DNA from: an uncultured Planctomycetales bacterium
Lineage (GTDB): Bacteria > Planctomycetota > Phycisphaerae > UBA1845 > PWPN01
Assembly: GCA_964615635.1 (NCBI GenBank)
Contig: CAZTQK010000001.1
Location: 22,790 to 84,323 of the forward strand
Length of the DNA stretch: 61,534 nucleotides
Reading direction: 5' to 3'
Shown: in pieces, positions 1 through 61,534 of the stretch
Layout: each line of letters starts with the position of its first letter
Numbering within the stretch: position 1 is the first letter of the stretch
Program-made: the position numbers and the translations under genes
The notes under the pieces: generated by a model
Database searches by the model: none
Seen by the model: only the letters and a program-made list of their open reading frames with translations
What the model was told of the DNA's origin: nothing

Positions 1-2201
1 AGCGAGTAGCTAATCGTGGTGGCAGGATTGAAGGGGTTGGGGTAGTTCTGGGACAAAGCGAACAGGTTTGGCAATGCCTCCGGTGGGCTTTCGTCAGCAA
101 GCTTTGCCGAGGCTCCGGTGTTGAAGTGACCGGAAACCATGAAAAGCTCACGTGAAGGGTTGTATCCGGTGTTCATCCACCACCCGTTATATCCTCCGGA
201 CATGGCAAACGATGAGCCTGTACACCTGAAGACATGTAGTCTCACCCCCGTCGAGTCATACATCATGCATACATCAGGCGTTCCGTCACCCGTGAAATCA
301 CCCGAAGCGACATGCAGGATTTTGTCCGCTTCGTAGTTTTCAGGCGGATTCCACCAGATTTGGTAATAGGCGAAGGATGATCCGGTAGAGCGGAAGAAAT
401 GGAGCCGTGTTAAGTGGCCGGCGCCTCCGGACCTGAAGCCCATGTAGTAGACAAGGGCTACATCGTCAATACCGTCATTGTTGAAGTCTCCGGAAACTGT
501 TCCGTGGACCCGGGCTGCTTCGTAGCTGTCAGGAGAACTCCACCAGCCGACTGTTGGGTTAAGTGTGAATGATGAACCTGTGGACTTGAAGACGTGAAGC
601 CGAGTCAGATAACCTTCTCCGGTCGAACGGTATCCCATGTGGTACACGACGCAGATATCGTCAAGACCATTGTCGTCATAGTCGCCTGACGTGAAACCGT
701 ACATGTTGTCACGGTAGTAGCTCATGACGGCATCGGAATCCCACCAGGTTTGCTTCACGAAAGCACTTCCGGTGGAGTAGAAGACATGAATCTGGAGTCT
801 GCTGGACGATTCGGCATAGAGTACCGCCACATCTTCATACTGATCGCTGTTGAAGTACCCGGAAACCATGCCAACCACTTTGGCAGGATCGTACCCCGAA
901 GAGCTAATCCACCAGCCAGTACTTCCGGTCCAGGAAAAACTTGATCCCGTGGAAAGAAACACGTGCAAGCGGCGGGACGCAGGGTAGTCATACATGTTCA
1001 CTACGTCATCAGCACCATCGCCGTTGACGTCGGCAGACACACTGGCGAGGACATCCGAGGAATTGTAGTTCGTGCTCATCCACCAACCGTATTTGCCGGT
1101 GAAATCGAACGAACTTCCGTTTGAGAGGTACATGTGGAACCGACTGGATGTACCGCCATAGTCGTAGAAGGTCGAGATGTCGGCTTTGTTGCCTGGGCCC
1201 GGTGCCGGGTCTTCGACCACATTCACCTGAAAGTGCATCCCGCCCCAGTCTTGAATCCATTCGGCGGAGTTGTGATATGGGCGGAGATACACTCTGTACA
1301 AACCAGGAGTAGCGGTTTCAGGGACCTTCCCCCAGAAGTCAAATAACGCAGCCTGATTGGTGCCAATACCTGATGATGAGGCTCGCACTATCCGTTTCCT
1401 CGTAGTTGGGTCAAGCCAAGCTGGCTTCCCATCGACGGGAAGGAGAAAGCACGAAGCTTCAGCACCTGTAGAATTGCAGGAACGCAATTCGATAGACTGG
1501 TATCCGCCATCGTTCGCCCAGTCGGGCGCGTTGTCGCTACTGGTGTTCGTAAACCAGACCTTGAAATTGCAGGATTGGCCAGGTGTCAGGTCGATTGGTT
1601 CAGTTTCGCCCGCGCTGTTCCATTGACTGGAATACTCGCAGGTCTGACCGCGGAGCCAACCTTGGACGTATAGACTTCCAATTCCTGAGATTGAATAGTG
1701 GCCGTCGTTAACTGTCATGCTGAGAACCAGGGTAGGATTAGTCTCGTGTCGATTCTGGTCGATAATGGAAACTGAATTCTCACCAACTTCAGTGATGATT
1801 CCGACGTGACCATATCCGCTCGGCCCTCCACCGAAGCAGAGAATATCGTTCTCTTTCGGGGCGGTTGTTCCGTCTTGAGCAAAGGCGCGGAGTCCTTTTG
1901 CTTCTGCTGAACCGTAGTACATGTTACCGTTGCCGGTCCAACCGGAAGTCGTGAAGTGCATTGCGTTGCTGTAGTACCTCTTCACGAACTCCACACACTG
2001 GTAGTAACCACAGCCAGAGCCAGTCCAACCTCCATTCGACTTTGCCTCCACACTGCGATAGGACCCTCTGACGCATCCATACTCTCCGGTGGCACTTTCA
2101 CCACAGTCCTGGTAACTTTCGCAGACACCATAGATGCGCGATGGTATTGCCACAAGGAAAGCCACAACGCAGGCTACTAGGACACAATAGAATGTCCTCA
2201 T
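1..2201 (-). CDS. Secreted CHAP-domain peptidase with FG-GAP/VCBS-like repeats and a T9SS C-terminal sorting domain (3' end truncated by the window edge)
   Basis: Not in the ORF track because there is no stop in the window. ATG at 2201-2199 follows GGAGGTG. My manual translation gives a signal peptide MRTFYCVLVACVVAFLVA, a CHAP Cys motif YYQCVEFVKRYY and a His motif YGHVGIITEV. The frame at the window start reads FALSQNYPNPFNPATTISYS (T9SS tail). The start codon and the terminal codons are in the same phase. Confidence 0.8.
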   Translation of the reverse strand, partial: MRTFYCVLVACVVAFLVAIPSRIYGVCESYQDCGESATGEYGCVRGSYRSVEAKSNGGWTGSGCGYYQCVEFVKRYYSNAMHFTTSGWTGNGNMYYGSAEAKGLRAFAQDGTTAPKENDILCFGGGPSGYGHVGIITEVGENSVSIIDQNRHETNPTLVLSMTVNDGHYSISGIGSLYVQGWLRGQTCEYSSQWNSAGETEPIDLTPGQSCNFKVWFTNTSSDNAPDWANDGGYQSIELRSCNSTGAEASCFLLPVDGKPAWLDPTTRKRIVRASSSGIGTNQAALFDFWGKVPETATPGLYRVYLRPYHNSAEWIQDWGGMHFQVNVVEDPAPGPGNKADISTFYDYGGTSSRFHMYLSNGSSFDFTGKYGWWMSTNYNSSDVLASVSADVNGDGADDVVNMYDYPASRRLHVFLSTGSSFSWTGSTGWWISSSGYDPAKVVGMVSGYFNSDQYEDVAVLYAESSSRLQIHVFYSTGSAFVKQTWWDSDAVMSYYRDNMYGFTSGDYDDNGLDDICVVYHMGYRSTGEGYLTRLHVFKSTGSSFTLNPTVGWWSSPDSYEAARVHGTVSGDFNNDGIDDVALVYYMGFRSGGAGHLTRLHFFRSTGSSFAYYQIWWNPPENYEADKILHVASGDFTGDGTPDVCMMYDSTGVRLHVFRCTGSSFAMSGGYNGWWMNTGYNPSRELFMVSGHFNTGASAKLADESPPEALPNLFALSQNYPNPFNPATTISYS

Positions 2202-2276
2202 GATTCACCTCCTCGGCTACATGTTGCCGTTGATTTGTTGGTTTATGATTAAGTTGTTAAAGTGCTGAGAGATTGT

Positions 2277-3128
2277 CTATTCCGCGATGTCGATTGTTGC
2301 CAATACAGCATCGAAGTAATTGACTGCAAAATTAGACGACCGTGGCTGTGCCTGAATGATCATCGTTTTACCTGCGGCCGGCACACAAACAACGGTTTTA
2401 TCTCCCTCGTCGTCCAGATTGTCTGATTCCAAATAGTAGCTAACTAATGCAGAGGTTCTTCCGTCAACCGTCAACGCAAGTTGTTTATCGAAGTTGACAA
2501 AGCTGGGTATGGGATCATCTGAGGAGCCCCACCCATGAAATCTCTTACAGTCCTCGATTGGATCACCTGACAACTCCTGATCGGCCCACCAGATGTTTAT
2601 TGATGGTTCAAGATTTGCATGCCCATTCTCACTCAGGTATAGACCACCAAGTTCTTCATCGATTGTCCAACTGCGCGGATATGAAACTTTGTAGGCTGGC
2701 TCAATGCTTCGAAAGGCCACCAGCGCTGAAGTTGACGAGTCATACGTCTGCCAGCCGGTGGTCTCAATATTGGAGTTTGAGGCAGTATTTGAGTTGTTCC
2801 CGGTCCCATTGGAGTTAAAAGGTCCCGTGTTGGCGTTCCCATTGGTTGGGCTGTTTGTATTCGTAGAACCATTTGTGGTACCCGCGTTATTCGTGTTCGG
2901 TGTGGAATTTGTATTCGAGAAAACGTTCGTGTTCGTTTCAGAGTTGATGTTCGCTGCTGAATTGGCGTTCGAACCCGAATTCACATTCCCGTTCGCGGGG
3001 CCGGTGTCTTGCCCCAGCAAGTACACGGCGTAAGCTCCTGCAGCCAAAATCAGCACAATCACAATGACCCCGAGCACTTGCTTTGCCCGTTTTGTGCCCT
3101 TCTCGGGTGTGTTTTCATATTGATCCAT
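2277..3128 (-). CDS. Membrane-anchored protein with an Asn/Ser/Thr-rich linker and a C-terminal globular domain (paralog of 5799-6542)
   Basis: The ORF track extends to a GTG at 3170. The ATG at 3128 (MDQYENTPEKGTKRAKQ) is the more likely start. One TM helix (VLGVIVIVLILAAGAYAVYLL), then a long N/S/T low-complexity stretch, then a ~170 aa domain. Confidence 0.7.
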   Translation of the reverse strand: MDQYENTPEKGTKRAKQVLGVIVIVLILAAGAYAVYLLGQDTGPANGNVNSGSNANSAANINSETNTNVFSNTNSTPNTNNAGTTNGSTNTNSPTNGNANTGPFNSNGTGNNSNTASNSNIETTGWQTYDSSTSALVAFRSIEPAYKVSYPRSWTIDEELGGLYLSENGHANLEPSINIWWADQELSGDPIEDCKRFHGWGSSDDPIPSFVNFDKQLALTVDGRTSALVSYYLESDNLDDEGDKTVVCVPAAGKTMIIQAQPRSSNFAVNYFDAVLATIDIAE

Positions 3129-3235
3129 AGAGGTAGGATTAGTCGATAATCTGTGCCTGCATCTTGCCACTTTCGGCTCAAATCCGTCAAGGCGACGGCG
3201 CTTCAGTAAGGCGGCAGTACAGTTCCCGAATTCGG

Positions 3236-3271
3236 CAACAACAAAAGCCCCTCCGGATGGTCCGAAGGGGG
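3236..3271 (-). terminator. Rho-independent terminator after the CHAP gene of cassette 2
   Basis: The minus strand reads CCCCTTCGGA-CCA-TCCGGAGGGG (one mismatch) followed by CTTTTGTTGTT, immediately 3' of the stop at 3286. Confidence 0.5.
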
Positions 3272-3285
3272 TAAAGAGTCAAAGT

Positions 3286-5721
3286 CTACTTGAGCAAGAT
3301 CATCTTCCTTGTTTCCACCGCTTCAGGCGTAGAGAGCCTGTAGAGGTAGATTCCGGAAGAGAATCCAACTGATTCCCAGAGTACGGTGTGCTCACCAGCT
3401 GTTTGGTGTTCGTCGACCAGGGTTGCGACTTTCTGGCCGAGGATGTTGAAAACGTCCAGACGGACGTGCGTAGCAGAAGGTAGCGAGTAGCTAATCGTGG
3501 TGGCAGGATTGAAGGGGTTGGGGTAGTTCTGGGACAGAGCGAACTTGCTTGGCACTGTCTCCGGTGGGCTTTCGTCAGCAAGTTTCGGACTGCCTTCAGT
3601 CTCGATGCCCCAGCCATCAAGCCAGGAGTTGTTGTAGTCGGTGCCGTTTGTGGGATTGAAGAAAGGAGGAGGCCCGGCGTTATTGTATGCCACGAACCAG
3701 CGGCCGTACTTTGGCGTATAGGCGATAAGATCGACGTATCCGTCTCCGGTGACGTCCTTTGTAAACGTTTGCCACCCGAGAGTTCCGTCTTCAACTGCCC
3801 ATCCGGTAAGCCAGGCGCCGTTCGCCCCCGCACCGTTCGCTTGGGCAAAGTACCCGTTCCAGTTGTATGCGACACACCACTTACCTTCGGACGGCTTGTA
3901 CACGATGACATCGTCATACGCATCGGATGAGCTCTTGCCGAAAAAGTTCTTCCACGTGGTCGAACTTCCCGTTGCCCACGAATCCAGCCAGACCCCGCCT
4001 GACGGAGCGAAGCTCGCACCCGACCGGTACGCTCCGAACCAGCGACCCGTTCCCGGGTGGTAACAGCCGATGTCATGATATCCATCAGTGTTCAATCTGC
4101 CAGTGAACGGCCAATAGGTACCGTACGAACCGTCTCCCCAGTCATCGAGCCAAAGACCTTGGCTTGCGAATGACTTGGAGCCGGAATTGTAGGCGACATA
4201 CCATCTGCCAGTAACCGGATGGAATACGGCGATGTCAAACAATGCGTCACCGTTGTACTTGCCGGTCATTGGGATGTAATCGGTGGAACTGCCGGTTGCC
4301 CAGCCGTCGATCCACGAGCTATTGGCATACGGACCGGAAGCAGGGACAAAGTGGTGCGTCGAACTGTACTGGTTGTATGCGACAAACCAACGACCCGTCC
4401 CCGGGTGGTAGACACAGATCTCGTCGTACCCGTCACCAGAGAAATCAGCCACGACAAGCTTGTATCCACCGCCCCCAGCCCAGTTTTCAAGCCAGGGCTC
4501 GGGTTCGGGTATGTATCGCTTGTTTGGCAGGTCGCACATGGCAACATACCAGGTACCGGTCGTAGTTTCCCATAACCCAACGTCACCCTTGCCATCGCCA
4601 TTGAAATCACCGGTGAACGCCACGAAGTTTTCGCCCGAAAGTTCCGGATCCACCACATTCACCTGAAAGCTCAAACCTCCCCAGCCATCCGATATGAATC
4701 CGTGAGTGGCGTGGTGAAGGCTGAAATATACAGGTACAGGACTCGAAGTCGGGCTCGCTCCCGAAGGAATATACCCATCGAACTCGAACGTGGCAATGAC
4801 ACCCGGAGGGACACTCGCCTCGTTAAACGACGTGACGTGTGCGTGGTCCGCATCGGGCATCCAGCCAAGTGAGGAATTCCACGGGTTGTTCAAGAAGCTC
4901 TGTCCGTTAATCGTGCTCCCATTGGACATGCAGGACATCAGTCCAACCCAGTTCGGATCAGACTGATTCTTCGACCACGTGAAGTTGCAGAGGTTCTTGT
5001 ATCTGACCTTAAAGCGTTTGGTCGGCCCACCTGCCGTCATGGTTGTTTGGTTTGTCAGCTCGTTGTTCACGAACTGCGCTCCACCTTCTTGAGAAGTTGG
5101 GAGGGCAATTTTGTAGATTGGTTGCGGACCTATGTAGTTTGGGTCACGGAGCCAACCTTGAGTCGTATAGCTCTGTCCAATGGACTGGATGCTATATTTC
5201 CCGACGCCATCCACGTATAGGTTGCGTTCCAATTCAGCGGAGATATTGCTTCTGTTTTGGTCGATAATAACCACCTTCATTGCGTTGAGATCAACGCTTT
5301 TGATGATTGCGACATGACCGTAAGTATTGCCGCTTTGACAGTAAATATCTCCCGCAGCCGGTGGGACAAAGGATTCACCGTTGGCGTATTGATAGAGACC
5401 GTCATTGTTGTGCCAAGTGGAGAATGCACTGACTGCGTAGCCCGGACTACCAAGAGAACTCAGGGCGTTGTCTACTTCCTCGTCATAGAAGCGTTTTACG
5501 AATTCTACGCATTGGTAGTCGCCACATGCGGTGGCCGTCCACCCGCCATTGGAGTACGCTGTGATTCCTTGAAATGATCCGAGTGGACATTCGTAATTGC
5601 CTGACGACCACTCTCCGTTAGCGCCGCACCCCTCATCAAAGTAACTTCTGGGGCATTCTGCGCTTAAGCTGCCTGAAAGTGCGGTAAGCAACAAGCCGCA
5701 CAGCATTGACATAACTCTCAT
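3286..5721 (-). CDS. Secreted CHAP-domain peptidase with six FG-GAP/VCBS-like repeats and a T9SS (Por) C-terminal sorting domain
   Basis: 811 aa ORF. Signal peptide MRVMSMLCGLLLTALSGSLSA. CHAP motifs YQCVEFVKRFY and YGHVAIIKSV. Repeats of the type DFNGDGKGDVGLW / DFSGDGYDEICVYHPGTGRWFVAY occur six times. The tail is SQNYPNPFNPATTISYSL...GIYLYRL...KMILLK. Confidence 0.9.
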   Translation of the reverse strand: MRVMSMLCGLLLTALSGSLSAECPRSYFDEGCGANGEWSSGNYECPLGSFQGITAYSNGGWTATACGDYQCVEFVKRFYDEEVDNALSSLGSPGYAVSAFSTWHNNDGLYQYANGESFVPPAAGDIYCQSGNTYGHVAIIKSVDLNAMKVVIIDQNRSNISAELERNLYVDGVGKYSIQSIGQSYTTQGWLRDPNYIGPQPIYKIALPTSQEGGAQFVNNELTNQTTMTAGGPTKRFKVRYKNLCNFTWSKNQSDPNWVGLMSCMSNGSTINGQSFLNNPWNSSLGWMPDADHAHVTSFNEASVPPGVIATFEFDGYIPSGASPTSSPVPVYFSLHHATHGFISDGWGGLSFQVNVVDPELSGENFVAFTGDFNGDGKGDVGLWETTTGTWYVAMCDLPNKRYIPEPEPWLENWAGGGGYKLVVADFSGDGYDEICVYHPGTGRWFVAYNQYSSTHHFVPASGPYANSSWIDGWATGSSTDYIPMTGKYNGDALFDIAVFHPVTGRWYVAYNSGSKSFASQGLWLDDWGDGSYGTYWPFTGRLNTDGYHDIGCYHPGTGRWFGAYRSGASFAPSGGVWLDSWATGSSTTWKNFFGKSSSDAYDDVIVYKPSEGKWCVAYNWNGYFAQANGAGANGAWLTGWAVEDGTLGWQTFTKDVTGDGYVDLIAYTPKYGRWFVAYNNAGPPPFFNPTNGTDYNNSWLDGWGIETEGSPKLADESPPETVPSKFALSQNYPNPFNPATTISYSLPSATHVRLDVFNILGQKVATLVDEHQTAGEHTVLWESVGFSSGIYLYRLSTPEAVETRKMILLK

Positions 5722-5798
5722 GGGTAACCTCCTCTAGAGACTGTTTGGATGTTTATTGTGATTCAGTTGTAATGAACGATTTGTGTCTACTGCTATGT

Positions 5799-6542
5799 CT
5801 ATTTCAAGAACGTGAGTGATTCTACTACGGAGCGAACCAACGCCAATTCGTCTGAAAGGTCGGTCTGCGCCCTTAGGTCGTTGTAGGTATCGTTATCCGA
5901 AAGCGGATATCGTACGGCGTACTCGGCATAGATCTCATGCGAGCCAATCTTGGGGAACACATTACCCGAGGTTCCTAAGTACCATTCTTTAACCTTGTCG
6001 CTATGGACCAAGATCGTTGCCGCGACGTTGGTGTCTTGTATGCTTACACTTGATGAGTTTTCATACGTGTAACCGTCTCCCTGATCCGCGAAGAACAGTG
6101 TTCGGGATGTAATTGCGGAGTCATCATCTGCATCTCGCACTCCGAGCGTGAGAACTCGGTCCTTGAGCGTATTCGTTATTGCCACATAGTTGACTCCACT
6201 GGAATGTTCCTCTACTGACCAGCCATTCGGGATGGTAAGTGAAATGCCGAGATCACTATTGCTGTATGGTTGCCAAGCGCCAGCATTTGTATTTCCTAAC
6301 GTATTCGTGATGGCGGCATTCGTATTGCTGGCTTGTCGGTTCGTATTCCTTTCAGAGTTGATGTTCGCTGTCGTATTCGCGTTCGATCCCGAATTGACAT
6401 TTCCGTTCGCGGGGTTGTTGTCTTGCCCAAGCAAGTACACGGCGTAAACCGCCGCGGACACGGCGAGCACAATCACAATGACCCCGAGCACTTGCTTTGC
6501 CCGTTTTGTGCCCGGTTGGGGCGTGTTTTCATTTTGATCCAT
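5799..6542 (-). CDS. Membrane-anchored Asn-rich protein (paralog of 2277-3128)
   Basis: Same N-terminus (MDQNENTPQPGTKRAKQVLGVIVIVL) and N-rich linker as 2277-3128, with a different C-terminal domain. ATG at 6542 is preferred over the GTG at 6584. Confidence 0.7.
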   Translation of the reverse strand: MDQNENTPQPGTKRAKQVLGVIVIVLAVSAAVYAVYLLGQDNNPANGNVNSGSNANTTANINSERNTNRQASNTNAAITNTLGNTNAGAWQPYSNSDLGISLTIPNGWSVEEHSSGVNYVAITNTLKDRVLTLGVRDADDDSAITSRTLFFADQGDGYTYENSSSVSIQDTNVAATILVHSDKVKEWYLGTSGNVFPKIGSHEIYAEYAVRYPLSDNDTYNDLRAQTDLSDELALVRSVVESLTFLK

Positions 6543-6787
6543 AGAGGTAGGATTAGTCGATAATCTGTGCCTGCATCTTGCCACTTCCGGCGTTAATTCG
6601 TCAAGGCGACGGCGCTGTTTCGAGGCGGCTGAAAAGTTGCCTAGATCGGCAATTGATTGCGTGTGCGACTCCCTTAGGATCGGAGGGCAACCAGCTTCGC
6701 GCGTGCCAGTGGTTTGGCATCCGGAGCAGGCAAACGCCCTTTCCCAATCAAATCAACCGATCCAAAAACATCAGAAAGGAGAGCCGC

Positions 6788-7438
6788 ATGAGAAACGGCA
6801 ATCTCGTGACAACGATCGAGATTAAGGACAAGCAGGGCCGGGTCGTGGCGACCAAAGAGGTTGTCACGTACGCTGGCCTTCTTAATCGAGCCCACCAGGA
6901 GGGCCTGAAAAAGGTAATAACCAGGCTGGTTCAAGCGCCTTCCAAGGACAACGAAATGACGGCGATTTCCATGGCAAAAGTGGTGACGGACAGAGGGGTG
7001 TTCATCGAGTGCGGCGACGCCAATCCCGGCAACGTCAACTCGAAGATCATTCCCCACATTATCCGTATGTCAGTCACCCGGGCGAAGGCTCGTGCCATGC
7101 GAGACGCGGTCAATATCGGGGTCATCTCGCTTGAGGAACTGGCAGAGGAATTCGGGAACGGAAACGGCAATGGAAACGGCAACGGGAGCGGAACTCCGTT
7201 ATCCACAGACCGGGCCAAGCCCGCGACCGATTCCGACAAACCGATGTCGGTGTCCCAGAGGAAATACTTGTTCAGGCTTTTGGCTGAAAGGGGCAAAACC
7301 GAAGAGGAAGCCGAGAGCTGGCTTCGTGCCGCCCTTGAAGTCGGAAGCCTCGACCATGTCACCAGGAAGACGGCCAGTGACATGATCAACCACCTGCTTG
7401 AAACCGCGAACCTGCCCGAAGCACAGGCGAAGGCATAG
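6788..7438 (+). CDS. Hypothetical protein, possibly a DNA-binding/single-strand-annealing-like leading-region protein with a (Gly-Asn)n linker
   Basis: ATG at 6788 is preceded by AAAGGAG; the track ORF from 6578 is an N-terminal over-extension. The motif IIRMSVTRAKARAMRDAVNIG loosely resembles the conserved helix of Rad52/Sak-type annealases (weak). GNGNGNGNGNGSG linker. Confidence 0.55.
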   Translation: MRNGNLVTTIEIKDKQGRVVATKEVVTYAGLLNRAHQEGLKKVITRLVQAPSKDNEMTAISMAKVVTDRGVFIECGDANPGNVNSKIIPHIIRMSVTRAKARAMRDAVNIGVISLEELAEEFGNGNGNGNGNGSGTPLSTDRAKPATDSDKPMSVSQRKYLFRLLAERGKTEEEAESWLRAALEVGSLDHVTRKTASDMINHLLETANLPEAQAKA

Positions 7439-7451
7439 AAAGGAGGGAACA

Positions 7452-8513
7452 GTGACAAACCTGTATGAAGCCCACCACCAGTGGGCCGTCCGGCCCCCGG
7501 ACGAACGGTTTCCGTCTCTTGAATCGCTCCACGAATACGTGAAAGCAAGGCGGGACCAGTCGTTCGAAGAGTCACGCCGCTTGAGCCAGGTTGAAGTGAA
7601 GCTGCTTCCCGACGGCAACCTAGGCGTGAATGGCGAACAGCCCGTGGCCTCGTTCACCAATTGGTCGTTCGGACAGCTAGCACTTATCGCCGGCGCTCCA
7701 GCGCGGTATCTCCGTACCTTGTCACCGGATCTCACCCGGGACTGCCTTAAGCACGGCCTCGCGAAGTCTGACGGAAGCTACAGGCTCCTCGTGCGCGGCT
7801 CGTATAACGGGTCAGTCAATTCCCAGGCGGCGGCCTTCACCAGCGACAGCTACGGCCGGATCTGGGATATCGACGTCCTGTCAAGCCTCGTCGAAGGAGT
7901 AAAGGATTCCGGCTGGCACATGCCAAAGGCGCAGGATCAAAACGGGTCTGGGAATGCGGGACTTTACGCCTCTGACCGGGACATGTTTGTCTTCATGGTG
8001 AATGACGAGAAGCCTGTCGAGGTCGGAAACGCGCGGCTCGGTCGCGGGTTCTTTTGCTGGAACTCCGAAACCGGCTCCGCTACTTTCGGACTCACGACCT
8101 TTCTCTACAACTACGTCTGCGGGAATCATATCGTGTGGGGGGCCGAGGACGTGAACGAACTCCGGATCATCCACCGGACGCACGCCTTTGACCGCTTCTA
8201 CCACGAGGCGCTTCCGGTCCTGAACCGTTTTGTTGAGAGTCGGTCGGAATCCTCAAGGATCCAGAATATGGTGTCTGAGGCGATGAGCCGCACGCTCGCG
8301 CCCGAGCTTCCGGGTCTTCTCAAGTGGTCCGAGGGAAGACCGTTCACCAAGCGGGAAATCACGCAGGCGTGGGAATTGGCGCAGGCTGATGGTGACGACC
8401 CATCGACCGCATGGGGCCTTGTCCAGGGCTTGACCGCCTATGCCCGGCAGATCAAACACACCGACAGCCGGGTGAATCTGGAAAGACGGGCCGGTTCATT
8501 GCTGAAATCATAG
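7452..8513 (+). CDS. DUF932 (phage/plasmid-like) family protein
   Basis: GTG at 7452 lies 5 nt after GAAAGGAGGG. FCWNSETGSATFGLTTFLYNYVCGNHIVWG resembles the DUF932 core (NS-x-DGS-type motif). This family is typical of ICE/plasmid leading regions. Confidence 0.75.
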   Translation: MTNLYEAHHQWAVRPPDERFPSLESLHEYVKARRDQSFEESRRLSQVEVKLLPDGNLGVNGEQPVASFTNWSFGQLALIAGAPARYLRTLSPDLTRDCLKHGLAKSDGSYRLLVRGSYNGSVNSQAAAFTSDSYGRIWDIDVLSSLVEGVKDSGWHMPKAQDQNGSGNAGLYASDRDMFVFMVNDEKPVEVGNARLGRGFFCWNSETGSATFGLTTFLYNYVCGNHIVWGAEDVNELRIIHRTHAFDRFYHEALPVLNRFVESRSESSRIQNMVSEAMSRTLAPELPGLLKWSEGRPFTKREITQAWELAQADGDDPSTAWGLVQGLTAYARQIKHTDSRVNLERRAGSLLKS

Positions 8514-8548
8514 TCAGAAAGAAAGAGTGGAAAGGGCACGGTTGCTAC

Positions 8549-8584
8549 AGAGGGTTTGGACCCAGGATCCAAGCCCTCTTTTTC
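8549..8584 (+). terminator. Rho-independent terminator after the DUF932 gene
   Basis: AGAGGGTTTGGA-CCCAGGA-TCCAAGCCCTCT (12 bp stem, one G-T pair) followed by TTTTT. Confidence 0.6.
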
Positions 8585-8619
8585 CATTTCCTCCTTATAT
8601 CTATCTTGAAATCTATTCC

Positions 8620-8648
8620 TTGACACCGATTTTGACATGCCTTATACT
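8620..8648 (+). promoter_or_regulatory. Sigma70-like promoter for the abiEi-abiEii pair
   Basis: TTGACA, a 17 nt spacer, then TATACT, about 45 nt upstream of the ATG at 8692. Confidence 0.5.
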
Positions 8649-8691
8649 ATGAACTGATAGTGAGATTGGTACCCCTTTCTGGTCCAAAAAT

Positions 8692-9276
8692 ATGATTAGA
8701 GGCGATTACATCAAAATCCTGCTCCGGTCGAAGAAAACGGTCTTTTCCGTCAAGGACATCGCCTTGCTTTGGGGCGATCCGGGAACCAATGCCGCCCGTG
8801 CCCGCCTCAAATACTATGTCCAGAACGGCGACCTCCACCGCATCCGCCAAGGGCTCTACGCCAAAGACCGCAACTACGACCGTCTGGAACTTGCGACCCG
8901 GATCTTCACCCCTTCGTACGTCAGTTTCGAGACCGTCCTTGCAAAAGCGGGCGTCACGTTTCAGTTTTACAATCGAATCTTCGTGGCGACCTACCTGACC
9001 CGCGAAGTCGTCTGTGACGGCCAGACCTACCAATTCAGGAAAGTCAAAGACGTGATCCTGGCTAATTCAGAAGGCGTGGACAATTCCGGCGAACGCTCGA
9101 TCGCGACAGCTGAACGCGCATTCCTGGACACCCTGTATGTAAGCACCGACTATCATTTCGATAACCTGACGCCGCTCAACTGGGACAAGGTCTTCGCACT
9201 CCTCCCGCTTTATGACAACAAGCGAATGGCAAAACAGGTGAATGTCCTGCACAAACACCAACAGGCTGAAAGCTAA
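8692..9276 (+). CDS. AbiEi-family antitoxin/transcriptional regulator (type IV TA)
   Basis: 194 aa. N-terminal wHTH-like region (FSVKDIALLWGDPGTNAARARLKYYVQNGDLHRIRQGLY). It sits 6 nt upstream of an AbiEii-like gene. Confidence 0.75.
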   Translation: MIRGDYIKILLRSKKTVFSVKDIALLWGDPGTNAARARLKYYVQNGDLHRIRQGLYAKDRNYDRLELATRIFTPSYVSFETVLAKAGVTFQFYNRIFVATYLTREVVCDGQTYQFRKVKDVILANSEGVDNSGERSIATAERAFLDTLYVSTDYHFDNLTPLNWDKVFALLPLYDNKRMAKQVNVLHKHQQAES

Positions 9277-9282
9277 CCTTGT

Positions 9283-9981
9283 ATGACACTCAACACACCC
9301 GTGCATAAAAACATTCTTCTCCAGATTCTGAAAGACATCTATTCCGATACCTCCATTTCTCCTTTCCTTGGATTCAAAGGCGGCACCGCCGCTTTCATGT
9401 TCTATGGCCTGACGAGGTTTTCGGTAGACTTGGATTTCGACATTCTCGACGAGAGCAAAGAGGATATCGTCTTTGAACGGCTCGAACGCATTCTCAAGAA
9501 ATACGGAACCATCAAGCAGGCGAGCCGGAAGCGATTCAGCCTCTTCTTTCTTCTGTCGTATGAAGAGCACGCCCACAATATCAAAGTGGAAGTGAACCGC
9601 CGGTCGTTCGGATCGCGCTTTGAGCTCAAAACTTATCTTGGCGTCTCGATGCTCGTCATGGTTCGCGAGGACATGTTCGCACACAAGCTTATGGCCATGT
9701 TCGAGCGTGTCGGAAAAACTAGTCGGGACGTCTACGACGTGTGGTACTTCCTGCAGCATAACTGGCCGATCAACCGCGACATTGTCGAGCAGCGTGCCAA
9801 GATGCCGTTTAAGGACCTTCTCGCTAAATGCGTCACGGCTCTTGAAAACATGAACAATAAGAAGATCCTCGAAGGGATCGGTGAACTGCTTGACGCAGAC
9901 CAGAAAAAGTGGGCCCGCGAAAAGCTCAAAACCGACACAATCTTTCTATTAAAATTGAGAATCGAGAGCGAGGCAAAATGA
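9283..9981 (+). CDS. AbiEii/AbiGii-family nucleotidyltransferase toxin (DUF1814)
   Basis: FKGGTAAFMFYGLTRFSVDLDFD is a typical NTase Gly-rich/DxD region. Size and pairing with AbiEi also fit. Confidence 0.8.
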   Translation: MTLNTPVHKNILLQILKDIYSDTSISPFLGFKGGTAAFMFYGLTRFSVDLDFDILDESKEDIVFERLERILKKYGTIKQASRKRFSLFFLLSYEEHAHNIKVEVNRRSFGSRFELKTYLGVSMLVMVREDMFAHKLMAMFERVGKTSRDVYDVWYFLQHNWPINRDIVEQRAKMPFKDLLAKCVTALENMNNKKILEGIGELLDADQKKWAREKLKTDTIFLLKLRIESEAK

Positions 9982-10165
9982 TGAAGTCAGCGAGTCAATT
10001 CTATGTGGCATTCATCGGAACCACGTCTCACTTTGAAATGTCCGGTGGTTGCTTTGCTTATGACTCAAATCTGCGGTATCCTGTGGGAACGGCAGTGCTG
10101 AATGAGTCGGCGGGGCATTCTTCCATAACCATACGCCTTGCTATCAACATTAGGAACAACAACTG

Positions 10166-12670
10166 ATGAAAGAAGCCCGATCTCGCATAAAAATCAACAG
10201 ACTACTGGAACAGGCCGGATGGCGCTTTTTCGACGATAAGAATGGACCGGCCAATATCCAGCTCGAACCGAACGTCAAGCTGACCGAGAAAGATATCGAC
10301 GCGTTCGGCCACGATTTCGAAAAGACAAAACATGGGTTTATCGACTTCTTGCTGATGGACGGACGCGGCTTTCCGCTTGTCGTACTGGAAGCCAAGAAAG
10401 AGGAGAAAGACCCTCTTGATGGCAAGGAGCAGGCTCGTCGGTATGCAAAATCCCAAAACGTGCGATTCGTCATTTTGTCGAACGGCAATCTACACTACTT
10501 CTGGGATTTGGAGCGCGGCAATCCAGAAATTATCACCGAGTTCCCGAGACAGGAATCCATAGTACACCGCAAGGCATTCACCCCCGACAATAGACGCCTG
10601 GCCGACGAAAAAGTCGATGAAGACTATATCGCCCTGACGCAAAACCCCAAGTTCAAGGATGATCCCAGGTATAAATCAGAAGAAACCCGCGCGAAGTATC
10701 TTTTTGATGAAGGCCTACGAGTACTCAGGCCCTATCAGTTGAGGGCCATTCATGCCCTGCAAAGATCTGCCGAGCAGGGGAATGACCGATTTCTATTTGA
10801 AATGGCGACCGGCACGGGCAAGACGTTAATCTCCGCCGCCATTATTAAGCTTTTTCTGAGGACAGGAAACGCCAAACGCATTTTGTTCCTGGTGGATCGC
10901 TTGGAGCTTGAAGATCAGGCACACAAGAACTTCGTCAGGTATTTGAAAAACGACTTCACTTCGGTAATATACAAACAAAACCGAGATAACTGGAAGAGCG
11001 CCGAGATAGTCATTACTACGGTTCAGAGTCTGTCATCACAAGACAAGTACAAGAAATTGTTCTCTCCAACAGACTTTGATTTAATCATTTCTGACGAAGC
11101 CCACCGGTCAATAGGAGGCAATTCACGAGCGGTATTTGAATATTTCGTAGGCTACAAACTCGGCCTGACTGCTACTCCGAAAAACTACCTAAAGAATATT
11201 GATCCTAACAAGCTGTCGAGTAATGATCCGAGGGCGTGGGAACGGCGTCAGCTTCTCGATACCTACAAGACCTTCGGTTGCGAAAGTGGAGAACCGACGT
11301 ATCGCTACAGTCTGCTGGACGGAGTTCGTGAAGGTCATCTCATCAACCCGATAGTCGCCGATGCTCGAACCGACATTACTGCTGAATTACTCTCCGAAAA
11401 GGGCTACGCCGTTATGGTGGAAAACGAAGACGGTGTCGAAACCGAGGAGTCGATGTTCGGGCGCGACTTCGAACGGAAGTTCTTCTCTGAGAAAACAAAT
11501 CAGGTTTTTTGCAGGACCTTCTTGGAGAATGCTCTGAAAGACCCTATCAGTGGAGAGATCGGCAAGAGCATCGTTTTCTGCGTCAGTCAGAAACACGCCT
11601 CGAAAATCACGCAGACACTGAACGTCATGGCCCACCAGCTATGGCCGGACAAGTACAATTCTGATTTCGCGGTTCAGGTGACGTCGAACATTCCCGGCTC
11701 GCAACAATTCACAATCAACTACGCCAACAATGTGTTGAATGGGCAGACCAGATTCATCGAAGGCTACAAGTCGAGCAAGACCAGGGTGTGCGTTACGGTC
11801 GGCATGATGACGACCGGATACGACTGTCAGGATATACTTAATCTTGGGCTCATGCGGCCAATCTTTTCGCCGACAGAGTTCATTCAGATTAAGGGCAGGG
11901 GCACCCGTAAGTTCGATTTCGAATATACGGACGAGTATGGCGAGCTTCACACCAAGAGGAAAGAGCACTTCAAGCTCTTCGATTTTTTCGCCAACTGCGA
12001 GTATTTCGAAGAGGAATACGACTACGATGAGGTATTGACCTTGCCTCCGCTTGGTCCTGGAGGTGATGGGGGTGGTGGCGGTGTCCATATCGATGAGATC
12101 GAGGTATTCGACCCTGATAAGGTCAAGACCTTAACGGAGACTCCGGTCGGATTCGAAGGAATGAAAGTCGACCGAAAGCTATTCGAGAAGGCCAAAGAAG
12201 AAATCCAAAGCGACTGCGAGATTAAGGACGCAATCGACAACGAACAATGGGATAAAGCCGTCCAGATAATACGGGAACGATACGAGGACAAGCCAGAGCT
12301 TTTTTTGAACTTAGAAAAGATCCGCAAGTCGGAGAACCTTGACCGTCGTCTGACTTGGCGGGAATTTCTGGAACGCATTTTCGGCCTGATCGACGTGTTC
12401 AAGTCTAAAGATGACAAGCTGGAAGAAGAGGTCGAGAAGTTCATTTCCGTATGCAAGCCCGAAAGCAGGTATGTCCCTTACATTAGAAACTATCTGAAGG
12501 CCTATGTCAGCGACGAGCGCTTCAGGGCCATTATCAATAGCAAGGAATTTCAGGAACTAAACTTCTACCCCGGCTTCTCATTAGCTGAATTCAAGGCCCT
12601 GAATGGATGGAAGGACAAAGTCCCGGAGTACGTAAAGGACTACGTGCCGGTTAACCAATATATGAGCTGA
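10166..12670 (+). CDS. hsdR: Type I restriction enzyme R subunit (N-terminal PD-(D/E)xK nuclease, SF2 helicase, EcoEI-R-like C-terminal domain)
   Basis: FIDFLL...VVLEAKKEE nuclease motif. Walker A EMATGTGKT, DEAH (ISDEAHRS), motif VI QIKGRGTR. An hsdM/S gene follows 4 nt downstream. Confidence 0.9.
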   Translation: MKEARSRIKINRLLEQAGWRFFDDKNGPANIQLEPNVKLTEKDIDAFGHDFEKTKHGFIDFLLMDGRGFPLVVLEAKKEEKDPLDGKEQARRYAKSQNVRFVILSNGNLHYFWDLERGNPEIITEFPRQESIVHRKAFTPDNRRLADEKVDEDYIALTQNPKFKDDPRYKSEETRAKYLFDEGLRVLRPYQLRAIHALQRSAEQGNDRFLFEMATGTGKTLISAAIIKLFLRTGNAKRILFLVDRLELEDQAHKNFVRYLKNDFTSVIYKQNRDNWKSAEIVITTVQSLSSQDKYKKLFSPTDFDLIISDEAHRSIGGNSRAVFEYFVGYKLGLTATPKNYLKNIDPNKLSSNDPRAWERRQLLDTYKTFGCESGEPTYRYSLLDGVREGHLINPIVADARTDITAELLSEKGYAVMVENEDGVETEESMFGRDFERKFFSEKTNQVFCRTFLENALKDPISGEIGKSIVFCVSQKHASKITQTLNVMAHQLWPDKYNSDFAVQVTSNIPGSQQFTINYANNVLNGQTRFIEGYKSSKTRVCVTVGMMTTGYDCQDILNLGLMRPIFSPTEFIQIKGRGTRKFDFEYTDEYGELHTKRKEHFKLFDFFANCEYFEEEYDYDEVLTLPPLGPGGDGGGGGVHIDEIEVFDPDKVKTLTETPVGFEGMKVDRKLFEKAKEEIQSDCEIKDAIDNEQWDKAVQIIRERYEDKPELFLNLEKIRKSENLDRRLTWREFLERIFGLIDVFKSKDDKLEEEVEKFISVCKPESRYVPYIRNYLKAYVSDERFRAIINSKEFQELNFYPGFSLAEFKALNGWKDKVPEYVKDYVPVNQYMS

Positions 12671-12674
12671 TTTT

Positions 12675-15248
12675 ATGTTAGATCAGGACACTAAACGACG
12701 CATAGACACAGCCCGGCAGATACTTGTCGGGAAGGTGCCCGACCCGAAAGCGCAGGTGGAGCAGATCACCACGGCGCTCATCTACAAATTCATGGATGAC
12801 ATGGATCGGGAGAACGAGGGCCTCGGCGGCAAAGCCAAATTTCTGACTGGCAAACTCAAGCAGTATTCCTGGGCTCGACTACTCAGTAAAGAACTCTCCG
12901 GGCAGGAGCGAATGCTCCTGTACATAGACGCGCTGAGTGAGTTTTCCAAGGCCGAGCAGATACCGGAGTTATTCAGAACGATATTCAAGGGAACGTTTCT
13001 CCCGTACAGGGACGCCGAGACTCTGAATCTGTTTCTCAAAGAGATCAACGGCTTCTCGTACGACCACAGCGAGGAGCTGGGTAATTCGTTCGAATATCTA
13101 CTTTCGATTTTGGGGGCGCAGGGCAAGGCGGGTCAATTCCGCACACCTCGCCACATCATCGACTTTATCGTTGAAGTCGTCGATCCCAAAAAGGACGACA
13201 AGATTCTGGACCCGGCATGCGGCACGGCAGGGTTTCTGATTTCCGCTTACAAGCATATTCGGCACCAGAATTCGTCCAACTTCAAGGCGGCGGAGTACGT
13301 ACCGAGCTTCTCCAAAAAGGGGCCCAACGACGTCGCCCTGATCGAAATGCAAAGCAACGGCGATTACCGGGGAGACAAACTCACTCCCGATGCCCGCAAG
13401 AGATTGGCCAAGAACATTATCGGATACGACATATCGCCCGACATGGTGCGGCTATCGCTGGTCAACATGTATCTGCATGGCTTCAATACGCCACAGATTT
13501 TCGAATACGACACGTTGACCTACGAAGACCGGTGGGGTGACAATTTCGATGTCATGCTGGCCAATCCGCCATTCATGAGTCCGAAGGGCGGTATCAGGCC
13601 ACACAAGCGTTTTCGCATATCTGCCAATCGTTCCGAAGTGCTGTTCGTGGATTATATCGCCGAACACCTGACGCTCAAGGGTCGGGCTGGTGTGATCGTG
13701 CCCGAAGGTATTATTTTTCAATCGGCCAATGCCTACAAAGATTTGAGAAAGATGCTCATTGAAGACAATTTCCTGTGGGCGGTCGTGTCGCTTCCGGCGG
13801 GAGTATTCAAGCCGTATAGCGGGGTCAAGACTTCAATCTTGTTTTTCGATAGGGAACGTGCCAAGCAAAACGATGAGATCTTGTTCGTCAAGGTCAGCAA
13901 CGATGGTTTCGACCTGGGCGACCAACGCCGGGCCATCGACGAAAATGACCTGCCGGAAGCATACAGAGTGTTGCAGGAATGGCAGAAGGGGAACAAGGTC
14001 GATTCGAGCATTGCTCAGCCGGTTAAGAAAAAGGCTATTTTGGATTCCAGAGACTACAATTTTACCGGGGATCGCTATCGACCGACGATTGCCAATGGCA
14101 AGACGCAATGGCCAATGGTGGCGCTTGGCGATTCCCGTTACTTCACAATAGAATCAGGGGGAACACCGGACTCCAGTAATCCCGAATTCTGGGAAGGCGA
14201 CATCAATTGGGTTACTTTGGTCGATCTTCCACAGGGCAGGTTGATAACGGAGATTAGCTCGACCAGTAGGAAGCTGACTTCGCTCGGGTTGAAGAAAAGC
14301 TCTGCGAAATTGCTACCACCTGATACGGTGTTGGTCTCATCTAGGGCAACGATTGGAAGAATCGGCATCGCCCGCGTCCCAATCGCTACAAATCAGGGGT
14401 TCAAGAACATAGTCATCAAGGATCATCAATCCGTTGAAGTGGCCTATGTCGCTTACGTGGTGTCACATTTGGTTCCAGATATGATTAGACTTGGTTCAGG
14501 AGGTACTTACAAGGAAATCTCCAAGACTAATTTCTCTAGATTGGAAGTCCCTCTCCCTCCGCTTGAGGTGCAGAAGGAGATCGTTGCGGAGCTTGACGGC
14601 TACCAGCGCGTCATAGACGGCGCCCAGCAAATCGTCGAGAACTGGAAACCGACCATTAAGATTGACTCAAAGTGGGAGATGCTAAAACTGGCAGATGTGT
14701 GTGAAATCAACCCTGAATCGGGGGACCCGAAGAAGCTCTTTGGGAAGCGAGATTTTGTGTATGTTGACATTGATTCCGTTCCGAACGGCGGTGGCCAACC
14801 TTCTTTTTCTCAAATTCTCTCCACTGATAAGGCTCCCAGTAGAGCAAGGCGCATTATCAGGAATGGAGATGTGCTACTTTCGACCGTGCGTCCAAACTTA
14901 AAAGCCTTTGCTATAGCATCAGAAATACCTGATCGAGTCATAGCTTCTACCGGTTTTGCTGTTCTGCGGCCGGATGCTCGCCGACTAGTTCCGCATTTTC
15001 TTTACTATATGATATTGGACGAATCATTAGTTGGTCAGATGATTAGTCGCATGGGAAAAGGATCTTACCCTAGCATAAACCAGACTGACGTTGCCGACTT
15101 GACCCTCGCTTTACCGCAAATCGACGTTCAGAAAGAGATTGTTGCTGGTATACAGACGGAGCAACATGCTGTCGAATCAGCCAAGGAGTTGATTAGAATC
15201 TATGAACAAAGAACAAGGAACAGATTAACTGAGGTTTGGGGGGAATGA
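12675..15248 (+). CDS. Fused type I methyltransferase-specificity subunit (HsdM-HsdS fusion, two TRDs)
   Basis: HsdM_N-like N-terminus, motif I LDPACGTAGFL, motif IV NPPFMSPKG. The C-terminal half has two target-recognition regions, each ending in the conserved helix LPPLEVQKEIVAELD / LPQIDVQKEIVAGIQ. Confidence 0.9.
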   Translation: MLDQDTKRRIDTARQILVGKVPDPKAQVEQITTALIYKFMDDMDRENEGLGGKAKFLTGKLKQYSWARLLSKELSGQERMLLYIDALSEFSKAEQIPELFRTIFKGTFLPYRDAETLNLFLKEINGFSYDHSEELGNSFEYLLSILGAQGKAGQFRTPRHIIDFIVEVVDPKKDDKILDPACGTAGFLISAYKHIRHQNSSNFKAAEYVPSFSKKGPNDVALIEMQSNGDYRGDKLTPDARKRLAKNIIGYDISPDMVRLSLVNMYLHGFNTPQIFEYDTLTYEDRWGDNFDVMLANPPFMSPKGGIRPHKRFRISANRSEVLFVDYIAEHLTLKGRAGVIVPEGIIFQSANAYKDLRKMLIEDNFLWAVVSLPAGVFKPYSGVKTSILFFDRERAKQNDEILFVKVSNDGFDLGDQRRAIDENDLPEAYRVLQEWQKGNKVDSSIAQPVKKKAILDSRDYNFTGDRYRPTIANGKTQWPMVALGDSRYFTIESGGTPDSSNPEFWEGDINWVTLVDLPQGRLITEISSTSRKLTSLGLKKSSAKLLPPDTVLVSSRATIGRIGIARVPIATNQGFKNIVIKDHQSVEVAYVAYVVSHLVPDMIRLGSGGTYKEISKTNFSRLEVPLPPLEVQKEIVAELDGYQRVIDGAQQIVENWKPTIKIDSKWEMLKLADVCEINPESGDPKKLFGKRDFVYVDIDSVPNGGGQPSFSQILSTDKAPSRARRIIRNGDVLLSTVRPNLKAFAIASEIPDRVIASTGFAVLRPDARRLVPHFLYYMILDESLVGQMISRMGKGSYPSINQTDVADLTLALPQIDVQKEIVAGIQTEQHAVESAKELIRIYEQRTRNRLTEVWGE

Positions 15249-15251
15249 GAT

Positions 15252-16685
15252 ATGTACCTTAGATCAATGACTTTAAACAATTTCAAGTGCTTCGAGTCAG
15301 GCGTGGATCCGCTGAACTTTGCGATGCCTGATGGTGCTACACTTGGAAGCGGATTAAATATCTTCGTTGGAGAAAACAACACCGGCAAATCTACGATATT
15401 TGAGGCCTTGGATTTCGTAAGAAACGGCCCGCCAAGAGGCAAGTCCATTAGTGACTTGAGAAACAAGGGAGCGTCTTCCGGGAACGGTGTATCGGTAACC
15501 ATTGATTTTGGCGGGGCAGTCACGGATGTCATTGATGCGTATGCGCAGAAGAACAAGCAGGCCGCCATAAAACAGTACGTGAGTGATAACACGTTGCGGG
15601 TCGTTCGTTCATCGGATAATGAGAAAGAACTGCTACTATGGGACGCGAGCGCAGGCGAATTCAAGAATGAATCTGGTATTGATGCTCCGATTAAGAAGTT
15701 GTTCGAACTGGACTTCATTTGGGCCGATACTAATCCGAATGATGAGGCGAAATTCGGAGCTACCACTATCTGCGGGAAGTTGCTCAAGGAGATATCGAAG
15801 AGTTTTGCCGAGACCGACGAATTCAAACATTTCCAGGACGCCTACGGCCATGCTTTTAACGATCCAGATAGCGTTCTCAAAAAGCAACTATGTGAAATTG
15901 AGAGGAGAACACAGGAAATATTTGAAGCTCAATTCGGAAAGGCAAGTATATCGTTTCATTTCGATGAGCTTCAAATCGATAATTTCTTTAAGAACACCAG
16001 AATAAAGGTTGATGATGGACTCGACACATATCTGGAAGAAAAAGGTAGCGGTATGCAACGAAGCGTTGCCCTTGCCTTGATCCAGGTATATGCGGAGAGT
16101 TTGATTAAGCACCCCGATAACCTAAAAGACAAGCCGTTTTTTCTTGTTATTGATGAGCCAGAAACATGTTTACACCCGATAGCGCAACTCAAACTCTTTG
16201 AGGCGTTGGCGGAGATCAGTAAGAGAAGACAGGTATTCGTCGCAACTCACTCTCCGTATATGTTCAAGAACTGCTTGTCGTTGAGTAGTGGGCTCTTTCT
16301 CTGCATCCGGGACGGTAGCAAAATCACCGTTACGGACGTTAGGGCAGGCGGTGTGGGTCTCTTTCCGTGGAGTCCTTCTTGGGGTGAGATTAACTATAAC
16401 GCGTACAACCTACCGACGATCGAGTTTCACAATGAGTTGTACGGGTTCCTGCAGGAACAGGCCCAGCTTATCCGTTGTGATGATTTTGATCAATACCTGC
16501 AAAACTGCAAACATATTACCCAGTTAAGACCGTATTCACGCAACGGTTCGACGGGTAATGTGACATTGTGTACGTACGTTAGGCATCAGATTCATCATCC
16601 TGAAAATACAGCAAATAGTCGTTTTGCAGATACGGAACTCAAGCAGTCGATTGATCTGCTGATAAACGCCATTAGAAATCCATAA
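15252..16685 (+). CDS. ABC/AAA15-21-type ATPase with a C-terminal domain carrying an Rx4H (HEPN-like) motif; PrrC/RloC-like candidate
   Basis: Walker A GENNTGKST, Walker B FFLVIDEPETCLHP, VFVATHSP. The C-terminal ~130 aa contain YVRHQIHHPEN. The gene is nested in the type I R-M locus, 3 nt after hsdMS. Confidence 0.75.
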   Translation: MYLRSMTLNNFKCFESGVDPLNFAMPDGATLGSGLNIFVGENNTGKSTIFEALDFVRNGPPRGKSISDLRNKGASSGNGVSVTIDFGGAVTDVIDAYAQKNKQAAIKQYVSDNTLRVVRSSDNEKELLLWDASAGEFKNESGIDAPIKKLFELDFIWADTNPNDEAKFGATTICGKLLKEISKSFAETDEFKHFQDAYGHAFNDPDSVLKKQLCEIERRTQEIFEAQFGKASISFHFDELQIDNFFKNTRIKVDDGLDTYLEEKGSGMQRSVALALIQVYAESLIKHPDNLKDKPFFLVIDEPETCLHPIAQLKLFEALAEISKRRQVFVATHSPYMFKNCLSLSSGLFLCIRDGSKITVTDVRAGGVGLFPWSPSWGEINYNAYNLPTIEFHNELYGFLQEQAQLIRCDDFDQYLQNCKHITQLRPYSRNGSTGNVTLCTYVRHQIHHPENTANSRFADTELKQSIDLLINAIRNP

Positions 16686-16686
16686 T

Positions 16687-16986
16687 ATGTCAGATAACTA
16701 TGACCCAAAACGAACTCGCAATCCCTTTGGCTCGGGTGATATAAAGCCGGTGATAAGGGGCGTCATAGGCAATGAGACTGCCAGCGAATTGGCGAGTATA
16801 CTTGTGGAAGAGGTGCAAACTTGTGTCCCCATAGGCAGCACCATCAAAGAAACCGTGCGGGTACAACTCGAAATCTTTTTGAAGAGAACGTTACGAAAGT
16901 TTAGCTACCCGTCCTACCTACAACTCCCGGGCACGGAGAATATCCTGAAGCAGGCAGAATTGTTCGCAGGAGAGTTGGCGGCTTAG
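16687..16986 (+). CDS. Small ORF homologous to the extreme C-terminus of type I HsdR (DUF3387-like); probable relic of a second hsdR
   Basis: TIKETVRVQLEIFLKRTLRKFSYPSYLQLPGTENILKQAELFAGE matches the HsdR tail pattern (..vRa.l...vkr.LrkyGYPPd......vl.QAEl). It starts 1 nt after the preceding stop. Confidence 0.45.
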   Translation: MSDNYDPKRTRNPFGSGDIKPVIRGVIGNETASELASILVEEVQTCVPIGSTIKETVRVQLEIFLKRTLRKFSYPSYLQLPGTENILKQAELFAGELAA

Positions 16987-16996
16987 AGTAATAGGT

Positions 16997-18265
16997 ATGA
17001 AGAAGGTAAGAAATAGCAAGACGCTTCGCACTGACACCATCCCGGTAGACAGCTTTTGGAATCTGGGTACAGAGCGAGAACAACGTATGCACAGGATTCA
17101 TGCCTACCCTGCGAAATTTCCGGCGTTTATCACCACTAAGGCGTTGAATTACGCAAAGCGCAGAGGTCGGAAGGTGAACCTTTTGGCGGACATTTTCTGT
17201 GGTTGCGGTACGGTTGCCTATGAGGCCAAAAGAAACAGTATAGACTTCTGGGGTTGCGATATCAACCCAGTGGCGACCATGATTGCTAAAGCGAAGAGCC
17301 AAAGTTATGAAACATGGCGTCTACAGGATTACTTCGAGAAGATCGTTGACGTTTTTGAACATGCCCACTTAGTTTTGCGACCCTACGGGGACGCCATTGA
17401 TAGAATTAAGTATTGGTATGACGCAAATCATTATCGCGAACTTTCGCGACTCCTCGCTGCCATTGAGGAGACAATTCCGGCGCAGAGCAAGTACCATGTG
17501 TTCTTCTTAGTGGCGTTTTCCAATATACTGAAGCCGACTTCTCGTTGGCTGACAAAGTCTATTAAACCGCAGCTTGATCCGAACAAGCAAGCGCAGCGAG
17601 TACTTGCGGCGTTTCAGAATCAGTGTGAATTTGCCATTACTGCGAGTGCCGAGAGCGACGCGAAGGTTGGCTCACATGTGAAGATCGAAACAGCCGATTT
17701 TCTCTCTTCGAGGTTGAGTAGACCTCAGGTAGACATGATAGTGACTAGTCCTCCGTACGTCACCTCCTACGAGTATGCTGATTTGCATCAGCTATCAGCT
17801 CTTTGGCTCAATCCAACAAAGGACTACAGGACCTTTCGATATGGTTCTATCGGGACGCTTCACCACGACTCTGAATTCGAATCCGATGTTGAGGAGCTGA
17901 ACACCAGCGGCAAGACAATTGTCGAGAGTCTACAACGGGTAGATATGGCGAAGTCACGATCTGTAGCGAAATACTTTGTAGACATGCAAGCCGTGGCAAG
18001 ACAGTCTCTTGAGATGTTAGTAGACGGTGGATTAGCGCTATTTGTAATTGGCAATACCCGGTATTCGGGAGTTAAGATAGACAACGCCCATCACCTTGTT
18101 GAATCCATGCTTGAGGCAGGATTTGATGATGTGAGAATAGGAAAACGCAGAATACAGACAAAGATCCTGACGCCTTATCGAGACAAGGCGGGCCGCTTTA
18201 CATCGGACGGCCGCGGGCGTAAGGTCTACGGTGAGGAGTTCGTCGTGATTGGACAAAGATTATGA
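16997..18265 (+). CDS. DNA methyltransferase (N4-C or N6-A; SPPY catalytic motif)
   Basis: AdoMet motif DIFCGCGTVAYEA, then about 200 aa later MIVTSPPYVTSYEY. Confidence 0.85.
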   Translation: MKKVRNSKTLRTDTIPVDSFWNLGTEREQRMHRIHAYPAKFPAFITTKALNYAKRRGRKVNLLADIFCGCGTVAYEAKRNSIDFWGCDINPVATMIAKAKSQSYETWRLQDYFEKIVDVFEHAHLVLRPYGDAIDRIKYWYDANHYRELSRLLAAIEETIPAQSKYHVFFLVAFSNILKPTSRWLTKSIKPQLDPNKQAQRVLAAFQNQCEFAITASAESDAKVGSHVKIETADFLSSRLSRPQVDMIVTSPPYVTSYEYADLHQLSALWLNPTKDYRTFRYGSIGTLHHDSEFESDVEELNTSGKTIVESLQRVDMAKSRSVAKYFVDMQAVARQSLEMLVDGGLALFVIGNTRYSGVKIDNAHHLVESMLEAGFDDVRIGKRRIQTKILTPYRDKAGRFTSDGRGRKVYGEEFVVIGQRL

Positions 18266-20733
18266 ATATCGAAAACGCTGGCAAGAAGATTGATTCGATC
18301 GAGGTATCGATTAGCTATCGTATCATTGAGTTGTTTTCGGCAGGTCTTTATTCAAGTCCCAATAAGGCCTTTGAGGAACTCGTCTGTAATTCGTATGACG
18401 CGTTTGCAGATCAGGTGGCGGTCTATGTGTCCCCAGATCTCGCTGCGGACGATGCCTGTATTTGGGTTTGTGATAATGGGGAAGGCATGGATCGCAAAGA
18501 ACTTAAGGACCTGTGGATGGTTGGAACGTCCTTCAAGCGAGTCGATGCTAAACGTGATAAGCGGCGACTGCAAATCGGACAATTCGGAATTGGCAAGCTT
18601 GCTACGTATGTCCTGGCAAACAGACTCACATATTTGTGCAAGAAAGGCGATAAATATCTGGCCGCAACGATGGACTACCAGCTGATCAAAGACAACGATA
18701 AAGAGAAACTCCTACTTGATGAGCGCGAACTCACTGCAACAGAAGCAGAGCAGTCAATCCAGCAATACCTACTCACTGGAGGGAAGAGCTATGTTCCATT
18801 TGACATGTTCGGCAAGAAAGCTCAGAAGTCATGGACATTTGCTATCATGACCTCCCTCAAGACTAAGGCATCCGAGATAAGAGAAGGCCGACTGAAATGG
18901 GTTTTGCGCACAGCACTTCCTCTGAATCCAGGATTCAGGCTTCACTATAATGGGGTTCTAGTTGAATCCTCCAAGATAAACAAGAAGCTGATGAAATCAT
19001 GGGTTCTGGGAAAGAATGACTCTGTGGCGGAATCGCTCGATTTTGCGAATTGCCGCACGACGCGGAAGGATCACTACATTGATTTCGATGCACTTCAGGG
19101 AGTATATGGCCGAATTGAGTTGTACGAGGATTCGTTGGTCGACTCCACAAAGTCAGCAGGTCTCGGTCGCAGTCACGGGATCTTTCTTCTTGTGCGGGAT
19201 CGTCTGATAAATATCGACGACCCGTTGCTCGGTATGGAGGCGTTCTCACATGGGGCATTCAATCGCACAAGAATGGTGATCCACGCAGATGGACTTGATA
19301 ACAACCTAACCTCCACACGTGAATCCATTAAGGATTCGGTACCCTTTCGGCAGCTGAAGGAATACCTGAAGAAGAAGTTCAATAACGAAGTTCGGAAGCA
19401 CTACTTCGAGGAGGAGATTAAGCGGGATCGACAGCGAAGCATAGATTACCGCATGTCTCAGACGTCGCTTACCTTGTCAAAACGCCCGCTCATCGTTTTT
19501 GCCGAGAAGTTCTATGACAATAAAATTAAGAGTCCACTCTTAATTCAAAAGCCTAACAAGGAGAAAAGAACGGAGCTCCTTTCGAATCTTCGGGATGACT
19601 TGACCACCGAGCAATCACTCATAAAGGATATCGAATGGAGTATATTGGACATCGGGGAACCAATCGCCAAGCTCGACCTAGAAAGTCGCGTGCTCAAGAT
19701 GAATTTGATGCATCCATATATCGCCAACTATAACGATGCCTATAAGAGCACGCTGCCGCTTGAGTTTATGGCGATCACCGAGGTGTTGACAGAAGCTTAT
19801 CTCTATGAACAGGGAATTGACGAAGCGCTGGTGAACTTCATTATGAAGAGACGCGACAATACACTAAGGGAGTTGTCATTATCCGACCGTGAAGGTGCGC
19901 CGGCAGTAGCGCAGATGCTAAAGGACTCGGTAGCAGACAGTACCGGACTTGAGGATGCAGTATATAGGGCATTTCTGTCATTAGGTCTTGAAGTAACTAA
20001 GATCGGCGGGAATGGCAAACCTGACGGCAAAGCAGAGGCGATTCTTGGTTACAGCAGCGCGTCGCAATCAAATAACTTTTCGTTCACATATGACGCTAAA
20101 AGCACTTCAAAAGAGAGGATTCAGGCAGGGACCGCCAAATTGTCGACAATACTGCGTCATAAGAAAGATTACGGGGCTGATTATGCTGTGGTTGTAGCTA
20201 TTGATTTTGAGGGGGCAAATGACGATAAGAGCGCTATTGCGAAAGAGTGCAAACAACAAAGAGTGACGGCCATCCGAGTTGTTGATTTGATTCGGATTCT
20301 CCTACTGTCCGCACCGAAGCAGATCGGCCTTGCAAAACTAAAGGAAATGTTCGACTCATGCTATTCGCCTGCAGAGGTATGCTCTTGGATTGATTGTGTG
20401 GAAGGATGTACAGTTAATCCAGGACCAATTAAAGAAGTACTTACTACTATTTATTCGCTCCAAAAGGATGACACGGAACCGCCAGAGCTTGCCTCCGTTC
20501 GTCAGAAATTGATTACAGATTACAAGACCACACTCTCCAAGTCTGACATTCGATCGATTTTGGAGAGTCTTCAAGTATTTGTCCCTGGCTTCATAAGCAT
20601 CGAAGGCGAAAAAGTCGGAATCAAAGCGAGACCTGATCGGGTGCAAGATGTGATTTCAAGTACCATTAACAACATTCCGAGTAACATTCAGAAGATGTAC
20701 TTGAAGGCGTTCTCTGTGAAATCTAAGAAATGA
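18262..20733 (+). CDS. GHKL (HATPase_c_3 / MORC-like) ATPase fused to a C-terminal PD-(D/E)xK restriction-endonuclease-like domain
   Basis: N-box EELVCNSYDA, G1 VCDNGEGMD, G2 GQFGIGKLA. C-terminal GNGKPDGKAEA...FSFTYDAKSTS is Mrr-like (D...D/E-x-K). The ATG overlaps the methyltransferase stop (ATGA). Confidence 0.8.
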   Translation: MNIENAGKKIDSIEVSISYRIIELFSAGLYSSPNKAFEELVCNSYDAFADQVAVYVSPDLAADDACIWVCDNGEGMDRKELKDLWMVGTSFKRVDAKRDKRRLQIGQFGIGKLATYVLANRLTYLCKKGDKYLAATMDYQLIKDNDKEKLLLDERELTATEAEQSIQQYLLTGGKSYVPFDMFGKKAQKSWTFAIMTSLKTKASEIREGRLKWVLRTALPLNPGFRLHYNGVLVESSKINKKLMKSWVLGKNDSVAESLDFANCRTTRKDHYIDFDALQGVYGRIELYEDSLVDSTKSAGLGRSHGIFLLVRDRLINIDDPLLGMEAFSHGAFNRTRMVIHADGLDNNLTSTRESIKDSVPFRQLKEYLKKKFNNEVRKHYFEEEIKRDRQRSIDYRMSQTSLTLSKRPLIVFAEKFYDNKIKSPLLIQKPNKEKRTELLSNLRDDLTTEQSLIKDIEWSILDIGEPIAKLDLESRVLKMNLMHPYIANYNDAYKSTLPLEFMAITEVLTEAYLYEQGIDEALVNFIMKRRDNTLRELSLSDREGAPAVAQMLKDSVADSTGLEDAVYRAFLSLGLEVTKIGGNGKPDGKAEAILGYSSASQSNNFSFTYDAKSTSKERIQAGTAKLSTILRHKKDYGADYAVVVAIDFEGANDDKSAIAKECKQQRVTAIRVVDLIRILLLSAPKQIGLAKLKEMFDSCYSPAEVCSWIDCVEGCTVNPGPIKEVLTTIYSLQKDDTEPPELASVRQKLITDYKTTLSKSDIRSILESLQVFVPGFISIEGEKVGIKARPDRVQDVISSTINNIPSNIQKMYLKAFSVKSKK

Positions 20734-20827
20734 TCTCAAAGTAGCCCGCATAGCCTACGTGAAGCTTCTGGCAATCTGGGCTTGCTTGGTGTAAGATCAA
20801 GGAATCGGAGGGTTATCCATTGCGTCT

Positions 20828-22033
20828 ATGCAGCAAATCGAAAAGGTCTTGGCCATTGCCAACAAACACAACCTCTACCCGAAACCGCCTATTGTCCGGG
20901 TCGCTCCGTCCGAGCCTTTGATTGAACTCGACGGACAAACCTATTTCAATTTCGCATCTAACAACTACCTTGGCCTTGCCAACCACCCCGAAATCAAACA
21001 AGCAGTTATTAAGGGCATAGAGCAGTACGGCGTGGGAACGTGCGCTTCCAGGCTTGCCATAGGGAACACGGAGGCGCACTTGACACTCGAACGCAGGCTC
21101 AGCGAGTTTCTGGGAGTGGAAGACGTGGTAGTCACTTCAAGCGGATACCTCACCAACGTTGGCGTGATACCGACCGTCATCGACCGGGCATTTCTATTTG
21201 AGCACAAGGCAAAGGAGAAGATCGACTTCGGCGTCATCTTCAGCGACGAGAAAAACCATGCCAGCATCGTGGACGGCATCCGGCTGTCCCGGGCCGAGCG
21301 GGTCGTATACGAGCACTGCAATATGGAAGACCTTGACCGCAAGATGAAGCCCTACCGCAACCGGAGAAAGCTGATTGTCTCCGATGCCGTCTTCAGCGTG
21401 GACGGCGACGTTGCGCCGCTCAACGGGCTCGTTGCCCTTAAGGAGCGGTACGGCGCGTTGCTGATGCTCGACGAAGCCCATTCGTTCGGTACGCTCGGAA
21501 CCAAAGGAAAGGGAATCGCGGAATATTATGGAGTTGATCCCAGAGCCATCGACATAAATATGGGGACGCTAAGTAAGGCGCTTGGCTCCGTCGGCGGATA
21601 CATTGCTGGGAGCAAAGCACTTATAGATTTCGTCCGGGCGGCGGCTTCTCCTTTTGTCTTGACGGCCGGTCCCATGGCTCCCGCTCTGGCTCTGGGCGCG
21701 GCAAAGGCGGTAGACATTATCGACAGCCGCCCCGAGATCGTGGAGCGTCTGCGGTACAACGTCTCGTACGTGAAAAAGGGGCTTGACGCACTCGGCATAC
21801 CGTACCGGTCCCACAGCCAGATCATCATGATACCGGTCGGGGACGAAGAAAAGCTCGTATCAATGTCTCATGACCTCAAGGAACAGGGCGTGTTGGTTTC
21901 CGGCATGCGTTGGCCCGCAGCTCCGTGGGGCGACTCCCGCATCAGAGTTTCCGTCATAGCAACCCACACGGACAAACAGATGGATGCCCTGCTCAAGGCG
22001 CTCGGAGAGATCAAGAACCGCATAACCGCCTAA
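20828..22033 (+). CDS. PLP-dependent alpha-oxoamine synthase family enzyme (BioF / Kbl / SPT / CqsA family)
   Basis: NNYLGLANHP, DEAHSFGTLG, and the PLP-lysine motif GTLSKALGSVGGY. 401 aa. Confidence 0.85.
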   Translation: MQQIEKVLAIANKHNLYPKPPIVRVAPSEPLIELDGQTYFNFASNNYLGLANHPEIKQAVIKGIEQYGVGTCASRLAIGNTEAHLTLERRLSEFLGVEDVVVTSSGYLTNVGVIPTVIDRAFLFEHKAKEKIDFGVIFSDEKNHASIVDGIRLSRAERVVYEHCNMEDLDRKMKPYRNRRKLIVSDAVFSVDGDVAPLNGLVALKERYGALLMLDEAHSFGTLGTKGKGIAEYYGVDPRAIDINMGTLSKALGSVGGYIAGSKALIDFVRAAASPFVLTAGPMAPALALGAAKAVDIIDSRPEIVERLRYNVSYVKKGLDALGIPYRSHSQIIMIPVGDEEKLVSMSHDLKEQGVLVSGMRWPAAPWGDSRIRVSVIATHTDKQMDALLKALGEIKNRITA

Positions 22034-22037
22034 GCGT

Positions 22038-24191
22038 ATGGTCGCGGTGTCGATCGCACTGGTTGCCATTCTCAGTCTCACGCTCGGCGTTCTCTCGCTG
22101 CGCGGAAGGGATCGCGTCAGGCTCACGTTCAGCATCTTCTCATTCATAGTCGCAGCCTGGGTTCTGGTCAACTTCGTATTCCAAGTTACGGGTGACGACG
22201 CATTAGTCCCCAGTTTCTACGCCTTGGGTGCACTAGCAATCTGCTCAGGTCTGATTTTCTCATTCTACTTTCTTTTCGAGCAAGTCCACCCGCTGGTTAC
22301 GATTTCAGTCTCGCTTCTTGGTCTCATCAACTTTGCCCTGTCCCTGTTTTCGGACCTGGTCATCAGACGTGTTCTCAAAGTGTATGCAACCGGCTATGAG
22401 GCTGAAACCGGGCCGTACTTTTTGGGGTATTCCCTTTTCATCGTTGCCGGAGTCCTGGCTTTCTTTGTCGTCATGTCATACCAGCGACGGCGGTCCGAGG
22501 GTATCAAACGCAACCAGATCAGCTGGATCATGGCGGGCTTCGGCGCCTTCGGCCTCGTCACGGCAGTCGTAAGCTTCATCCTGCCGCTTTTTGGGGTGTG
22601 GAACCTGACCTCCTTTGACAGCCCGAGCGCGATCTTTTTCGTTTTGGCGTCCTTTTACGCCATTACCCGGTACCGCCTTTTCGATCTTCGCATCGTCGTC
22701 AGGAAGTCAGTCTTCTATCTCATGCTCGCGGTCTTCGTTTTCGTTGTCTACTACCTCAACGTCTATCTGGACGAGAACGTGTTCGGCGGCCAGTATACGG
22801 TCGGCGCGTACCTGTCTGCCCTGGTCATCGCGCCGTTGTTCCTCTATGCATTCAGCGCCGTGAGCAAGTTCCTGCAAAAGGTGGTAAATAAGTACTTCTT
22901 CACCAGCCTTTATGACCCGCAGGCGACTATCAAAGAGTTCGCGAGCAGGATTTCCCAGACTATCAGGCTCGACGAGGTGACGGCAGTCATACTCGACACG
23001 ATCCAGAATACGCTCCGGTCAGATGCCGTGGCGCTCGTTCTTAAAGAGAAACCCGACAAGAACCGTTTTGCGGTGGTACAGACAAGGCAGTTCGATGCGG
23101 CAAGCCTTGAAACGCTTAATGCCCGCGAACCCTTCAGGGACTACGTGATGCCAAGCCGCCAGCCTGTCATCGTTGAGGAGGCGGCGGCCGGGCAACGGGG
23201 GACTCCGGAACTTCGAAACGCGTTTACATCGCTAAAACACTCGGGTATGGAAGTTCTGCTACCGCTGAATGTGAAAGACAGCCTCATCGGCGTGGTAGTC
23301 ATAGGTCGCAAGGCTACCAAGGAGGCGTACACCAAAGAGGACATCGAGCTTTTGGGAACACTTGCCAACCAGGCGTCCGTTGCGGTCCAAAACGCCCGTC
23401 TCTACAACTCCATGGAAGAGATCGTTGCAGAGCAGACGCGGGATATAAAGGAAAAGAACTTGCACTTGGAAGAACTCCTGAAGATGAAGTCCGAATTCCT
23501 TTCAATCGCGTCCCACCAGTTGCGGACACCATTGACGGCAATCCGGGGCCTTTTGTCGATGCAGGCTGACGGAGATCTCGACAGGCTTCCGGAAGACCAG
23601 CGACGGCAAGAACAACGCCACATGCTTGCCGCGGCAGACCACCTGAACAACATAGTAAACGACCTGCTTGACGCCATGGAGCTTGAGGGCGGCCAGACGG
23701 CAGTGAACTTCGCTCCGGTCGACCTTGGGGCACTTATCGCGGAGGCGATAGGGGAACTGAAGCCGGATTTCGACAAGAAAGGTCTGAGCATTACCTTTGA
23801 AAAGCCTGCCCAGCCAGTCCCGGCCGTACCCGGGGAAACAAAATACCTGCGGGAGGCAGTCATGGACGTGATCGACAATGCGGAGAAGTATACCAACAAG
23901 GGCGGAGTAACGATCAGCCTTTCGAGCGACGGCGCGAACGCGGCAGTCACGGTCAAGGACACCGGCATCGGAATACCGAAATCCGACTTTCCGAGGCTGT
24001 TCAAAAAGTTTTCCCGGGGCGAGCGATCTGCGTTCCAGCACGCCAACGGCTCTGGCCTTGGGCTCTTTATTATCCGCAACATTATGAACCGGCACCACGG
24101 CGACGTGCGGATCGAAAGCGAAGGCGAGGGCAAGGGAACTACCGTCACTCTTACCGTGCCGTTGAAGCAGCCCAAAGTCGCGCGTAACTGA
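22038..24191 (+). CDS. Sensor histidine kinase (N-terminal multi-TM 7TM-type sensor, GAF, HisKA, HATPase_c)
   Basis: About 8 hydrophobic helices in the first 300 aa. H-box FLSIASHQLRTPLTAI, N-box VIDNAEKYT, G1 VKDTGIGIP, G2 GSGLGLFI. Confidence 0.9.
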   Translation: MVAVSIALVAILSLTLGVLSLRGRDRVRLTFSIFSFIVAAWVLVNFVFQVTGDDALVPSFYALGALAICSGLIFSFYFLFEQVHPLVTISVSLLGLINFALSLFSDLVIRRVLKVYATGYEAETGPYFLGYSLFIVAGVLAFFVVMSYQRRRSEGIKRNQISWIMAGFGAFGLVTAVVSFILPLFGVWNLTSFDSPSAIFFVLASFYAITRYRLFDLRIVVRKSVFYLMLAVFVFVVYYLNVYLDENVFGGQYTVGAYLSALVIAPLFLYAFSAVSKFLQKVVNKYFFTSLYDPQATIKEFASRISQTIRLDEVTAVILDTIQNTLRSDAVALVLKEKPDKNRFAVVQTRQFDAASLETLNAREPFRDYVMPSRQPVIVEEAAAGQRGTPELRNAFTSLKHSGMEVLLPLNVKDSLIGVVVIGRKATKEAYTKEDIELLGTLANQASVAVQNARLYNSMEEIVAEQTRDIKEKNLHLEELLKMKSEFLSIASHQLRTPLTAIRGLLSMQADGDLDRLPEDQRRQEQRHMLAAADHLNNIVNDLLDAMELEGGQTAVNFAPVDLGALIAEAIGELKPDFDKKGLSITFEKPAQPVPAVPGETKYLREAVMDVIDNAEKYTNKGGVTISLSSDGANAAVTVKDTGIGIPKSDFPRLFKKFSRGERSAFQHANGSGLGLFIIRNIMNRHHGDVRIESEGEGKGTTVTLTVPLKQPKVARN

Positions 24192-24199
24192 CTTTTCCT

Positions 24200-24586
24200 A
24201 TGGATATCTTGAAAGCATCAATCCTGCTTATCGAAGACGACCCGCTCTTGTATGACATGTACAAGATCAAGTTTGACCTTGCAGGTCTGCGATTGCTCGT
24301 AGCCCACGGCGGATACGAAGGGCTCGCAATGGCCAAGAAAGAGCGGCCCGATCTCATTCTTCTTGACATCCGCATGGACGATCTTGACGGTTTCGAGGTT
24401 TTGAAACGCCTGAAGGCTGATCCGTCGCTGTCGACCATTCCGGTGTTTCTTCTTACCAACATGGGCGAAAAGGACAATGCCCAGCGGGGCAAAGAGCTCG
24501 GTGCCGAGGGATACATCATGAAAGCAAAGCTCCTGCCGCAGGATCTTATCGACTTGGTCACCGAACGCCTCAAGAAGATAAAGTAA
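24200..24586 (+). CDS. Stand-alone response-regulator receiver (CheY-like)
   Basis: ILLIEDDPLL, LILLDIRMDDLDGFEVL, PVFLLTN, GYIMKA. Confidence 0.9.
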   Translation: MDILKASILLIEDDPLLYDMYKIKFDLAGLRLLVAHGGYEGLAMAKKERPDLILLDIRMDDLDGFEVLKRLKADPSLSTIPVFLLTNMGEKDNAQRGKELGAEGYIMKAKLLPQDLIDLVTERLKKIK

Positions 24587-24596
24587 TGCCAATACT

Positions 24597-25022
24597 ATGA
24601 CACACCCGGCAGTCCTTCTCATCGACGATGACCCCATTTTGATCGAAATGTATACGACGAAGTTCCGGCTAGACGGCCGTATCAGGCTTCTCACCGCGCT
24701 GACGCCGGGACAGGGGATCGAAATGGCATCGACTGAGCACCCCGGTCTCATTCTGCTCGACCTTGTCATGCCGAAATCAGACAAACGATTCGGGCGTTTG
24801 AACGAAGAGGTAGGGTTTCATGTTCTGGAAACGCTGAAGGCACACCCGAAGACTAAGGAAATTCCGGTGGTGATTTTCACCAATCTGGATGAACGCACCA
24901 AGGGGTATCCTGAACTTGCGAAACAGATGGGCGCACTCGATTACTGGGTCAAGGCACACTACCAGCCGAACCAGGTGGTTGACCGAGTGCACCGGCTTTT
25001 GGAGCAGAATGCCCGGGGATAG
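24597..25022 (+). CDS. Stand-alone response-regulator receiver with an insertion after the phospho-acceptor Asp
   Basis: VLLIDDDPIL, LILLDLVMPKSDKRFGRLNEEVGFHVL, PVVIFTN, DYWVKA. Confidence 0.85.
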   Translation: MTHPAVLLIDDDPILIEMYTTKFRLDGRIRLLTALTPGQGIEMASTEHPGLILLDLVMPKSDKRFGRLNEEVGFHVLETLKAHPKTKEIPVVIFTNLDERTKGYPELAKQMGALDYWVKAHYQPNQVVDRVHRLLEQNARG

Positions 25023-25131
25023 TTCATCAAAACTCGATCTACAACTATTGCCGCATCAGCAACTGTTTGTGTTTCTCAAATGGAATTCGATCTTGATGTT
25101 TGAAGCGAAGGGTGGGGACATCTGACTCGCT

Positions 25132-26280
25132 CTATTGGCTTAACTTGTACCAAATCCAGTCCCAGTCCTTCAATAGTTTCAAGAACGTCAGTATCATGGA
25201 TAAAGTCAAGCCGAGCGCCAGAAACGGAGTTTGTTCCTTCTCGAACAGTAGACCGGCGATATACTGGGTAATGAACATGATTGGGCGAAGCACAAAGCCA
25301 AGGAAGAGAATTGTTACGGTGTAGACGACAACTGGTAGATACGCCGTTAGCAGGAGGGGGGTCACCTGCCAACGTGCGGAATCGGTAGATATAGAAACGG
25401 TCAGTATTTCAGAAAGCCATAAGGCTGATTGATACATTTCAGCAGAGAGTCCCGCGTGCTCCTCGTTGCTTATCAAAATCAATGTTGTTAGTTCAATGAC
25501 AGAAACCAAAGAGGCGGCAGCAAGCGCACACAGGGCAGCCCATATCATCTTAGCCGAGGATCGCGATCCGATACGAAAGATTATTATAGATATGGCGATT
25601 GTCGTTACTGTGAACGGTAAATGTATAAGGCTAATCGTGAACGGCGAAGGCAACGTTAATGCGTACGATGACGTATGAGTCGCAGCCAAGGCACAATAGG
25701 AAAGGGCGCCATTGACAAATACTACCGGGGCTAAGAAATCGTAGATTGCGAGCGGAAGGATATACAGCTCCAATAGAGGTTTGATTTCGGGATTTGTAAG
25801 CGGAAGCAACCCGCTTTCAGCAACGAGTCGAATCGCAAACAAACCTAGCCACAGCCAAGCGTAGGGCATCAGGCCGGTAATAAGAATGGAGGGCATCCAT
25901 GCGTGTAGTTCGGATGTGAAGAGAACTTGCCCAGCTACCATTGCTACTAGCCACGCGACGATAGTAAAAGCAATGTAGCGTGCTGATTTCATCGGGTGCT
26001 CGAATGCAGTATGAAGGACCATTGAGCGACCAAGCGATGTGTAGATAGCCCATAATCCTCTAATCCATTTGAATATGTTCTGTTGCCACGCAAAAGCTGA
26101 GAGGGTTGACAGTTTTGATTCGATGGAGTGTAGTCGTGCGAGAATCGCTTTGCGATGGCTCTTTCTGAGCAACCAATCTATTAGAGTACCCAAAGCGCTC
26201 AGAACAAAGCAAAGCATGAATACTGTAGGCCAGCTCCAAAATTCAGGAACAGCCGAACTAGGATCGATTTCAGGGTTCAC
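25132..26280 (-). CDS. Polytopic membrane protein, unknown function
   Basis: 382 aa ORF with roughly 9-10 hydrophobic helices and no recognisable motif. It is the last gene of the co-directional block headed by the serine recombinase. Confidence 0.6.
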   Translation of the reverse strand: MNPEIDPSSAVPEFWSWPTVFMLCFVLSALGTLIDWLLRKSHRKAILARLHSIESKLSTLSAFAWQQNIFKWIRGLWAIYTSLGRSMVLHTAFEHPMKSARYIAFTIVAWLVAMVAGQVLFTSELHAWMPSILITGLMPYAWLWLGLFAIRLVAESGLLPLTNPEIKPLLELYILPLAIYDFLAPVVFVNGALSYCALAATHTSSYALTLPSPFTISLIHLPFTVTTIAISIIIFRIGSRSSAKMIWAALCALAAASLVSVIELTTLILISNEEHAGLSAEMYQSALWLSEILTVSISTDSARWQVTPLLLTAYLPVVVYTVTILFLGFVLRPIMFITQYIAGLLFEKEQTPFLALGLTLSMILTFLKLLKDWDWIWYKLSQ

Positions 26281-26438
26281 GTCGTTTGGAGTTTCCGAGA
26301 TGTTTTAGTGATTCTACCACGCTGACAATGTGCGGCATACGCATTCAATAATCAACAAAAACCACGATCGCTTAAGGCAGGTCGTGGTTTGAAGGAGGGG
26401 TGGCGAATCAGAGCGGGATCTTGTAAAGCTGTTTGTCA

Positions 26439-27218
26439 TTACTCATACCCGCGCTTTCGGAGCAGTCTGGCGATAAGATTCGCTAATCCGAGGGATAAAA
26501 TCGTCATGACACTTAGCAAGCCTAAAACTACGGGTAGAATTGCAAGGGTGCTGACAAAGGAAATAGGAAATGCTATTGCAGAATCCAATCCTATTCCAGC
26601 CACAACACTCTGTTTCCAATCGCCGGTAAGAGCATATAGGACCAGGGAATAGAAAGCGCTTGCGGCTGCACCGAGAATAACCAGATATGTCACCGGGAAT
26701 GAGGAGATGTAGAAGACGAGCGTTAGGACGATGACCATAGGTCCCCATTTCGTAAGCGCATTCCGGAGCAGGCGGTGTTGTGGGGCCGCTAGGGCAAGGA
26801 CCCATCGCAAATACAGCATGTACAAGGGGCCAATGATGGCATCCCACCATCGAGAAACAGCGAACGGAAGTGTGACAGTGAAATCTCCGACGATGTGAAT
26901 CGACGTAACTTCTTGGATGGGAATATTGGAAAACCATCGTACCGTGCCCCAAAACAACAGAATAAGAACGGCGCTGGCCGTCATGATAACCAACGGGGTA
27001 GTGCCGTCAAACGTGCGATGCACTATTTCCTCCTTTCTGATTCTAATTGTGAAAATGTGCGTTGAATGGTTACTCGGACCTTTGACCGTAGCAATAAGTG
27101 ACCTATCTGTCAAGCTGGAGAGAGAGTCGGTGGGATTGTCCGTGCCTCGATCGTTACGGTAGAAGATCCAGTCGGGAAAGAGAAAAGGGGCCGCAGTATT
27201 CACATGGAGTTGCCTCAT
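26439..27218 (-). CDS. Membrane protein, unknown function
   Basis: 259 aa. A soluble ~75 aa N-terminus is followed by 5-6 hydrophobic helices. Confidence 0.55.
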   Translation of the reverse strand: MRQLHVNTAAPFLFPDWIFYRNDRGTDNPTDSLSSLTDRSLIATVKGPSNHSTHIFTIRIRKEEIVHRTFDGTTPLVIMTASAVLILLFWGTVRWFSNIPIQEVTSIHIVGDFTVTLPFAVSRWWDAIIGPLYMLYLRWVLALAAPQHRLLRNALTKWGPMVIVLTLVFYISSFPVTYLVILGAAASAFYSLVLYALTGDWKQSVVAGIGLDSAIAFPISFVSTLAILPVVLGLLSVMTILSLGLANLIARLLRKRGYE

Positions 27219-27290
27219 CCGGCAACTTTTCAGCCCTTTGAAGGTGGATAGGTATGCGCTACAGTGCTGACATGAATACGAAGAGCTATG

Positions 27291-28925
27291 TTAGCAGCCC
27301 TTGAATCCCTTCAAAGATTCCCTCACCGCGGTTCGAACGTCGTTCAGGAAGCGGAGGTTCGTGTAAAACGACGTCTTTTGAGTTTGGTTTTCTTGCTGGG
27401 GTAAGCCAAAATCTCCCGGTTCGAACCTGACACTCTTGCCTGAAGGGGTTTCCAAGAAACTCTGGATAACCCCAAACGGTTTTTGGGCTGAGATTAGGAC
27501 CGTTTTGTCCCTAAGAATCCAGTTCGAACATATTTGGCCCAGGAGCTCGCGTTTAGTCTCTGGAGAGCCGCTTTGGAAACGGCGAAGAGCAGATTCGGAG
27601 AATTCGAAAACTTGACGGCACTTTCTGATACCGGATCCGTTGCTGGATAGTAAGTTGCCAAGTTGCTGCTTTAGCCCGACCGACTCATTCATGAGTTCGT
27701 TCTTTTTTCGCAGATATTCACCGTCACTGATCAGGCTCTTTAGCTTCATGTTTAGCAGTTCGGAGACTTCCTGTTGGCAACCGGCGATTCTCTTCTCCAG
27801 GGAAGCTGCGATCTTTCTGTCTCTTTCCCGTTCGTCGTCCTCGAATGTCTGGAGTAGACCAAGCGCCCAAGTAAGAAACGGTTTGCTGATTGTGACGGAT
27901 TTCAGGAACGCCACAACCTGTTGCTCCAACTCCCGTTCTTCTATAACCCTTTGCGAGCACTTGATTCCTGGTTTGTGTTTGGTGCAGTGGTAGTAAACGT
28001 ATTTCTTGCGAGTGCCCGTAGTACGCAGGAGCTTGTATTTGTTCTCAGCGGTAACCGCAGCTCCGCATTCTCCGCACGTCATGATACCCGAATAAGTGAA
28101 TGCCAGCCGTTTGGGACGCTGCCGACTTCGCGATGACAAAATCGACTGAACGCGGTCGAATTCGTCTTTCGTCACCATCGGCTCGTGCGCACCTTTGTGA
28201 AGCTCACCGTCAAACAGGATTCCGCCGTAGTAAAAAGGATTCGTGAAGATCATGTACACGGTGGTGGGAGATATCGGGCCGCCTTTGCTCGTCCGTGTCG
28301 GTCGTTGCCTCAGCCCCCATTCCTCGGCTGCTTTCTTGCGTATCGCATGGGGGGTATACAGGCCGGACAACATCATGTCCCACATGGCACGGACGATCTC
28401 AAAACGTTCCGGGTCCCGCACGATCGTCTTCTTTTCTTTGTCGTTGAGGTAGCCGAAAGGTGCCTGGCCAGGCCTCCACCCCTGTTTCAATTTCGTTCTA
28501 AGGCCGCGCCGGGTATTGTCACTGAGGTCGTCGACATATTTCTTGGCCATCCCGAATTCCATCTGCATCCAGAACTTGTCGTTGCCCGAATTCCTGAACG
28601 TGTTTTGCGGGGTGTAGATTGTCTGCAGTTTCTTTTCCTCCATTGCCCAGATCAGGGCCCCGCCGTCGACCGGATTTCGAGCGAGCCGGTCCAGCTTCCA
28701 GCAAAGGACCGTGTCGAGCTCGCCTTTGTTGATCTTCGCCATGAGGCTATTGAAGACCGGCCTCCCAGGTGATTTTGCCGACTTGGATTCGGTTAAAACG
28801 AAAGGTATGCCGAGCCCCTGATGTACGGCGAACTCCTTCAATTCCTGAATTTGCGAATCGATCGACAGAACCTGGCGATCTTCCGATTCCGTTGACTTTC
28901 TGGCATAGATAGCGAGTTGACCCAT
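27291..28925 (-). CDS. Large serine recombinase (resolvase domain, recombinase domain, zinc ribbon)
   Basis: AIYARKSTESEDRQVLSIDSQ catalytic region. LARNPVDGG. Cys cluster CGECGAAV...YYHCTKHK. Long coiled-coil tail. Confidence 0.9.
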   Translation of the reverse strand: MGQLAIYARKSTESEDRQVLSIDSQIQELKEFAVHQGLGIPFVLTESKSAKSPGRPVFNSLMAKINKGELDTVLCWKLDRLARNPVDGGALIWAMEEKKLQTIYTPQNTFRNSGNDKFWMQMEFGMAKKYVDDLSDNTRRGLRTKLKQGWRPGQAPFGYLNDKEKKTIVRDPERFEIVRAMWDMMLSGLYTPHAIRKKAAEEWGLRQRPTRTSKGGPISPTTVYMIFTNPFYYGGILFDGELHKGAHEPMVTKDEFDRVQSILSSRSRQRPKRLAFTYSGIMTCGECGAAVTAENKYKLLRTTGTRKKYVYYHCTKHKPGIKCSQRVIEERELEQQVVAFLKSVTISKPFLTWALGLLQTFEDDERERDRKIAASLEKRIAGCQQEVSELLNMKLKSLISDGEYLRKKNELMNESVGLKQQLGNLLSSNGSGIRKCRQVFEFSESALRRFQSGSPETKRELLGQICSNWILRDKTVLISAQKPFGVIQSFLETPSGKSVRFEPGDFGLPQQENQTQKTSFYTNLRFLNDVRTAVRESLKGFKGC

Positions 28926-28930
28926 AGAAG

Positions 28931-29170
28931 TTAGCTTGTGATGTTCGGAGCAGTTGGTTTGCGAGGATCGGGGGCGCCACCGGGCCTGTTCTCACGCTTG
29001 GCTTGAGTTCCCACGGGTCCGGGATTTCCATTCGATAGTAACCGGAATAATGACACAAGCCTGCGGGCCATCGCCCACGCTTCCTTGTCGGATAGCTCCG
29101 CTGAATACTGGTCTCGATAGATGCGTTTCAGTTCGTCCACATGGTGTTGCTGAATTGGCATACGGGCCAT
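28931..29170 (-). CDS. Small hypothetical protein upstream of the serine recombinase
   Basis: 79 aa ORF ending 5 nt before the recombinase ATG. No motif recognised. Confidence 0.4.
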   Translation of the reverse strand: MARMPIQQHHVDELKRIYRDQYSAELSDKEAWAMARRLVSLFRLLSNGNPGPVGTQAKRENRPGGAPDPRKPTAPNITS

Positions 29171-29265
29171 TGTACACGACCCTTTGGAAGTCCAACTCGG
29201 ATGAAAAGTGGTATCCGAAGGCCACTATCTGTGCATAATTCCTATGCGAACACCAGCGAAAATGA

Positions 29266-29308
29266 TTGACAATGAGACCCCCACGTCCTATTCTTGCATA
29301 AGTAGGAC
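29266..29308 (+). promoter_or_regulatory. Candidate promoter with an overlapping inverted repeat in the divergent recombinase intergenic region
   Basis: TTGACA, 17 nt, TATTCT (29266-29294). Inverted repeat GTCCTA...TAGGAC (29285-29308) overlaps the -10 element. Confidence 0.35.
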
Positions 29309-29444
29309 ATCCGGTCAACACCTTATCCCATTAAAAACCAAGCAGTTACGCGGACTCTAAAGCGTCCCCGCATTTCTATCTGCGCTCTTCGCTGTCTGTT
29401 CTCCGGCAGTCTTACGCCACTGACTTCGTTCATCCAAGTTCAAA

Positions 29445-30215
29445 ATGCCCAATGTTCACGGGCCTGATACGCCTAACTGGATCAAGATTCCCCGCGCTCT
29501 ATCGGGTCTCACTTATGCAAGAGTGAGACATCGATATCCGAGGACCGCTTCTTCACGCAGGAAAACCGGCCCGAGGAGCGCATTAAGAGAGACGCTTTCC
29601 GAGCAGGTTCGGAGGATTTCCGTGCATAAGGACGCGGAGTACCATCTTGGCAGAAGCGACCTGGAGAAGCTCATCAACGCCTCGGAGCAAGACCGCGACC
29701 GGGCGCTCATCACGCTTTTCGTTGAGACGGGCATCCGCCGCTTCGAAGCGGCCAAGCTCGTAACCGAGGACCTTGATGTCAAGCAGGGCATTTTGATCGT
29801 GCGCAACGGAAAAGGCCGCAAGCTCCGAATGCTACCGCTATCGAAGCGGCTTCTCGAAAGGCTAAAGACTTTGTGTGCGCCGAATCCGGTGGCTCCACTC
29901 TTCAGAACCGCCAAAGGCGGTTTTTTGAGTACCCGCCAAATCAACAGAATCGTCGCTGCGTCGGGAGCCCGTGCTGGCATTCGCAATCCAAACCCGCGTC
30001 AGAAGAACGTTACGTGCCACCTGTTGCGCCACAGTTTCGCCCGCCACTGGAAAGAAGTCGGCGGCAGCATCGAAACGCTGGCGAAAATCCTGGGTCACGC
30101 ATCGGTAAAAACGACCTGGGACCTTTACGGCACGCAAAGCATCGATGACGTCATACACCATTACCACAACACCATCACCAAAATCACCAATCCGAAGAAA
30201 GGAGAAACAAGATGA
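29445..30215 (+). CDS. Tyrosine recombinase, essentially catalytic domain only (start uncertain; possibly truncated)
   Basis: ETGIRRFEAAKL (Arg I), HLLRHSFARH (H-x-x-R), LGHASVKTTWDLY (His/Tyr). No recognisable N-terminal core-binding domain. Confidence 0.7.
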   Translation: MPNVHGPDTPNWIKIPRALSGLTYARVRHRYPRTASSRRKTGPRSALRETLSEQVRRISVHKDAEYHLGRSDLEKLINASEQDRDRALITLFVETGIRRFEAAKLVTEDLDVKQGILIVRNGKGRKLRMLPLSKRLLERLKTLCAPNPVAPLFRTAKGGFLSTRQINRIVAASGARAGIRNPNPRQKNVTCHLLRHSFARHWKEVGGSIETLAKILGHASVKTTWDLYGTQSIDDVIHHYHNTITKITNPKKGETR

Positions 30216-30273
30216 GAATTTGGTCACTTGCAGTGGCGTGCATTTTGGATAATGCAGCTGAGGGGAGACTCAA

Positions 30274-32112
30274 ATGAAACGACTCATTCTCGTGTTGGCA
30301 GGCACGGCGATTGGAACTACATTAGTTTTGTCGTGCGGTGGCGACAAGGCTAGCAAGCCCACTGAACCTGCGGAAGACACAACCGCACCGACGATTGTCG
30401 CGACTTCGCCGACGTCGAACGCTACGAACGTTCCAATTTCGACGTCCATCACCGCCACGTTTTCCGAAGCGATTAACTCTACAACGGTTACCACCACATC
30501 CTTCACACTTTCGTCAGGGATTACGGGAACGGTCGTTTACAGCGACAAGGTTGCCACATTCACTCCAACAACTTCCTTGGCCGCTGGCACACAATACACG
30601 GCGACGTTATCGACGGCCATAAAGGATCAGTCGGGGAATCCGTTGTCCAGCACCTATTCATGGAATTTTACCACAGTTGTTACTCCGGGTGACAGCGTGC
30701 CGCCAGCTACGATCACCGACCTACAGATACTCGATGTCACTGCACATTACGCCATTTTGTCATGGACCATGCCAGGTGATGACGGCATGACTGGCACTGC
30801 TTCAGTGTATGTGATCAAGTACAACACAGTCCCGATCGACGCATCAAACTGGGACGCGTCCGTTCAGTATGGCGGCTCCACATCGCTCAAAGTAGCTGGA
30901 AGTATCGAAATAGATACCGTGAAGAGCCTCGAGGAGAACTCGGAGTACTACTTTGCCATCAGAGTCAGGGACGATGCCAGCAACTGGTCCAGAGTGTCCA
31001 ACAGTCCTGCCCAATCAACTCTGGTCGGCGGATTCCCGTTTGGAATCTACTCAGATTATCAAGTTGGCGACGCAAACACATTCATTTCATCGATCGATGT
31101 CGCCGACATAGACGATGATGGTGACCCCGACATCCTCGTTGGAGACGGACACTGCCACCAGGCAGTATACGCCGGAATCAACAACGGTACGGGGATGATC
31201 TCATTTTCGAAGGTGTTGGATCTCTACGACTCAAATCCATGTAACCCCAGCACAATCCATACGGTACAAGTAAAAGCATCCAAAGGTATCGCCAGCGCCG
31301 CGAATTACACCAGTATAGTCGCTTCTTATGCCAACCCTGATGGCGTGCACATATTCGAGAATCGAAAAGGTGACCTGGACTCCTTGGTGGGTTACATCTA
31401 CGGTCCCTATAATTCGCAAATGGATCGAACCCCGACTCTCTTAGCGCTTGCCGATATGGACGGTGACTTCGATACTGATATTGTTATTGCTGGTGCGGGT
31501 TCGCCTAACATAGAGTGGTTGCTTAATGATGATTATGGGCGCTACTTCACCAACGGCCCAGGGACGATTTCGATTATAGGCACTCCTGTTGGCATCGCTC
31601 TTGGCGATTACGACTTGGATGGATACGCAGACATTGCCGTCGTCGCATCCGAGCCACCCCTGTTCTATGTCTTCGCGACCAATCTGTTTGTGCCAGTCCA
31701 GCCACTGGTCGGTCAGCCCACTAGCGTTTCAGTTGCTGATCTTGACGGTGAGACCGGGACGGACCTTGTCGTGACCACTTACGATAGCGTATATATATTT
31801 TTGAGTCAGGCTGGGTCTTTCTCTTCACATCAGAGTTTCTATCTTCCGTCTAGTGGAGCCGTCTGCGCCGATTTCGATCTGGACGGTGACGAAGATATAT
31901 TTGTTGGAATCGCAAATGGACTTTACTTCATCAAGAACATGGGGGGCGGTCAGTTTCAACGGGCAGACCGCTTAGACGGATATGCTCAAATCTTCTCTCC
32001 CAAGATGATCAAAGCTGCTGACTTCGATCTTGACGGCGACCCTGACATTCTCTTTGTAACCCAGACTGGCCGTTTGTATCGGTTCACGAATTATTGGCAG
32101 GAAGAACATTAG
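30274..32112 (+). CDS. Lipoprotein with Ig-like/FN3-like domains and FG-GAP/VCBS repeats
   Basis: Lipobox LVLSCGG. SbsA-Ig-like segment (APTIVATSPTSNATNVPISTSITATFSEAI). Repeats DIDDDGDPDILVG, ADMDGDFDTDIVIAG, GDYDLDGYADIAV, ADLDGETGTDLVV, ADFDLDGDEDIFVG, ADFDLDGDPDILFV. Confidence 0.8.
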   Translation: MKRLILVLAGTAIGTTLVLSCGGDKASKPTEPAEDTTAPTIVATSPTSNATNVPISTSITATFSEAINSTTVTTTSFTLSSGITGTVVYSDKVATFTPTTSLAAGTQYTATLSTAIKDQSGNPLSSTYSWNFTTVVTPGDSVPPATITDLQILDVTAHYAILSWTMPGDDGMTGTASVYVIKYNTVPIDASNWDASVQYGGSTSLKVAGSIEIDTVKSLEENSEYYFAIRVRDDASNWSRVSNSPAQSTLVGGFPFGIYSDYQVGDANTFISSIDVADIDDDGDPDILVGDGHCHQAVYAGINNGTGMISFSKVLDLYDSNPCNPSTIHTVQVKASKGIASAANYTSIVASYANPDGVHIFENRKGDLDSLVGYIYGPYNSQMDRTPTLLALADMDGDFDTDIVIAGAGSPNIEWLLNDDYGRYFTNGPGTISIIGTPVGIALGDYDLDGYADIAVVASEPPLFYVFATNLFVPVQPLVGQPTSVSVADLDGETGTDLVVTTYDSVYIFLSQAGSFSSHQSFYLPSSGAVCADFDLDGDEDIFVGIANGLYFIKNMGGGQFQRADRLDGYAQIFSPKMIKAADFDLDGDPDILFVTQTGRLYRFTNYWQEEH

Positions 32113-32514
32113 ATATAGCACGAAGGTAGAACGCATTGACAAAGACGGTGGCTGTGGCTGTGCGAAAGACGCGCTAACCATGTCACAGAGTGAGGGATGT
32201 ATCCGGGGAGGTCTCGCGCAAATCGGGCACTCCCCGCACCACGTCGTAACACGCCGATCTTGACATGAGTCGGCCTTTCTGCTAGTCTCTCGAGTTTCAA
32301 AAAAACGCCCTCGTTTGAACTGCATGAGGCATTCTTAATATTCACCGTCGTCGAACACTAGCGAGGCCTCAGTACTACTATCACGGGCAAGCGCGTTCTG
32401 GCAGTTTACTTGATTTCAATGCCCGTTCAGGGTGTCCTGCACTTTATCCACAGATAGTTGCCGAAGTAGGCAATTGAGCGATTTTGAACCGGTCCTTAAG
32501 CTACCGGGGTCGTA

Positions 32515-32805
32515 ATGAATCGGCTGTCTATGGCGAAACGTGTACGCAAACCAATTCCGAATCAGATCCGCCGCTACCGGCGAAAACAGAACTTGCGACT
32601 CTGCGACATTGCCGTTCGTGCCGGACTCGGAAGCGTCTCTCACGTATCTCACTGGGAAAAGGGCCGCAAAGTGCCTTCCCTTGAGAACGCGCTGAAGCTT
32701 TCCGCCATTATCCAGTGCCCGGTCGAGGTGCTGTTCTATGACCTCTTCGATTCATTACGACAGGACATCAAGAAGAGAGAGGAACAATTAGCCATTAACG
32801 CATAA
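32515..32805 (+). CDS. XRE-family helix-turn-helix regulator
   Basis: IRRYRRKQNLRLCDIAVRAGLGSVSHVSHWEKGRKVPSLENALKLSAII. Confidence 0.8.
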   Translation: MNRLSMAKRVRKPIPNQIRRYRRKQNLRLCDIAVRAGLGSVSHVSHWEKGRKVPSLENALKLSAIIQCPVEVLFYDLFDSLRQDIKKREEQLAINA

Positions 32806-32810
32806 AACCC

Positions 32811-33053
32811 ATGTCAAACGCACCGAAGAATCCGAAATCCAAAGTCCTTGCCGAATCCCTGTCTTCGCTTATCGCCGAGTCGTTCGGAGAGCCGAGCCAG
32901 CAAGACTGGTACCACGAAGTTTGCACTAAACATGACTGGCACACCGTGTACCGCGCATACCGCGAGGTCATGGAGATTCCGGTTTCGCACATCAGGAAGT
33001 CGAGACGCGCCTTATTCGTCTATCTCATCAGAAAATATGAATCGAAAAAGTAA
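32811..33053 (+). CDS. Hypothetical protein
   Basis: 80 aa ORF starting 5 nt after the XRE gene. Its end overlaps the next start. Confidence 0.4.
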   Translation: MSNAPKNPKSKVLAESLSSLIAESFGEPSQQDWYHEVCTKHDWHTVYRAYREVMEIPVSHIRKSRRALFVYLIRKYESKK

Positions 33054-33540
33054 CATCCTCGCACTCGATCCGGGTCTCCGCGAAATCGGCTTTGCACTAC
33101 TTGAGGGGAAGGACCTTGCCGACTATGGCGTGAAATCGCTGTGCCGAAAAGGAAATCACCAAACCCGGCCGAATCTCGCGAGCGAGGTCATGTACCGGCT
33201 GATCAAGGACACATGTCCCGACGCAGTCGTACTGGAGAGGAAGGAAATTCCTGACACGCCTGACGGATTCCGGCTCATGATCCTGATTAAGTGTGCCATT
33301 GAGCTTGGACGGAAACTAAAGGTCCCTGTTGCGGAAATTGACTCCAATGAAATCCGGATTGAAGTTGCCGGAAAACCGGTCGCCTCAATGCAGGAAATGG
33401 CAAACACAATCGCATCCCGTTTTCCTGAGCTTCAGAAATGCGCCTCCGTAAAGGATCGGGGCCGTCGCCGCTACTGGAGCCATTTATTCACTTCAGTTGC
33501 CGCCGCCCTCATTTACCAAAAGAACAATGCCCAAATCTAA
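33037..33540 (+). CDS. RuvC-like / RNase H-fold resolvase-like protein
   Basis: The internal ATG at 33037 of track ORF 32848-33540 gives MNRKSNILALDPGLREIGFALLEG (a RuvC-type N-terminal Asp strand) and VVLERKE. The upstream part of the track ORF is Arg/Ser-rich and overlaps the previous gene. Confidence 0.5.
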   Translation: MNRKSNILALDPGLREIGFALLEGKDLADYGVKSLCRKGNHQTRPNLASEVMYRLIKDTCPDAVVLERKEIPDTPDGFRLMILIKCAIELGRKLKVPVAEIDSNEIRIEVAGKPVASMQEMANTIASRFPELQKCASVKDRGRRRYWSHLFTSVAAALIYQKNNAQI

Positions 33541-34432
33541 ACCTGAAAACCTCAAACCGATCCAACTGCAGGAGCGGGATAAGCTCCTTGTCGAAGCACT
33601 CGACGACTACGGCCTCCTCACCACCGAACAAATCCGGTATCTCCTGTTTCCGTCTATGAGCCGGGCCCGAAAGCGCCTTCATCTACTCTGGCAACACGGA
33701 TTGGTTCACAAAATCGAAAGGCCGACCCGACTAGGCGAAGGGACAAAGTCGTACTTATTCCGCCCGAATGCGAAAGGCAGGCGGTTGACCGGTGCCAAAA
33801 CGATCCGCAACGGAAACGGCCACAAGGTGCCGGTCTTGTCTCCGCTCTATGCCGAGCACCAGATCGCGGTCAACCGGTTCAGAATTTGCCTCACACTCGC
33901 GCTCGGGAAGACCCCGGAAATCACACTTGAGACCTGGAAAAAGGACGGTCAGCTTCGGCTCAAAGTCAGCCGCCATAAGGCTGGCGGAAGCGAGTCAGCT
34001 ACCATAGTCCCGGACGCCTACTTTTCACTGAAATCAGAAGGCTCGAAGTACGGCTATTTCCTCGAAATCGACCGCGGGACGGCCACTATATCGAGGCTGA
34101 AGAAAAAGCTGTTGGGGTACGCCACCATTTTCAGGTCACCCCGCTCATTTGACCCGCTGATCGCACCAGGATTCCGCGTCTTAATTGTCACATCCTCGGC
34201 CCGGCGGCGGCAAAGCCTTCTTGAGCTCATTCAGAGCATGGGAACGTCGCTTAGGCGTTCGGATGTCTTTCTGGTCACGAATTCCGCGCAATTCAGCTAC
34301 GAGGCTCCGGAAGCGCTTTTCGGCCCGGTCTGGAACACCATCCTAGCGGACGGGCGGATGCAGAACAGTCTTACGCTCCATCCGGTTTTTTCAAGCTCCC
34401 GACAGCGCCAGGAAAAACCACCAGTGCGTTGA
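33527..34432 (+). CDS. Replication-relaxation family protein (paralog 1)
   Basis: LQERDKLLVEALDDYGLLTTEQIRYLLFPSMSRARKRLHLLWQHGLV, IVPDAYFSL, YFLEIDRGT. ATG at 33527 overlaps the previous gene's end. Confidence 0.7.
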   Translation: MPKSKPENLKPIQLQERDKLLVEALDDYGLLTTEQIRYLLFPSMSRARKRLHLLWQHGLVHKIERPTRLGEGTKSYLFRPNAKGRRLTGAKTIRNGNGHKVPVLSPLYAEHQIAVNRFRICLTLALGKTPEITLETWKKDGQLRLKVSRHKAGGSESATIVPDAYFSLKSEGSKYGYFLEIDRGTATISRLKKKLLGYATIFRSPRSFDPLIAPGFRVLIVTSSARRRQSLLELIQSMGTSLRRSDVFLVTNSAQFSYEAPEALFGPVWNTILADGRMQNSLTLHPVFSSSRQRQEKPPVR

Positions 34433-34536
34433 ATGCGGTCCGGTTCTAGACAACGGACCGAGTGTACCCGGTAACCGAGGGTTGTCTTCGACTACCGGGT
34501 GCGGGAGCGAAATTCTTGCCTACGCAGACACTTGCA

Positions 34537-34782
34537 TTAGATAACCCTGACTTTTACTGTCTGAGTGTCAACGTCGAATATCCGATTCCCTCTTTTGTAG
34601 TCAGAGAATTCGTTAGACGTGAGCCAGACTAACCCAGAACATTGACACCCCTTCGTTCCGCATATGACGGCTGTGTCTGGATAACCAACTGGATGCACAG
34701 TCGCTACGTATTCCTTTTTCACGCCTTTTGGCGACTTCCAACAATTGTGGCATCGTGAAATTGCCATGAAGTGCCTCCACAA
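34537..34782 (-). CDS. Small Cys-rich (zinc-ribbon-like) protein downstream of the GmrSD-like gene
   Basis: CHNCW...ICGTKGCQC Cys pattern. It begins 8 nt after the upstream stop (or at the ATG at 34767). Confidence 0.4.
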   Translation of the reverse strand: MWRHFMAISRCHNCWKSPKGVKKEYVATVHPVGYPDTAVICGTKGCQCSGLVWLTSNEFSDYKRGNRIFDVDTQTVKVRVI

Positions 34783-34790
34783 TCTATTAG

Positions 34791-36512
34791 CTAACTGAAA
34801 TAGATACTTTCCGCGCGCGAGATCAGCAACGCCTGCCGCTTGGCGACTTCCGTTGGCGACCAGGAGTCGACGCTTTCCAATTCCCTCGTGATCCTGAACG
34901 CAGTACTCCGACCCCGAAAATACGCTTCTTTCTTCTTTGCGAATTCGTAATTCCGAGCCGATGAGTTCTTTCGCCCGCTCAGCAGCACCAAGTTGCCTAC
35001 CGCATTAGTCAGCTCAGCACGTGACTTATCATCGAAAGACTTCTTCCACTCGCTTTCTTCCTGCGGTGTCTGCGGAAGAACATGTTCCACGGTGATCGTG
35101 CCGGAGTACCCCCCGAAATTCTCCATTTCCCATTGATCCAAATCTAGCCTGAGCAGGAAATAGCGAGCTAACTTTCCGCCGAATATGTAGTAGAATTGAG
35201 GGTCAGAGAGTACCCGAATCATGATTTCCCTCAGTTTCTCGGGTTCCTTCCAACCTTTAGTTTGGCTTACTACATCCTCCGGCGACGCTGTGCCCGCAAT
35301 GATCTTGATAACTTGGTTCAGACTGCCAATGCGCTCGGTGAGAGATAACCCCACGGCCCATTCGACAAAGACTTTCTTTTCCAATTCGATCACAAACGCG
35401 CTCAGCTTCGCGTCATCTTTGAATTTCTGGTGGAATGCTATGGTCGGTGGAATCCAATCATCGAACGGAATAAACCGGGTAAGCATTTGTACGAGCGCAC
35501 GATATTCATTTTTCTCTGCTGCGTCTAAATGCACGATCGGATTCAGGATTTTCTCACTGTGAATGTCTGCAACTTCGGTGACATATCCTATGAATGCGCC
35601 TCCCCGATCCAATAGCTTCGGCCTGAAGATCAAGGACTGATATTCATCGTAAATTCCAAGTCGCGATTTATCCTTTACTTGGATCGTACGAATGAAGATC
35701 ACTACTTTTTCCAGCGCTTCGCGCCCCAAATCATCTTCAATAGCCTGCCAGTTTCTCGCTGCCCTGATTCGCTCTCCGAGGTCGGTTATCGCCCCCAGGT
35801 TTTCGCTCTTGAGTAGGTCAGCAATGCTCAGGGAAATGCCCCGAGTGTTCAGCACAGTGAACATGCGGAAAGCCGAAATGAACTCAGAGGTTTGGATGTA
35901 CACGACGTAGACGTCGCCCATAAGGAAAGTGATGAACCGACCTAGAATGGATGGGTCAATCAGCAACTCGCCATACCGCCTTGTAAAAACGCTGACAGCT
36001 TCGTACAAATGGTAGAGACTATCTTCCTGATCGGTGAACTTGATTCGCCCGCCTTCGAATTCCTTTTTGAAGTCGGAACTACCTCCACGCTTGTATAGGT
36101 ACTTATTGAACGTGTCGCGCAAAGCTTCCCACGGGGTAATTCGTACTTGACGTGGGATAGATTTATAAGGATTCGCCTCTTGAAATAACGATTCTTCCAA
36201 TGTCTTCCGCAGTAGCTCCTCGGCAGTGAGGTCCCGGACGACTGCCAAAAACAGAGCCAAAGCAGTTAACCGCTGCTGGCCGTCCACAACCTCAAACGTA
36301 TCCTTCTTACCAGCCGACTCCTGGAGAATTATGGACCCGAGAAAGTACTGCTTGGACGACCCGCTGAAGGCTTCATAAATGTCATCAAATAGTTGCTCAA
36401 AATTCTCAGTTGACCAGCTGAATGGACGCTGATACAGGGGTATTTCGAACAGGAATTCGGTGCTAAACAGCTTGCCCAAGATGCATTCTTTAGCTTCAAT
36501 TGTCTCGCCCAT
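34791..36512 (-). CDS. GmrSD-family type IV (modification-dependent) restriction enzyme: DUF262 + DUF1524
   Basis: FEIPLYQRPFSWSTENFEQLFDDI (DUF262 ParB-like motif). C-terminal TVEHVLPQ...GNLVLLSGRKNSSARNYEF (His-Me/DUF1524). Confidence 0.85.
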   Translation of the reverse strand: MGETIEAKECILGKLFSTEFLFEIPLYQRPFSWSTENFEQLFDDIYEAFSGSSKQYFLGSIILQESAGKKDTFEVVDGQQRLTALALFLAVVRDLTAEELLRKTLEESLFQEANPYKSIPRQVRITPWEALRDTFNKYLYKRGGSSDFKKEFEGGRIKFTDQEDSLYHLYEAVSVFTRRYGELLIDPSILGRFITFLMGDVYVVYIQTSEFISAFRMFTVLNTRGISLSIADLLKSENLGAITDLGERIRAARNWQAIEDDLGREALEKVVIFIRTIQVKDKSRLGIYDEYQSLIFRPKLLDRGGAFIGYVTEVADIHSEKILNPIVHLDAAEKNEYRALVQMLTRFIPFDDWIPPTIAFHQKFKDDAKLSAFVIELEKKVFVEWAVGLSLTERIGSLNQVIKIIAGTASPEDVVSQTKGWKEPEKLREIMIRVLSDPQFYYIFGGKLARYFLLRLDLDQWEMENFGGYSGTITVEHVLPQTPQEESEWKKSFDDKSRAELTNAVGNLVLLSGRKNSSARNYEFAKKKEAYFRGRSTAFRITRELESVDSWSPTEVAKRQALLISRAESIYFS

Positions 36513-36603
36513 TTGTCCTCCAAAAAATGTTGGCTAAAATTACCGATATTCAACGCCATTTTCAAGTCTGAAGTACGAGTGTCCTGAAGATGGTACCGGG
36601 CAT

Positions 36604-36732
36604 CAATACCGCGTAAAGCGGTATTGAATCGCCTTCAGTACCTTTTCGTAATCCTGTTTGAACTTTGGAGTTACCGGTTGGGGGGTGTAAAGTCCGGGAA
36701 AACAGCCGATATACAGGGAGTATACAGCCGAT
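36604..36732. promoter_or_regulatory. Inverted- and direct-repeat cluster in the divergent intergenic region (candidate operator or oriT)
   Basis: Perfect 9 bp inverted repeat CAATACCGC-GTAAA-GCGGTATTG (36604-36626). Direct repeats ACAGCCGAT at 36702 and 36724 flank TATAC/GTATA. Confidence 0.3.
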
Positions 36733-36758
36733 TAGACAGGCTGGTTTTTGGGGAATTC

Positions 36759-38384
36759 ATGGATACAGTCGGCATCATACTGATTCTAGTCATTGGCGGG
36801 GGAATCGCCCTTTGGTACCAGACAAAAGTTTCTGAACGGAAACGAAGGGAAGCCCGCCGAGCCGAAGAATTCGAGCGGGAGCGTCTGGCTGAATGCGAGG
36901 AGGTAGTACGCTACTTCGCCAACTCATACGGCTACCTGGCCCGGGCCGTCATCAGCCGTGACGAACTTGCAGAACAAATCGACGCCGGGGTCACCGCCGA
37001 AGAGCTTCGGGATTTCATTTCAAGCCGGATGATCAATGTAGACGGGCTAGAGCTCGGCGATCATGGAAGCGGATTGCCGGTGATCCTTCCGGACGAGTAC
37101 CGGGATAAGCACCTCTACGTGGTCGGAAAGTCCGGCTACGGCAAAACAAATTTCCTCCGGTATTTGATCCTCCAGGACCTGTCACGGGGAAATGGCATCG
37201 GCTTGCTGGCTCCTGAAATGGAGATGCTCACCGAGGAGATCCTCCCGTTCATCCCCGAAGACCGGGTCGAGGATGTCATTTATTTCAACCCCAAAGACCT
37301 CGAGTTTCCGGTTGTCCTGAACCCCTTGTATTTGGAAGAGGGAGAGGACATTGACCTGCACGTGGACGAGACCTTCACCGTCCTGCAGCGGGTAGTGGGG
37401 GACGGCGGCCCGAGGATGGACGAGATTCTTCGACACAGCCTCTACGCCCTGACCGAGCGGCAGGGATCGACCCTCATGGACTTCGAGCCGCTTCTTGACC
37501 GCCATGACGACACCTTGCGGAAGGAAATCGTCCGAACCACCGAAGACGAGCAGACAAAGAGGTTTTTCGAGCATACCTACCCGTTGCTGCCGAAAGACGC
37601 ACACTTCCCAGTGATCAACCGGATTTCCCGGATTGTCCGTGGCAAATACGTCCGGAATTGCCTTTGTCCGCCAAGACGGTCATCGATGAATCCGGAAGAG
37701 GTCTCAAGGCGGTTGCTTAATATTCGACGCGCGATGGACGAGGGGAAGATTCTGCTCTTTAACCTGTCGGACGGTATCTTGGGAACGGTCGCGAGCCAGC
37801 TTATCGGCCAGTTAATCGTGGCGAAATATCAGACTGCTACCATGAGCCGCGCCGACACGTCGAAAGGTGGGCGGCGGCCGCACTTCCTGTACCTGGACGA
37901 ATTCCAGAATTTCTGCGGCATTGCCCAGCAGTCGTACGAGAAGATTCTCTCACGAGCACGCAAGTACAAACTTGGATTGATTCTTGCCCATCAGCAGACG
38001 CGGCAGGTACCGCTGGAATTGTATCGCGAAATTCTGGGTAACGTTTCGACGATCGTGAGCTTCCAGGTTGCCCAGGCCGATGCCGGCAGGCTCGGACCGG
38101 AGTTCATCAACCAATATGACTTCGAAGTGGAATCTTTGCCGAGAGAGGAATTGCTCCAACTCGGCGTCGGGGAAGCCTATTGCAGGATCGGCAAAAACAC
38201 GTTCCCGATGTGGGTGCCGAAGGTCGACGCAGAACCGGATTTCGACCGGGCCGAGGAAGTAATTGAATTCTCGCGCAAGGCTTATGGCATTCCCCGCACG
38301 CCTAAGGCAGCGGATGAGCGGTCCGCAAGGCAAACCGCAGACGATGATCCTCTCGCTGACCTCGATCCGGACGAGGTGTTCTAA
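36759..38384 (+). CDS. TraD/VirD4-like coupling-protein-type ATPase (T4CP-like) with an N-terminal TM anchor
   Basis: ATG at 36759 gives MDTVGIILILVIGGGIALWY (TM). Walker A VVGKSGYGKTNFL, Walker B FLYLDEFQNF, ILAHQQTRQV. Confidence 0.7.
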   Translation: MDTVGIILILVIGGGIALWYQTKVSERKRREARRAEEFERERLAECEEVVRYFANSYGYLARAVISRDELAEQIDAGVTAEELRDFISSRMINVDGLELGDHGSGLPVILPDEYRDKHLYVVGKSGYGKTNFLRYLILQDLSRGNGIGLLAPEMEMLTEEILPFIPEDRVEDVIYFNPKDLEFPVVLNPLYLEEGEDIDLHVDETFTVLQRVVGDGGPRMDEILRHSLYALTERQGSTLMDFEPLLDRHDDTLRKEIVRTTEDEQTKRFFEHTYPLLPKDAHFPVINRISRIVRGKYVRNCLCPPRRSSMNPEEVSRRLLNIRRAMDEGKILLFNLSDGILGTVASQLIGQLIVAKYQTATMSRADTSKGGRRPHFLYLDEFQNFCGIAQQSYEKILSRARKYKLGLILAHQQTRQVPLELYREILGNVSTIVSFQVAQADAGRLGPEFINQYDFEVESLPREELLQLGVGEAYCRIGKNTFPMWVPKVDAEPDFDRAEEVIEFSRKAYGIPRTPKAADERSARQTADDDPLADLDPDEVF

Positions 38385-39269
38385 ATGCCGGAGAAACGAT
38401 TCAAGTTCACGGAACGCGACAGCCTGCTTTTGGTGGATTTGTACAAGCACCGCTTCCTAACTATTACTCAACTACAGCGACTCCACTTCCCTTCGATGCA
38501 AACAGCCTACCGCCGCATGCGGCTCCTGAAATCAGCCCGGTACGTGTCATCCTTTACGGTCGCGAACATAGACGAGTCTATATTCACGGTTTCAACGGCG
38601 GGCTTGCAGGCCGTTGCGGAAGCGCTTGGCGTTGACCGCGAGCAGTTGAAGTGGAGCGAGACGAAGGCCAAGCCACGCGACTACTACTTCATGCGGCATT
38701 TTCTCGCTATCAACGACTTTCGGATCACGCTCAAACTAGCTTGTGAAGCGTCCGGCATCCGTCTCTTGGGTTTCATCCCTGACTATTACGGTGAGAAGAC
38801 TGATAAGGGAGCGGTTACCAAGTATATCAGGGACGTCATTTGCGATGTCGCTCGCGACCGCCAGGAGGTCTCTCATACGCCGGACGGGGTATTTGCCCTC
38901 GAACGGGATGGCAAGGCCGCGCTCTTCTTTCTTGAAATCGACCGGGGGACAGAAGTTGTGGGTGACTCGGACAAAGGTGTACTGAAGAGCATCCGTTTCT
39001 ACACGAATTATCTGCTTGATGGCAAATACCAGCGGTATACAAAGGACTTCGGTGTTCAAGAATTCAAAGGATTCCGGAGCCTTTATGTGACAACGGCCCC
39101 CGCGCGCCTTTCGAACATCAGACAAGCCGTGGCGAAACTGGACATTCCACAAAAGGCCCAGCGGTTTCACTGGATAACGACTGAACATGAGCTTACGACA
39201 CAGAGCATTTTCACTCCTATTTGGCTGTCGCTCGACCCCACGGACGAGAAGCGATACCAAATCGGGTAA
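38385..39269 (+). CDS. Replication-relaxation family protein (paralog 2)
   Basis: FTERDSLLLVDLYKHRFLTITQLQRLHFPSMQTAYRRMRLLKSARYV, HTPDGVFAL, FFLEIDRGTE. It starts immediately after the T4CP-like stop. Confidence 0.7.
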   Translation: MPEKRFKFTERDSLLLVDLYKHRFLTITQLQRLHFPSMQTAYRRMRLLKSARYVSSFTVANIDESIFTVSTAGLQAVAEALGVDREQLKWSETKAKPRDYYFMRHFLAINDFRITLKLACEASGIRLLGFIPDYYGEKTDKGAVTKYIRDVICDVARDRQEVSHTPDGVFALERDGKAALFFLEIDRGTEVVGDSDKGVLKSIRFYTNYLLDGKYQRYTKDFGVQEFKGFRSLYVTTAPARLSNIRQAVAKLDIPQKAQRFHWITTEHELTTQSIFTPIWLSLDPTDEKRYQIG

Positions 39270-39304
39270 AGAGCACATACAATTACTGGTTTTGGAGGAC
39301 AATC

Positions 39305-39814
39305 ATGGCAATCACACTCAAAGAAGAATCCATTCTGAATGAATGGACAACGATGATCGATCACGGGGCTGGCAACGCTGGCAACGTACTTTCGGCGATC
39401 CAGGCACGGCTAAAGGAAGCCAAGATTCCCGGCGACTGTAACTGGGAAGTTGAAGAGGTCAAGAGCTCGGGCTTTTTTGCCAAGGTGAGGCGCGATTTTC
39501 TGATAGTCAATTTCCAGGAATTCAAGGACTACCACATGTACATCGGAATCCGCGACTACGGCATCCATCTCGATTGTTGCCGGTTTCTGACGGTTGAGCC
39601 GGGATTCCTCAAGAAATGGGCATCGGAGAAGCTCACCGGCTACGCTGACGCACTGTCCGCTCCGAAAAACATCCTCATTCATCAGGACCTACGGGCCTGG
39701 ACGACGGTTGTCCACCACGCGGTTGTAAGTTCAGTCGAGGAACTTATGGTCAAGCTGGGACAGGACACGAAGCTCTTGCAGCGGGGGAGCAAGGGCTTCT
39801 TGGAGATTTGGTGA
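39305..39814 (+). CDS. Hypothetical protein
   Basis: ATG at 39305 follows TGGAGGAC; the track ORF from 39221 overlaps the previous gene. No motif recognised. Confidence 0.5.
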   Translation: MAITLKEESILNEWTTMIDHGAGNAGNVLSAIQARLKEAKIPGDCNWEVEEVKSSGFFAKVRRDFLIVNFQEFKDYHMYIGIRDYGIHLDCCRFLTVEPGFLKKWASEKLTGYADALSAPKNILIHQDLRAWTTVVHHAVVSSVEELMVKLGQDTKLLQRGSKGFLEIW

Positions 39815-39981
39815 CTGGAGCGCACTCTTGCATAGCACGACATGAAAAGTTGTAGCGGTCATTGCTTGACTGCTCCTGTGACGTATGGGACAATGTCATT
39901 TGGGAGCTATAGAAGCCTGAAACAAAATTGATCTTGTAAGGAGGAATAAAGAATGTACTGTTTCTTCAACGGGGTGATGCG

Positions 39982-40113
39982 ATGAGTGAAAACCTCTGGA
40001 GTCTAATCGGGGGGTGGAAAGGGGTCACGGGTTCATTGCTCTTTGCAGTAGTCATTTTGGCTATATTTCTCTTGACCCACGCCTCACTTACCAGACTTGG
40101 ACGGCAGCGCTGA
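39982..40113 (+). CDS. Candidate 43-aa single-TM peptide preceded by a coupled 10-codon mini-ORF (39953-39985)
   Basis: TAAGGAGGA-N7-ATG at 39953. ATGA overlap into MSENLWSLIGGWKGVTGSLLFAVVILAIFLLTHASLTRLGRQR. Candidate promoter TTGACT-17-GACAAT at 39866-39894. Both ORFs are below the ORF-track size cutoff. Confidence 0.25.
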   Translation: MSENLWSLIGGWKGVTGSLLFAVVILAIFLLTHASLTRLGRQR

Positions 40114-40145
40114 GGCCAAGGGAAACTTATGGGAGCGTCTTGAAG

Positions 40146-40868
40146 TTAGGCGCTCTCTCTTTTCGTTCTGGTGGATTTAACAGAATCTCGTATGTTGCTG
40201 ATCGTAGAAACGCAGTGAATCGGTATCCTTTTCTTTAAGAACAGGTCATTTTTATCTTCCTCACGGTCTACGACGGCAACAGCATTTGATACATATGCTC
40301 CAAATTTCTCGATTTTGTCAATTGCCTTCATGAGCTGCAACCCGGTAGTCACGACATCAGTCACAAGTATTACGGCATCACCTTCCTTCAAAGGTTCGCC
40401 CTTCACTGATGCAGCGTCTAGTTTACGGCGAGGGCGAACGACCGAAGCATTCACGCCCAACATGCTAGACACTAGGTCTTTGGTCGTCAAACATCCAACT
40501 GGCCCGGAGTCCTTTTCAATAAAGCAAACCTTCCAATTCACCTTGTCTTTTTGTTCAGCCATGATGGTTTTGATTTTGTCACAAATCTGAGTTGCAGTGC
40601 GCTTTGAACTTTCAAAGTCCCTCAGAGTATTGTCAGTATCGTAGAAATCCTTGCGCCGACCAACACCTGCAGTCATATCCCAATCACTGGCACAGTATCC
40701 GGCCAGTAGAAAATTGCCGGTCGTCTCAACGGCAGGAGCGGCGACAAGAATTGTGCGTTTAACTACTGCCCAATGCACAAACAAGACAACAGCGAAGACT
40801 ATCGCCGGAATGACTATTGAAAGCAAAAACAAGCTGCCATTGACCATGTTGGCGATTTCCTGAATCAT
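40146..40868 (-). CDS. Membrane-anchored phosphoribosyltransferase, orotate-PRTase-like C-terminal half
   Basis: ATG at 40868 lies 6 nt after AAGGAG (the track start at 40874 is a TTG). N-terminal hydrophobic helix LFLLSIVIPAIVFAVVLFVHWAVV. PRPP loop GDAVILVTDVVTTGLQ. AVAVVDREE. Confidence 0.75.
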   Translation of the reverse strand: MIQEIANMVNGSLFLLSIVIPAIVFAVVLFVHWAVVKRTILVAAPAVETTGNFLLAGYCASDWDMTAGVGRRKDFYDTDNTLRDFESSKRTATQICDKIKTIMAEQKDKVNWKVCFIEKDSGPVGCLTTKDLVSSMLGVNASVVRPRRKLDAASVKGEPLKEGDAVILVTDVVTTGLQLMKAIDKIEKFGAYVSNAVAVVDREEDKNDLFLKKRIPIHCVSTISNIRDSVKSTRTKRESA

Positions 40869-40886
40869 CTCCAACTCCTTTCTACG

Positions 40887-41333
40887 CTACTTAGCCGATA
40901 TAGCCAAGCCAGCCGCTATTAGCAGCACGTTATAACCGATTATCCAACTCGCCAAAATTGGAGAGACAATGCCCAAAGTCTTCCAGAAATCTGATTGGAA
41001 CGGATATTGTCTCGAGAATATTTTATGCAAAAGGTACACGATCACATAACCTAGTAAGAACAGTGCCGGGAACTTAAACAAATTCGCCTTACTAGTCAAG
41101 ACAAGTTCAGAGATTTTGGACGCTGGGTTTAGCAAAGCAGTCGCTACCGTGGCAAATGACATATGGCAAAGATCACTTCCTATTCTTGTAAACTCTGCCC
41201 AAGAACTCATAACCAAGTCTTTCCTGTCACCCTTACGCACCAACACCATCACAACGTAGTAGAATGATCTAGCTAATACAGCGATGAGAAGAAGGATCAA
41301 CTGAAACCAAATTATCTCTTCGACTGATCTCAT
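40887..41333 (-). CDS. Small 4-TM membrane protein
   Basis: ATG at 41333 overlaps the upstream stop (TGATG). Four hydrophobic segments. No motif recognised. Confidence 0.55.
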   Translation of the reverse strand: MRSVEEIIWFQLILLLIAVLARSFYYVVMVLVRKGDRKDLVMSSWAEFTRIGSDLCHMSFATVATALLNPASKISELVLTSKANLFKFPALFLLGYVIVYLLHKIFSRQYPFQSDFWKTLGIVSPILASWIIGYNVLLIAAGLAISAK

Positions 41334-41755
41334 CAATGCACCGGTAGCTTCTTGTTGAGTTCGTCCATCGAATCAAGATAATGGCATATCATCTGTTCGA
41401 GATTCGCGTACGCGCCAGTCGCGTCACTCGTCTCTACGTCTCTGGAAAGTTTGTCCAGACCATTCCCGATAGCCAGCATAACGCTGTCATGAGTTTCACG
41501 GGTTTCCTTTTTGAATGGAATGTCGCCGGTGAGGTTGAAGAAAAAATCTTCTATAAATGCTACAAGCGTATAAATCAGCAGGCGCTGCCAAGTCGCTGCT
41601 TGCTTGTATTGCAGTTCGGATAGGACAAAATGTAACTCACGCAGCGGCCTGGACATTGTCACGTCCCCCTGCAGTGAATTTGCGGTCTCGCGAAGCTTTT
41701 GAACCAGTATGGCTTCAATTTCTGGAGTCATCTGCCGCACGCTCAACTTCTTCAT
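41333..41755 (-). CDS. Hypothetical, predicted all-helical protein (start uncertain: 41755, 41731 or up to 41815)
   Basis: The ORF overlaps the 3' end of pyrF by 17-41+ nt, depending on the start chosen. No motif recognised. Confidence 0.45.
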   Translation of the reverse strand: MKKLSVRQMTPEIEAILVQKLRETANSLQGDVTMSRPLRELHFVLSELQYKQAATWQRLLIYTLVAFIEDFFFNLTGDIPFKKETRETHDSVMLAIGNGLDKLSRDVETSDATGAYANLEQMICHYLDSMDELNKKLPVH

Positions 41756-42461
41756 AAACTCTTTGGGCCGCCGCAGTTGGATCCCCGGACTTGAGAATCG
41801 GGCGTCCAATAACAATGAGGCTTGCCCCAGCTTCTATTGCTTGTCTCGGCGTCGTAATGCGCTTCTGGTCATCTGTTGAGTCCACTGACCATTCCGGTCG
41901 GATGCCCGGATTGATTATGTAGAAATTGCTCCCTATCTCTCGTCTCACAGAAGCGGTTTCCTCAGCGGAACAGACAATTCCATCTAGGCCGGCCTGTTTC
42001 GCTAACTCAGCGAGACGAAGCGCATAGGCTTTGCTGTCTTGTTCAATACCAAGTTCGCTTCTCAAATTCTCGGTATTGAGGCTGGTCAGCACCGTAACTC
42101 CTATGACCAGAGGCCGCTTTACACTAGCTGTCCTTGACAGCTCATGTGCCTCATTGACAGTGGCTTTCATCATCGCCAAACCACCACTCGTATGGACATT
42201 AAAAATACTGGCACCGAGAGACACAATGGATCGAGTTGCCCCGGCAACGGTGTTCGGAATATCATGAAACTTAAGGTCCAAAAAGACTTTGCCCCCCACT
42301 TCCACTATTGTCTCGACGACCCTTGGCCCAACTGCGCAGAAGAGCTGCAATCCGACTTTGAAATAACCGACCGATTCCCGGGTGGCCTTGACCAATCGCT
42401 CGGCCTCCTGCAGAGTGGCCACGTCAAGCGCCAGACATACTTTGTCTTTTACGTTACCCAT
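41715..42461 (-). CDS. pyrF: Orotidine 5'-phosphate decarboxylase
   Basis: VCLALDV, FLDLKFHDIPNT (D-x-K-x-x-D), VLTS, NPGIRP, DDQKR, VIGRPI. These are all the canonical type-1 PyrF motifs. Confidence 0.9.
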   Translation of the reverse strand: MGNVKDKVCLALDVATLQEAERLVKATRESVGYFKVGLQLFCAVGPRVVETIVEVGGKVFLDLKFHDIPNTVAGATRSIVSLGASIFNVHTSGGLAMMKATVNEAHELSRTASVKRPLVIGVTVLTSLNTENLRSELGIEQDSKAYALRLAELAKQAGLDGIVCSAEETASVRREIGSNFYIINPGIRPEWSVDSTDDQKRITTPRQAIEAGASLIVIGRPILKSGDPTAAAQRVYEEVERAADDSRN

Positions 42462-42472
42462 ACAAGACCAGC

Positions 42473-42769
42473 TTATTTTTTGTTCTTTCTTCTCTCACGG
42501 ACTATTATGTCTGCAGAGTCTTTAAGGCTGAGATTGAGCACGAGTTCCTTCAGTCGATCAGAAGCCCACCGCGTATCAGATGGGTCGTAAAGGTCTTTCA
42601 TCCCATCTTTGGCCACAGGTTGGATTATTAGCAATCGCTTGTAGTCGCGCATTATCCTCACCGATTTCCCAAAGATTTCAGCTGCTTTCTCAATGTTTAT
42701 AAGATGCTCATTCATTTGCTCATCTCTCGCCTTACGTAACATTTCCGTTACTTTCGCAAACCGTTGCAA
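42473..42769 (-). CDS. Small HTH protein (MerR/excisionase-like); the start may be the internal ATG at 42715
   Basis: MNEHLINIEKAAEIFGKSVRIMRDYKRL resembles excisionase-type HTH domains. It lies between the integrase and pyrF. Confidence 0.45.
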   Translation of the reverse strand: MQRFAKVTEMLRKARDEQMNEHLINIEKAAEIFGKSVRIMRDYKRLLIIQPVAKDGMKDLYDPSDTRWASDRLKELVLNLSLKDSADIIVRERRKNKK

Positions 42770-42790
42770 ATCGCCGACATTCGTCGTTAA

Positions 42791-42800
42791 TTGACGTCAA
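42791..42800. promoter_or_regulatory. 10 bp perfect palindrome TTGACGTCAA between the integrase stop and the HTH gene start
   Basis: Read directly from the sequence. Flanking AA/TT extend the symmetry imperfectly. Confidence 0.25.
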
Positions 42801-42835
42801 ATTGTAGCACGAAACGTTACTTGTCAATAAAAAAA

Positions 42836-43771
42836 TTAGATTTTTATTGCATTACTCGGGCTGAACCTCGAATACGTCTCCACCATATCCTGGTTGCTCA
42901 TGTGCAGGTAGTTTTGCGTCACTACCAGCGACGTGTGCCCGAGAATCTTCTGCAGAATCACCGGGGAGCCGCCTTGTCGGATGAAAAACGTAGCCGCGCT
43001 GTGGCGAATCAGGTGGGGATAGAGCTCAATGCCGACATTATTCCCGATATCCTGGATGATCTTGTGGCAGTGGCGCGAAGTTATAGGCTTGCCGCTTCTC
43101 TGGCAGAAAGCGAGGTTCCCCGGCGTGCCGTTCCGCCACCGGTTCAGGTAGAAATGGACGGTCTTAATGGTCTTCGCGCCCATCGGGACTTGACGCTCCT
43201 TGCGGCCCTTGCCATAAACCTTGACCAGCCCGGCGCGCAGGTCAATATCGTCGATCTTGAGCGTTATCAATTCCTCTTTGCGGATCATGGAATCCCAGAA
43301 CAACATCACCATCGTGAGATTCCGGTATCCTTCGTAGGTTGACTTGTTGAGGGACTGCAAAACACGCTGGATTTCCTCCGGCGACACTACCGGCTTAATC
43401 CGTTTGGATACCTTGACCAGTTTCAGCTTCTTCGTGGGGTTTGGTTTTTCCCAGATGCCTTCTTCTTCCAGGTAATTGAAGAACCGGCGGTAGACGCGTA
43501 TCCGGCCGTTGACGGTTTCGTCAGAGACGTTGCCGATAAGCGACAGCAGGTAGTCCTGGATATTCTGCCGCGTAATGTCCTCGATGTCGATGCCTTTTTC
43601 TTCGAGATAGCGGACCAGATAGCCGAGCCGCTCCGCATAGACGTTGAGAGTGCGTGGTGCCAGATTTCTTATCTTGCATCCGAAGACAAACGCATCGACG
43701 TATGTCTTCCAGTTTGATCCCACCTTCAGTTCATCGACCAAAAGGTAGAGTCGCTTGAGATGATCTTCCAT
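42836..43771 (-). CDS. Tyrosine recombinase / integrase (XerC/D-like, full length)
   Basis: N-terminal SAM-like domain (YVDAFVFGCKIRNLAPRTLNVYAERL). MLFWDSMIRKEEL (Arg), HLIRHSAATFF, LGHTSLVVTQNYLH. Confidence 0.9.
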   Translation of the reverse strand: MEDHLKRLYLLVDELKVGSNWKTYVDAFVFGCKIRNLAPRTLNVYAERLGYLVRYLEEKGIDIEDITRQNIQDYLLSLIGNVSDETVNGRIRVYRRFFNYLEEEGIWEKPNPTKKLKLVKVSKRIKPVVSPEEIQRVLQSLNKSTYEGYRNLTMVMLFWDSMIRKEELITLKIDDIDLRAGLVKVYGKGRKERQVPMGAKTIKTVHFYLNRWRNGTPGNLAFCQRSGKPITSRHCHKIIQDIGNNVGIELYPHLIRHSAATFFIRQGGSPVILQKILGHTSLVVTQNYLHMSNQDMVETYSRFSPSNAIKI

Positions 43772-43867
43772 GACTTCTCCTACCAGTCAGAGGCCCTTTT
43801 GCCTGTTTTGGCCTCATGTTTTTGGTTGAAGTAGTCGTCGGAAGTCGTTGTTGGGTATTAAATTAAA

Positions 43868-43941
43868 TACCCCCGGCAGGACTCGAACCTGCTACCCTCT
43901 GCTTAGAAGGCAGATGCTCTATCCGGATGAGCTACGGGGGC
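43868..43941 (-). tRNA. tRNA-Arg (anticodon TCT)
   Basis: The reverse complement folds as GCCCCCG-TA-GCTC-ATCCGGATA-GAGC-A-TCTGC-CTTCTAA-GCAGA-GGGTA-GCAGG-TTCGAGT-CCTGC-CGGGGGT-A. That gives 74 nt, a G1-U72 pair, discriminator A and no encoded CCA. Confidence 0.9.
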
Positions 43942-43990
43942 GTCCGATCATTCTACACCAAAATACCCGCCCCCGCCTGATCCCGCAACA

Positions 43991-45187
43991 CTAAACTCGC
44001 CGCCGCACCTGGCACACGAACGACTTCAGGTAAAACGACTCGGGAAAATGCAGGGCCACGGGATGATCCGCCGCCTGCCGCACCGTGGCCAGCACGTGAA
44101 GCTGGACCCCCGCCTGGGCGGCCGCCCGCCGCAGGGTCGTGGCGAAGTCATCCTCGGTGAAGAAAAACGAACAGCTCGAGGTCACGAGAAGGCCCTGATC
44201 GCGCAGGATCCGCAGCGCCGCCCGGTTGAGGAAGTGGTACCCCTTGCGCCCCTCCTCGGCATGCCGGCGCGACTTGATCAGCGCCGGCGGATCGAGCAGC
44301 ACCATGTCGAACTCCGGCTCCGACCGCTGACCGAGCCACTGGAAAACGTCGGCCTCTTCAGCCGTGATGCGCGCCGCCGCCAGCCCGTTGGCCTCCGCCT
44401 CCGGCCCCACGGCGGCAAGCGCCGCCGCCGAGGAATCCACGCAGTGCACGTGCTCGGCCCCGCCTTTCAGGGCCGCGACGCCCGCCGCTCCCCGGTAGGA
44501 AAACAGGTCGGCCACTCTCCGCCCGGCCGCCAGCGCCCGCGCCTGCCGCCGCACATCTCTCTGATCGAGGAAAAACCCCGTCTTCTGCCCGCCCGTCACG
44601 TCGGCCGTAAACCTGAGCCCGTGTTCCGCAAACTCCACTCTTTCCGGAAGCACTCCGGAGAGCAGCCCGCTGGCCGGCGCGAGGCCTTCCTCGGTGCGCG
44701 CGGGGAGATCGCTCCGCTCGTAGATCGCCGCCGGCGTCAGCACGTCGGCCAGCGCCTGCAGGATCGGCTCCCGCAGTCCCTCCGCGCCGGCCGTCGCGAA
44801 CTGCACGACCGCCACCTCCCCGTACCGATCGACGACCAGCCCCGGCAGCCCGTCGGCCTCCCCGAACACCGCCCGGTATCCGGTGACTGTCTCGTCTGCG
44901 CCGATTCCGACCAGCCTTCGCCGCTCGACCGCCTCCCGCACCCGCTCGCGGATCCACTCCCGCGTGATGGGCGCTTCCTCCCACGCCAGCACGCGCACCG
45001 CGATCATCCCCTTGGCCGAGTACGTTCCCGTCGCAATGACCTGGCCCGAGGCCTCGGCTACCCGGACGAGCGCGCCGTGGGGGACCTCCGGTTTGCCCTC
45101 GGCGAGGGCGCCGGAGAAGATCCATGGATGGCGGTTGGCCGGGGCGTTTTCGCGCCCGGCTTTGAGCGTGAGCAACGGGTACGTCAT
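43991..45187 (-). CDS. rlmI: RlmI-family SAM-dependent 23S rRNA m5C methyltransferase (PUA + MTase)
   Basis: MTYPLLTLKAGRENAPANRHPWIFSGAL (RlmI-type N-terminus), DLFSYRGAAG, VLLDPPALIKS. ATG at 45187 is preferred over 45223. Confidence 0.75.
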   Translation of the reverse strand: MTYPLLTLKAGRENAPANRHPWIFSGALAEGKPEVPHGALVRVAEASGQVIATGTYSAKGMIAVRVLAWEEAPITREWIRERVREAVERRRLVGIGADETVTGYRAVFGEADGLPGLVVDRYGEVAVVQFATAGAEGLREPILQALADVLTPAAIYERSDLPARTEEGLAPASGLLSGVLPERVEFAEHGLRFTADVTGGQKTGFFLDQRDVRRQARALAAGRRVADLFSYRGAAGVAALKGGAEHVHCVDSSAAALAAVGPEAEANGLAAARITAEEADVFQWLGQRSEPEFDMVLLDPPALIKSRRHAEEGRKGYHFLNRAALRILRDQGLLVTSSCSFFFTEDDFATTLRRAAAQAGVQLHVLATVRQAADHPVALHFPESFYLKSFVCQVRRRV

Positions 45188-45388
45188 AGCGGTGGAATAT
45201 ACGCAAATCCCCGGCCGGTGCAACCGCGCATCGTTCGCCGGCGGGTCGGTTCCGATTAATAATTGACGGCACAGCCCGCGTTGCGTACCTTTGAGTCCTC
45301 GTGCGGCCGGCGCTTAAGGCCGGGGCGGCGGCCGGTATCGTGGGAACCGGCGGGCGGGCGTTCCCGCCGCCGCAGCGTGCGAGGAGCC

Positions 45389-46798
45389 ATGGATTTTCCG
45401 CTGTTCTATCTGGATTTCATCGGCAATCGCCTGCTCATGGCGGCGGTGGCGATCACCCACGTCATGATCAACCATCCCATGGCGGTCGGGGCCTGGCCGC
45501 TGGTCGCGCTTTTGGAGTGGTGGGGACGCCGCCGCGGCGACCTCGACCTCGATGCTCTCGCCTACAAAATCACCTTCGTCCTGTTCATCATCACCACGAC
45601 CTTCGGCGCTCTCACCGGGGTCGGGATCTGGCTCACCGCCGCTCTCATCGCCCCCTTCGGCATCGGCAGCCTCATCCGCGTCTTCTTCTGGGCCTGGTTC
45701 ATCGAGTGGCTGGTGTTCATCAGCGAGGTCGGCCTGGTCATCGTGTACTTCCTGATGTGGCAGCGCTGGCGCGAAGGCCGTTGGAAAGCGCTGCACAACG
45801 CCGTGGGCGCCGTCCTCGCCGTCGGCTACTGGCTCCCCATGGCCATCATCGTCGCCATCCTCGGTTTCATGATGGGGACCGGGTCCTGGGCGGCCGACCG
45901 CAGCTTCTTCTCGGCCGTCTTCAACCCGCTCTACCTCCCCCAGCTGGTGTTCCGCACCGGGCTGGCCATGGTCACCGCGGGCTTCACGGTCTGGTTCCTG
46001 ACCTTCTTCTTCACCCGGACCCGCCCCGAACTTCGCCGGCGGGTAGTGCGCATCGTGTCCGGGTGGGTGCTCGCCTGGACTCCTGTCGTTCTCATCGGGG
46101 CTGTCTGGTACTGGCGGCGCGTGCCCGCGCCGATGGCGGCCAACCTCGATGTGGCTTTCCTTACCCAGCGCCTGACCCAGTGGTACGATACTTTCCTCTA
46201 TGTCGTCGCGGCCGTGCTCGCCCTCACCGTCCTGATCGCGCTGGCCGGCCTGGCCCGCCCGGCCCTGATTCCCCGGGCCGTGCTCGTCATCCCCTTCCTG
46301 CTCGGTCTCTACACGCTCGGCCACTTCGAGCGCGTGCGCGAGTTCATTCGCAAACCCCACGTTGTCGCCGACTACATGTACTCCAACGGGGTGACCATGT
46401 CGGAGCTGCCGATTTTCCAGCGCGACGGGATTTTGACGTACTCCGCCTACAGCACCGTTCGCCAGGTCACTTCGGCCAACAAGGTTGACGCCGGCCGCGA
46501 TGTGTACATGCTCGCCTGCTCCCGCTGCCACACGGTGAGCGGGGTCAACAGCGTCCTGACCCGTTTCCGCAACCTCTACGGAGACACGCCCTGGGATCCG
46601 GCCGTCCTGAGTTCCTTCATCGCCGTCATGCACAACACCCGCACCTTCATGCCGCCGTTTCCCGGCGCCCCGGCCGAGGCGGATGCCCTGGCGGCCTATC
46701 TGAGAGACCTGCAGGAACGGCCGCGCGGTCTGCCGGGCGCGCAGGCGGTCGGGTATTCCCCGCGGGCCGCGGCCGCCGCGGCCGGGCCGGGGCAGTGA
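45389..46798 (+). CDS. Polytopic membrane protein (weakly CydA-like) with a C-terminal mono-heme cytochrome c domain
   Basis: ATG at 45389 follows GAGGAG. About 9 TM helices. AITHVMINHP and FIEWLVFISE are reminiscent of CydA helix 1 His and the Glu pair. CSRCH heme-binding motif. Confidence 0.7.
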   Translation: MDFPLFYLDFIGNRLLMAAVAITHVMINHPMAVGAWPLVALLEWWGRRRGDLDLDALAYKITFVLFIITTTFGALTGVGIWLTAALIAPFGIGSLIRVFFWAWFIEWLVFISEVGLVIVYFLMWQRWREGRWKALHNAVGAVLAVGYWLPMAIIVAILGFMMGTGSWAADRSFFSAVFNPLYLPQLVFRTGLAMVTAGFTVWFLTFFFTRTRPELRRRVVRIVSGWVLAWTPVVLIGAVWYWRRVPAPMAANLDVAFLTQRLTQWYDTFLYVVAAVLALTVLIALAGLARPALIPRAVLVIPFLLGLYTLGHFERVREFIRKPHVVADYMYSNGVTMSELPIFQRDGILTYSAYSTVRQVTSANKVDAGRDVYMLACSRCHTVSGVNSVLTRFRNLYGDTPWDPAVLSSFIAVMHNTRTFMPPFPGAPAEADALAAYLRDLQERPRGLPGAQAVGYSPRAAAAAAGPGQ

Positions 46799-46804
46799 GG
46801 GGAG

Positions 46805-48202
46805 GTGATGACGATGGCTCCACTAGACCTTGCCGCCCGCGTCCCGCGCGATCTGTCGTTGCCTCTGCCGCTCGACCCCGCCGTGATTGAAGTGTTCCTG
46901 GTCGTCCTGTTTCTCCTGCACATCGTGTTCGTCAATCTGATGGTCGGCGGGTCGCTGCTGACGGTCGTGTGCGAAATTGTCGGCCGCTCCCATCCCCGTT
47001 ACGATGCCCTCGCGCGGCGGATCGGCGCCACCATCACCGTCAGCAAGAGCCTCGCCGTGGTGCTCGGCGTCGGTCCGCTCCTGTGCATCAACCTGCTCTA
47101 TACGCTCTACTTCTACTCGGCCAACGCGCTCACCGGCTATGCCTGGATTTCGCTCGTCCCGTTGGTCATCACCGCGTTCCTCCTGAGCTACCTCCACAAG
47201 TACACCTGGGAGCGCTGGACCGGGCCGGCGAAGAACCATCACATCGTGATCGGGGCCGCCGGGGCGTTCTTCTTCCTGATGATCCCGCTCATCTTCCTGG
47301 CCAACATCAACCTGATGCTCTTTCCCGACCAATGGTCCGCGGTGCGCGGGTTCTTTTCGTCGCTGCAGTACGGCAACGTCTTCCCGCGCTACTTCCATTT
47401 CCTGACCGCCTCGCTCGCCGTCACCGGCCTGTTTCTCGCGGGCTGGTTCGGCCGCCGGCGATTCCCGGTCGAACAGCTGCTTCCCGCTTTTACCCGGGCC
47501 GAGTTGCGCGGTCTCTTCTACCGCCTCGCTTTCTGGGCGACGGCGGCGCAACTCGTCTTTGGGCCTCTGCTGCTGCTCACGCTCCCGCTGCGTGGCATCA
47601 GTTGGACTCTGCTCGCCGTCGTCGGCGTCGCTGCGGTTTTCGTCGTTCTCATTCTGGCCCTGCTCTGGCGGGAGACCCGCGCGGGCAATCCGGCGATCGG
47701 GCGCCGCTACGGCGCGGTCATCGCCCTGTTCACCGTCCTTGCGCTCTTCATGGCGACCGGCCGCCATCTCTACCGCGAGACCGCCCTCAGCCGGCACCGG
47801 CTCGCGGTCGCCGACCGCACCGCTACTTTCGCCGCGGTGGAGTTGGCGGCCCGGATGCGTCTGGCGGCCGGGCTGGGGGTCGGCGAGACGGTCGGCGGCG
47901 CTCCGACCGGGCCGAGCGTCTTCTCAAACTGCGCCGCCTGTCATGCGCTCGACAAGGTCCTCGCCGCGCCGTCCATCAAAGAGATCTACTCGCTCTACGC
48001 CAACAACCCGGCGGGCATCGTCCAGTGGGCGAAGAACCCCGGTAAGAAACGCCCGCAATTTCAGCCTATGCCTTCGATGGCCCACCTCGGCGACGAAAAA
48101 CTGCAGCTGGTGGCGGACTACATGCTCAGCCTGGGCGGGGGAGATGGGGACGCAAATGCAGCGGACCAGCCCGCCGGGAGCCCCGAGCAGAGCCGTCCGT
48201 AG
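46805..48202 (+). CDS. Polytopic membrane protein with a C-terminal cytochrome c domain
   Basis: About 9 TM helices, then CAACH...QPMPSMA. The start is ambiguous among 46805, 46808 and 46814. Confidence 0.7.
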   Translation: MMTMAPLDLAARVPRDLSLPLPLDPAVIEVFLVVLFLLHIVFVNLMVGGSLLTVVCEIVGRSHPRYDALARRIGATITVSKSLAVVLGVGPLLCINLLYTLYFYSANALTGYAWISLVPLVITAFLLSYLHKYTWERWTGPAKNHHIVIGAAGAFFFLMIPLIFLANINLMLFPDQWSAVRGFFSSLQYGNVFPRYFHFLTASLAVTGLFLAGWFGRRRFPVEQLLPAFTRAELRGLFYRLAFWATAAQLVFGPLLLLTLPLRGISWTLLAVVGVAAVFVVLILALLWRETRAGNPAIGRRYGAVIALFTVLALFMATGRHLYRETALSRHRLAVADRTATFAAVELAARMRLAAGLGVGETVGGAPTGPSVFSNCAACHALDKVLAAPSIKEIYSLYANNPAGIVQWAKNPGKKRPQFQPMPSMAHLGDEKLQLVADYMLSLGGGDGDANAADQPAGSPEQSRP

Positions 48203-48364
48203 CGCAGGGCGGATAGTTCCCACGAAGGATGTTGTGTCGGTCAGGACCACAAGGGTCGTGACGGGACCGCTTACGTCGTTGGCAGGAATGTCAGGAACAC
48301 AAGGGTCCTGACCTGCAGGAGATCATGGCCGGGCGGGTGGCCCGCCACCATGGGCGACCGCCCG

Positions 48365-48829
48365 CTACCACTGCTCCAAGGTAAGCCGGTTGGCTTTGGG
48401 AATCTGGTTCTCGAGCGTCCGCCCTTTGAGGAGTCCGCAGCCGAGACAGTGCTCCTCCCACACCACCATCACAAACCCCCGCTCGGCGCCCCCGATCTGA
48501 TTCTCCGCCAGCTCGAGGTCGCTTCCGGAGCAGAAGGGCGCCACCTGCCCGCGCTCCAGATGTATGATGTTGCGGGTCACGTGGCGGCCGAACAACTGGA
48601 AGAAGCTCGTCGCGGGTTTGATGGTCGCTCCGGCGCGGGCGATGAGCACGCCGCCGGTGTCGGTCCGCGCGAGCGGGAAATCAGTCTTCGGCCCGAGAAA
48701 GATCTTCTGCCGCGCCGATTCCGACAGGTACAACTCGTACGGTTCGAGGAGCGCCGTGTCGAACCCGAAACGCTCGGCCAGGCAGGCGAGCAGTTGCCGG
48801 CGGATTTCGTCGGGGCAGGGGGTCAGCAT
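48365..48829 (-). CDS. RsmF C-terminal-domain-like / PUA-like protein encoded as a separate gene
   Basis: This is the last 154 codons of track ORF 48365-49558. ATG at 48829 overlaps the TGA of the upstream methyltransferase (ATGCTGA). Ordinary composition, unlike the Arg/Pro-rich upstream part of that ORF. Confidence 0.6.
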   Translation of the reverse strand: MLTPCPDEIRRQLLACLAERFGFDTALLEPYELYLSESARQKIFLGPKTDFPLARTDTGGVLIARAGATIKPATSFFQLFGRHVTRNIIHLERGQVAPFCSGSDLELAENQIGGAERGFVMVVWEEHCLGCGLLKGRTLENQIPKANRLTLEQW

Positions 48830-49782
48830 CGCACCACCTTCGCCACGAAAAATCCGTCGGTATCGTTGGCGTGCGGCCAGACCCGCCCGCAGCGGGCGAC
48901 AGGCGCGAGGTACCGCCGCCCCTCCCACTCCGCGAGACCCGGCGCGAAGCGGAACCCCGGCAGCGCCGCCGGAACCGTCTCGGCCGGCCGGCTGCGCAGG
49001 AGGAAATCCACGACTCCTTCGTTCTCCTCGGGCGCCAGCGAACACGTCGAATAGACGAGCGTGCCTCCGGGATGAAGCAGGTCGAACGCCCGCAGGATCA
49101 GATCCTTCTGCCGCTCGGCGTAGCCGGCGGAGACGGCGCTCGTCCAGGTCTCGAGCACTTTCGGGCTCTTGCGGACCGTCCCGCTCGACGAGCAGGGGGC
49201 GTCGAGGAGGACGGTGTCGAACGACGCTTTCGGAAAGAGCTGCAGTTCGTAGTTGGTGATGAGGGTGTTGATCGCCCCGAACTTGTGGACATTGAACTGG
49301 AGCGCGCGGATCCGGCCGTAGCTTCGGTCGTTGGCGACAATGACGTTGCGGTTGGCCATGATCGCCGCGGCGAGCGTGGTTTTTGAACCCGGCGCGGCGC
49401 AGGCGTCGAGCACCGTCCGGGCGCCGCGCAGCTCCCCGGCGGCGACCAGCGGGGGAAGCATCGAGGCGGCCTCCTGGATGTAGATGGTCCCCAGGAAGCG
49501 CTCGAGCGTGGCGGCGAGGTTGATGTGCGGGTCGGCCGCAAAGGCCGCCTCGAACCACGGCAGAGGTGTGATTGTCAATCCGATGGCCCGCAGCCGAGCG
49601 ACCGTCGCCCCGACGTCGGCCTTGAGCGTATTTACGCGGAAGGTGTTGCGGGGCGGACGGGTCAGGGTCGCGAGGAAAGCCGGGTAATCGTCGACCGCCC
49701 CCCGGTAGCGCGCGGCGAAGCGCTCTGCCACGCCGGCTGCGGCCGCGCGCCGCGTTCTGTCATGTCCCGCGAGATTCTCCAC
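48823..49782 (-). CDS. RsmB/RsmF (NOL1/NOP2/Sun) family rRNA m5C methyltransferase
   Basis: FRVNTLK, IYIQEAASMLPP, VLDACAAPGSKT, VLLDAPCSSSGT, LVYSTCSLAPEENE. A GTG start at 49782 is proposed; the track ORF reaches 49965 but would overlap the upstream gene. Confidence 0.8.
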   Translation of the reverse strand: MENLAGHDRTRRAAAAGVAERFAARYRGAVDDYPAFLATLTRPPRNTFRVNTLKADVGATVARLRAIGLTITPLPWFEAAFAADPHINLAATLERFLGTIYIQEAASMLPPLVAAGELRGARTVLDACAAPGSKTTLAAAIMANRNVIVANDRSYGRIRALQFNVHKFGAINTLITNYELQLFPKASFDTVLLDAPCSSSGTVRKSPKVLETWTSAVSAGYAERQKDLILRAFDLLHPGGTLVYSTCSLAPEENEGVVDFLLRSRPAETVPAALPGFRFAPGLAEWEGRRYLAPVARCGRVWPHANDTDGFFVAKVVRC

Positions 49783-49921
49783 AGCGCGACAGTATAGGCA
49801 GAACGGAACGGCGGGGCAAGCCGCTTCCGCCGGATCCTCCGCCGGCGCCCGCGCGGCGCGCCAAGAAAAAGCGCGGCCGATCCCTCGTTCGGCCGCGCCC
49901 TCGAAAGAGCTGCTCCCGCGC

Positions 49922-51958
49922 TCAGCGCTCGGCGAGCTCGTCTTCATAGTGCATGGCGCGCGCAATGAGGTCGGCCAGTTCGGCCGCTTCTTCCGATCCG
50001 GTCTCGCTCCGGACGCGGTGCGCCACGCGAATCACATCGGACAGCCGCGAGTCCCGCGCCCAGTAGGAGTGGCGCAGGATCTCGGCGAACTCGGCGGCCG
50101 CGGCGGCCAGCCGGAAATCGGGGTCGGCCTCAGCGAACGCGCGGTCGAACACCTCGTCGGTGATGCGCCCGGTGATCTCCGCCACGCGGTCGCGGTCCGG
50201 ATCCTTGTAGCGGATCCGCACGATGCCGAGATCGCCCGGCCGGGCGCCGTCATCGTCCTCGCGCCGGTCGATGATGGCGTGTTTGTCGCGGCGGTTCCCG
50301 TCGCTCCACAGCTTGATCTCATACAGCGCCGTCACCTGGTGCCCGGCGCCGACCTCGCCGCCGTCCACCGCATCGTTGCGGAAATCGCGGTCGGCCACGT
50401 CGCGGTTCTCGTACCCGAGCAGACGGTAGCTGCGGACCGCACGCGGGTCGAACTCCACCTGAATCTTCACGTCGCGCGCGATCACCTGCAGGTTGCCGGT
50501 CAGGTTGTCGATGAACACGCGGCGCGCCTCGGCCGCATCGTCGACATAGGCGTAGAACCCGTCCCCCTTGTTGCCGAGCTGCTCCATGAGCACGTCGTTG
50601 TAGTTGCCCATGCCGAACCCGACCGCCGTCAGCGTGATTCCCCGTTCGGCGTAGCGCCGAATGTCGCGGAGAATCTCCTCCGGACCGGTCTTGCCGACAT
50701 TGGCCACGCCGTCGGAGCACAGAATAATCCGGTTGATCTGTCCGCGCACGAAGTTGCGGTCGGCCATCCGATACCCCAGGCGGAGGCCCTCTTCCGCATT
50801 GGTCGAACCGCCCGGCTCGAGGCCGTCGATCACGCGCAGGATCCTGGTCCGGTGGCCCGCTCCCGTCGGCTCGAGCAGCACCCGGCCCGAGGAGCCGTAC
50901 ACGACGATACCGACCCGATCGTCCGGCAGGAGCTGGTCGACCAGGTAGCGCAGCGACTGCTTCACCAGGCCGAGCCGGTTCTCCCGCGCCATCGACCCGG
51001 AGACGTCGATCACGAACACCAAGGTCGCCGGCTTCCGCTCCTCAGGATCGATCTCTCGTCCCTTGATGCCGATCCGCAAGAGGCGCGTCTTCTCGCCGAA
51101 CAGCGAGGGCGCCCCGTCGGCATAGACGCGGAAAGTCTCGCGCCGCGGAGGATCGTAGTCGTAGGTGAAGTGGTTGATGAACTCCTCCGTCCGCACCGCC
51201 TCGGCCGGCGGAAGGTGGCCGTCCTGAAGATACGAGCGGGTCATGATGTAGGAGGCGTCATCGACATCGACGGCAAAGGTCGAGAGATGGTCGTCATCGG
51301 TGTCGACGAACGGGTTGACGCCGTAGTCGCGGAAAAACATGGCGTCGTAGGGCTGCCCGTTGACGATCGCCGAGCCGCCGTGCGCCGGCGGGAGCGAATT
51401 CTCCCTCGTAATGTACTCCGCCTCGCCCGCCCTGCCGCCGCGCATGAAGATCTCAACCCCGTGGCCGGCGGCGGCCGCATCCGGAGGTTGCCGGAGCGCC
51501 TGATCCTCTGCCGGCAACCGGTACATCGGGATTTCCTCCTTGGTCACCGGAGCCTGGCTGCTGCTCTCCGGGACGCCGAGCTTGTCCTTCGTGCCGAGGA
51601 TCCGCACGTCGCTTTTGACCGCGCCGTTCTTCTCCAGGGCCACCGACCGCACGGCGGTCGATCCTTCAGCCACCTCGACGCCCGCCAGCTCGACAGTACG
51701 GTACTCGACGTGGCTGAAACGCAGGAGGTGGGAACCCGGCGCGACGTTGTCGATCCGGTAGCGGCCGTCCAGATCGGTCTGGGCGCCGAAGGCGGTCCCG
51801 ACGACCAGCACCGAGGCACTGGTCACCGGCCGGCCCGTCTCCTTGTCGGTGACGGTACCGGTGATGGTTCCTGTGGCGGTTGGTTTTCGCTCGCCGGATG
51901 CGGCAATCCACATCGGGGTGAGGATCGCAAACAGCAGAAAGAGTCCTGTGCGGCGCAT
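49922..51958 (-). CDS. Secreted vWA-domain protein (YfbK-like) with an N-terminal CarboxypepD_reg-like domain
   Basis: Signal peptide. TITGTVTDKETGRPV...DGRYRIDNVAPG. MIDAS motif VFVIDVSGSM. Confidence 0.85.
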   Translation of the reverse strand: MRRTGLFLLFAILTPMWIAASGERKPTATGTITGTVTDKETGRPVTSASVLVVGTAFGAQTDLDGRYRIDNVAPGSHLLRFSHVEYRTVELAGVEVAEGSTAVRSVALEKNGAVKSDVRILGTKDKLGVPESSSQAPVTKEEIPMYRLPAEDQALRQPPDAAAAGHGVEIFMRGGRAGEAEYITRENSLPPAHGGSAIVNGQPYDAMFFRDYGVNPFVDTDDDHLSTFAVDVDDASYIMTRSYLQDGHLPPAEAVRTEEFINHFTYDYDPPRRETFRVYADGAPSLFGEKTRLLRIGIKGREIDPEERKPATLVFVIDVSGSMARENRLGLVKQSLRYLVDQLLPDDRVGIVVYGSSGRVLLEPTGAGHRTRILRVIDGLEPGGSTNAEEGLRLGYRMADRNFVRGQINRIILCSDGVANVGKTGPEEILRDIRRYAERGITLTAVGFGMGNYNDVLMEQLGNKGDGFYAYVDDAAEARRVFIDNLTGNLQVIARDVKIQVEFDPRAVRSYRLLGYENRDVADRDFRNDAVDGGEVGAGHQVTALYEIKLWSDGNRRDKHAIIDRREDDDGARPGDLGIVRIRYKDPDRDRVAEITGRITDEVFDRAFAEADPDFRLAAAAAEFAEILRHSYWARDSRLSDVIRVAHRVRSETGSEEAAELADLIARAMHYEDELAER

Positions 51959-52102
51959 ACGCCACCTCCTTAACTAGGGCGGTTGATCGCTGTCTTCGAG
52001 GGGATTACACCGGAGAGCCGCGCATCTTCCCGGAAAGGCGCAGGAAAAGCGGTGCCGGTGGAAAATTGCACAGGTCGGTCGGGGCCGGCCGACACCGAAA
52101 GC

Positions 52103-55100
52103 TCAGCTCGGACCGTACTCCCAGCAGTACGGGGCCGGGCCGGAGCGGAAGAGAAAGGCGATCAGGTAGGCCAGGTCGGAGATTCGCACCGCCCCGTCGT
52201 TGTTGACGTCGGCCGCGTCTATCTCCGGCGGAGGCGGGCCGCCCCGGAACAGATAGGCGACTAGGTAGGTCACGTCGGCCACGCCCGGGTTCCCGACCCC
52301 GTCGCCGTTCGCGTCTCCGCAGACATAGCCCAGCACGAACGGCATGAACTGCACCCAACCCTTGGAGGGATCATCGACCTGGTCCCAGATGAGCGCCGCG
52401 ACCCCCGCGGAATCGTCGTCCCCCCAGGCGTTCTCGCGGGCGTAGATCGTCTGCGCGCCGTCGTTGTACAGCGCGAACGTGCCGTTCCGCGACAGGTTGC
52501 AGCCCGCTCCGGCGACCGAACCGATGACCGGCTTGGCGTCATTGGCGCAATACACACCGCACTGGGCGTTGCCGCTGATCAGACTGCTGGCCAGGTAGGG
52601 CGTCCCGCCGCTGACGGAGACGCCGTGCACGGCGTTGTCCGTGATCCGGGAGCGGAGCACCCGCGACACGCTGTTGGTCAGCGTCAGCCCGGACTCGGTG
52701 CAGCTGTCGATCGTGCAGTCCGTGATCATCGGCGAGGCGTCCGCGACATAGAGACTGCGCGCCGAACGGTAGATGCAGTTTTTCAGATACGACGCCGAGT
52801 CGATCGTCTGGTCGCTGAAGCGGAGGCCGGCCCACGAGGCGGTGTTGGTGTCGCGGGTCAGGACAATCGGCTCGCCGCCCAGGGCGTCGGCCTTCAACCC
52901 GCCCGCGGCGGTGTACCCGACGCGCAGCCCGAACGAGGCGGAGGGAAATTCCAGGCGAAGGCCGGGGGAGAGGGTCAGCACCGGAGTGCCGGCTCCCTGC
53001 ACGTAGACGATCCCCGAGGTCCCGGCGAGGTAGCGCCGGACATTGGGGAAGGCCCGCCAGACGGCGGACTCGCCCACGATCCCGCCCTGCACGGCGATCG
53101 TCTGGTCCGGGCTTGAGAAAAGGTTGTCGGCGGCGATCCGGCCCACGCTGTTGGGTTCCAGCCAGAGCGCGTGGCCGCCGTTGAAGCCGATCGTGTTGCC
53201 CGCAAACACCTCCAGCGGCCCGCCCACTACGCCGTTCTCGGCGTTGCCCGTGATCGCGCAGCCGGAAATACCCGGTGGCAGCCCGCTGATCGTGATGCCG
53301 TCGCCGCCGTTATCGGCGATCGTGCAGCCGGTCAGTTGCGCCTGGCTGTTGACGAGCGCCAGCCCGTCGCCGAGACAGCTGTCGATCCGGCAACTGTCCA
53401 GGACCGGGGAGGCGTCGGTGCAGGCGACGGTCTGGGCGCGCCGGATGACCGTGTGCCCGAGGCGGCACAGCGAGTCGACAGCCGAGGCGCCGAAGGCCAA
53501 CCCGCCCCAGGAGGCGGCCGGACCCGCCGGTACCAGCAGCACCGGCAGTTCCTCTGTCCCCTCGGCGATGAGCCCGCCGGGGGCCGCCGCGCCGACAATC
53601 AGCCCGTAGGAGGGGTGTCCGAACTCCAGCCGCACCCCCGCCGCCAGCGTCAGCACCGGCGTCGCCGCCCCCTGCACGTTGACGGCCGCCGTGCTCGCCA
53701 CCACATACCGCTCAATTCCCGGGTGCGCCCGCCACGTGCCCGAGGCCGACACCGTGCCGGGGAGCACGTAAATCGTGGGGTCGCCGTTTCCGGCGAGGCT
53801 GTTGGTGGCGTCGACGCGGCCGGCCGAGGTCGGGCCGACAGCCAGCGGGGCGGCAGCATTGCCCGACACGACATTCCCCGAAAACGCCGTGAGCATGGTC
53901 CCGTAGACGCCGTAACTGCCGTTGCCGGAGATCTCGCAGCCGGTGACCGGGACCTGCGAGGAGCTCAGGCGAATACCGACGCCGCTGTTATCGGCAATCA
54001 CGCAATTGCCGATGACCGATTGCGAGCCGATGAGCGAGAGACCGTCTCCCGCACAACTGTCGATCCGGCAGCTGTCGAACACGGGGGAGGAGAAGTTGCA
54101 GACGATCCCCTGGCTGCGGCGGACGAGGCAGTTGCGCAGCAGGCATTCCTCGTCGCGGGCGTTGCTCTCGAAGCGGATCCCCCGCCACTGCGCGATCGAG
54201 GCGTGCGGGACGAAGCTGATCGGGTTGGTCGACGGGGCATCGGCGATCAGCGTGCCGGGGTTCCCCAGACCGACCGAGAGAGTCCCGGTCGCGACCGCGA
54301 ATTCGAGGCGCACACCCGGGTCGAGCACGAGGGTCGGCGCGAGCGGACCGGCGACCGAGAGGTCGCCGCCGCCGAGGATCACGAATGTTGAAATGCCGCT
54401 CAGCGGTTTCCAGACCGCCGAATCGCCGACCGTGCCGCCGAGAACGCCGAATGCCTGAATCGCGTTGACCATGAACTGGTTGCCTGCGGCGAGGCGACCG
54501 ATCGAGGCCGCCCCCAGCACCAGCGGGTAGCTCCCGTTGCGCCGCAGCGTGTTGCCCGTAAAAACCGCTGCGTTCTCGCCATAGATCCCGGACCCGCCGT
54601 TGTCCGAAAGCGTGCACATCGTCACCGTCGCCAGCGATCCGGTCAGCCGGATGCCGTGCGAGGAGTTGTACAGAATGTCGCACTGCCCGATGATCGCCTG
54701 CGAGGCGGCCAGGTCGATGCCGATCGTGCTGCTGTCGATTGTGCAGTCGTGAATTGTCGGCGACGCGCCGGTGCACAGAACGCCGGCGGCGCCCCCCCGC
54801 CGCACTGTCACCCCCTCCAGGTGCGCCGAGGTGTCTTCACCCGTTTCGAAACGGACCGCCGCGTTGACGCTGTCGCCGTAGATGATCGTGGCCTCCCGGC
54901 CGCCCGAGGACCGCACGACAATGCTCCGCCCGATGAACGAGATGTTCTCGTGGTATGTGCCGGGGGCGATGAGCACCGTGTCGCCGGGGAGCGTCCCGAG
55001 AATAGCCGCCTGGATCGTGGCCGAGTCGGCCGGAACGTTGATCGTGGCGGCCGCCGCCGGCCGCGGAATCGTGGCGATCAGCACCAGGCAAACCAGGAGG

Positions 55101-55168
55101 GCTTGGAGAACGCGGAAGGGGGCCACGGGGGCTGACGGTTTCGCCAAATACATGAACGGCTCCTGCAA
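52103..55168 (-). CDS. Giant secreted right-handed beta-helix repeat protein with a C-terminal dockerin-like module
   Basis: Signal peptide. Four ~225-aa modules, each containing a D(C/S)-x-IDS(C/S) motif. The C-terminus CGDANGDGV...ADVNNDGAVRISDLAYLIAFLF forms two dockerin-type Ca-binding segments. Confidence 0.85.
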   Translation of the reverse strand: MQEPFMYLAKPSAPVAPFRVLQALLVCLVLIATIPRPAAAATINVPADSATIQAAILGTLPGDTVLIAPGTYHENISFIGRSIVVRSSGGREATIIYGDSVNAAVRFETGEDTSAHLEGVTVRRGGAAGVLCTGASPTIHDCTIDSSTIGIDLAASQAIIGQCDILYNSSHGIRLTGSLATVTMCTLSDNGGSGIYGENAAVFTGNTLRRNGSYPLVLGAASIGRLAAGNQFMVNAIQAFGVLGGTVGDSAVWKPLSGISTFVILGGGDLSVAGPLAPTLVLDPGVRLEFAVATGTLSVGLGNPGTLIADAPSTNPISFVPHASIAQWRGIRFESNARDEECLLRNCLVRRSQGIVCNFSSPVFDSCRIDSCAGDGLSLIGSQSVIGNCVIADNSGVGIRLSSSQVPVTGCEISGNGSYGVYGTMLTAFSGNVVSGNAAAPLAVGPTSAGRVDATNSLAGNGDPTIYVLPGTVSASGTWRAHPGIERYVVASTAAVNVQGAATPVLTLAAGVRLEFGHPSYGLIVGAAAPGGLIAEGTEELPVLLVPAGPAASWGGLAFGASAVDSLCRLGHTVIRRAQTVACTDASPVLDSCRIDSCLGDGLALVNSQAQLTGCTIADNGGDGITISGLPPGISGCAITGNAENGVVGGPLEVFAGNTIGFNGGHALWLEPNSVGRIAADNLFSSPDQTIAVQGGIVGESAVWRAFPNVRRYLAGTSGIVYVQGAGTPVLTLSPGLRLEFPSASFGLRVGYTAAGGLKADALGGEPIVLTRDTNTASWAGLRFSDQTIDSASYLKNCIYRSARSLYVADASPMITDCTIDSCTESGLTLTNSVSRVLRSRITDNAVHGVSVSGGTPYLASSLISGNAQCGVYCANDAKPVIGSVAGAGCNLSRNGTFALYNDGAQTIYARENAWGDDDSAGVAALIWDQVDDPSKGWVQFMPFVLGYVCGDANGDGVGNPGVADVTYLVAYLFRGGPPPPEIDAADVNNDGAVRISDLAYLIAFLFRSGPAPYCWEYGPS

Positions 55169-55278
55169 CAGATCCTGTAATCGCTTGATCGGCGGATATC
55201 GCAGTACGCCTTAAATATAGTGGGCGGGCACGGATATGCCAAGCGGGAAGTCGGCGCCCGGAGCCGGTTTTCCCCTCC

Positions 55279-56100
55279 CTAGGGCAGCCGCACCGTGCGC
55301 CCGGTCGCCACCGCAAGACCGTCCCGGGCCAGCCCCTCGGCGGCCGCCCGCACCTCGGCCATCGACCGCCCCAGGTCGCGGGCAAGCGTGCCCAGGCTGA
55401 CTCGGGATCGGCGGGTGAGACGCCGGATGATCTCCCCGCGAATCTGCCGGATCGAGCCTTCGAACCGCGGCTGGCGGCGCACCCGCAAGCGCCGGCTCTC
55501 CCGGGGCGGGAGGCCGAGGCGCGCGTAGTCCATGAGGGCCGCGTGCCACGCCCGAATACCCGTGCGCGGGAGCACGAGCTCGGCGATCCGCTGGATCTCG
55601 GCCGGCCGCGCATCCGCCGCGAGCCCGAACCGGTGGAGCAGCACCTTCCGGACATTCGTGTCGACTGCCGCCACCCGCCGGCCGAAAGCGAACGCCGCAA
55701 CCGCGTTCGCGGTGTAGGGTCCGATTCCGGGAAGGCGGCGCAATACCGCCGGGTCGGAGGGAAGCTCCCCGCCGTACTCGCCGACAACCGTCTGCGCGAG
55801 CTTCTGCAGGTACAGCGCCCGCCGATTGTACCCGAGCCCCGACCAGGCGGCGAGGACGGCGCGGATGGGGGCCGCCGCCACCGTTTGCCAGTCGGGAAAG
55901 CGCCGGAGCCAGGCCTCGTAGTACGGCGTCACGCGCTCGACCGTCGTCTGCTGGAGCATGATCTCCGCGACCGTGATCGCGTATGGATCATTCGTCTCGC
56001 GAAACGGCAGATGCCGTCCGTGGCGGCGGTAGAAGGCCCGGATGTCGCGCCGAAAGGCGGCGATGTGCGCCGCGGAGAGATCGGAGTGCCTGCCGGTCAT
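55279..56100 (-). CDS. HhH-GPD base-excision glycosylase (MutY/Nth family) with a C-terminal wHTH-like tail
   Basis: EIMLQQTTVERV, GLGYNRRA, LPGIGPYTANAV, AVDTNVRKVL. I did not see the Fe-S Cys cluster. Confidence 0.75.
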   Translation of the reverse strand: MTGRHSDLSAAHIAAFRRDIRAFYRRHGRHLPFRETNDPYAITVAEIMLQQTTVERVTPYYEAWLRRFPDWQTVAAAPIRAVLAAWSGLGYNRRALYLQKLAQTVVGEYGGELPSDPAVLRRLPGIGPYTANAVAAFAFGRRVAAVDTNVRKVLLHRFGLAADARPAEIQRIAELVLPRTGIRAWHAALMDYARLGLPPRESRRLRVRRQPRFEGSIRQIRGEIIRRLTRRSRVSLGTLARDLGRSMAEVRAAAEGLARDGLAVATGRTVRLP

Positions 56101-56136
56101 TGTGATACCGTCCTCGTTGAGTGGGGATCGCGGCGC

Positions 56137-56541
56137 TCACCGGTGCGCCTGGCGGCGCTTCTCGCGCCGCTCCCGCGCCTCCCGCACTGCCTGCGCCGGG
56201 TCGATCGCCGCCGTCTCGGGTTCGAACAAGTCGGCCGTCCGCTGCGGCTCCAGGCGGTAGGCGTTGCCGGCCGGATCGCGCGCCAGGAAGCCTTCATCGA
56301 CCAGTTGCCGGCGCAGCGACACGAAGTCGATATCGATCGACCGGCCGACATCGGCCAGCCACGCCGCGATCACCGCGTTGATGTCGGGCTCGCTGTAGGT
56401 GCGCCCCGGAACCAGTTCCCGCACGATGCTCCCGAGCAGGATGAGTTGGTCGCGCCGCCGGCGGGGGAGACCCGGGTTGTTGCGCTGGGTGCAGAGGGCC
56501 TCGAGCCGCGCGCGGAATTCAACCGCCGTAATGCGGTTCAT
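56137..56541 (-). CDS. DUF2087-like small protein
   Basis: This is the last 134 codons of track ORF 56137-57777. ATG at 56541 overlaps the upstream stop (ATGA). The motif YSEPDINAVIAAWLADV...LRRQLVDEGFLARD fits DUF2087. Confidence 0.55.
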   Translation of the reverse strand: MNRITAVEFRARLEALCTQRNNPGLPRRRRDQLILLGSIVRELVPGRTYSEPDINAVIAAWLADVGRSIDIDFVSLRRQLVDEGFLARDPAGNAYRLEPQRTADLFEPETAAIDPAQAVREARERREKRRQAHR

Positions 56542-57140
56542 GCGGCCTCCGCAGGATGGCGGGATCGGGAAAACCGCCGCACCGCCGCCGCCGCCAGCAC
56601 GCCCAGCAGGAGGACAACGGAGAGCGTGGTGAGACACGACTTGGCGATGGTGAACCCGCTGCTCCACCGCACCAGGCCGGGGGAGAAGTCCGGATAGGAG
56701 GCGAGCATGGCGATGATCGCGGCGTTCTCCGCGTAGTCGAAAAGGCCCGCCAGGAGCGGCATCGCCGCCGCCCCGAGGGCCCATGTCCGCCGCGGCGAAA
56801 CCCGCCACATCAGGTAGAGGAGAAGCCACGCGAAAGTCACTCCGAACAGAAACGGGTAGAGCAGGTCGACCGGGATCTGCTCGGTAAGGTAGGCGCGGCG
56901 GCCCGCCTCCCCCAGTCGCTCGAACAACTGCGCGGCGTACGCCGGGCTGTACCCGACCGGCATCAGGTCGAGAATCTGCATCCCTCCGGCCCGGGCCGAA
57001 ACCGCCGGGATGGAGACGAAAATCATGTGGCCATAGACCGCCAGCGTCAGCACGATAAGCGCCAGCAGGACCTTGCCCCGGCGGCGCCCTGTGGCCATGG
57101 ACTCCCAGAACTTCATCATACCTGCAACTCGCGCGGCCAT
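56538..57140 (-). CDS. Membrane protein, unknown function (start uncertain: 57140 or 57119)
   Basis: Hydrophobic helices (VLLALIVLTLAVYGHMIFV, LLYPFLFGVTFAWLLLYLMW and others). Confidence 0.55.
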   Translation of the reverse strand: MAARVAGMMKFWESMATGRRRGKVLLALIVLTLAVYGHMIFVSIPAVSARAGGMQILDLMPVGYSPAYAAQLFERLGEAGRRAYLTEQIPVDLLYPFLFGVTFAWLLLYLMWRVSPRRTWALGAAAMPLLAGLFDYAENAAIIAMLASYPDFSPGLVRWSSGFTIAKSCLTTLSVVLLLGVLAAAAVRRFSRSRHPAEAA

Positions 57141-57243
57141 CGGACAGGAGTATAGACATCGGCGCCGCGCCGCGCCACCGGCTTTTGGGCGGACGGCGAA
57201 AACATCTTTCTCCTTGAGCCGGTTCGCGTGTATACATATATAG

Positions 57244-57882
57244 TTGCTTATGAAGATGACTCGGGCAATTCCGGCCGGGTGCCTCGCGGCGCTCCTGCTG
57301 GGCGCGGCGGCCTCCGCGCAGACCATTGAGGGGCTTCAGGTTCCACCGGCCGACTCGGCCGAGGCCGAACGCCTCCGCATCTGGGCGGCCGCCGAAGGCA
57401 CCTCCCGCTGCCGCATGATCGTCGAGGTCGTCGACTCCGCCAATCGGGTCGTCCGCCGCCTCGTCGACTTCCTCGCCGCCCCCGGCTACTACAACTTCTA
57501 CTGGGACAAACGCGACGACTCCGGCCTCCGCGTGCCCGAGGGCAAATACCGCGGCCGCGTCGACTACTGCGGCGCGCTCAGCTGGGAAAATCTCACGGCC
57601 CGCTACTCCCTGTGGGAACTGCAGAGCGACCTCACCCCCTTCGATCCCGACAACCCCTTCCGCATCGGCGTGGTCCTCACGGCCGATGGCGCACCGGTGG
57701 CGGCCGAGATCCTCAACCGGCGCGACGTGCACTTCGATGTCATGCTCCCGGACACGGTGCTCGACATCGGCACCCACTGGATACCCTATCGGCCGCCCGA
57801 GCGCATGCCGCGCGGCAATTACACCATCCGGATCAAAGTCGGCGACTACGAGTACCGCCGGGAGGTCACCTACCTGCCATGA
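57244..57882 (+). CDS. Secreted protein with FlgD-Ig-like beta-sandwich domains
   Basis: Signal peptide ...GAAASAQT. GYYNFYWDKRDDSGLRVPEGKYRGRV is a FlgD-Ig-type motif. Confidence 0.7.
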   Translation: MLMKMTRAIPAGCLAALLLGAAASAQTIEGLQVPPADSAEAERLRIWAAAEGTSRCRMIVEVVDSANRVVRRLVDFLAAPGYYNFYWDKRDDSGLRVPEGKYRGRVDYCGALSWENLTARYSLWELQSDLTPFDPDNPFRIGVVLTADGAPVAAEILNRRDVHFDVMLPDTVLDIGTHWIPYRPPERMPRGNYTIRIKVGDYEYRREVTYLP

Positions 57883-58355
57883 GCGTGCTCGTCCGCTGTC
57901 TCGCCGGCCTGGGGGCGGTCGTGCTGGCCGCGGCCGCGGCGCTGATCGGGTGCGCCCCGCCCCCGCCGGTGGCCGACCAGCCCACCGTCCCGCGCGGTTT
58001 CTACGACGAGGTCTGGGTGGAGCCGCGCATTGTCCACGCCGACTCCGTTTTCACCCTGATTCGAGCAGACCGGAAAGACTCGGTGTTCGTGCGCACCAAC
58101 GAAGTCGACCCCAATGCCTGGGCGCCGGCCCTCGAGTTCAAGGTCGCCCCGGACACCTGCTTCGTGTCGGTCACCCTGCACTTCCTCGAGTCCGACCGCC
58201 CCGCGCTTCCCCTTCTGGCGCGCTATCTGCCGAAGGGTTACTACAAGCTCACGGTCAACAATCCGCTCAGGTTCGGGGAGACGGTGTACCGGGGCTCATG
58301 CCTGCTCGGTGCGACCGTGTGCGGCCGCCGTCAGACGGTGCCGATCGTGCGGTGA
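57879..58355 (+). CDS. Lipoprotein, unknown function
   Basis: ATG at 57879 overlaps the previous stop (ATGA). Lipobox AALIGCAPP. Confidence 0.6.
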   Translation: MSVLVRCLAGLGAVVLAAAAALIGCAPPPPVADQPTVPRGFYDEVWVEPRIVHADSVFTLIRADRKDSVFVRTNEVDPNAWAPALEFKVAPDTCFVSVTLHFLESDRPALPLLARYLPKGYYKLTVNNPLRFGETVYRGSCLLGATVCGRRQTVPIVR

Positions 58356-58514
58356 GAGGGCATCGCGCGCTCCGTGTTGCCTTGACAGAATTGAACTTCC
58401 TAGTATCTTGCACAAGGCGGCGGAATTTCTCAGGTTCCCGCATCGTTCCTGGCCGGCATCGCACAACGCCGCCCGACGGTTTTGCCAGAGCAGCAAATCG
58501 CAAGGAGATAAGCT

Positions 58515-60236
58515 ATGTCAATTCCCCGATCCACCGCCGTGGCGGCGGCCGCGGTCGTGACTCTCGCCGCCGCCCTCATGGCCGGCGCCCCCCAGGTGAT
58601 TTCGTTCCAGGGCCGGCTCACCGATGACCTCGGCATCCCGGTAGCGGACGGTCCGGCGGACGTGCGCATCATTATCTGGAACGACCCGACCGCCGCCCTG
58701 CCCGAAAACGAAGTCTGGAATTCGGGGGTGGTGACCGTCACTACTGTCGGCGGCCTCTTCTCCCTCAACCTCGGCGTTTCCCCGATGCCCGCGCTCACTC
58801 CGGACCTCTTCGCCGATACCAACCTCTGGGTCGGGCTCTCGATCGAGGGTCAGGCGGAGGGACAACCGCGGATCAGACTCGGCTCGGCGGCTTTCGCTTT
58901 CCGCGCCGTGCGCGCCGACACCGCCGCGTACGCCCTGGCCTCGCCGGGCGGGACCTCCGACCACGGCAGCCTCACCGGACTGCTCGACGATGACCACCCC
59001 CAGTACGTACGGGTCGACGGCAGCCGCGCGCTGATCGGCGATTTGTATATGTCGGGGCGCCTGATCCGGAACCTGGCCCCAGGACAGCTCGCCTCCGATG
59101 CCATCCGCTATGACCAGGCGATGAAGCTGGGCGATCCCGCCGGGGGCGACCTGGCCGGCACCTATCCCGATCCGCAACTGGCGGCCAACTCGGTGGGCCT
59201 GGCGGAACTGGCCGCCGGCTCGGTGAACTCCGAGAAAGTGCTCGACAACACCCTCAGCGCGCTCGACCTGGCCAACGGCTCGGTGCAGACCGCCGAGATC
59301 GCCGACGGCACCATTGTCGACGCCGACATCTCGCCGACCGCTGCGATCGCGGTCGACAAAGTGGCCGGGACGGCCGCGAGCCTCTCCGGCGCCCAGACAG
59401 TCACGGGCGCCAAGACGTTTGTCGGAGGCGTCAAAATCGGCAGCGCCGGCGCCCCCTCCGCCTCCGCGGCTCTCGAAGTGAGCAAGGAATTTCTGAGTCC
59501 CGGCCTCGTCTACGGTCTGAGTCTCGGGGCCGCCAACAACGGCGCGGGTTCGGTCCACAGCCTGTATGCCGCCGCCTCCGGGCCGGTCGCGCATTCGGGC
59601 TACCGGACCGGGGTCTATGCCCTGGCCGGGGCGGCCGACGCCACCGCCGGCTATTCGCGCGGCCTCGCCGCTTTCGGCCTCGGCGGCGAAACCGCCTACG
59701 GCGTCTATGCCTACGCCTCCGCCGGCGCCACCAACTGGGCGGGGTACTTCGACGGCGACGTCGCCGTCACCGGCACCCTCTCCAAAGCTGCCGGGTCGTT
59801 CCGCATCGACCACCCGCTCGATCCGGAAAACAGGTACCTCCAGCATTCCTTCGTCGAGTCCCCCGATATGAAGAACATCTACGACGGGGTGGTGACGACC
59901 GATGCCGCGGGCTACGCCGTTGTGACGCTGCCCGACTACTTCGAGGCCCTCAACCGGGATTTCCGCTACCAGCTCACCGTGATCGGGGACTTCGCCCAGG
60001 CGATCATCGCCGAAAAAGTCGCCGGCGGACGGTTCGTCATCAGGACCGACAAGCCCAACATCGAGGTCTCATGGCAGGTGACCGGGATCCGGCACGATCC
60101 CTATGCGGAGACCCACCGCATCGCGGTCGAGCTTGACAAACCGGCGCGGGAGCGCGGCCGCTACCAGAACCCCGAGGCCTACGGATTAGGGTCGGACCGG
60201 TCGATCAACCGCGCCGAGCGGACGGTGCAGGAGTAG
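58515..60236 (+). CDS. Secreted tail-fibre-like protein
   Basis: AAGGAG RBS and a signal peptide. DHGSLTGLLDDDHPQY motif, as seen in phage tail-fibre-like proteins. Repeated segments of the type ANSVGLAELAAGSV / LDLANGSVQTAEIADGTI. Confidence 0.7.
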   Translation: MSIPRSTAVAAAAVVTLAAALMAGAPQVISFQGRLTDDLGIPVADGPADVRIIIWNDPTAALPENEVWNSGVVTVTTVGGLFSLNLGVSPMPALTPDLFADTNLWVGLSIEGQAEGQPRIRLGSAAFAFRAVRADTAAYALASPGGTSDHGSLTGLLDDDHPQYVRVDGSRALIGDLYMSGRLIRNLAPGQLASDAIRYDQAMKLGDPAGGDLAGTYPDPQLAANSVGLAELAAGSVNSEKVLDNTLSALDLANGSVQTAEIADGTIVDADISPTAAIAVDKVAGTAASLSGAQTVTGAKTFVGGVKIGSAGAPSASAALEVSKEFLSPGLVYGLSLGAANNGAGSVHSLYAAASGPVAHSGYRTGVYALAGAADATAGYSRGLAAFGLGGETAYGVYAYASAGATNWAGYFDGDVAVTGTLSKAAGSFRIDHPLDPENRYLQHSFVESPDMKNIYDGVVTTDAAGYAVVTLPDYFEALNRDFRYQLTVIGDFAQAIIAEKVAGGRFVIRTDKPNIEVSWQVTGIRHDPYAETHRIAVELDKPARERGRYQNPEAYGLGSDRSINRAERTVQE

Positions 60237-60473
60237 CCGCGAGACTGAAAAAAAAGCGATTGACAAAAACAAAAAAAGGCGTTACTTGGCGAAACAAAGG
60301 GGACGGAGACGCCGTCCTAATGCTGTGATGAATTGTTGACCGCTGCATAGTGATAGACTCAGGAGGATTCCGTGATCCAGCTTAAGGTCTACATCTCGGC
60401 TGCCATGCCGAACGGGAAGAAATGCGGCGGGAGGAGTGTGTCTGTTTAGGCCGCTCCCACGAGAGAATTTTCC

Positions 60474-60510
60474 CCCGCCGCACCGAGACAGGGTCCGGCG
60501 GGTTTTTTTT
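60474..60510 (+). terminator. Intrinsic terminator/attenuator upstream of the ABC exporter gene
   Basis: CCCGCCG...CGGCGGG stem followed by T8. Confidence 0.5.
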
Positions 60511-60565
60511 CGCCGGATCGGCCGCGGCTCCGCCGCACCAATCGAGACTGTGAACGAGGCCGACA

Positions 60566-61534
60566 ATGACTGCGGAATTGTACGAACACGAGGACATCGG
60601 CAAAGACGAAAAGGACGTCAGCGTCCGCCGGGCTTTTCGCGGCCTGCTGCCGTTCCTGGCCGCTCATAAAAAAGGTCTGGCGCTCTGCCTGCTCCTGTTG
60701 GTCGCCGTGACCGCCATGACCCTCGCCTGGCCCTGGCTGATCCAGCAGGCGATCGACAAGATCCTGCGCGGACAACTGGATCGCCCCGCCGCCGAGCGGG
60801 ATTTCTCCCCGCTCGTGAAAGTCGGGCTGACCGTGGTGCTGCTCCAGATCGCCTCCCTGGCGCTCATGTACATCCAGCGCGTCAAGCTCGAGACGATCGG
60901 GCAGAATGTCATGCTCGACCTGAAGCGCAAGCTGTTCGACCACATCCTCTCGCTCGACGTCTCCTACTTCGACAAGAACCCGGTCGGGCGCGTGATGGCG
61001 CGGGTGGAATCGGACACCGAGTCGCTGCGCATGCTCTTCACCAACACGGTCGTGCTCATCGTGGGCGACGTCGTCCTGATTGTCGGGATCCTCGGCGTGA
61101 TGTTCTACCACCACCCCCGGCTGGCGCTCGTGCTGTCGCTGTCGCTGCCCGCGCTGGCCCTCATGATTTACGTTTTCCACCGGCTCACCTCGCACCGCTT
61201 CCTCGAGGTGCGCAAGCGGGCGGCCGAGGTCACCGCGGCGCTGGCGGAGTTCCTGCACGGCATGTCGATCGTCCAGATCTTCCACCGCGGCGCCTATGCG
61301 CGGGCGCGCGTGTCGCACGCCAGTGAGCGCAAGTTCCGCGAGGACTCCTACGTCAACATCGGCGTCTGCATCTTCTTCAACCTGCTCGGCTACATCGAAT
61401 TCGTAAAAGTCGGGCTGGTCCTGTTGCTCGGGTCGATGTGGGGCGTCTCCTCTGGGACCATGGTCATGTTCATCCTGCTGATCTGGCGCGAATTCGAGCC
61501 CATCGCCCGGACCGCCGAGCAGCTCGGCGTCTTC
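60566..61534 (+). CDS. ABC exporter, fused TMD-NBD type (MsbA-like); 3' end outside the window
   Basis: Not in the ORF track (no stop in the window). My manual translation gives MTAELYEHEDIGKDEKDVSVRRAFRGLLPFLAAHKKGLALCLLLL...LFDHILSLDVSYFDKNPVGRVMARVESDTESLRMLFT, a typical ABC_membrane domain. Confidence 0.85.
   Translation, partial: MTAELYEHEDIGKDEKDVSVRRAFRGLLPFLAAHKKGLALCLLLLVAVTAMTLAWPWLIQQAIDKILRGQLDRPAAERDFSPLVKVGLTVVLLQIASLALMYIQRVKLETIGQNVMLDLKRKLFDHILSLDVSYFDKNPVGRVMARVESDTESLRMLFTNTVVLIVGDVVLIVGILGVMFYHHPRLALVLSLSLPALALMIYVFHRLTSHRFLEVRKRAAEVTAALAEFLHGMSIVQIFHRGAYARARVSHASERKFREDSYVNIGVCIFFNLLGYIEFVKVGLVLLLGSMWGVSSGTMVMFILLIWREFEPIARTAEQLGVF

Follow-up and report, generated by a model that had tools for sequence, protein, structure and literature searches.

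The window considered here, i.e., the whole stretch of 61,534 nt whose first lines are given above, opens with two adjacent two-gene units, each encoding a small membrane-anchored protein and a large CHAP-domain protein. This raises the question of what the small protein does for the enzyme encoded beside it and, in particular, whether it guards the producing cell against that enzyme.

Anatomy of the two cassettes

In a preliminary description made from the sequence, the region was read as a tandemly duplicated cassette in which a conserved 5' UTR precedes a gene for a small protein (one TM helix, a long linker, a C-terminal domain), followed by a gene for a CHAP protein with FG-GAP repeats and a T9SS tail. 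Inspection of ORFs and of Pfam/NCBIfam matches (CHAP, FG-GAP and Por_Secre_tail, TIGR04183, in the hydrolase genes) revealed all of these elements in this order, in two self-contained minus-strand units arranged in tandem, as well as the terminator noted after the unit 2 CHAP gene, at 3270-3248. The features are as follows.

1..2201 (-): CHAP1 hydrolase gene, unit 1 (ORF 3-2201 in the window; 797 aa in full)
2201-2127 (-): CHAP1 signal peptide, aa 1-25
2126-1647 (-): CHAP1 Gsp-amidase-like CHAP domain, aa ~26-185
1646-1215 (-): CHAP1 NBR1/FW-like beta-sandwich, aa ~186-329
1214-84 (-): CHAP1 FG-GAP repeats, about 7, aa ~330-706
83-1 (-): start of CHAP1 T9SS type A tail, continuing left of the window at C1:22497-22689
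1..104 (no strand assigned): 3' conserved module, copy 1 (pre-tail linker and T9SS tail; 93% to 3482-3585)
2202..2276 (-): unit 1 intergenic spacer, in frame with small1; the CHAP1 ATG is preceded by a GAGGAGG ribosome-binding site
2277..3128 (-): small1 tethered partner, unit 1 (283 aa plus stop, i.e., 284 codons from ATG; alternative start GTG at 3170)
aa 1-17 of small1 (-): Lys/Arg-rich cytoplasmic segment
3077-3015 (-): small1 TM helix, aa 18-38
3014-2760 (-): small1 Asn/Ser/Thr-rich linker, aa 39-123
2759-2280 (-): small1 PsbP/Mog1-fold domain, aa 124-283, with two invariant Cys
3129..3224 (-): unit 1 conserved promoter/5' UTR, with a TTGACG -35-like box; part of the 5' repeat
3248..3270 (-): intrinsic terminator after CHAP2 (10-bp stem, T run)
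3286..5721 (-): CHAP2 hydrolase gene, unit 2 (811 aa)
5721-5659 (-): CHAP2 signal peptide, aa 1-21
5658-5143 (-): CHAP2 CHAP domain, aa 22-193
5142-4651 (-): CHAP2 NBR1-like domain, aa 194-357
4650-3565 (-): CHAP2 FG-GAP repeats, aa 358-719
3564-3289 (-): CHAP2 T9SS type A tail, aa 720-811
5799..6542 (-): small2 tethered partner, unit 2 (247 aa)
6491-6429 (-): small2 TM helix, aa 18-38
6428-6282 (-): small2 linker, aa 39-87
6281-5802 (-): small2 diverged 160-aa C-domain, aa 88-247, linked to the PsbP-like family by transitive similarity only
6514..6533 (-): gene-conversion tract
6543..6638 (-): unit 2 conserved promoter/5' UTR; part of the 5' repeat

All four ORFs are uninterrupted, with start codons, a ribosome-binding site, catalytic residues and terminators in place. 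A 100-N scaffold gap lies immediately left of the window start, inside the CHAP1 tail. The gap flanks join directly with 0 bases missing, such that CHAP1 is complete at 797 aa and has a tail and a terminator of its own; the homology of the 3' module runs on past the gap to this terminator, which is the same hairpin as that after CHAP2. Independent metagenome contigs carry both units at 99.8-99.97% identity, which shows the duplication to be genuine rather than a product of assembly. The possibility of further units to the left was not borne out, as none were found upon extending the contig in that direction and a tblastn search of the assembly returned 2 units only.

Exchange of the core between conserved ends

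The near-identity of the unit ends, noted earlier from shorter stretches, is real but had been understated in extent. Within the window, the 5' repeat comprises 300 nt (2925-3224 vs. 6339-6638; 85%), while the 3' repeat comprises 104 nt (1-104 vs. 3482-3585; 93%). Global alignment of the two units yielded a step-like profile, with 83-87% identity over the first 300 nt, 41-63% with many gaps, i.e., near random, over the central ~3.1 kb, and 82-98% over the last ~380 nt. At the protein level, small1 and small2 share 73% identity over the first 101 aa and no BLAST similarity beyond this point, and CHAP1 and CHAP2 are ~29-34% identical overall, with tails that are 89% identical.

That recombination drives this pattern, as had been proposed, is evident from three observations. 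First, all 6 differences between the window and two independent metagenome contigs over 5,290 nt fall in the 20-nt tract at 6514-6533 and, at each of the six positions, the other metagenome contigs carry the unit 1 allele. Second, in a related element, a cassette pairing a partner with an M23 peptidase occupies the same site. Third, arrays of three or four cassettes elsewhere present the same conserved-ends design, namely, one of four tandem cassettes (L100; 5' UTR repeats 93%, tails 91%) and one of three cassettes with ends in common (G004). Each cassette is thus bounded by a 5' address module (promoter, UTR, TM helix and linker) and a 3' one (linker, tail and terminator) that are homogenised by gene conversion within one genome, while the partner domain and the enzyme between them are swapped as a single block.

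A constant delivery part, a variable toxic part and an adjacent cognate gene are likewise found in polymorphic toxin systems (CDI, Rhs and others; Zhang et al. 2012, PMC3482391) and in the TANFOR toxins, proposed to be T9SS substrates (PMC7073777). As in polymorphic toxin systems, moreover, recombination exchanges cassettes, and tandem and orphan modules lie on mobile DNA. By contrast, both ends of the present cassette are constant, and the variable block between them covers the 3' portion of gene 1 along with the larger share of gene 2. The toxin domain stands at the N-terminus of its protein, with the delivery tag at the C-terminus; the partner is encoded ahead of the toxin, with a constant N-terminal module of its own; and the payloads are large wall hydrolases rather than small C-terminal toxin tips.

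The hydrolases, their relatives and their predicted export

The catalytic Cys and His of the CHAP domains, the conservation of which had been in question, are invariant, and with Asp at the third position the Cys-His-Asp triad is intact. The nearest solved relative, both by sequence (E 7.6e-9) and by fold (TMt 0.60-0.64), is E. coli glutathionylspermidine (Gsp) amidase, whose Cys59 and catalytic His align with those of the window domains, with Glu rather than Asp at the third position. Gsp amidase, however, works in the cytoplasm on a polyamine conjugate and is fused to a synthetase, whereas the window proteins are predicted to be exported, have NBR1-like, FG-GAP and tail modules joined to the catalytic domain and belong to cassettes in which such enzymes alternate with M23 peptidases. 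The CHAP domains also match phage endolysin PHROGs. Every cassette enzyme observed is a CHAP or an M23 protein, both being cell-wall hydrolase families, and the payloads across genomes comprise CHAP types A and B, a second CHAP type and M23 peptidases.

Homologues of the small1-type partner are rare (20 matches in 1.84 billion representatives). The anticipated linkage to CHAP genes was nonetheless seen in all eight relatives with usable context, where a CHAP gene follows the partner, and each of the nearest CHAP loci, which come from several phyla, has upstream a gene for a protein with a TM helix, a linker and a 'W..Y...YP..W' motif. Partner/enzyme pairs also occur without a T9SS tail.

In terms of export, "T9SS-sorted", as the proteins had been called, is supported for the type A tail domain only, as SprA_N, PorV and GldM searches of the host bin, which is 70% complete, gave 0 matches. 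This bin contains 4 tail domains only. Chryseobacterium, by comparison, has 109, and the Eisenbacteria MAG carrying the closest cassette, together with SprA-like and PorV-like genes, has at least 148. Tail-bearing cassettes are also found in small genomes without SprA_N/PorV/GldM markers.

Such markers bear on two accounts other than protection. The cassettes are carried on a low-GC mobile island adjoining tRNA-Arg (~50% GC vs. 66-69% in the flanks), such that the units could be decaying or silent passengers from a T9SS-bearing donor, like that Eisenbacteria MAG, in a host unable to export their products, with the adjacency of the two genes being merely historical. Given the four intact ORFs and the near-identity of the units in independent metagenomes, this is improbable; moreover, the bin is incomplete and contig C1 may come from a second, related organism. 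On the second account, to which we assign a similarly small chance, the enzyme would be a controlled autolysin of the element's or host's own wall, remodelling it for growth, element transfer or release, with the partner as activator or positioner, as are ActH for LytH and SpdC for SagB. Absence of T9SS markers from the bin would allow the enzyme to remain in the periplasm, and cassette-bearing elements encode a relaxase (Replic_Relax) and TraG-like proteins, or adjoin recombinases and RuvC-like genes. Polymorphism, tandem arrays and payload swaps would, however, be surprising in an enzyme for routine wall remodelling; the family is also rare and patchily distributed, and the FG-GAP propeller and secretion/anchoring tail suggest an outward role.

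Possible roles of the tethered partner

The small1 domain was confidently modelled by AF2 as a PsbP/Mog1 fold (pLDDT 91.8, pTM 0.89). Foldseek returned PsbP first (TM ~0.6), then Tsi3 (4luq_C; E 6e-4, TMt 0.58), LpqN, DcrB and SciW/EagT6. Tsi3, a muramidase immunity protein, has itself been reported to resemble PsbP/Mog1 (PMC3792639); small1 and Tsi3 share no sequence similarity. The two invariant Cys fit an oxidising compartment and hence an extracytoplasmic location.

Considered as a whole, the two units are copies, each transcribed on its own, of a modular two-gene cassette that recombines, with gene 1 encoding a bitopic inner-membrane protein whose Asn-rich linker places the PsbP/Mog1-fold domain in the periplasm and gene 2 encoding a Sec-exported cell-wall hydrolase. 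With about even confidence, the tethered partner would guard against that hydrolase. The partner domain would bind the neighbouring enzyme in the periplasm and, as immunity factor or holdase, stop it from attacking the producer's wall; the enzyme would later be exported or displayed, lysing the peptidoglycan of other cells. As such, the gene pairs look like an undescribed toxin/antidote-type system.

While anatomy, fold, linkage, mobility and recombination are established here, the immunity role first proposed is inferred, as are binding, inhibition, export and target. The pairing of partner and hydrolase, the periplasm-facing topology, the Tsi3-type fold, payloads that are all wall hydrolases and, in L100, an orphan two-domain partner gene that no enzyme gene follows are in its favor. 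Strict co-variation of the two genes was not seen, in that the catalytic domain of CHAP2 clusters with those of L088, L097 and L100c4, all of which have type A partners, while small2 is of type B. A read-through fusion of the small1 domain, the in-frame spacer and CHAP1 gave a pTM of 0.56 with no confident docking, weak evidence given the shallow MSA and lack of PAE. Also against immunity are the absence of T9SS core genes from the host bin, the nearest solved relative not being a wall hydrolase, the outer membrane of a diderm target, which is impassable to a free hydrolase, and the upstream position of the partner gene, as immunity genes usually lie downstream of their toxin.

Gene order and loose co-variation are more readily accommodated by the main rival, namely, that the partner is a private periplasmic foldase, chaperone or export adaptor that does not inhibit the enzyme, either helping its Cys-rich, multi-domain neighbour to fold or passing it to the outer-membrane export step. 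We consider this unlikely, if less so than the autolysin and passenger accounts. A chaperone could recognise a general feature of the enzyme, and the fold family includes the Eag/SciW effector chaperones, encoded directly upstream of their effectors (PMC3482391). These Eag/DUF1795 proteins (SciW, EagT6), however, work in the cytoplasm, where they shield the transmembrane helices of effectors for T6SS loading, whereas the cassette partner is anchored in the membrane by way of an extracytoplasmic domain's linker and TM helix, and its enzyme has a cleavable signal peptide. Likewise, the lipase-specific foldase Lif (LipH/LimA) is laid out like the partner, with a membrane anchor at its N-terminus, a variable linker and a domain in the periplasm, and its gene adjoins that of an enzyme secreted in two steps, the lipase for which it is specific. 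Lif, however, is an all-alpha-helical activator encoded downstream, with no sequence or fold similarity to the partner. Neither family thus fits, the likeness being in logic only. The restriction of payloads to wall hydrolases instead of assorted cargo, the L100 orphan and the pairs without a T9SS tail also argue against this rival.

Returning to protection, a close parallel in arrangement is offered by T6SS pairs, especially Tse3-Tsi3 and also Tae-Tai, in which a wall hydrolase is encoded beside a small periplasm-facing protein. The cassette differs in having no T6SS context, in an enzyme whose Sec signal and T9SS-type tail predict two-step export rather than injection, and in a partner that is TM-tethered by a long Asn-rich linker and encoded upstream. 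The bacteriolysins (class III bacteriocins, e.g., lysostaphin/Lif(Epr) and zoocin A/Zif) are likewise secreted M23- or CHAP-type wall hydrolases, whose genes lie on mobile DNA and are linked to one for self-protection. Their producers, however, are monoderm, present no conserved-end cassette arrays and are protected not by a binding protein but by FemABX-like modification of their own cross-bridges.

Two tandem cassettes with constant ends

Two units in tandem, spanning positions 1-6638 of the window, were found on the minus strand, each consisting of an ORF encoding a small, membrane-tethered partner protein (small1 in unit 1, small2 in unit 2) followed by an ORF encoding a CHAP hydrolase predicted to be exported (CHAP1 and CHAP2, respectively). 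The features considered are listed here, with positions referring to the window unless preceded by C1, the contig from which it comes:

5799-6542, minus strand: ORF encoding small2 of unit 2, the upstream unit
3286-5721, minus strand: ORF encoding CHAP2 of unit 2
2277-3128, minus strand: ORF encoding small1 of unit 1
3-2201, minus strand: ORF encoding CHAP1 of unit 1
2925-3224 and 6339-6638: 5' repeat, 300 nt, 85% identity by repeat search
1-104 and 3482-3585: 3' repeat, 93% identity by repeat search
C1:22690-22789: scaffold gap of 100 N, directly left of window position 1, inside the CHAP1 tail and exactly in the inter-unit repeat

When the units were compared by global alignment, the first 300 nt, corresponding to the promoter and 5'UTR, the N-terminus of the small protein, its TM helix and the start of its linker (5' module), presented 83-87% identity, the next ~3.1 kb 41-63% identity with many gaps, and the last ~380 nt, corresponding to the pre-tail linker, the T9SS tail and the terminator (3' module), 82-98% identity. 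At the protein level, BLAST aligned small1 with small2 at 73% identity over 101 residues and not beyond, and CHAP1 and CHAP2 share ~30% identity overall and 89% in the tail. Both identity breakpoints are located in low-complexity linkers. This step-shaped profile bears out the preliminary description, which had proposed conserved ends around a variable core, here termed the payload.

The bin containing the window comprises 6.44 Mb in 638 contigs. Comparison with unit 2 revealed that the flanks of the scaffold gap abut exactly, with zero bases missing, and an independent metagenome contig (L095) crosses the gap without a missing base. As the flanks are contiguous, CHAP1 is an intact protein of 797 aa that has a tail of its own, and its gene ends in the terminator hairpin also found 3' of CHAP2 (10-bp stem). 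Further units to the left, which had been thought worth seeking, were not found, tblastn detecting only two units in the assembly. Two contigs from other metagenomes (L092 and L093) correspond to unit 2 and its flank at 99.8-99.9% identity and L095 to unit 1 at 99.97% identity; since independent contigs reproduce both units, the duplication being an assembly artefact was ruled out. Like the window assembly, these three contigs break inside the shared unit ends, and several public assemblies are broken at the same inter-unit repeats. In another contig (L094; Logan SRR11235434), the CHAP2 tail, terminator and a unit-1-type UTR are joined directly to small2. This junction, which probably arose when assembly at k=31 switched paths in the shared repeat but may alternatively reflect a unit 2-unit 2 arrangement, was not used as evidence. 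L095, a public ENA contig, begins with an Illumina adapter remnant (L095:1-21; AGACGTGTGCTCTTCCGATCT).

A scan of positions 1-7000 against Rfam at its E-value threshold returned no match and the predicted folding of the window 5'UTRs was unremarkable (z +0.1 and +0.9), such that neither a riboswitch nor a leader RNA was considered further for the window. A sigma-70 scan offered no above-chance promoter in the UTR, and the exact conserved 5'UTR pattern was without match in public metagenome-contig and viral-contig collections. In L100, a contig bearing related cassettes, the 5'UTR copies (277-372, 1907-2002 and 6426-6521) fold into a long hairpin (-39.8 kcal/mol, z -3.1) with UUUU after it, which may be a leader attenuator; the window UTRs hold nothing comparable.

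A predicted PsbP-like partner linked to CHAP enzymes

The small proteins comprise a short Lys/Arg-rich N-terminus, a 21-residue hydrophobic helix, an Asn/Ser/Thr-rich linker (85 residues in small1, 49 in small2) and a 160-residue domain. Given the N-in orientation of the helix, the remainder of each protein is predicted to face the periplasm. Two Cys residues are invariant across the family, as would suit an oxidizing compartment. No Pfam, PHROG or NCBIfam model was matched above its cut-off by small1 or small2. A profile search of 1.84 billion representative proteins returned only 20 relatives of the small1 domain, all with the same order of TM helix, Asn-rich linker and domain. An AlphaFold2 model of the domain, built from an alignment of 15 of these 20 relatives, scored a pLDDT of 91.8 and a pTM of 0.89. 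In a Foldseek search of the PDB with this model, PsbP ranked first (probability 1.0, TM ~0.6), followed by Tsi3, an immunity protein to a T6SS muramidase (E 6e-4), LpqN, DcrB and the Eag chaperones SciW and EagT6. As modelled, the small1 domain is thus of the PsbP/Mog1/DUF1795-like fold, an alpha-beta-alpha sandwich. The likeness of Tsi3 to PsbP/Mog1 was pointed out by the crystallographers of that protein (PMC3792639), and Zhang et al. (PMC3482391) have described adaptor genes of the PsbP/Mog1-like type that adjoin T6SS toxins. With the PF18933 (PsbP_2) profile, neither window partner gave a match at E<=1, relatives gave sub-threshold matches (E 1e-4 to 6e-3), and the partner of the first L100 cassette (L100c1) has a recorded match.

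The C-terminal domains of small1 and small2 yielded no BLAST match to each other, and hhalign assigned them a probability of 17%, covering the N-terminal hairpin only. The small2 domain is joined to the family solely through successive BLAST matches of domain length (small2 to L010, 2.5e-35; L010 to L102, 1e-11; L102 to small1, 1e-4, and to L100c1, 3e-4), and a word-indexed protein database returned only small2 itself. A strict motif regex retrieved small1 alone from the bin, in which the partner motif is accordingly not common. Also encountered, beside cassettes or apart from them, were proteins tethered to the membrane that contain either two to four PsbP-like domains in tandem or a single one and no adjoining hydrolase (L088:742-2388, L103:5914-6576, P0019 and P0021); these may be orphan or multi-specific partners.

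Pfam and NCBIfam assigned CHAP, FG-GAP and Por_Secre_tail/TIGR04183 domains to CHAP1 and CHAP2, with the PF05257 (CHAP) scores of 50.6 and 34.7 bits, respectively, exceeding the curated cut-off of 26 bits. In an alignment of CHAP1, CHAP2 and the enzyme of a Candidatus Eisenbacteria MAG (L001), C69 (in YQCVEF), H132 (in GHVGII) and D148/N150 (in IDQN) are invariant. The catalytic Cys and His expected of a CHAP enzyme are, therefore, in place, the former aligning with Cys59 of the amidase domain of Escherichia coli glutathionylspermidine synthetase/amidase, the nearest solved relative (E 7.6e-9 by sequence, TMt 0.60-0.64 by fold). The domain that follows matches the NBR1 FW beta-sandwich (TMt 0.70). 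Weak matches of the CHAP domains to phage endolysin PHROGs, and the alternation of CHAP payloads with M23 peptidases across cassettes, point indirectly to peptidoglycan as the putative substrate. Sec-type signal peptides were recognized by inspection in both enzymes (MRTFYCVLVACVVAFLVAIPSRIYG/V and MRVMSMLCGLLLTALSGSLSA/E). A holin/endolysin lysis module was rejected, as the enzyme bears a Sec signal and a secretion tail and the partner is a bitopic protein of 250-280 aa, the outer domain of which is folded and which matches no PHROG. A second FG-GAP protein of the island (30274-32112, plus strand; 612 aa; Big_5, fn3 and FG-GAP) contains neither a detectable tail nor a detectable catalytic domain.

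It had been reasoned that homologs of the partner should be linked to CHAP genes elsewhere. Indeed, a type A (small1-like) partner is followed by a same-strand CHAP gene, in most cases one that also encodes FG-GAP repeats and a tail, in all eight usable contexts (L001/L007, the Eisenbacteria MAG; L008; L087; L088; L090; L097; L098; and unit 1). Among 185,579 species genomes, the best matches to the CHAP and mid (NBR1-like) domains, from several phyla, are all preceded by a protein with a TM helix, a linker and the motif 'W..Y....YP..W'; more distant Bacteroidota CHAP proteins of ~200 aa are not. In small Patescibacteria-type genomes, the pair occurs without the tail. A module of an alpha-oxoamine-synthase-type aminotransferase and a 7TM-GAF histidine kinase (with receivers) lies on the island (20828-24191) and directly upstream of the cassette in the Eisenbacteria MAG (L001:3433-7886), and a 7TM kinase follows the L100 array (L100:9930-11176); such modules may regulate the cassettes.

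Mobile and recombining cassettes

The cassettes lie leftmost on an island that measures ~46 kb, has a GC content of ~50%, is flanked by DNA of 66-69% GC and ends at a tRNA-Arg. The island encodes DUF932, AbiEi/AbiEii, a type I restriction-modification system and GmrSD, as well as serine and tyrosine recombinases, two Replic_Relax and two TraG-like proteins; sister cassettes adjoin large serine recombinases or integrases and RuvC-like genes. A gene shortly past the 3' end of CHAP1 (C1:21102-22385, minus strand) encodes a 427-aa ATPase, a paralogue (32% identity) of the island TraG-like protein (36624-38384, plus strand). Together with the two Replic_Relax proteins and two recombinases, this paralogue makes the island look as if two mobilisable elements had been combined in it.

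The true host of C1 is uncertain, as the bin is 70% complete, the non-island flanks of C1 (66-69% GC) are outliers relative to the bin contigs (median 61.8%, 99th percentile 64.4%), and a second glnS copy exists on contig C561. The latter product shares 76% amino acid identity over 314 aa with C1 GlnS (79% over the N-terminal 118 aa), compared with 64% for GlnS of the Eisenbacteria MAG. C1 may come from a second, related organism.

Exchange of payloads was evident at the same site in another contig (L006), which shares with the window the 5' module and the divergent neighbour gene that precedes unit 2 (87% over 471 nt by blastn; small-protein N-terminal region 82% identical), followed by a third, unrelated-looking partner domain and an M23 peptidase. 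The Eisenbacteria enzyme resembles CHAP1 in the CHAP (50%) and mid (62%) domains, but its repeat region is closer to that of CHAP2 (36%, with 24% for CHAP1) and its tail matches neither (26%). The six differences in 5,290 nt between the window and L092/L093 all fall within 6514-6533, where L092/L093 carry the unit 1 allele at six of six positions. On this sequence pattern, the stretch is read as a gene-conversion tract, an assembly artefact being unlikely as the assembler would have had to switch paths twice within ~130 nt at k=119-127.

L100, a 35.6-kb JGI contig, contains four tandem cassettes:

Cassette 1: partner and M23 peptidase
Cassette 2: partner and second CHAP type with FG-GAP and tail
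Cassette 3: orphan two-domain partner
Cassette 4 (L100c4): partner and clade B CHAP with tail

Its 96-nt 5'UTR occurs in three copies at 93% identity and its tails are 91% alike. Similarly, contig C5 of another genome (G004) holds three dispersed cassettes (M23; second CHAP type; CHAP with LamG) with partner N-termini in common and nearly identical tails. All payloads encountered belong to wall-hydrolase families (CHAP or M23). With constant modules common to both genes, the specific parts of both would be swapped together as one block.

Role of the partner and of the secretion tail

The preliminary description had considered the CHAP proteins to be sorted by a T9SS. The type A sorting domain is borne out, the CHAP2 tail scoring 39.1 bits with TIGR04183/PF18962 (cut-off 23) and both tails being recovered in a genome-wide search; a Sec signal was also recognized, by inspection. 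For the machinery, no match to SprA_N, PorV or GldM was found in the host bin, itself 70% complete and with C1 perhaps from a second organism; in the Chryseobacterium control, all three were detected (1e-155, 1e-121 and 5e-30), and the Eisenbacteria MAG contains SprA-like and PorV-like genes. Only four tail domains were counted in the bin, whereas Chryseobacterium has 109 and the Eisenbacteria MAG no fewer than 148. The lack of markers and the four tails are against, or neutral for, a role in immunity, and could also describe a silent passenger in a host unable to export the enzyme, which we deem improbable.

Whereas the structure, fold, linkage, mobility and recombination of the cassettes are established, their mechanism is inferred. 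In the likeliest one, to which we give about even odds, the partner would bind the neighbouring hydrolase in the periplasm, so protecting the producer during two-step export. Consistent with such immunity are the topology, the Tsi3 fold precedent and the strict linkage, the restriction of payloads to wall hydrolases, a variable block whose extent matches the specific portions of the two genes exactly, and the orphan partner gene. Among the features of polymorphic toxin systems, an adjacent small gene with cross-genome linkage, a constant delivery module with a recombining payload, and arrays and orphans were found. That the partner instead regulates an autolysin seems improbable.

Against or neutral for immunity, the partner-domain and CHAP-domain trees do not mirror each other. 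CHAP2, the partner of which is type B (small2-like), groups with the enzymes of L088, L097 and L100c4, the partners of which are type A. Type A partners are found with CHAP clade A in five loci and clade B in three, and type B partners with CHAP-B-like domains (unit 2 in clade B, L010 only near it). A comparison of partner and enzyme gave a Spearman rho of 0.26 (CHAP) or 0.41 (mid domain), values confounded by phylogeny. Because small1 shares its reading frame with CHAP1, their natural read-through product, in which a 26-codon spacer separates the partner domain from CHAP1 residues 1-330 and stops are read as Gly, was folded with AlphaFold2 from a shallow alignment of four paired and sixteen unpaired rows, without PAE. 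The domains scored pLDDT of ~90 and ~85, and, with a pTM of 0.56, no confident packing between them was predicted, an outcome that, on so shallow an alignment, weighs neither for nor against immunity. The main rival, a Lif-like private foldase or adaptor, we consider rather unlikely. Eag (DUF1795) chaperones are cytoplasmic and bind N-terminal TM helices of the T6SS effector, whereas the cassette partner is held N-in by a signal anchor, so that its domain is extracytoplasmic, and the enzyme has a cleavable signal peptide; no T6SS genes were found near the cassettes.

No described system of this composition was found in the literature, the closest precedents being Tse3-Tsi3, polymorphic toxin loci, TANFOR toxins and bacteriolysins. 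TANFOR toxins have been proposed as T9SS substrates, with a role of T9SS cargo in bacterial competition raised hypothetically, as an open question (PMC7073777). The cassettes, found in poorly known lineages (the Eisenbacteria MAG, Patescibacteria-labelled MAGs and the island in the bin), might tentatively be viewed as undescribed, phylum-crossing polymorphic bacteriolysin/immunity cassettes, in which an exported CHAP or M23 hydrolase is paired with a membrane-tethered PsbP-fold immunity protein and shared constant 'address' modules are homogenised within a genome by gene conversion. If so, the T9SS-type C-terminal domain would gain a role in interbacterial antagonism and, as some cassette genomes contain the tail without T9SS markers, a second, T9SS-independent use. 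Were the partner an immunity factor, the known toxin-immunity systems would gain a weapon in the form of a wall hydrolase secreted in two steps, countered by a tethered antidote of a new kind, and the hypothetical role of T9SS cargo in competition would gain support. The layout is distinct, with constant ends on both genes and a variable block across the gene boundary, which keeps a cognate pair linked in exchange and may help spot similar systems. For practical use, the enzymes also offer lytic domains that are diverse and modular by nature.

Apart from CHAP1 and CHAP2, just two proteins of the bin have a T9SS tail, encoded at C38:3645-7283 (1213 aa) and C328:1360-3948 (863 aa). The former gene sits in a lower-GC stretch of its contig (53-58%) and may have been horizontally acquired as well.

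Follow-up and report, generated by a model that had tools for sequence, protein, structure and literature searches.

An OLD-type ABC ATPase fused to a novel C-terminal domain with an invariant Arg/His pair: a probable single-gene anti-phage family with a member in a type I restriction-modification operon

Introduction

OLD-type ABC ATPases are among the commonest sensors of bacterial immunity, and are found in OLD, Gabija, PARIS, Septu and retron systems. The ABC ATPases of Septu, PARIS and Menshen bind separate effectors via their C-terminal helical domains (PMC12065111), and P2 Old has now been reported to be a tRNase (bioRxiv 10.64898/2026.07.10.737580). Anantharaman et al. (2013, PMC3710099) described ABC-HEPN proteins of the ERFG_01251 type, in which an N-terminal ABC ATPase is followed by a C-terminal HEPN domain; E. 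coli has such proteins, and those of Neisseria and Kingella are sporadically encoded within CRISPR-Cas neighbourhoods. Their HEPN domain was termed ‘classical, close to MNT-associated HEPN’ (PMC3710099). In the general HEPN layout, the motif spans the end of core helix 3 and the start of the loop to helix 4, helix 2 carries a conserved acidic residue, and an insert separates helices 2 and 3 (PMC3710099).

We have analysed a gene in a stretch of DNA of 61,534 nucleotides from an uncultured Planctomycetales bacterium (the window; contig CAZTQK010000001.1). An earlier reading made from the sequence alone (the sequence-only reading) had proposed that its product was a PrrC/RloC-like anticodon nuclease. 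Here we report the architecture, conservation, distribution and genomic contexts of the family to which this protein belongs, all of which were observed directly. The family is large and uncharacterised, and its members are probably single-gene anti-phage “suicide switch” proteins. Public records name them ‘AAA family ATPase’ or ‘ATP-dependent nuclease’, and the latter label, given by PGAP in E. coli records, derives from the ATPase alone.

Results

The gene lies in a type I restriction-modification operon

The open reading frame at 15252-16685 on the + strand is open and intact and encodes 477 aa, as checked from the frame and its translation. It is surrounded by genes and gene parts of type I restriction-modification (R-M) systems:

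10166..12670, + strand: hsdR, 834 aa, EcoAI-like (Pfam ResIII and HSDR_N; NCBIfam restrict_EcoAI at 1.5e-72)
12675..15248, + strand: fused hsdM-hsdS, 857 aa (Pfam N6_Mtase at 4e-54, two Methylase_S matches)
15252..16685, + strand: whole gene for the OLD-type ABC ATPase with the novel C-terminal domain, 477 aa (open reading frame, translation, homologues, AlphaFold)
16687..16986, + strand: 99-aa open reading frame for an HsdR C-terminal tail (T1RH-like_C) of a different HsdR type (Pfam T1RH-like_C at 1.3e-9)

The fused hsdM-S gene ends at 15248 and the ATPase gene starts at 15252, leaving a gap of 3 nt, and the downstream frame begins at 16687, 1 nt past the ATPase stop codon. Both the 3-nt spacing and the nesting in a type I R-M operon, as pointed out in the sequence-only reading, were thus borne out, with hsdR, the hsdM-S fusion and the HsdR-tail frame flanking the ATPase gene. 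The best match of the 99-aa frame was to the last 72 aa of the HsdR encoded downstream of an ATPase homologue in another locus (L002; 46% identity). Judged from its sequence, this frame is probably the remnant of an hsdR gene that formerly lay 3' of the ATPase gene.

The ATPase module is of the OLD type

The first three quarters of the protein form an ABC ATPase with the following features:

15252..16337, + strand: ABC ATPase module, aa 1-362, including a helical insert at aa 173-228 (Pfam AAA_15, PADLOC Old, Foldseek, P2 Old)
15369..15395, + strand: Walker A, GENNTGKST, aa 40-48 (G40, N42, N43, G45 and K46 invariant, n=93)
16044..16061, + strand: ABC signature-like motif, GSGMQR, aa 265-270 (G265, G267 and R270 invariant, n=93)
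16137..16163, + strand: Walker B, FFLVIDEPE, aa 296-304 (E302, P303 and E304 invariant, n=93)
16245..16256, + strand: H-loop, THSP, aa 332-335 (H333, S334 and P335 invariant, n=93)

All catalytic ATPase motifs were unchanged across the 93 aligned sequences. The Walker A, Walker B and THSP motifs of an ABC-type ATPase, already recognised in the sequence-only reading, are all intact, and the ABC signature GSGMQR can be added to them. Pfam assigned the protein to AAA_15 (7e-31), together with AAA_21 and AAA_23, and gave no AAA_13 match in the window ATPase. The PADLOC Old profile matched at 1e-50, covering the ATPase half only (profile positions 23-330 of 578), and a sequence-profile search of the PDB retrieved OLD (6p74), AriA and GajA. 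We then compared the AlphaFold model of the full 477-aa protein (pLDDT 88, pTM 0.84) with known structures using Foldseek, and the matches were OLD (6p74), GajA and Rad50/SMC. A tblastn search against phages found P2 old, with 29% identity across aa 38-338. The insert at aa 173-228 is seen as helices in the AlphaFold model, so that the dimerisation-insert feature of OLD-type ATPases is present. [quoted passage not shown]

The C-terminal domain, modelled on its own with AlphaFold at a pLDDT of 93, contains two conserved segments:

16338..16682, + strand: C-terminal domain, aa 363-477, candidate effector (AlphaFold of the domain alone, pLDDT 93)
16422..16445, + strand: EFHNELYG, aa 391-398, in the second helix of the C-domain (conservation of H393, E395 and L396)
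16578..16607, + strand: VRHQIHHPEN, aa 443-452, with the pattern R444-[N/H]-x-x-[H/D]-H449, at a helix end and loop start (conservation; AlphaFold secondary structure)

The predicted order of elements is helices 377-385, 390-404 and 409-418, a beta-hairpin at 425-438, helix 439-448, a loop and helix 460-475. The domain stands where OLD proteins have their Toprim nuclease; it is 115 aa in size and mostly helical, with no DxD, and the Toprim catalytic feature is absent. Toprim, HNH and PD-(D/E)xK were ruled out in the C-domain by Pfam and Foldseek.

We aligned 168 C-domains, 27 from the loci studied and 141 representatives of clusters at ≤50% identity. R444 and H449 were present in 168/168 each, and residue 445, which follows R444, was N or H in 164/168, giving a general motif of (I/V)R(N/H)xIHHPEN. 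Other residues were nearly as constant, with H448 in 161/168, H393 in 160/168, L396 in 166/168, E395 as Glu in 158 and Asp in 9 of the 168, E451 as Glu in 157 and Asp in 8 of the 168, and N452 in 154/168. Divergent Firmicutes and Actinomyces members have lost H448 and kept R-N-x3-H; Asp can stand in for H448, and divergent members differ at E451 and N452, whereas R444 and H449 never change. The least conserved part of the domain is helix 409-418. A distinct C-terminal domain with an R-x4-H arrangement (here R444-x4-H449) had been noticed in the sequence-only reading, where it was put at about 130 aa against the roughly 115 aa found here, and conservation of its Arg and His among homologues had been left to be checked; both hold, and at the level of the alignment the 168/168 conservation rules out a chance match. 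On the same grounds, H393 and E395 are candidate catalytic residues.

HEPN-like motif placement and fold searches

The placement of these residues in the AlphaFold model follows the HEPN layout. Helix 439-448 ends at H448, and H449 opens the loop to helix 460-475; E395 lies within helix 390-404 as the acidic residue, and helix 409-418 with the hairpin at 425-438 takes the position of the insert. R444 and H449 supply the R-x4-6-H motif, in which the Arg is followed by a polar residue, here residue 445. All one- and two-dimensional HEPN hallmarks are thus present in the C-domain as modelled.

Searches for the fold gave a different picture. No HEPN or other nuclease structure was among the Foldseek matches of the C-domain model in the PDB and BFVD, with best E-values of 0.9 (PDB) and 0.35 (BFVD) and TM-scores below 0.27, and a four-helix up-down bundle superposable on solved HEPN domains was not found by Foldseek. 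The helices of the C-domain are short (9-16 aa), unlike those of classical HEPN bundles. Since small helical domains can escape Foldseek, this result weakens HEPN membership, short of excluding it. Pfam gave no match at E≤10 for the C-domains of the window protein and 27 members, a PDB sequence search with the C-domain gave no match, and in PHROGs only the ATPase was matched, to families of unknown function. Comparison of the C-domain profile (n=168) by hhalign with home-made profiles of PF05168 HEPN, DUF4145, Abi_2 and RloC C-termini gave probabilities below 1%, a comparison of low power in which HEPN-versus-HEPN controls were weak too (≤7%). The HEPN-like reading given earlier stands for the R-x4-H motif, whose placement also agrees, whereas membership of the fold was left unconfirmed by Foldseek, Pfam and profile comparison.

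Two Streptococcus C-domains gave sub-threshold matches to Pfam DUF7000 (3e-4 and 0.013); genuine Bacilli DUF7000 proteins have no R-x4-H and bear no resemblance to the domain, and we rejected the match as spurious. Mutual-information covariation between the H393/E395 helix and the R444 helix was unusable as a contact test, because the informative residues are invariant and the co-changes (H448D with Y397F/N394I) are confined to a single clade.

Comparison with AAA_13 anticodon nucleases

A PF13166 scan of the window's own genome did not match the window gene, and instead found a separate AAA_13 RloC-like gene elsewhere in that genome (G000:C58, 4e-158). The C-termini of AAA_13 proteins (L126-L129) show the order RRxLE...HxxSH, with Arg/Glu first and His about 30 aa later, whereas in the window family EFHNELYG comes first and is followed by IRNxIHHPEN. 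The hhalign probability for the C-domain against the RloC C-terminus was 0.6%, in the low-power comparison described above. The proposed kinship with PrrC and RloC is not supported: the ATPase is of the AAA_15/OLD and not the AAA_13 family, and the C-domain is without the RRxLE...HxxSH layout. The suspicion, voiced in the same reading, that the protein belongs to a family distinct from PrrC was correct, both in the ATPase family and in the motif order of the C-domain.

The family is widespread and mostly a lone gene

More than 1200 full-length homologues of about 480 aa were found, and clustering of the C-domain at 50% identity gives 555 clusters, in which it almost without exception follows an AAA_15 ATPase. 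The family spans many phyla, with members in E. coli and Neisseria, and is mostly a lone gene. Homologues lie inside type I R-M loci in six cases (L001, L002, L011, L018, L032 and L048), of which three have the gene following hsdS and preceding hsdR, the position of prrC (L002, L011, L018), and one has it directly before hsdR (L048). Three others follow type III mod-res genes (L027, L028, L033), and an Actinobacillus homologue lies between cas3 and cas8c of a type I-C cas operon (L006). Further neighbours are McrBC/KAP, GmrSD, Schlafen, Mrr-nSTAND and a DUF4011 helicase-nuclease, and in E. coli a homologue adjoins the integrase of a prophage-like element, as at the rcnR locus of strain 90-1. 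Housekeeping genes, with no further defence gene close by, surround about half of the homologues, a setting that is consistent with the behaviour of class 1 OLD but weaker as contextual evidence.

The contexts of the homologues did not support an obligatory functional link to R-M. Only about 6-8 of the 37 species-level homologues lie in or adjoin hsd loci, and the nearest relative, with 81% identity, has no R-M neighbours. The family tree does not follow taxonomy, and the different contexts are dispersed across it, with at least 5 independent gains or losses required to account for the R-M-embedded members.

No partner gene was conserved across homologue contexts, where neighbours vary by locus, and an adjacent Toprim/DUF4435, HNH, NERD or PIN nuclease partner was not conserved among these loci; the effector, if any, must therefore be in cis. 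Split or truncated copies are frequent (L007, L025, L029, L030), as would fit a costly or toxic gene. In view of these split and frameshifted copies, the short ‘stand-alone’ C-domain proteins of 138-146 aa that occur among the representatives may be gene fragments and not a separate architecture.

Discussion

The reading that best explains these results, and to which we give about an even chance, is that the protein is OLD-like and acts autonomously in abortive infection, through a new RNase effector that probably needs no metal. The OLD-type ABC ATPase would act as sensor and switch in a large family of stand-alone defence-island proteins, and the fused alpha+beta C-domain of ~115 aa would be the toxic effector, taking the place that Toprim has in OLD and GajA. 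This domain would most likely be a metal-independent endoribonuclease in which R444 and H449, together with H393 and E395 of the neighbouring helix, perform HEPN-like chemistry on a scaffold that is either a highly derived HEPN or new. If P2 Old, PrrC and RloC are a guide, the effector may be held off by the ATPase until a phage cue arrives, candidates for which are a phage protein, aberrant DNA and an anti-restriction factor. The cue would alter the nucleotide-dependent dimer state, leading to cleavage of RNA (tRNA or mRNA) and abortion of the infection. The module would be autonomous and mobile, with the prrC position of a type I R-M operon as one of several interchangeable homes, and the benefit of placement there would probably be back-up or joint transfer, and not silencing by the R-M enzyme in the manner of PrrC. 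In this scheme, catalysis, substrate, trigger and the defence phenotype of the family are what we infer.

A bolder form of this reading, possible though we would not bet on it, is that the C-domain has a structurally new, non-HEPN fold of metal-independent RNase with convergent Arg/His/Glu chemistry. It would then define a widespread class of single-gene abortive-infection proteins that serve interchangeably as a back-up layer in type I/III R-M, CRISPR-Cas and prophage hotspots.

It is unlikely, yet deserves weighing, that the C-domain is non-catalytic and serves in sensing, as an adaptor, in dimerisation or in binding nucleic acid, possibly as a winged-helix-like module, with the ATP-driven protein as a switch or clamp by which an effector encoded elsewhere (a neighbouring R-M or Cas nuclease or a host nuclease) is recruited or regulated. 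The domain can be likened to the C-terminal tails by which PtuA, AriA and NsnB hold partner nucleases, and the Septu, PARIS and Menshen ATPases bind their separate effectors C-terminally (PMC12065111); however, no partner gene is conserved across contexts, and the C-domain model failed to retrieve the PtuA, AriA and GajA chains present in the PDB. Such a module would also agree with Foldseek having detected no nuclease fold in the PDB and BFVD, with non-significant top matches rich in winged-helix proteins (CzrA/ArsR, MarR, ScpB and DndE), and with three helices followed by a beta-hairpin, which resembles a wHTH. Against this, conservation is lowest in helix 409-418, which would have to be the recognition helix, and the invariant positions, found on the second and post-hairpin helices, hold residues typical of catalysis (R, H, H, E).

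We consider it improbable that the C-domain cuts DNA as a metal-dependent nuclease of a new fold, in which H393, H448, H449, E451 and N452 would bind the metal; the protein would then be a functional OLD analogue degrading phage or host DNA. The nearest relatives of the ATPase are the OLD/GajA DNases, conserved His, Glu and Asn residues gather around HHPEN, and PGAP uses the name ‘ATP-dependent nuclease’, albeit from the ATPase only. However, no signature or fold of Toprim, HNH, PD-(D/E)xK or another metal nuclease was found, and the fixation of R444 and H449 while H448, E451 and N452 vary favours Arg/His acid-base chemistry. P2 Old itself, moreover, is the reported tRNase (bioRxiv 10.64898/2026.07.10.737580).

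A PrrC/RloC-type anticodon nuclease, silenced by the adjacent type I R-M system and freed by a phage anti-restriction factor, is very improbable, since the translational coupling in the hsd operon (gaps of 3 nt and 1 nt), the three homologues in the prrC position and the one before hsdR, the HsdR-tail scar in the window and the invariant R-x4-H motif are outweighed by an AAA_15/OLD ATPase with no AAA_13 match in a genome that does have an AAA_13 RloC-like gene, a C-domain without RRxLE...HxxSH, an 81%-identical relative and most homologues without hsd neighbours, unclustered R-M-embedded members, and the presence of the same family in type III R-M and CRISPR loci.

The family is one in which the Toprim effector has been swapped for a domain with no detectable relative and with invariant RNase-like Arg/His residues, in hundreds of clusters and many phyla. 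If the domain is an RNase, it would be a new effector type, possibly with a new fold, for abortive infection that targets tRNA or mRNA, and would offer a clean single-gene model that is directly testable because natural E. coli alleles exist. This model could address infection sensing by OLD-type ATPases, and the question of why R-M and CRISPR loci harbour such modules.

Comparison with known systems

The family shares the logic of PrrC and RloC, in which a small C-terminal domain with essential Arg/His comes after an ABC ATPase, and some members, the window gene included, share the prrC position in type I R-M operons. The ATPase of PrrC and RloC is, however, AAA_13/Rad50-like and that of the present family AAA_15/OLD, and R-M linkage is not obligatory here, so that embedding in hsd loci is not a family trait. 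The ERFG_01251 type is alike by description: members of the present family likewise occur in E. coli and in Neisseria, and an Actinobacillus member is placed between cas3 and cas8c. Unlike that description, the present C-domain has no detectable similarity to PF05168 or solved HEPN structures. The ERFG_01251 label was absent from the cluster names of the family, and we did not meet it in the literature beyond Anantharaman 2013.

The two-gene systems PARIS (AriA/AriB) and Septu (PtuA/PtuB), as well as HEC-01 to HEC-03 and MAD3 of MADS, have a related ATPase, as seen from partial PADLOC and NCBIfam matches. Two-gene OLD-ABC systems also nest inside other immune systems (bioRxiv 10.1101/2024.01.29.577857), but the present family has no separate nuclease partner, and its candidate effector, of a type not known, is fused. 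Class 1 OLD proteins (P2 Old; Thermus scotoductus OLD, 6p74) provide the best sequence, profile and fold matches, have the same ABC ATPase with a helical insert, and are likewise encoded by a single gene that is often isolated or prophage-borne (PMC10568477). They differ in carrying Toprim, where the present family has an unrelated 115-aa domain with R-N-x3-H.

Operon context of the ATPase gene

The open reading frame that the sequence-only reading had placed 3 nt past a fused hsdM-hsdS gene was borne out as an open ORF of 477 aa, and all motifs quoted for it were found in the protein. It forms part of a co-directional series (AbiEi/AbiEii, hsdR, hsdM-S, ATPase gene, 99-aa ORF, methyltransferase, GHKL ATPase), and this arrangement was seen again on independent metagenome contigs.

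Genes of the operon (window coordinates)
8692-9981, +, AbiEi-like antitoxin and AbiEii nucleotidyltransferase toxin pair, directly 5' of hsdR
10166-12670, +, EcoAI-like hsdR, upstream of hsdM-S
12675-15248, +, fused hsdM-hsdS, stop 3 nt ahead of the ATPase gene start
15252-16685, +, gene for ATPase and C-terminal domain (C-domain)
16687-16986, +, 99-codon ORF, Pfam T1RH-like_C (tail of another HsdR type), 1 nt past the ATPase stop
16997-20733, +, methyltransferase (N6_N4_Mtase-like, 422 aa) and GHKL ATPase (823 aa)

Motifs of the 477-aa protein
aa 40-48, Walker A, GENNTGKST
aa 265-270, ABC signature-like, GSGMQR
aa 296-304, Walker B, FFLVIDEPE
aa 332-335, H-loop, THSP
aa 391-398, EFHNELYG
aa 443-452, VRHQIHHPEN

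The methyltransferase stop overlaps the start of the GHKL ATPase (HATPase_c_3; weak BbrUII/HgiDII restriction-enzyme match), and this type II-like methyltransferase and BbrUII/HgiDII-kind ATPase make up a second R-M-like pair in the operon.

The 99-aa ORF resembled HsdR proteins at their very C-terminal end and nowhere else; it was most similar (46% identity) to the final 72 residues of the HsdR encoded downstream of an ATPase homologue at locus L002. The EcoAI-like hsdR now upstream differs in type from the HsdR matched here. The ORF is probably the scar of an hsdR lost from an hsdM-hsdS-ATPase-hsdR cassette, and because it matches the HsdR tail that follows the L002 homologue, it supports the idea that the ATPase gene arrived within such a cassette and that hsdR was lost later.

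An OLD-type ATPase module

Residues 1 to ~345 matched Pfam AAA_15 (7e-31), as well as AAA_21 and AAA_23, and every catalytic ATPase motif was invariant across 93 homologues. The best PADLOC model was 'Old' (1e-50), with a match spanning only positions 23-330 of 578, that is, the ATPase half. Comparison of the family profile with solved structures returned OLD (6p74), AriA, retron/Septu ATPases and GajA, and Foldseek with a full-length AlphaFold model (pLDDT 88, pTM 0.84; 93-sequence alignment) retrieved OLD, GajA and Rad50/SMC heads. The best match among phage genomes was P2 old (29% identity, aa 38-338). AAA_13, to which PrrC and RloC belong, had no match in the window protein, and when the genome that holds the window was scanned with AAA_13, a bona fide full-length RloC-like gene (794 aa, 4e-158) came up on another contig (G000:C58:14952-17105; locus L128, 1501-3654). 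The ATPase, as judged from sequence and predicted structure, is therefore OLD-type and not PrrC-type; the earlier PrrC/RloC-like assignment was thus right about an ABC-type ATPase but not about its kind. The same genome also encodes an Abi_2 protein (G000:C533, L156) and a classical HEPN protein (G000:C116, L104).

Conservation and fold of the C-terminal domain

Residues 363-477 gave no match in Pfam even at E ≤ 10, in PHROG or among PDB sequences. Searched alone against 1.84 billion representative proteins, the C-domain was found in 555 clusters (E ≤ 1e-3), almost always as the C-terminal part of an AAA_15 protein of ~450-500 aa. A few members carry additional N-terminal parts such as Bro-N; in P0255, a metagenomic protein of 577 aa, this phage BRO DNA-binding domain precedes the ATPase and C-domain.

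We aligned 168 diverse C-domain sequences and found R444 and H449 in all of them (168/168 each), which upheld the proposed R/H pair. N or H directly follows R444 in 164 sequences, H448 is kept in 161 and H393 in 160, position 395 is E in 158 and D in 9, and E451 and N452 exceed 90%. Divergent Firmicutes and Actinomyces members have Asp in place of H448, yet keep R-N-x3-H and H393. By this alignment the Arg/His motif is genuine and constrained as strongly as a motif can be.

AlphaFold of the C-domain alone (pLDDT 93) predicted, in order, helix 377-385, helix 390-404 (H393, E395), helix 409-418, a β-hairpin at 425-438, helix 439-448 (R444 to H448), a loop opening with H449-P-E-N, and helix 460-475. 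In HEPN domains, the motif spans the end of core helix 3 and the first part of the loop leading to helix 4, helix 2 contains an acidic residue, and a variable insert separates helices 2 and 3 (PMC3710099). The predicted elements agree with this anatomy, and the 1D/2D layout is, as modelled, HEPN-like.

Membership of the HEPN fold was not confirmed by Foldseek, Pfam or hhalign. Foldseek with the pLDDT-93 model gave no significant match in the PDB (best E 0.9, TM <0.25) or BFVD (best E 0.35), and no HEPN domain appeared among the matches listed, the non-significant top ones being largely winged-helix proteins. Alignment by hhalign to home-made profiles of PF05168 HEPN, DUF4145, Abi_2 and the RloC C-terminus stayed below 1% probability, in a comparison of little power, where HEPN families scarcely recognised each other. 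A sub-threshold Pfam match to DUF7000 was found to be spurious. The AAA_13 proteins fetched follow the PrrC/RloC pattern RRxLE...HxxSH, in which Arg/Glu precede His, a layout unlike the EFHNELYG...IRNxIHHPEN of the window family. What survives of the suggested HEPN-like R-x4-H domain is therefore an invariant motif in a HEPN-like layout, but not a HEPN fold match; either the domain is a HEPN that has diverged strongly, or its fold is new.

Distribution and linkage to restriction-modification

Full-length homologues (~480 aa) form more than 1200 clusters, the top 120 at 48-81% identity, and span many phyla, including CPR bacteria, Chloroflexota, Neisseria, Actinobacillus and Pseudomonadales. 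We surveyed 37 species-level loci with the C-domain, annotating neighbours by iterated profiles and Pfam; many homologues are lone insertions amid housekeeping genes.

Genomic contexts of homologues
Within type I R-M operon: L001, hsdM-ATPase-PDDEXK-hsdS
Within type I R-M operon, prrC position (after hsdS, before hsdR): L002, L011, L018, hsdM-hsdS-ATPase-...-hsdR
Within type I R-M operon: L032, hsdM-ATPase
Within type I R-M operon: L048, ATPase-hsdR
Near hsd genes: L020, L036
Directly 3' of type III mod-res and 5' of tex: L027, L028, L033 (oral Streptococcus), genes upstream of 10001 (4736 in L033)
Between cas3 (HD-DEAD-Cas3_C) and cas5/cas8c (Csd1) of a type I-C CRISPR-Cas operon: L006, 7639-14064, Actinobacillus genomosp. 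2
Beside other defence genes: GmrSD+DUF2130, Schlafen, Mrr-nSTAND3, HNH, DUF4011 helicase-nuclease
Beside KAP NTPases/McrBC: L085
Lone insertion: matE/murB, Neisseria
Insertion together with YhcG nuclease: trpE/trpG
Lone insertion: his operon
Lone insertions: adjoining gyrA, hrpA, pepN or ppc

Few E. coli strains have the gene, which is annotated 'ATP-dependent nuclease': it occurs in 10 of 5426 complete genomes. The enterobacterial cluster comprises 264 members. The E. coli homologue (L093, L094, 8171-11785) directly follows the integrase of a prophage-like element that carries capsid and tape-measure genes and is inserted next to rcnR; this place at the element's edge is a typical defence-moron position. 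Copies that are truncated or split into two ORFs (L007 9998-11440, L029 10001-11484, L025, L030) suggest frequent inactivation of the gene.

Hsd loci take up little of a genome, and on this basis embedding in them is, by rough estimate, enriched tens-fold. The anticipated linkage to hsd genes is thus far above chance but facultative, as the window protein's nearest relative (81% identity) lacks R-M genes in its surroundings. The maximum-likelihood tree, obtained by a quick search, ignores host taxonomy; R-M-embedded members require at least 5 gains or losses on it and are no more clustered than shuffled labels (212/500). Embedding is facultative and recurrent, not a defining coupling. More distant AAA_15 ATPases (L065, L060, L061, L058, L059) also adjoin hsdR, hsdM or hsdS; their similarity to the query is confined to the ATPase part (23-40% identity), with no C-domain match. 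OLD-type ATPases generally seem to be recurrent guests in type I R-M loci.

Proposed mechanism and comparison with known systems

P2 Old has been reported as an abortive tRNase (bioRxiv 10.64898/2026.07.10.737580), PrrC and RloC carry a C-terminal RNase gated by ABC ATPases (PMC3710099), and OLD-ABC modules with alternative nucleases have been described as back-up effectors (PMC12839542; bioRxiv 10.1101/2024.01.29.577857). By analogy, the most economical model, to which we give about even credence, is ATPase-gated, metal-free RNA cleavage that aborts infection. The OLD-type ATPase would sense an infection cue and change its nucleotide-dependent oligomeric state; this would unmask or assemble a candidate active site in the C-domain (R444, H449, H393, E395), which would cut RNA without metal, so that translation stops and the infection aborts. 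No conserved partner gene of the family was found in the 37 loci, which argues for an effector in cis. It is less probable, though still a serious contender, that the C-domain is a non-catalytic adaptor or DNA-binding module with effectors in trans. A metal-dependent DNase of new fold appears unlikely, and it is very doubtful that a protein with an OLD-type ATPase and facultative hsd embedding is a genuine PrrC-style nuclease kept masked by the R-M enzyme.

By its description, the family may be the ABC-HEPN group 'ERFG_01251', which received brief mention in 2013 and was noted in E. coli and in CRISPR neighbourhoods of Neisseria and Kingella (PMC3710099). Its HEPN was called 'classical' there, which fits poorly with the negative fold and profile results for the window C-domain. 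Natural E. coli alleles offer an easy experimental route into the family. With ATPase-gated RNA cleavage, the window protein would work like class 1 OLD, PrrC and RloC, yet it fails the defining features of each, having neither the Toprim of class 1 OLD nor the AAA_13 ATPase and PrrC-type C-domain of PrrC and RloC. We predict that the family belongs among the ABC-ATPase-gated nuclease defences.

Follow-up and report, generated by a model that had tools for sequence, protein, structure and literature searches.

A mobile gene cassette couples OMP decarboxylase to a predicted membrane-anchored relative of orotate phosphoribosyltransferase in unrelated bacteria

The cassette described here is a self-contained unit of five to six genes that adjoins the integrase of a genomic island and is found again in unrelated bacteria. 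It lies in a stretch of 61,534 nucleotides from an uncultured Planctomycetales bacterium; the whole stretch is referred to below as the window. Orotate phosphoribosyltransferase (OPRT) and orotidine monophosphate (OMP) decarboxylase are soluble enzymes that textbooks count as housekeeping. In the cassette, an apparent OPRT derivative is predicted to be anchored to the membrane, has a remodelled active site, and is encoded in a fixed operon with two unclassified proteins and an interchangeable OMP decarboxylase. We tentatively favour, at rather less than even confidence, the reading that this cassette is a self-regulated, horizontally mobile module in which the last two steps of UMP synthesis would be brought together on the inner side of the membrane. 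The alternative, a new defence or conflict system, has almost the same likelihood.

Five co-directional genes run along the minus strand from 42715 to 40146, encoding in order a helix-turn-helix (HTH) protein, PyrF, a helical protein, a transmembrane (TM) protein, and a phosphoribosyltransferase (PRTase). They lie downstream of the tyrosine integrase of the island (42836..43771, minus strand; Pfam Phage_integrase, 2.9e-33), which is outside the cassette. The island is integrated at a tRNA-Arg(tct) gene (43868..43941, minus strand; found with ARAGORN), where the GC content rises from about 0.5 to about 0.7. No second copy of the 3' end of this tRNA gene (att) was found within the window, so the island reaches beyond it. 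The GC content of the cassette genes is 0.42-0.51 versus 0.66-0.71 in the host flank. Elsewhere, the island carries AbiE, a type I restriction-modification (RM) system with an OLD/AriA-like ATPase, a type II methyltransferase with its restriction endonuclease, and GmrSD. The initial annotation of this DNA had described the five genes downstream of the integrase, their AT-richness relative to the GC-rich host, and the defence modules sharing the island, and each of these points was borne out.

The first gene encodes a small HTH protein of the excisionase/MerR type (42473..42715, minus strand). Its reading frame (42769..42473) is open up to a TTG at 42769; the homolog in locus L030 has its start codon at the position matching ATG 42715, which makes 80 aa the likely length of the window product. 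The protein has no match in Pfam, PADLOC, NCBIfam, or PHROGs. It shares 69% identity over 80 aa with the first gene product of the L030 cassette and is also homologous to that of L036; the equivalent in L034 gives weak Pfam MerR/HTH_17 matches. The gene had been described as HTH/excisionase-like. It is present and does adjoin the integrase, but its L030 and L036 copies head cassettes with no integrase nearby. From these homologies, the HTH gene appears to be a conserved first gene of the cassette and its putative own regulator rather than simply the excisionase of the island. A putative promoter/operator region, read from the sequence, precedes it (42790..42835, minus strand): TTGACA, a spacer of 15 nt, and TGcTACAAT, followed by the palindrome TTGACGTCAA. 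Because of the 15-nt spacer, this site was not listed by a consensus promoter scan. The block TTTTTATTGACAA(G/A)T(A/G)ACG...ACGTCAATTA is conserved ahead of the HTH homolog of L030.

The second gene (41715..42461, minus strand; 248 aa) is predicted to encode a canonical OMP decarboxylase, as had been proposed. The protein matches Pfam OMPdecase PF00215 at 2.3e-59 (201 bits; GA 27), the NCBIfam equivalog PRK00230 at 266.5 bits (cut-off 193), and TIGR01740 at 187 bits (cut-off 92.3). The motifs FLDLKFHDIPNT, DDQKR, and VIGRPI are present in the translation; the complete catalytic array and phosphate gripper (YFKVG, DLKFHD, DDQKR, VIGRP) were found. The window PyrF shares 64% identity with the PyrF of the L030 cassette.

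The next two genes encode proteins of a less familiar kind. The helical gene (41333..41755, minus strand) overlaps the 3' end of pyrF, in agreement with the earlier claim that its start overlaps the pyrF stop. Translation may begin at ATG 41755 or at ATG 41731; the latter gives a product of 132 aa instead of 140 aa and a 17-nt overlap identical to that in L030. The AlphaFold2 (AF2) model (pLDDT 87.7) predicts a soluble five-helix bundle. A Foldseek search of PDB and BFVD yielded nothing significant (top match, the CheA P1 domain, E 0.25), and the sequence matched nothing in PDB, PADLOC, Pfam, NCBIfam, or PHROGs. R39, D70, N74, G77, D78, G97, and Y126 are invariant in the family. An identity as an all-alpha NTP-pyrophosphatase (MazG-like) or an HPt domain was considered and dropped, as no support was found. 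In related loci, the helical gene always directly precedes the TM gene. In the window, the TM gene (40887..41333, minus strand; 148 aa) starts in a TGATG overlap with the upstream stop at 41333. Its product had been described as a 4-TM protein. The overlap stands, and the Kyte-Doolittle (KD) profile has three strong hydrophobic segments; the fourth (residues ~52-70) is weaker, at about 1.0 by hand calculation, although conserved across the family. By hydropathy and family conservation, this is a 3-4-TM protein. Family members are collinear but weakly conserved (14-20% identity), with an (R/K)xGxD(L/F) motif before TM2. There is no match in Pfam, PADLOC, NCBIfam, or PHROGs, and none to a transporter family.

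The last gene of the operon encodes the PRTase (40146..40868, minus strand; 240 aa) and is preceded by the ribosome-binding site AAGGAG. The protein contains the motifs VILVTDVVTTG and VVDREE. Its N-terminal helix is very hydrophobic (KD 3.1) and spans residues 11-50 in the AF2 model, in line with the hydrophobic N-terminal helix first noticed, and is predicted to anchor the protein in the membrane. General models recognise this PRTase poorly: it scores 21.9 bits with Pfam Pribosyltran, below the GA of 26.3, and fails the PyrE models, of which the best, NCBIfam TIGR00336, gives 41.2 bits versus a cut-off of 106.8, and the others score lower. A profile of the family matches OPRTs in PDB at 3.8e-21 over the whole soluble domain. 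The match to 3qw4, 2wns, and 2yzk spans positions 52-217, and the best PDB matches are the Leishmania UMP synthase (UMPS) and the human OPRT domain. The top 20 Foldseek matches of the model are almost all OPRTs (E ~4e-9, TM score up to 0.75), and the modelled domain has the OPRT fold including the N-terminal hood. The initial annotation had seen likeness to OPRT in the C-terminal half and divergence in the base-binding half. The likeness holds, but it extends over the whole soluble domain, although catalytic residues are missing.

The catalytic residues of OPRT are K26, K73, R99/K100/K103/H105, D124-D125, and R156 (S. typhimurium numbering). The window PRTase has only part of this set. It keeps the Y-x-D hood motif, the equivalents of R99, D125, and R156, and the phosphate loop TTG. 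A T stands in place of K26, EKDSGPVG takes the place of the K73 region, and D124, the first of the acidic residues in the PRPP motif, has become T or is variable; the catalytic flexible loop is four residues shorter and lacks K103 and H105. A five-residue EKDSG insert lies at the PPi loop of the family, and its nearly invariant E118, K119, and D120 are placed beside the PRPP site. As a signature, F-I-E-K-D-S-G-P-V-G marks this rare PRTase family. By sequence and model, the PRTase is OPRT-derived but remodelled, with a predicted membrane anchor.

The same residues can be read differently. The PRTase-like domain may be a non-catalytic sensor of PRPP, OMP, UMP, or orotate, in the manner of PyrR or PurR, that gates or regulates its membrane partners while PyrF sets the ligand level. 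The loss of K26, K103, H105, and D124 with retention of the phosphate-binding loop and the R156 equivalent would fit such a role. Degenerate PRTases occur in L036 and P0019, and the clade containing P0019 and P0028 is further decayed and lacks the OMP decarboxylase. PRTase folds are known to be re-used as regulators, and both PyrR and PurR are among the PDB matches. However, the EKDSGP insert, with its nearly invariant residues near the PRPP site, looks like a remodelled rather than a decayed active site; no DNA-binding, RNA-binding, or output domain is present, and consecutive catalysis explains the strong linkage to OMP decarboxylase more simply. We consider a sensor improbable.

Related loci were found by matching DNA to a degenerate pattern that encodes FIEKDSGP[VI]G; an alignment-based genome search with a narrow alignment returned nothing. 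Word-indexed homology searches, whether started from the PRTase or from family alignments, retrieved just 2-13 proteins, and the family emerged by exhaustive profile search. The pattern matches L018, L021, and L037-L040 were discarded as chance matches. The helical, TM, and TM-PRTase genes occur together in every sufficiently long related locus. This core trio, with its order kept, was found in approximately 13 independent lineages, among them Anaerolineales, Patescibacteria, and one Bacteroidota-like contig. In nearly every locus, stop and start codons overlap from pyrF through the helical gene to the TM gene. The cassette forms an islet of low GC content in three genomes, namely in the window, in L016 (4 kb, 0.37-0.44 versus 0.60), and in L030 (0.38 versus 0.49), indicating that it moves as a unit. 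No integrase adjoins the related cassettes in L016, L030, and L032. The cassette is packaged as a mobile islet spreading between phyla: that of the window's host, Chloroflexota, Patescibacteria, and that of the Bacteroidota-like contig. Between the window and L030, the helical, TM, and PRTase proteins share 32-38% identity and the HTH protein and PyrF 64-69%.

In 10 of the 13 independent lineages, an OMP decarboxylase-family gene is linked to the trio, and these genes come from three different OMP decarboxylase lineages. Canonical forms occur in the window, L030, and L032; divergent archaeal-like forms, with DHQKGGTD and without the R203 equivalent, occur in L013, L015, L016, L019/L027, L033, and L034; a type 2 form occurs together with pyrE in L022/L026. 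Gene order is permuted in L034, where the OMP decarboxylase gene lies downstream of a PRTase gene whose product resembles that of the window (conserved KICFIEKDSGP block). No OMP decarboxylase gene is present in L012/L023, L036, or the viral L029, which has a lone PRTase. That the decarboxylases are exchangeable argues for a need for the reaction itself, the decarboxylation of OMP, and hence for OMP as the putative product of the PRTase.

This recurrence bears on the simplest explanation, that the genes are the housekeeping pyrF/pyrE pair of the host or unrelated island cargo placed together by chance. PyrF is fully canonical, as a housekeeping enzyme would be. However, the low GC content of the genes (0.42-0.51, in a genome at 0.67-0.70) inside a tRNA-integrated island and the failure of the PRTase against all PyrE models argue against a host pair, and in L022/L026, where the cassette sits within a housekeeping pyrF-pyrE operon, a true PyrE coexists with the PRTase-like gene. 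This gene set turns up again in lineages and contexts that are unrelated, which already refutes chance juxtaposition and disposes of the earlier concern that the genes might not co-occur elsewhere. Taken together, this explanation is very improbable.

The tentatively favoured reading, UMP synthesis at the membrane, would work as follows. The small HTH protein would control one promoter for the pyrF, helical, TM, and PRTase genes. The PRTase, tethered by its N-terminal helix with the catalytic domain in the cytoplasm, may join PRPP to orotate, or a close 6-carboxy-pyrimidine, to form OMP, which the co-translated PyrF would convert irreversibly to UMP. The five-helix bundle may act as an adaptor that links PyrF to the membrane pair in a complex, and the 3-4-TM protein may deliver or channel the base. 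The pay-off would be orotate scavenging or a private supply of UMP. Such a logic would be shared, by analogy, with salvage operons for nucleobases: in upp-uraA and in xpt-pbuX, a PRTase is combined with the permease for its base. OPRT and OMP decarboxylase are also found complexed or fused (UMPS), and mobile orotate use has a precedent in OroP, an orotate transporter encoded on a plasmid of L. lactis.

Several observations speak for this UMP module: the PyrF exceeds its curated cut-off, the PRTase is nearest to OPRT by both sequence and fold, OMP decarboxylase is linked in most lineages, overlaps couple the genes, and the unit is transferred in low-GC islets. Others speak against it. The PRTase lacks canonical OPRT residues and falls short of all curated PyrE cut-offs; the TM protein is small, shows little conservation, and matches no transporter family; some lineages lack the OMP decarboxylase. 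A free-living host should already own PyrE and PyrF, so a transporter alone would suffice. Defence, toxin-antitoxin, and mobile-element neighbors are also frequent, and the trio diverges much faster than the HTH protein and PyrF between the window and L030. Like PyrE and UMPS, the window PRTase has a type I fold, finds its best matches among OPRTs, and is coupled genetically to OMP decarboxylase; unlike them, it has a membrane anchor, the EKDSG insert, a short loop, and T in place of K26, and the cassette includes two obligatory partners, the helical and TM proteins, that are not known in UMP synthesis. The cassette resembles the salvage operons and OroP in having membrane-protein and PRTase genes in one operon, but only in logic: its TM protein of about 145 aa is not NCS2/NAT or another recognised nucleobase transporter, the PRTase itself is anchored, and the set also contains an OMP decarboxylase and a helical protein. 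If the cassette serves salvage, it would be the first module for orotate-specific capture in which a membrane component is coupled to phosphoribosylation, and it would secure UMP for reduced-genome bacteria or mobile elements.

A new anti-phage system acting by abortive infection or conflict is a serious possibility. The trio would then form the sensor/effector core that, on infection, damages the membrane, misdirects PRPP or pyrimidine nucleotides, or makes a nucleotide analogue, and the OMP decarboxylase would process or clear the PRTase product. Depletion of PRPP through orotate was judged implausible as a defence mechanism, as the supply of orotate would limit the flux. The defence genes of the window's island fit an anti-phage role, as do the neighbors of the related cassettes, which are often defence, toxin-antitoxin, or mobile-element genes. 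L012/L023 adjoin a DndB-like protein, a 440-450-aa protein, and a D12 methyltransferase, and L012 also has a PIN/AbrB pair and a nucleotidyltransferase nearby; L014 adjoins a pair of genes that we take, by eye, to be DUF5131/TcmP-like; L029, on a viral contig, lies beside a methyltransferase; and L031 lies beside HTH_3, VWA, and ORF6N genes. The distribution in low-GC islets is rare and patchy, the trio diverges fast relative to PyrF, and in L036 it persists without an OMP decarboxylase and with a degenerate PRTase. On the other hand, this is guilt by association in a dozen loci, and L022/L026 lie within a housekeeping operon. A tblastn search of plasmid and phage collections with the PRTase gave no match; among 2.9 million viral contigs only L029 was found, and a relaxed viral pattern yielded no further true member. 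We know of no coherent reason for a fully canonical PyrF in a defence system.

PRTases serve as effectors in ShosTA, PsyrTA, type III retrons, Ophion (OpnC), and DS-32, which, like the cassette, have a PRTase-fold protein encoded in a small accessory operon, often in defence islands. In ShosT, PRPP binding is required for toxicity. However, the PADLOC match of the window PRTase to ShosT is at chance level (E 0.022, 12.6 bits) and covers the PRPP loop only, and the operon contains no DprA-like gene. Nor does it contain the reverse transcriptase and ncRNA, radical-SAM/PHP, or NADAR partners of type III retrons, Ophion, and DS-32. The window PRTase is of the OPRT lineage, and the known systems have neither an OMP decarboxylase nor membrane partners. 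The gene set is described by no model in PADLOC, Pfam, NCBIfam, or PHROGs, and the literature searched contained no description of it and no defence system combining a PRTase with OMP decarboxylase, consistent with the initial view that no system of such composition had been described. It is possible, if somewhat doubtful, that the trio, the recruited OMP decarboxylase, the HTH protein, and a micro-peptide constitute an unrecognised conflict or defence class, unrelated to the PRTases of ShosTA, retrons, and Ophion, that acts through membrane-localised pyrimidine-nucleotide chemistry; for example, a pyrimidine nucleotide that is made, withheld, or sensed might lead to abortive infection at the membrane. 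If the cassette is a defence system, enzymes of pyrimidine synthesis would join the immune repertoire.

The micro-peptide probably extends the cassette beyond the unit first described: downstream of the operon, a convergent small TM-peptide gene appears to belong to it in a subset of loci. In the window, this gene (39982..40113, plus strand) encodes a 43-aa peptide with a single predicted TM helix, with an SD-like GGGGTGA before its ATG, a promoter-like site at 39866-39894, and a terminator-like hairpin at 40131-40157. SD-preceded TM reading frames of 37-54 aa that converge on the PRTase gene occur in 7 of 18 loci, versus 1.8 expected from shuffles; the peptide gene is thus a probable sixth component. 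In an anti-phage system, such peptides would be type I toxin-like executioners or addiction elements, and their presence favors that reading. Like type I toxins, the window peptide is shorter than 60 aa and has a single TM helix and a basic C-terminus, and its gene has promoter- and terminator-like sites of its own and a 3' end that converges on or overlaps the neighboring transcript. Unlike them, it has no homology to known toxin families, and only those 7 loci have such a gene. A role as a subunit of the membrane complex is just as likely.

Between the island integrase (42836-43771, minus strand; Pfam Phage_integrase, 2.9e-33) and a convergent gene block, five genes are closely packed on the minus strand. 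An HTH ORF (42473-42769, or starting at 42715) is followed by pyrF (41715-42461), a helical-protein gene whose start lies within the 3' end of pyrF (ATG at 41755 or 41731, end at 41333), a membrane-protein gene that starts in a TGATG overlap (40887-41333), and a PRTase gene with AAGGAG ahead of its start (40146-40868). PyrF carries the motifs FLDLKFHDIPNT, DDQKR, and VIGRPI, and scores 201 bits with Pfam OMPdecase and 266.5 bits with the NCBIfam equivalog PRK00230 (cut-off 193). At the N-terminus of the PRTase is a helix of extreme hydrophobicity (KD 3.1); the protein scores 21.9 bits with Pfam Pribosyltran, which is below threshold, and 41 bits with NCBIfam pyrE (cut-off 106.8). The gene set, motifs, overlaps, and TM-anchored PRTase proposed in the initial annotation are therefore borne out by the ORFs, profile scores, and hydropathy. 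Its description of the cassette as low in GC relative to the host, on an island shared with defence modules, was also confirmed: the cassette genes have a GC content of 0.42-0.51 versus 0.66-0.71 in the chromosome flank, with tRNA-Arg(tct) as the boundary, and the island contains AbiEi/AbiEii (8692-9981), a type I R-M system (HsdR and an HsdM-HsdS fusion) with an OLD/AriA/GajA-like ATPase after it (10166-16685), a type II MTase accompanied by a large REase-like protein (16997-20733), and GmrSD/HEC-06 (34791-36512).

The PRTase proved rare in homology searches. Among 5.8 billion proteins, a word-indexed search returned only the PRTase itself (18 contigs, all from the same island) and one relative with 37% identity. 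A profile search run exhaustively on 1.84 billion representatives gave ~1,400 matches, with 17 clusters under 1e-30 and 146 under 1e-10. A signature, F-x-E-K/R-x-x-G-P-x-G, was surveyed in 152 sequences (the 150 matches listed in the profile search plus the PRTase-family proteins P0001 and P0002); 142 of these representatives are 190 aa or longer, and 73 of the 142 carry it, 61 of them together with an N-terminal TM helix. About 20 loci were gathered with a degenerate DNA pattern for this signature and from the contigs of proteins found by homology. In every locus with sufficient upstream sequence, a helical protein (119-155 aa, with invariant R, D, N..GD, G, and Y) is followed by a 3-4-TM protein (133-163 aa) and then by the TM-PRTase. 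After near-identical contigs were merged, an OMPdecase-family gene was linked to this trio in 10 of 13 informative independent lineages. The combination thus recurs beyond the window, and it is very improbable that it represents housekeeping genes or a chance juxtaposition. In the related locus L016 the cassette forms a 4-kb low-GC islet (0.37-0.44 versus 0.60), and in L030 its GC content is below that of its flank (0.38 versus 0.49), indicating that the cassette moves as a unit. Both GC boundaries of the L016 islet coincide exactly with a copy of an imperfect 22-nt direct repeat (17/22; 2902-2923 and 6886-6907), which could be the scar of an insertion or a chance match.

The OMP decarboxylases of these loci are of several types. 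A canonical PyrF lies upstream of the trio in the window, L030, and L032 (NCBIfam, 266-278 bits). A divergent archaeal-like OMPdecase (Pfam, 44-55 bits; GA 27), whose closest PDB relative is the OMPDC of M. thermautotrophicus, is found upstream in L013 (Patescibacteria), L015, L016, L019/L027, and L033, and downstream of the PRTase in L034/L035. In L022, L026, and L028, a variant cassette is immediately followed by a type-2 pyrF together with a genuine pyrE. Since the OMPdecases are of three non-orthologous kinds and the gene order can be permuted, a functional tie between the OMPdecase and the trio is hard to avoid. In gene order, the variant itself (L022, 9188-12539; L026, 902-4308; L028) encodes a helical protein, a soluble PRTase-like protein without a TM helix, and a 247-aa protein bearing a TM at its C-terminus. 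No OMPdecase was found in the lineages of L012/L023 (Anaerolineales), L036, and the viral contig L029, which has a lone PRTase. In L012 (1450-5423) and L023 (2102-6125), a cluster with genes for a DndB-like protein (DGQHR), a protein of 440-450 aa, and a D12-class MTase stands back-to-back with the trio, and the vicinity also includes a PIN/AbrB pair and a nucleotidyltransferase.

The model of the PRTase (pLDDT 79.9) shows a long helix at the N-terminus that leads into an OPRT fold, and the best Foldseek matches were OPRTs (E ~4e-9). Matches of the family profile to the UMP synthase of Leishmania and to the OPRTs of human and A. pernix ranged from 4e-21 to 7e-18. The OPRT-likeness first noted for the C-terminal half is thus upheld; the base-binding half, described as divergent, is included in a match that spans the whole soluble domain, yet several catalytic residues are changed. 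In an alignment with true PyrE proteins, the family retains the Y-x-D hood motif, the R99/D125/R156 equivalents, and the TTG phosphate loop. Unlike PyrE, it has T in place of K26, a nearly invariant E-K-D-S-G insert at the K73 site, a flexible catalytic loop shortened by four residues and devoid of K103 and H105, and a PRPP motif without the first acidic residue. Because OPRT features are retained alongside these lost or changed residues, the PRTase is, judging by its sequence, an OPRT derivative outside PyrE. A sensor function for this protein seems improbable to us, and the conserved charged insert suggests a remodelled active site, not a dead one. In the clade of the PRTase-family proteins P0019 and P0028 (locus L036), which has no OMPdecase, the PRTase is further degenerate (FLEKNPGSGG; R145 and R202 equivalents lost), and homologous HTH, helical, and TM genes are nevertheless kept (L036, 458-2520). 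This hints at a role of the trio apart from catalysis.

The best-supported biochemical reading, which we propose tentatively from sequences and models, is that of a membrane-tethered two-step module. The anchored PRTase would convert PRPP and orotate (or a close analogue) to OMP, and the coupled PyrF would convert OMP to UMP. The TM protein would supply the base, and the helical protein would serve as an adaptor, a role in keeping with the translational coupling of its gene to pyrF across almost all loci. The helical protein is confidently modelled as a five-helix bundle (pLDDT 87.7), for which no significant structural neighbour was found in PDB or BFVD and no match by sequence. The uraA-upp and pbuX-xpt operons and UMPS follow a matching logic. 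The gene combination is undescribed in Pfam, NCBIfam, PADLOC, PHROGs, and the full-text literature searched; the nearest known kinds are the OPRT-OMPDC pair and accessory operons bearing a PRTase.

Comparison with L030 also bears on the first gene. The L030 cassette, which has no adjoining integrase and is neighboured by mnmG, rsmG, and parAB, has as its first gene product a protein of 80 aa with 69% identity to the window HTH, and the promoter block TTTTTATTGACAA..ACGTCAATTA is common to both. The HTH of L036 is homologous as well, and those of L032 and L034 are MerR/HTH_17-like. The putative excisionase, an HTH protein, belongs by these comparisons with the cassette and is probably more than an island excisionase. 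PyrF is 64% identical between the window and L030, compared with 32% for the helical protein, 37% for the TM protein, and 38% for the PRTase, reflecting either rapid evolution of the trio or module exchange.

This much faster divergence of the trio is among the points in favour of the main rival reading, a new defence or conflict system, together with the rarity of the family, the retention of the trio without an OMPdecase in some lineages, the frequency of defence, toxin-antitoxin, or mobile-element genes as neighbours, and the toxin-like micro-peptides alongside the cassette. In the window, a 43-aa single-TM peptide gene with an SD-like sequence (39982-40113, plus strand) is convergent to the PRTase gene, with a promoter-like site (39866-39894) and a terminator-like hairpin (40131-40157) that overlaps the PRTase stop. 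In 7 of 18 loci, SD-preceded TM ORFs of 37-54 aa are placed and oriented in the same way (~1.8 expected from shuffles; 2 observed on the same strand). Equivalent peptides are found in L011, L015, L016, L020, L031, and L034, several with [KRH][PA]SL following the TM helix. A defence role is to us only slightly less probable than the two-step module, but offers no coherent reason for a canonical PyrF, and the cassette resembles neither any PADLOC model nor the known PRTase systems ShosTA, PsyrTA, type III retrons, Ophion, and DS-32; that it constitutes a categorically new defence class is doubtful.

Elsewhere on the island, a second integrase, two Replic_Relax genes, and a TraG/VirD4-like coupling protein (29445-30215, 32848-34432, and 36624-39269) suggest an integrative mobilisable element of composite or tandem structure. 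A search of the window for another copy of the 3' end of tRNA-Arg found none, indicating that the island continues past its left edge. Near that edge, three direct-repeat families (1-104 and 3482-3585; 1213-1248 and 4649-4684; 2925-3224 and 6339-6638) share a spacing of ~3.4 kb and 83-93% identity, which suggests that a ~3.4-kb segment was duplicated in tandem and has since diverged.
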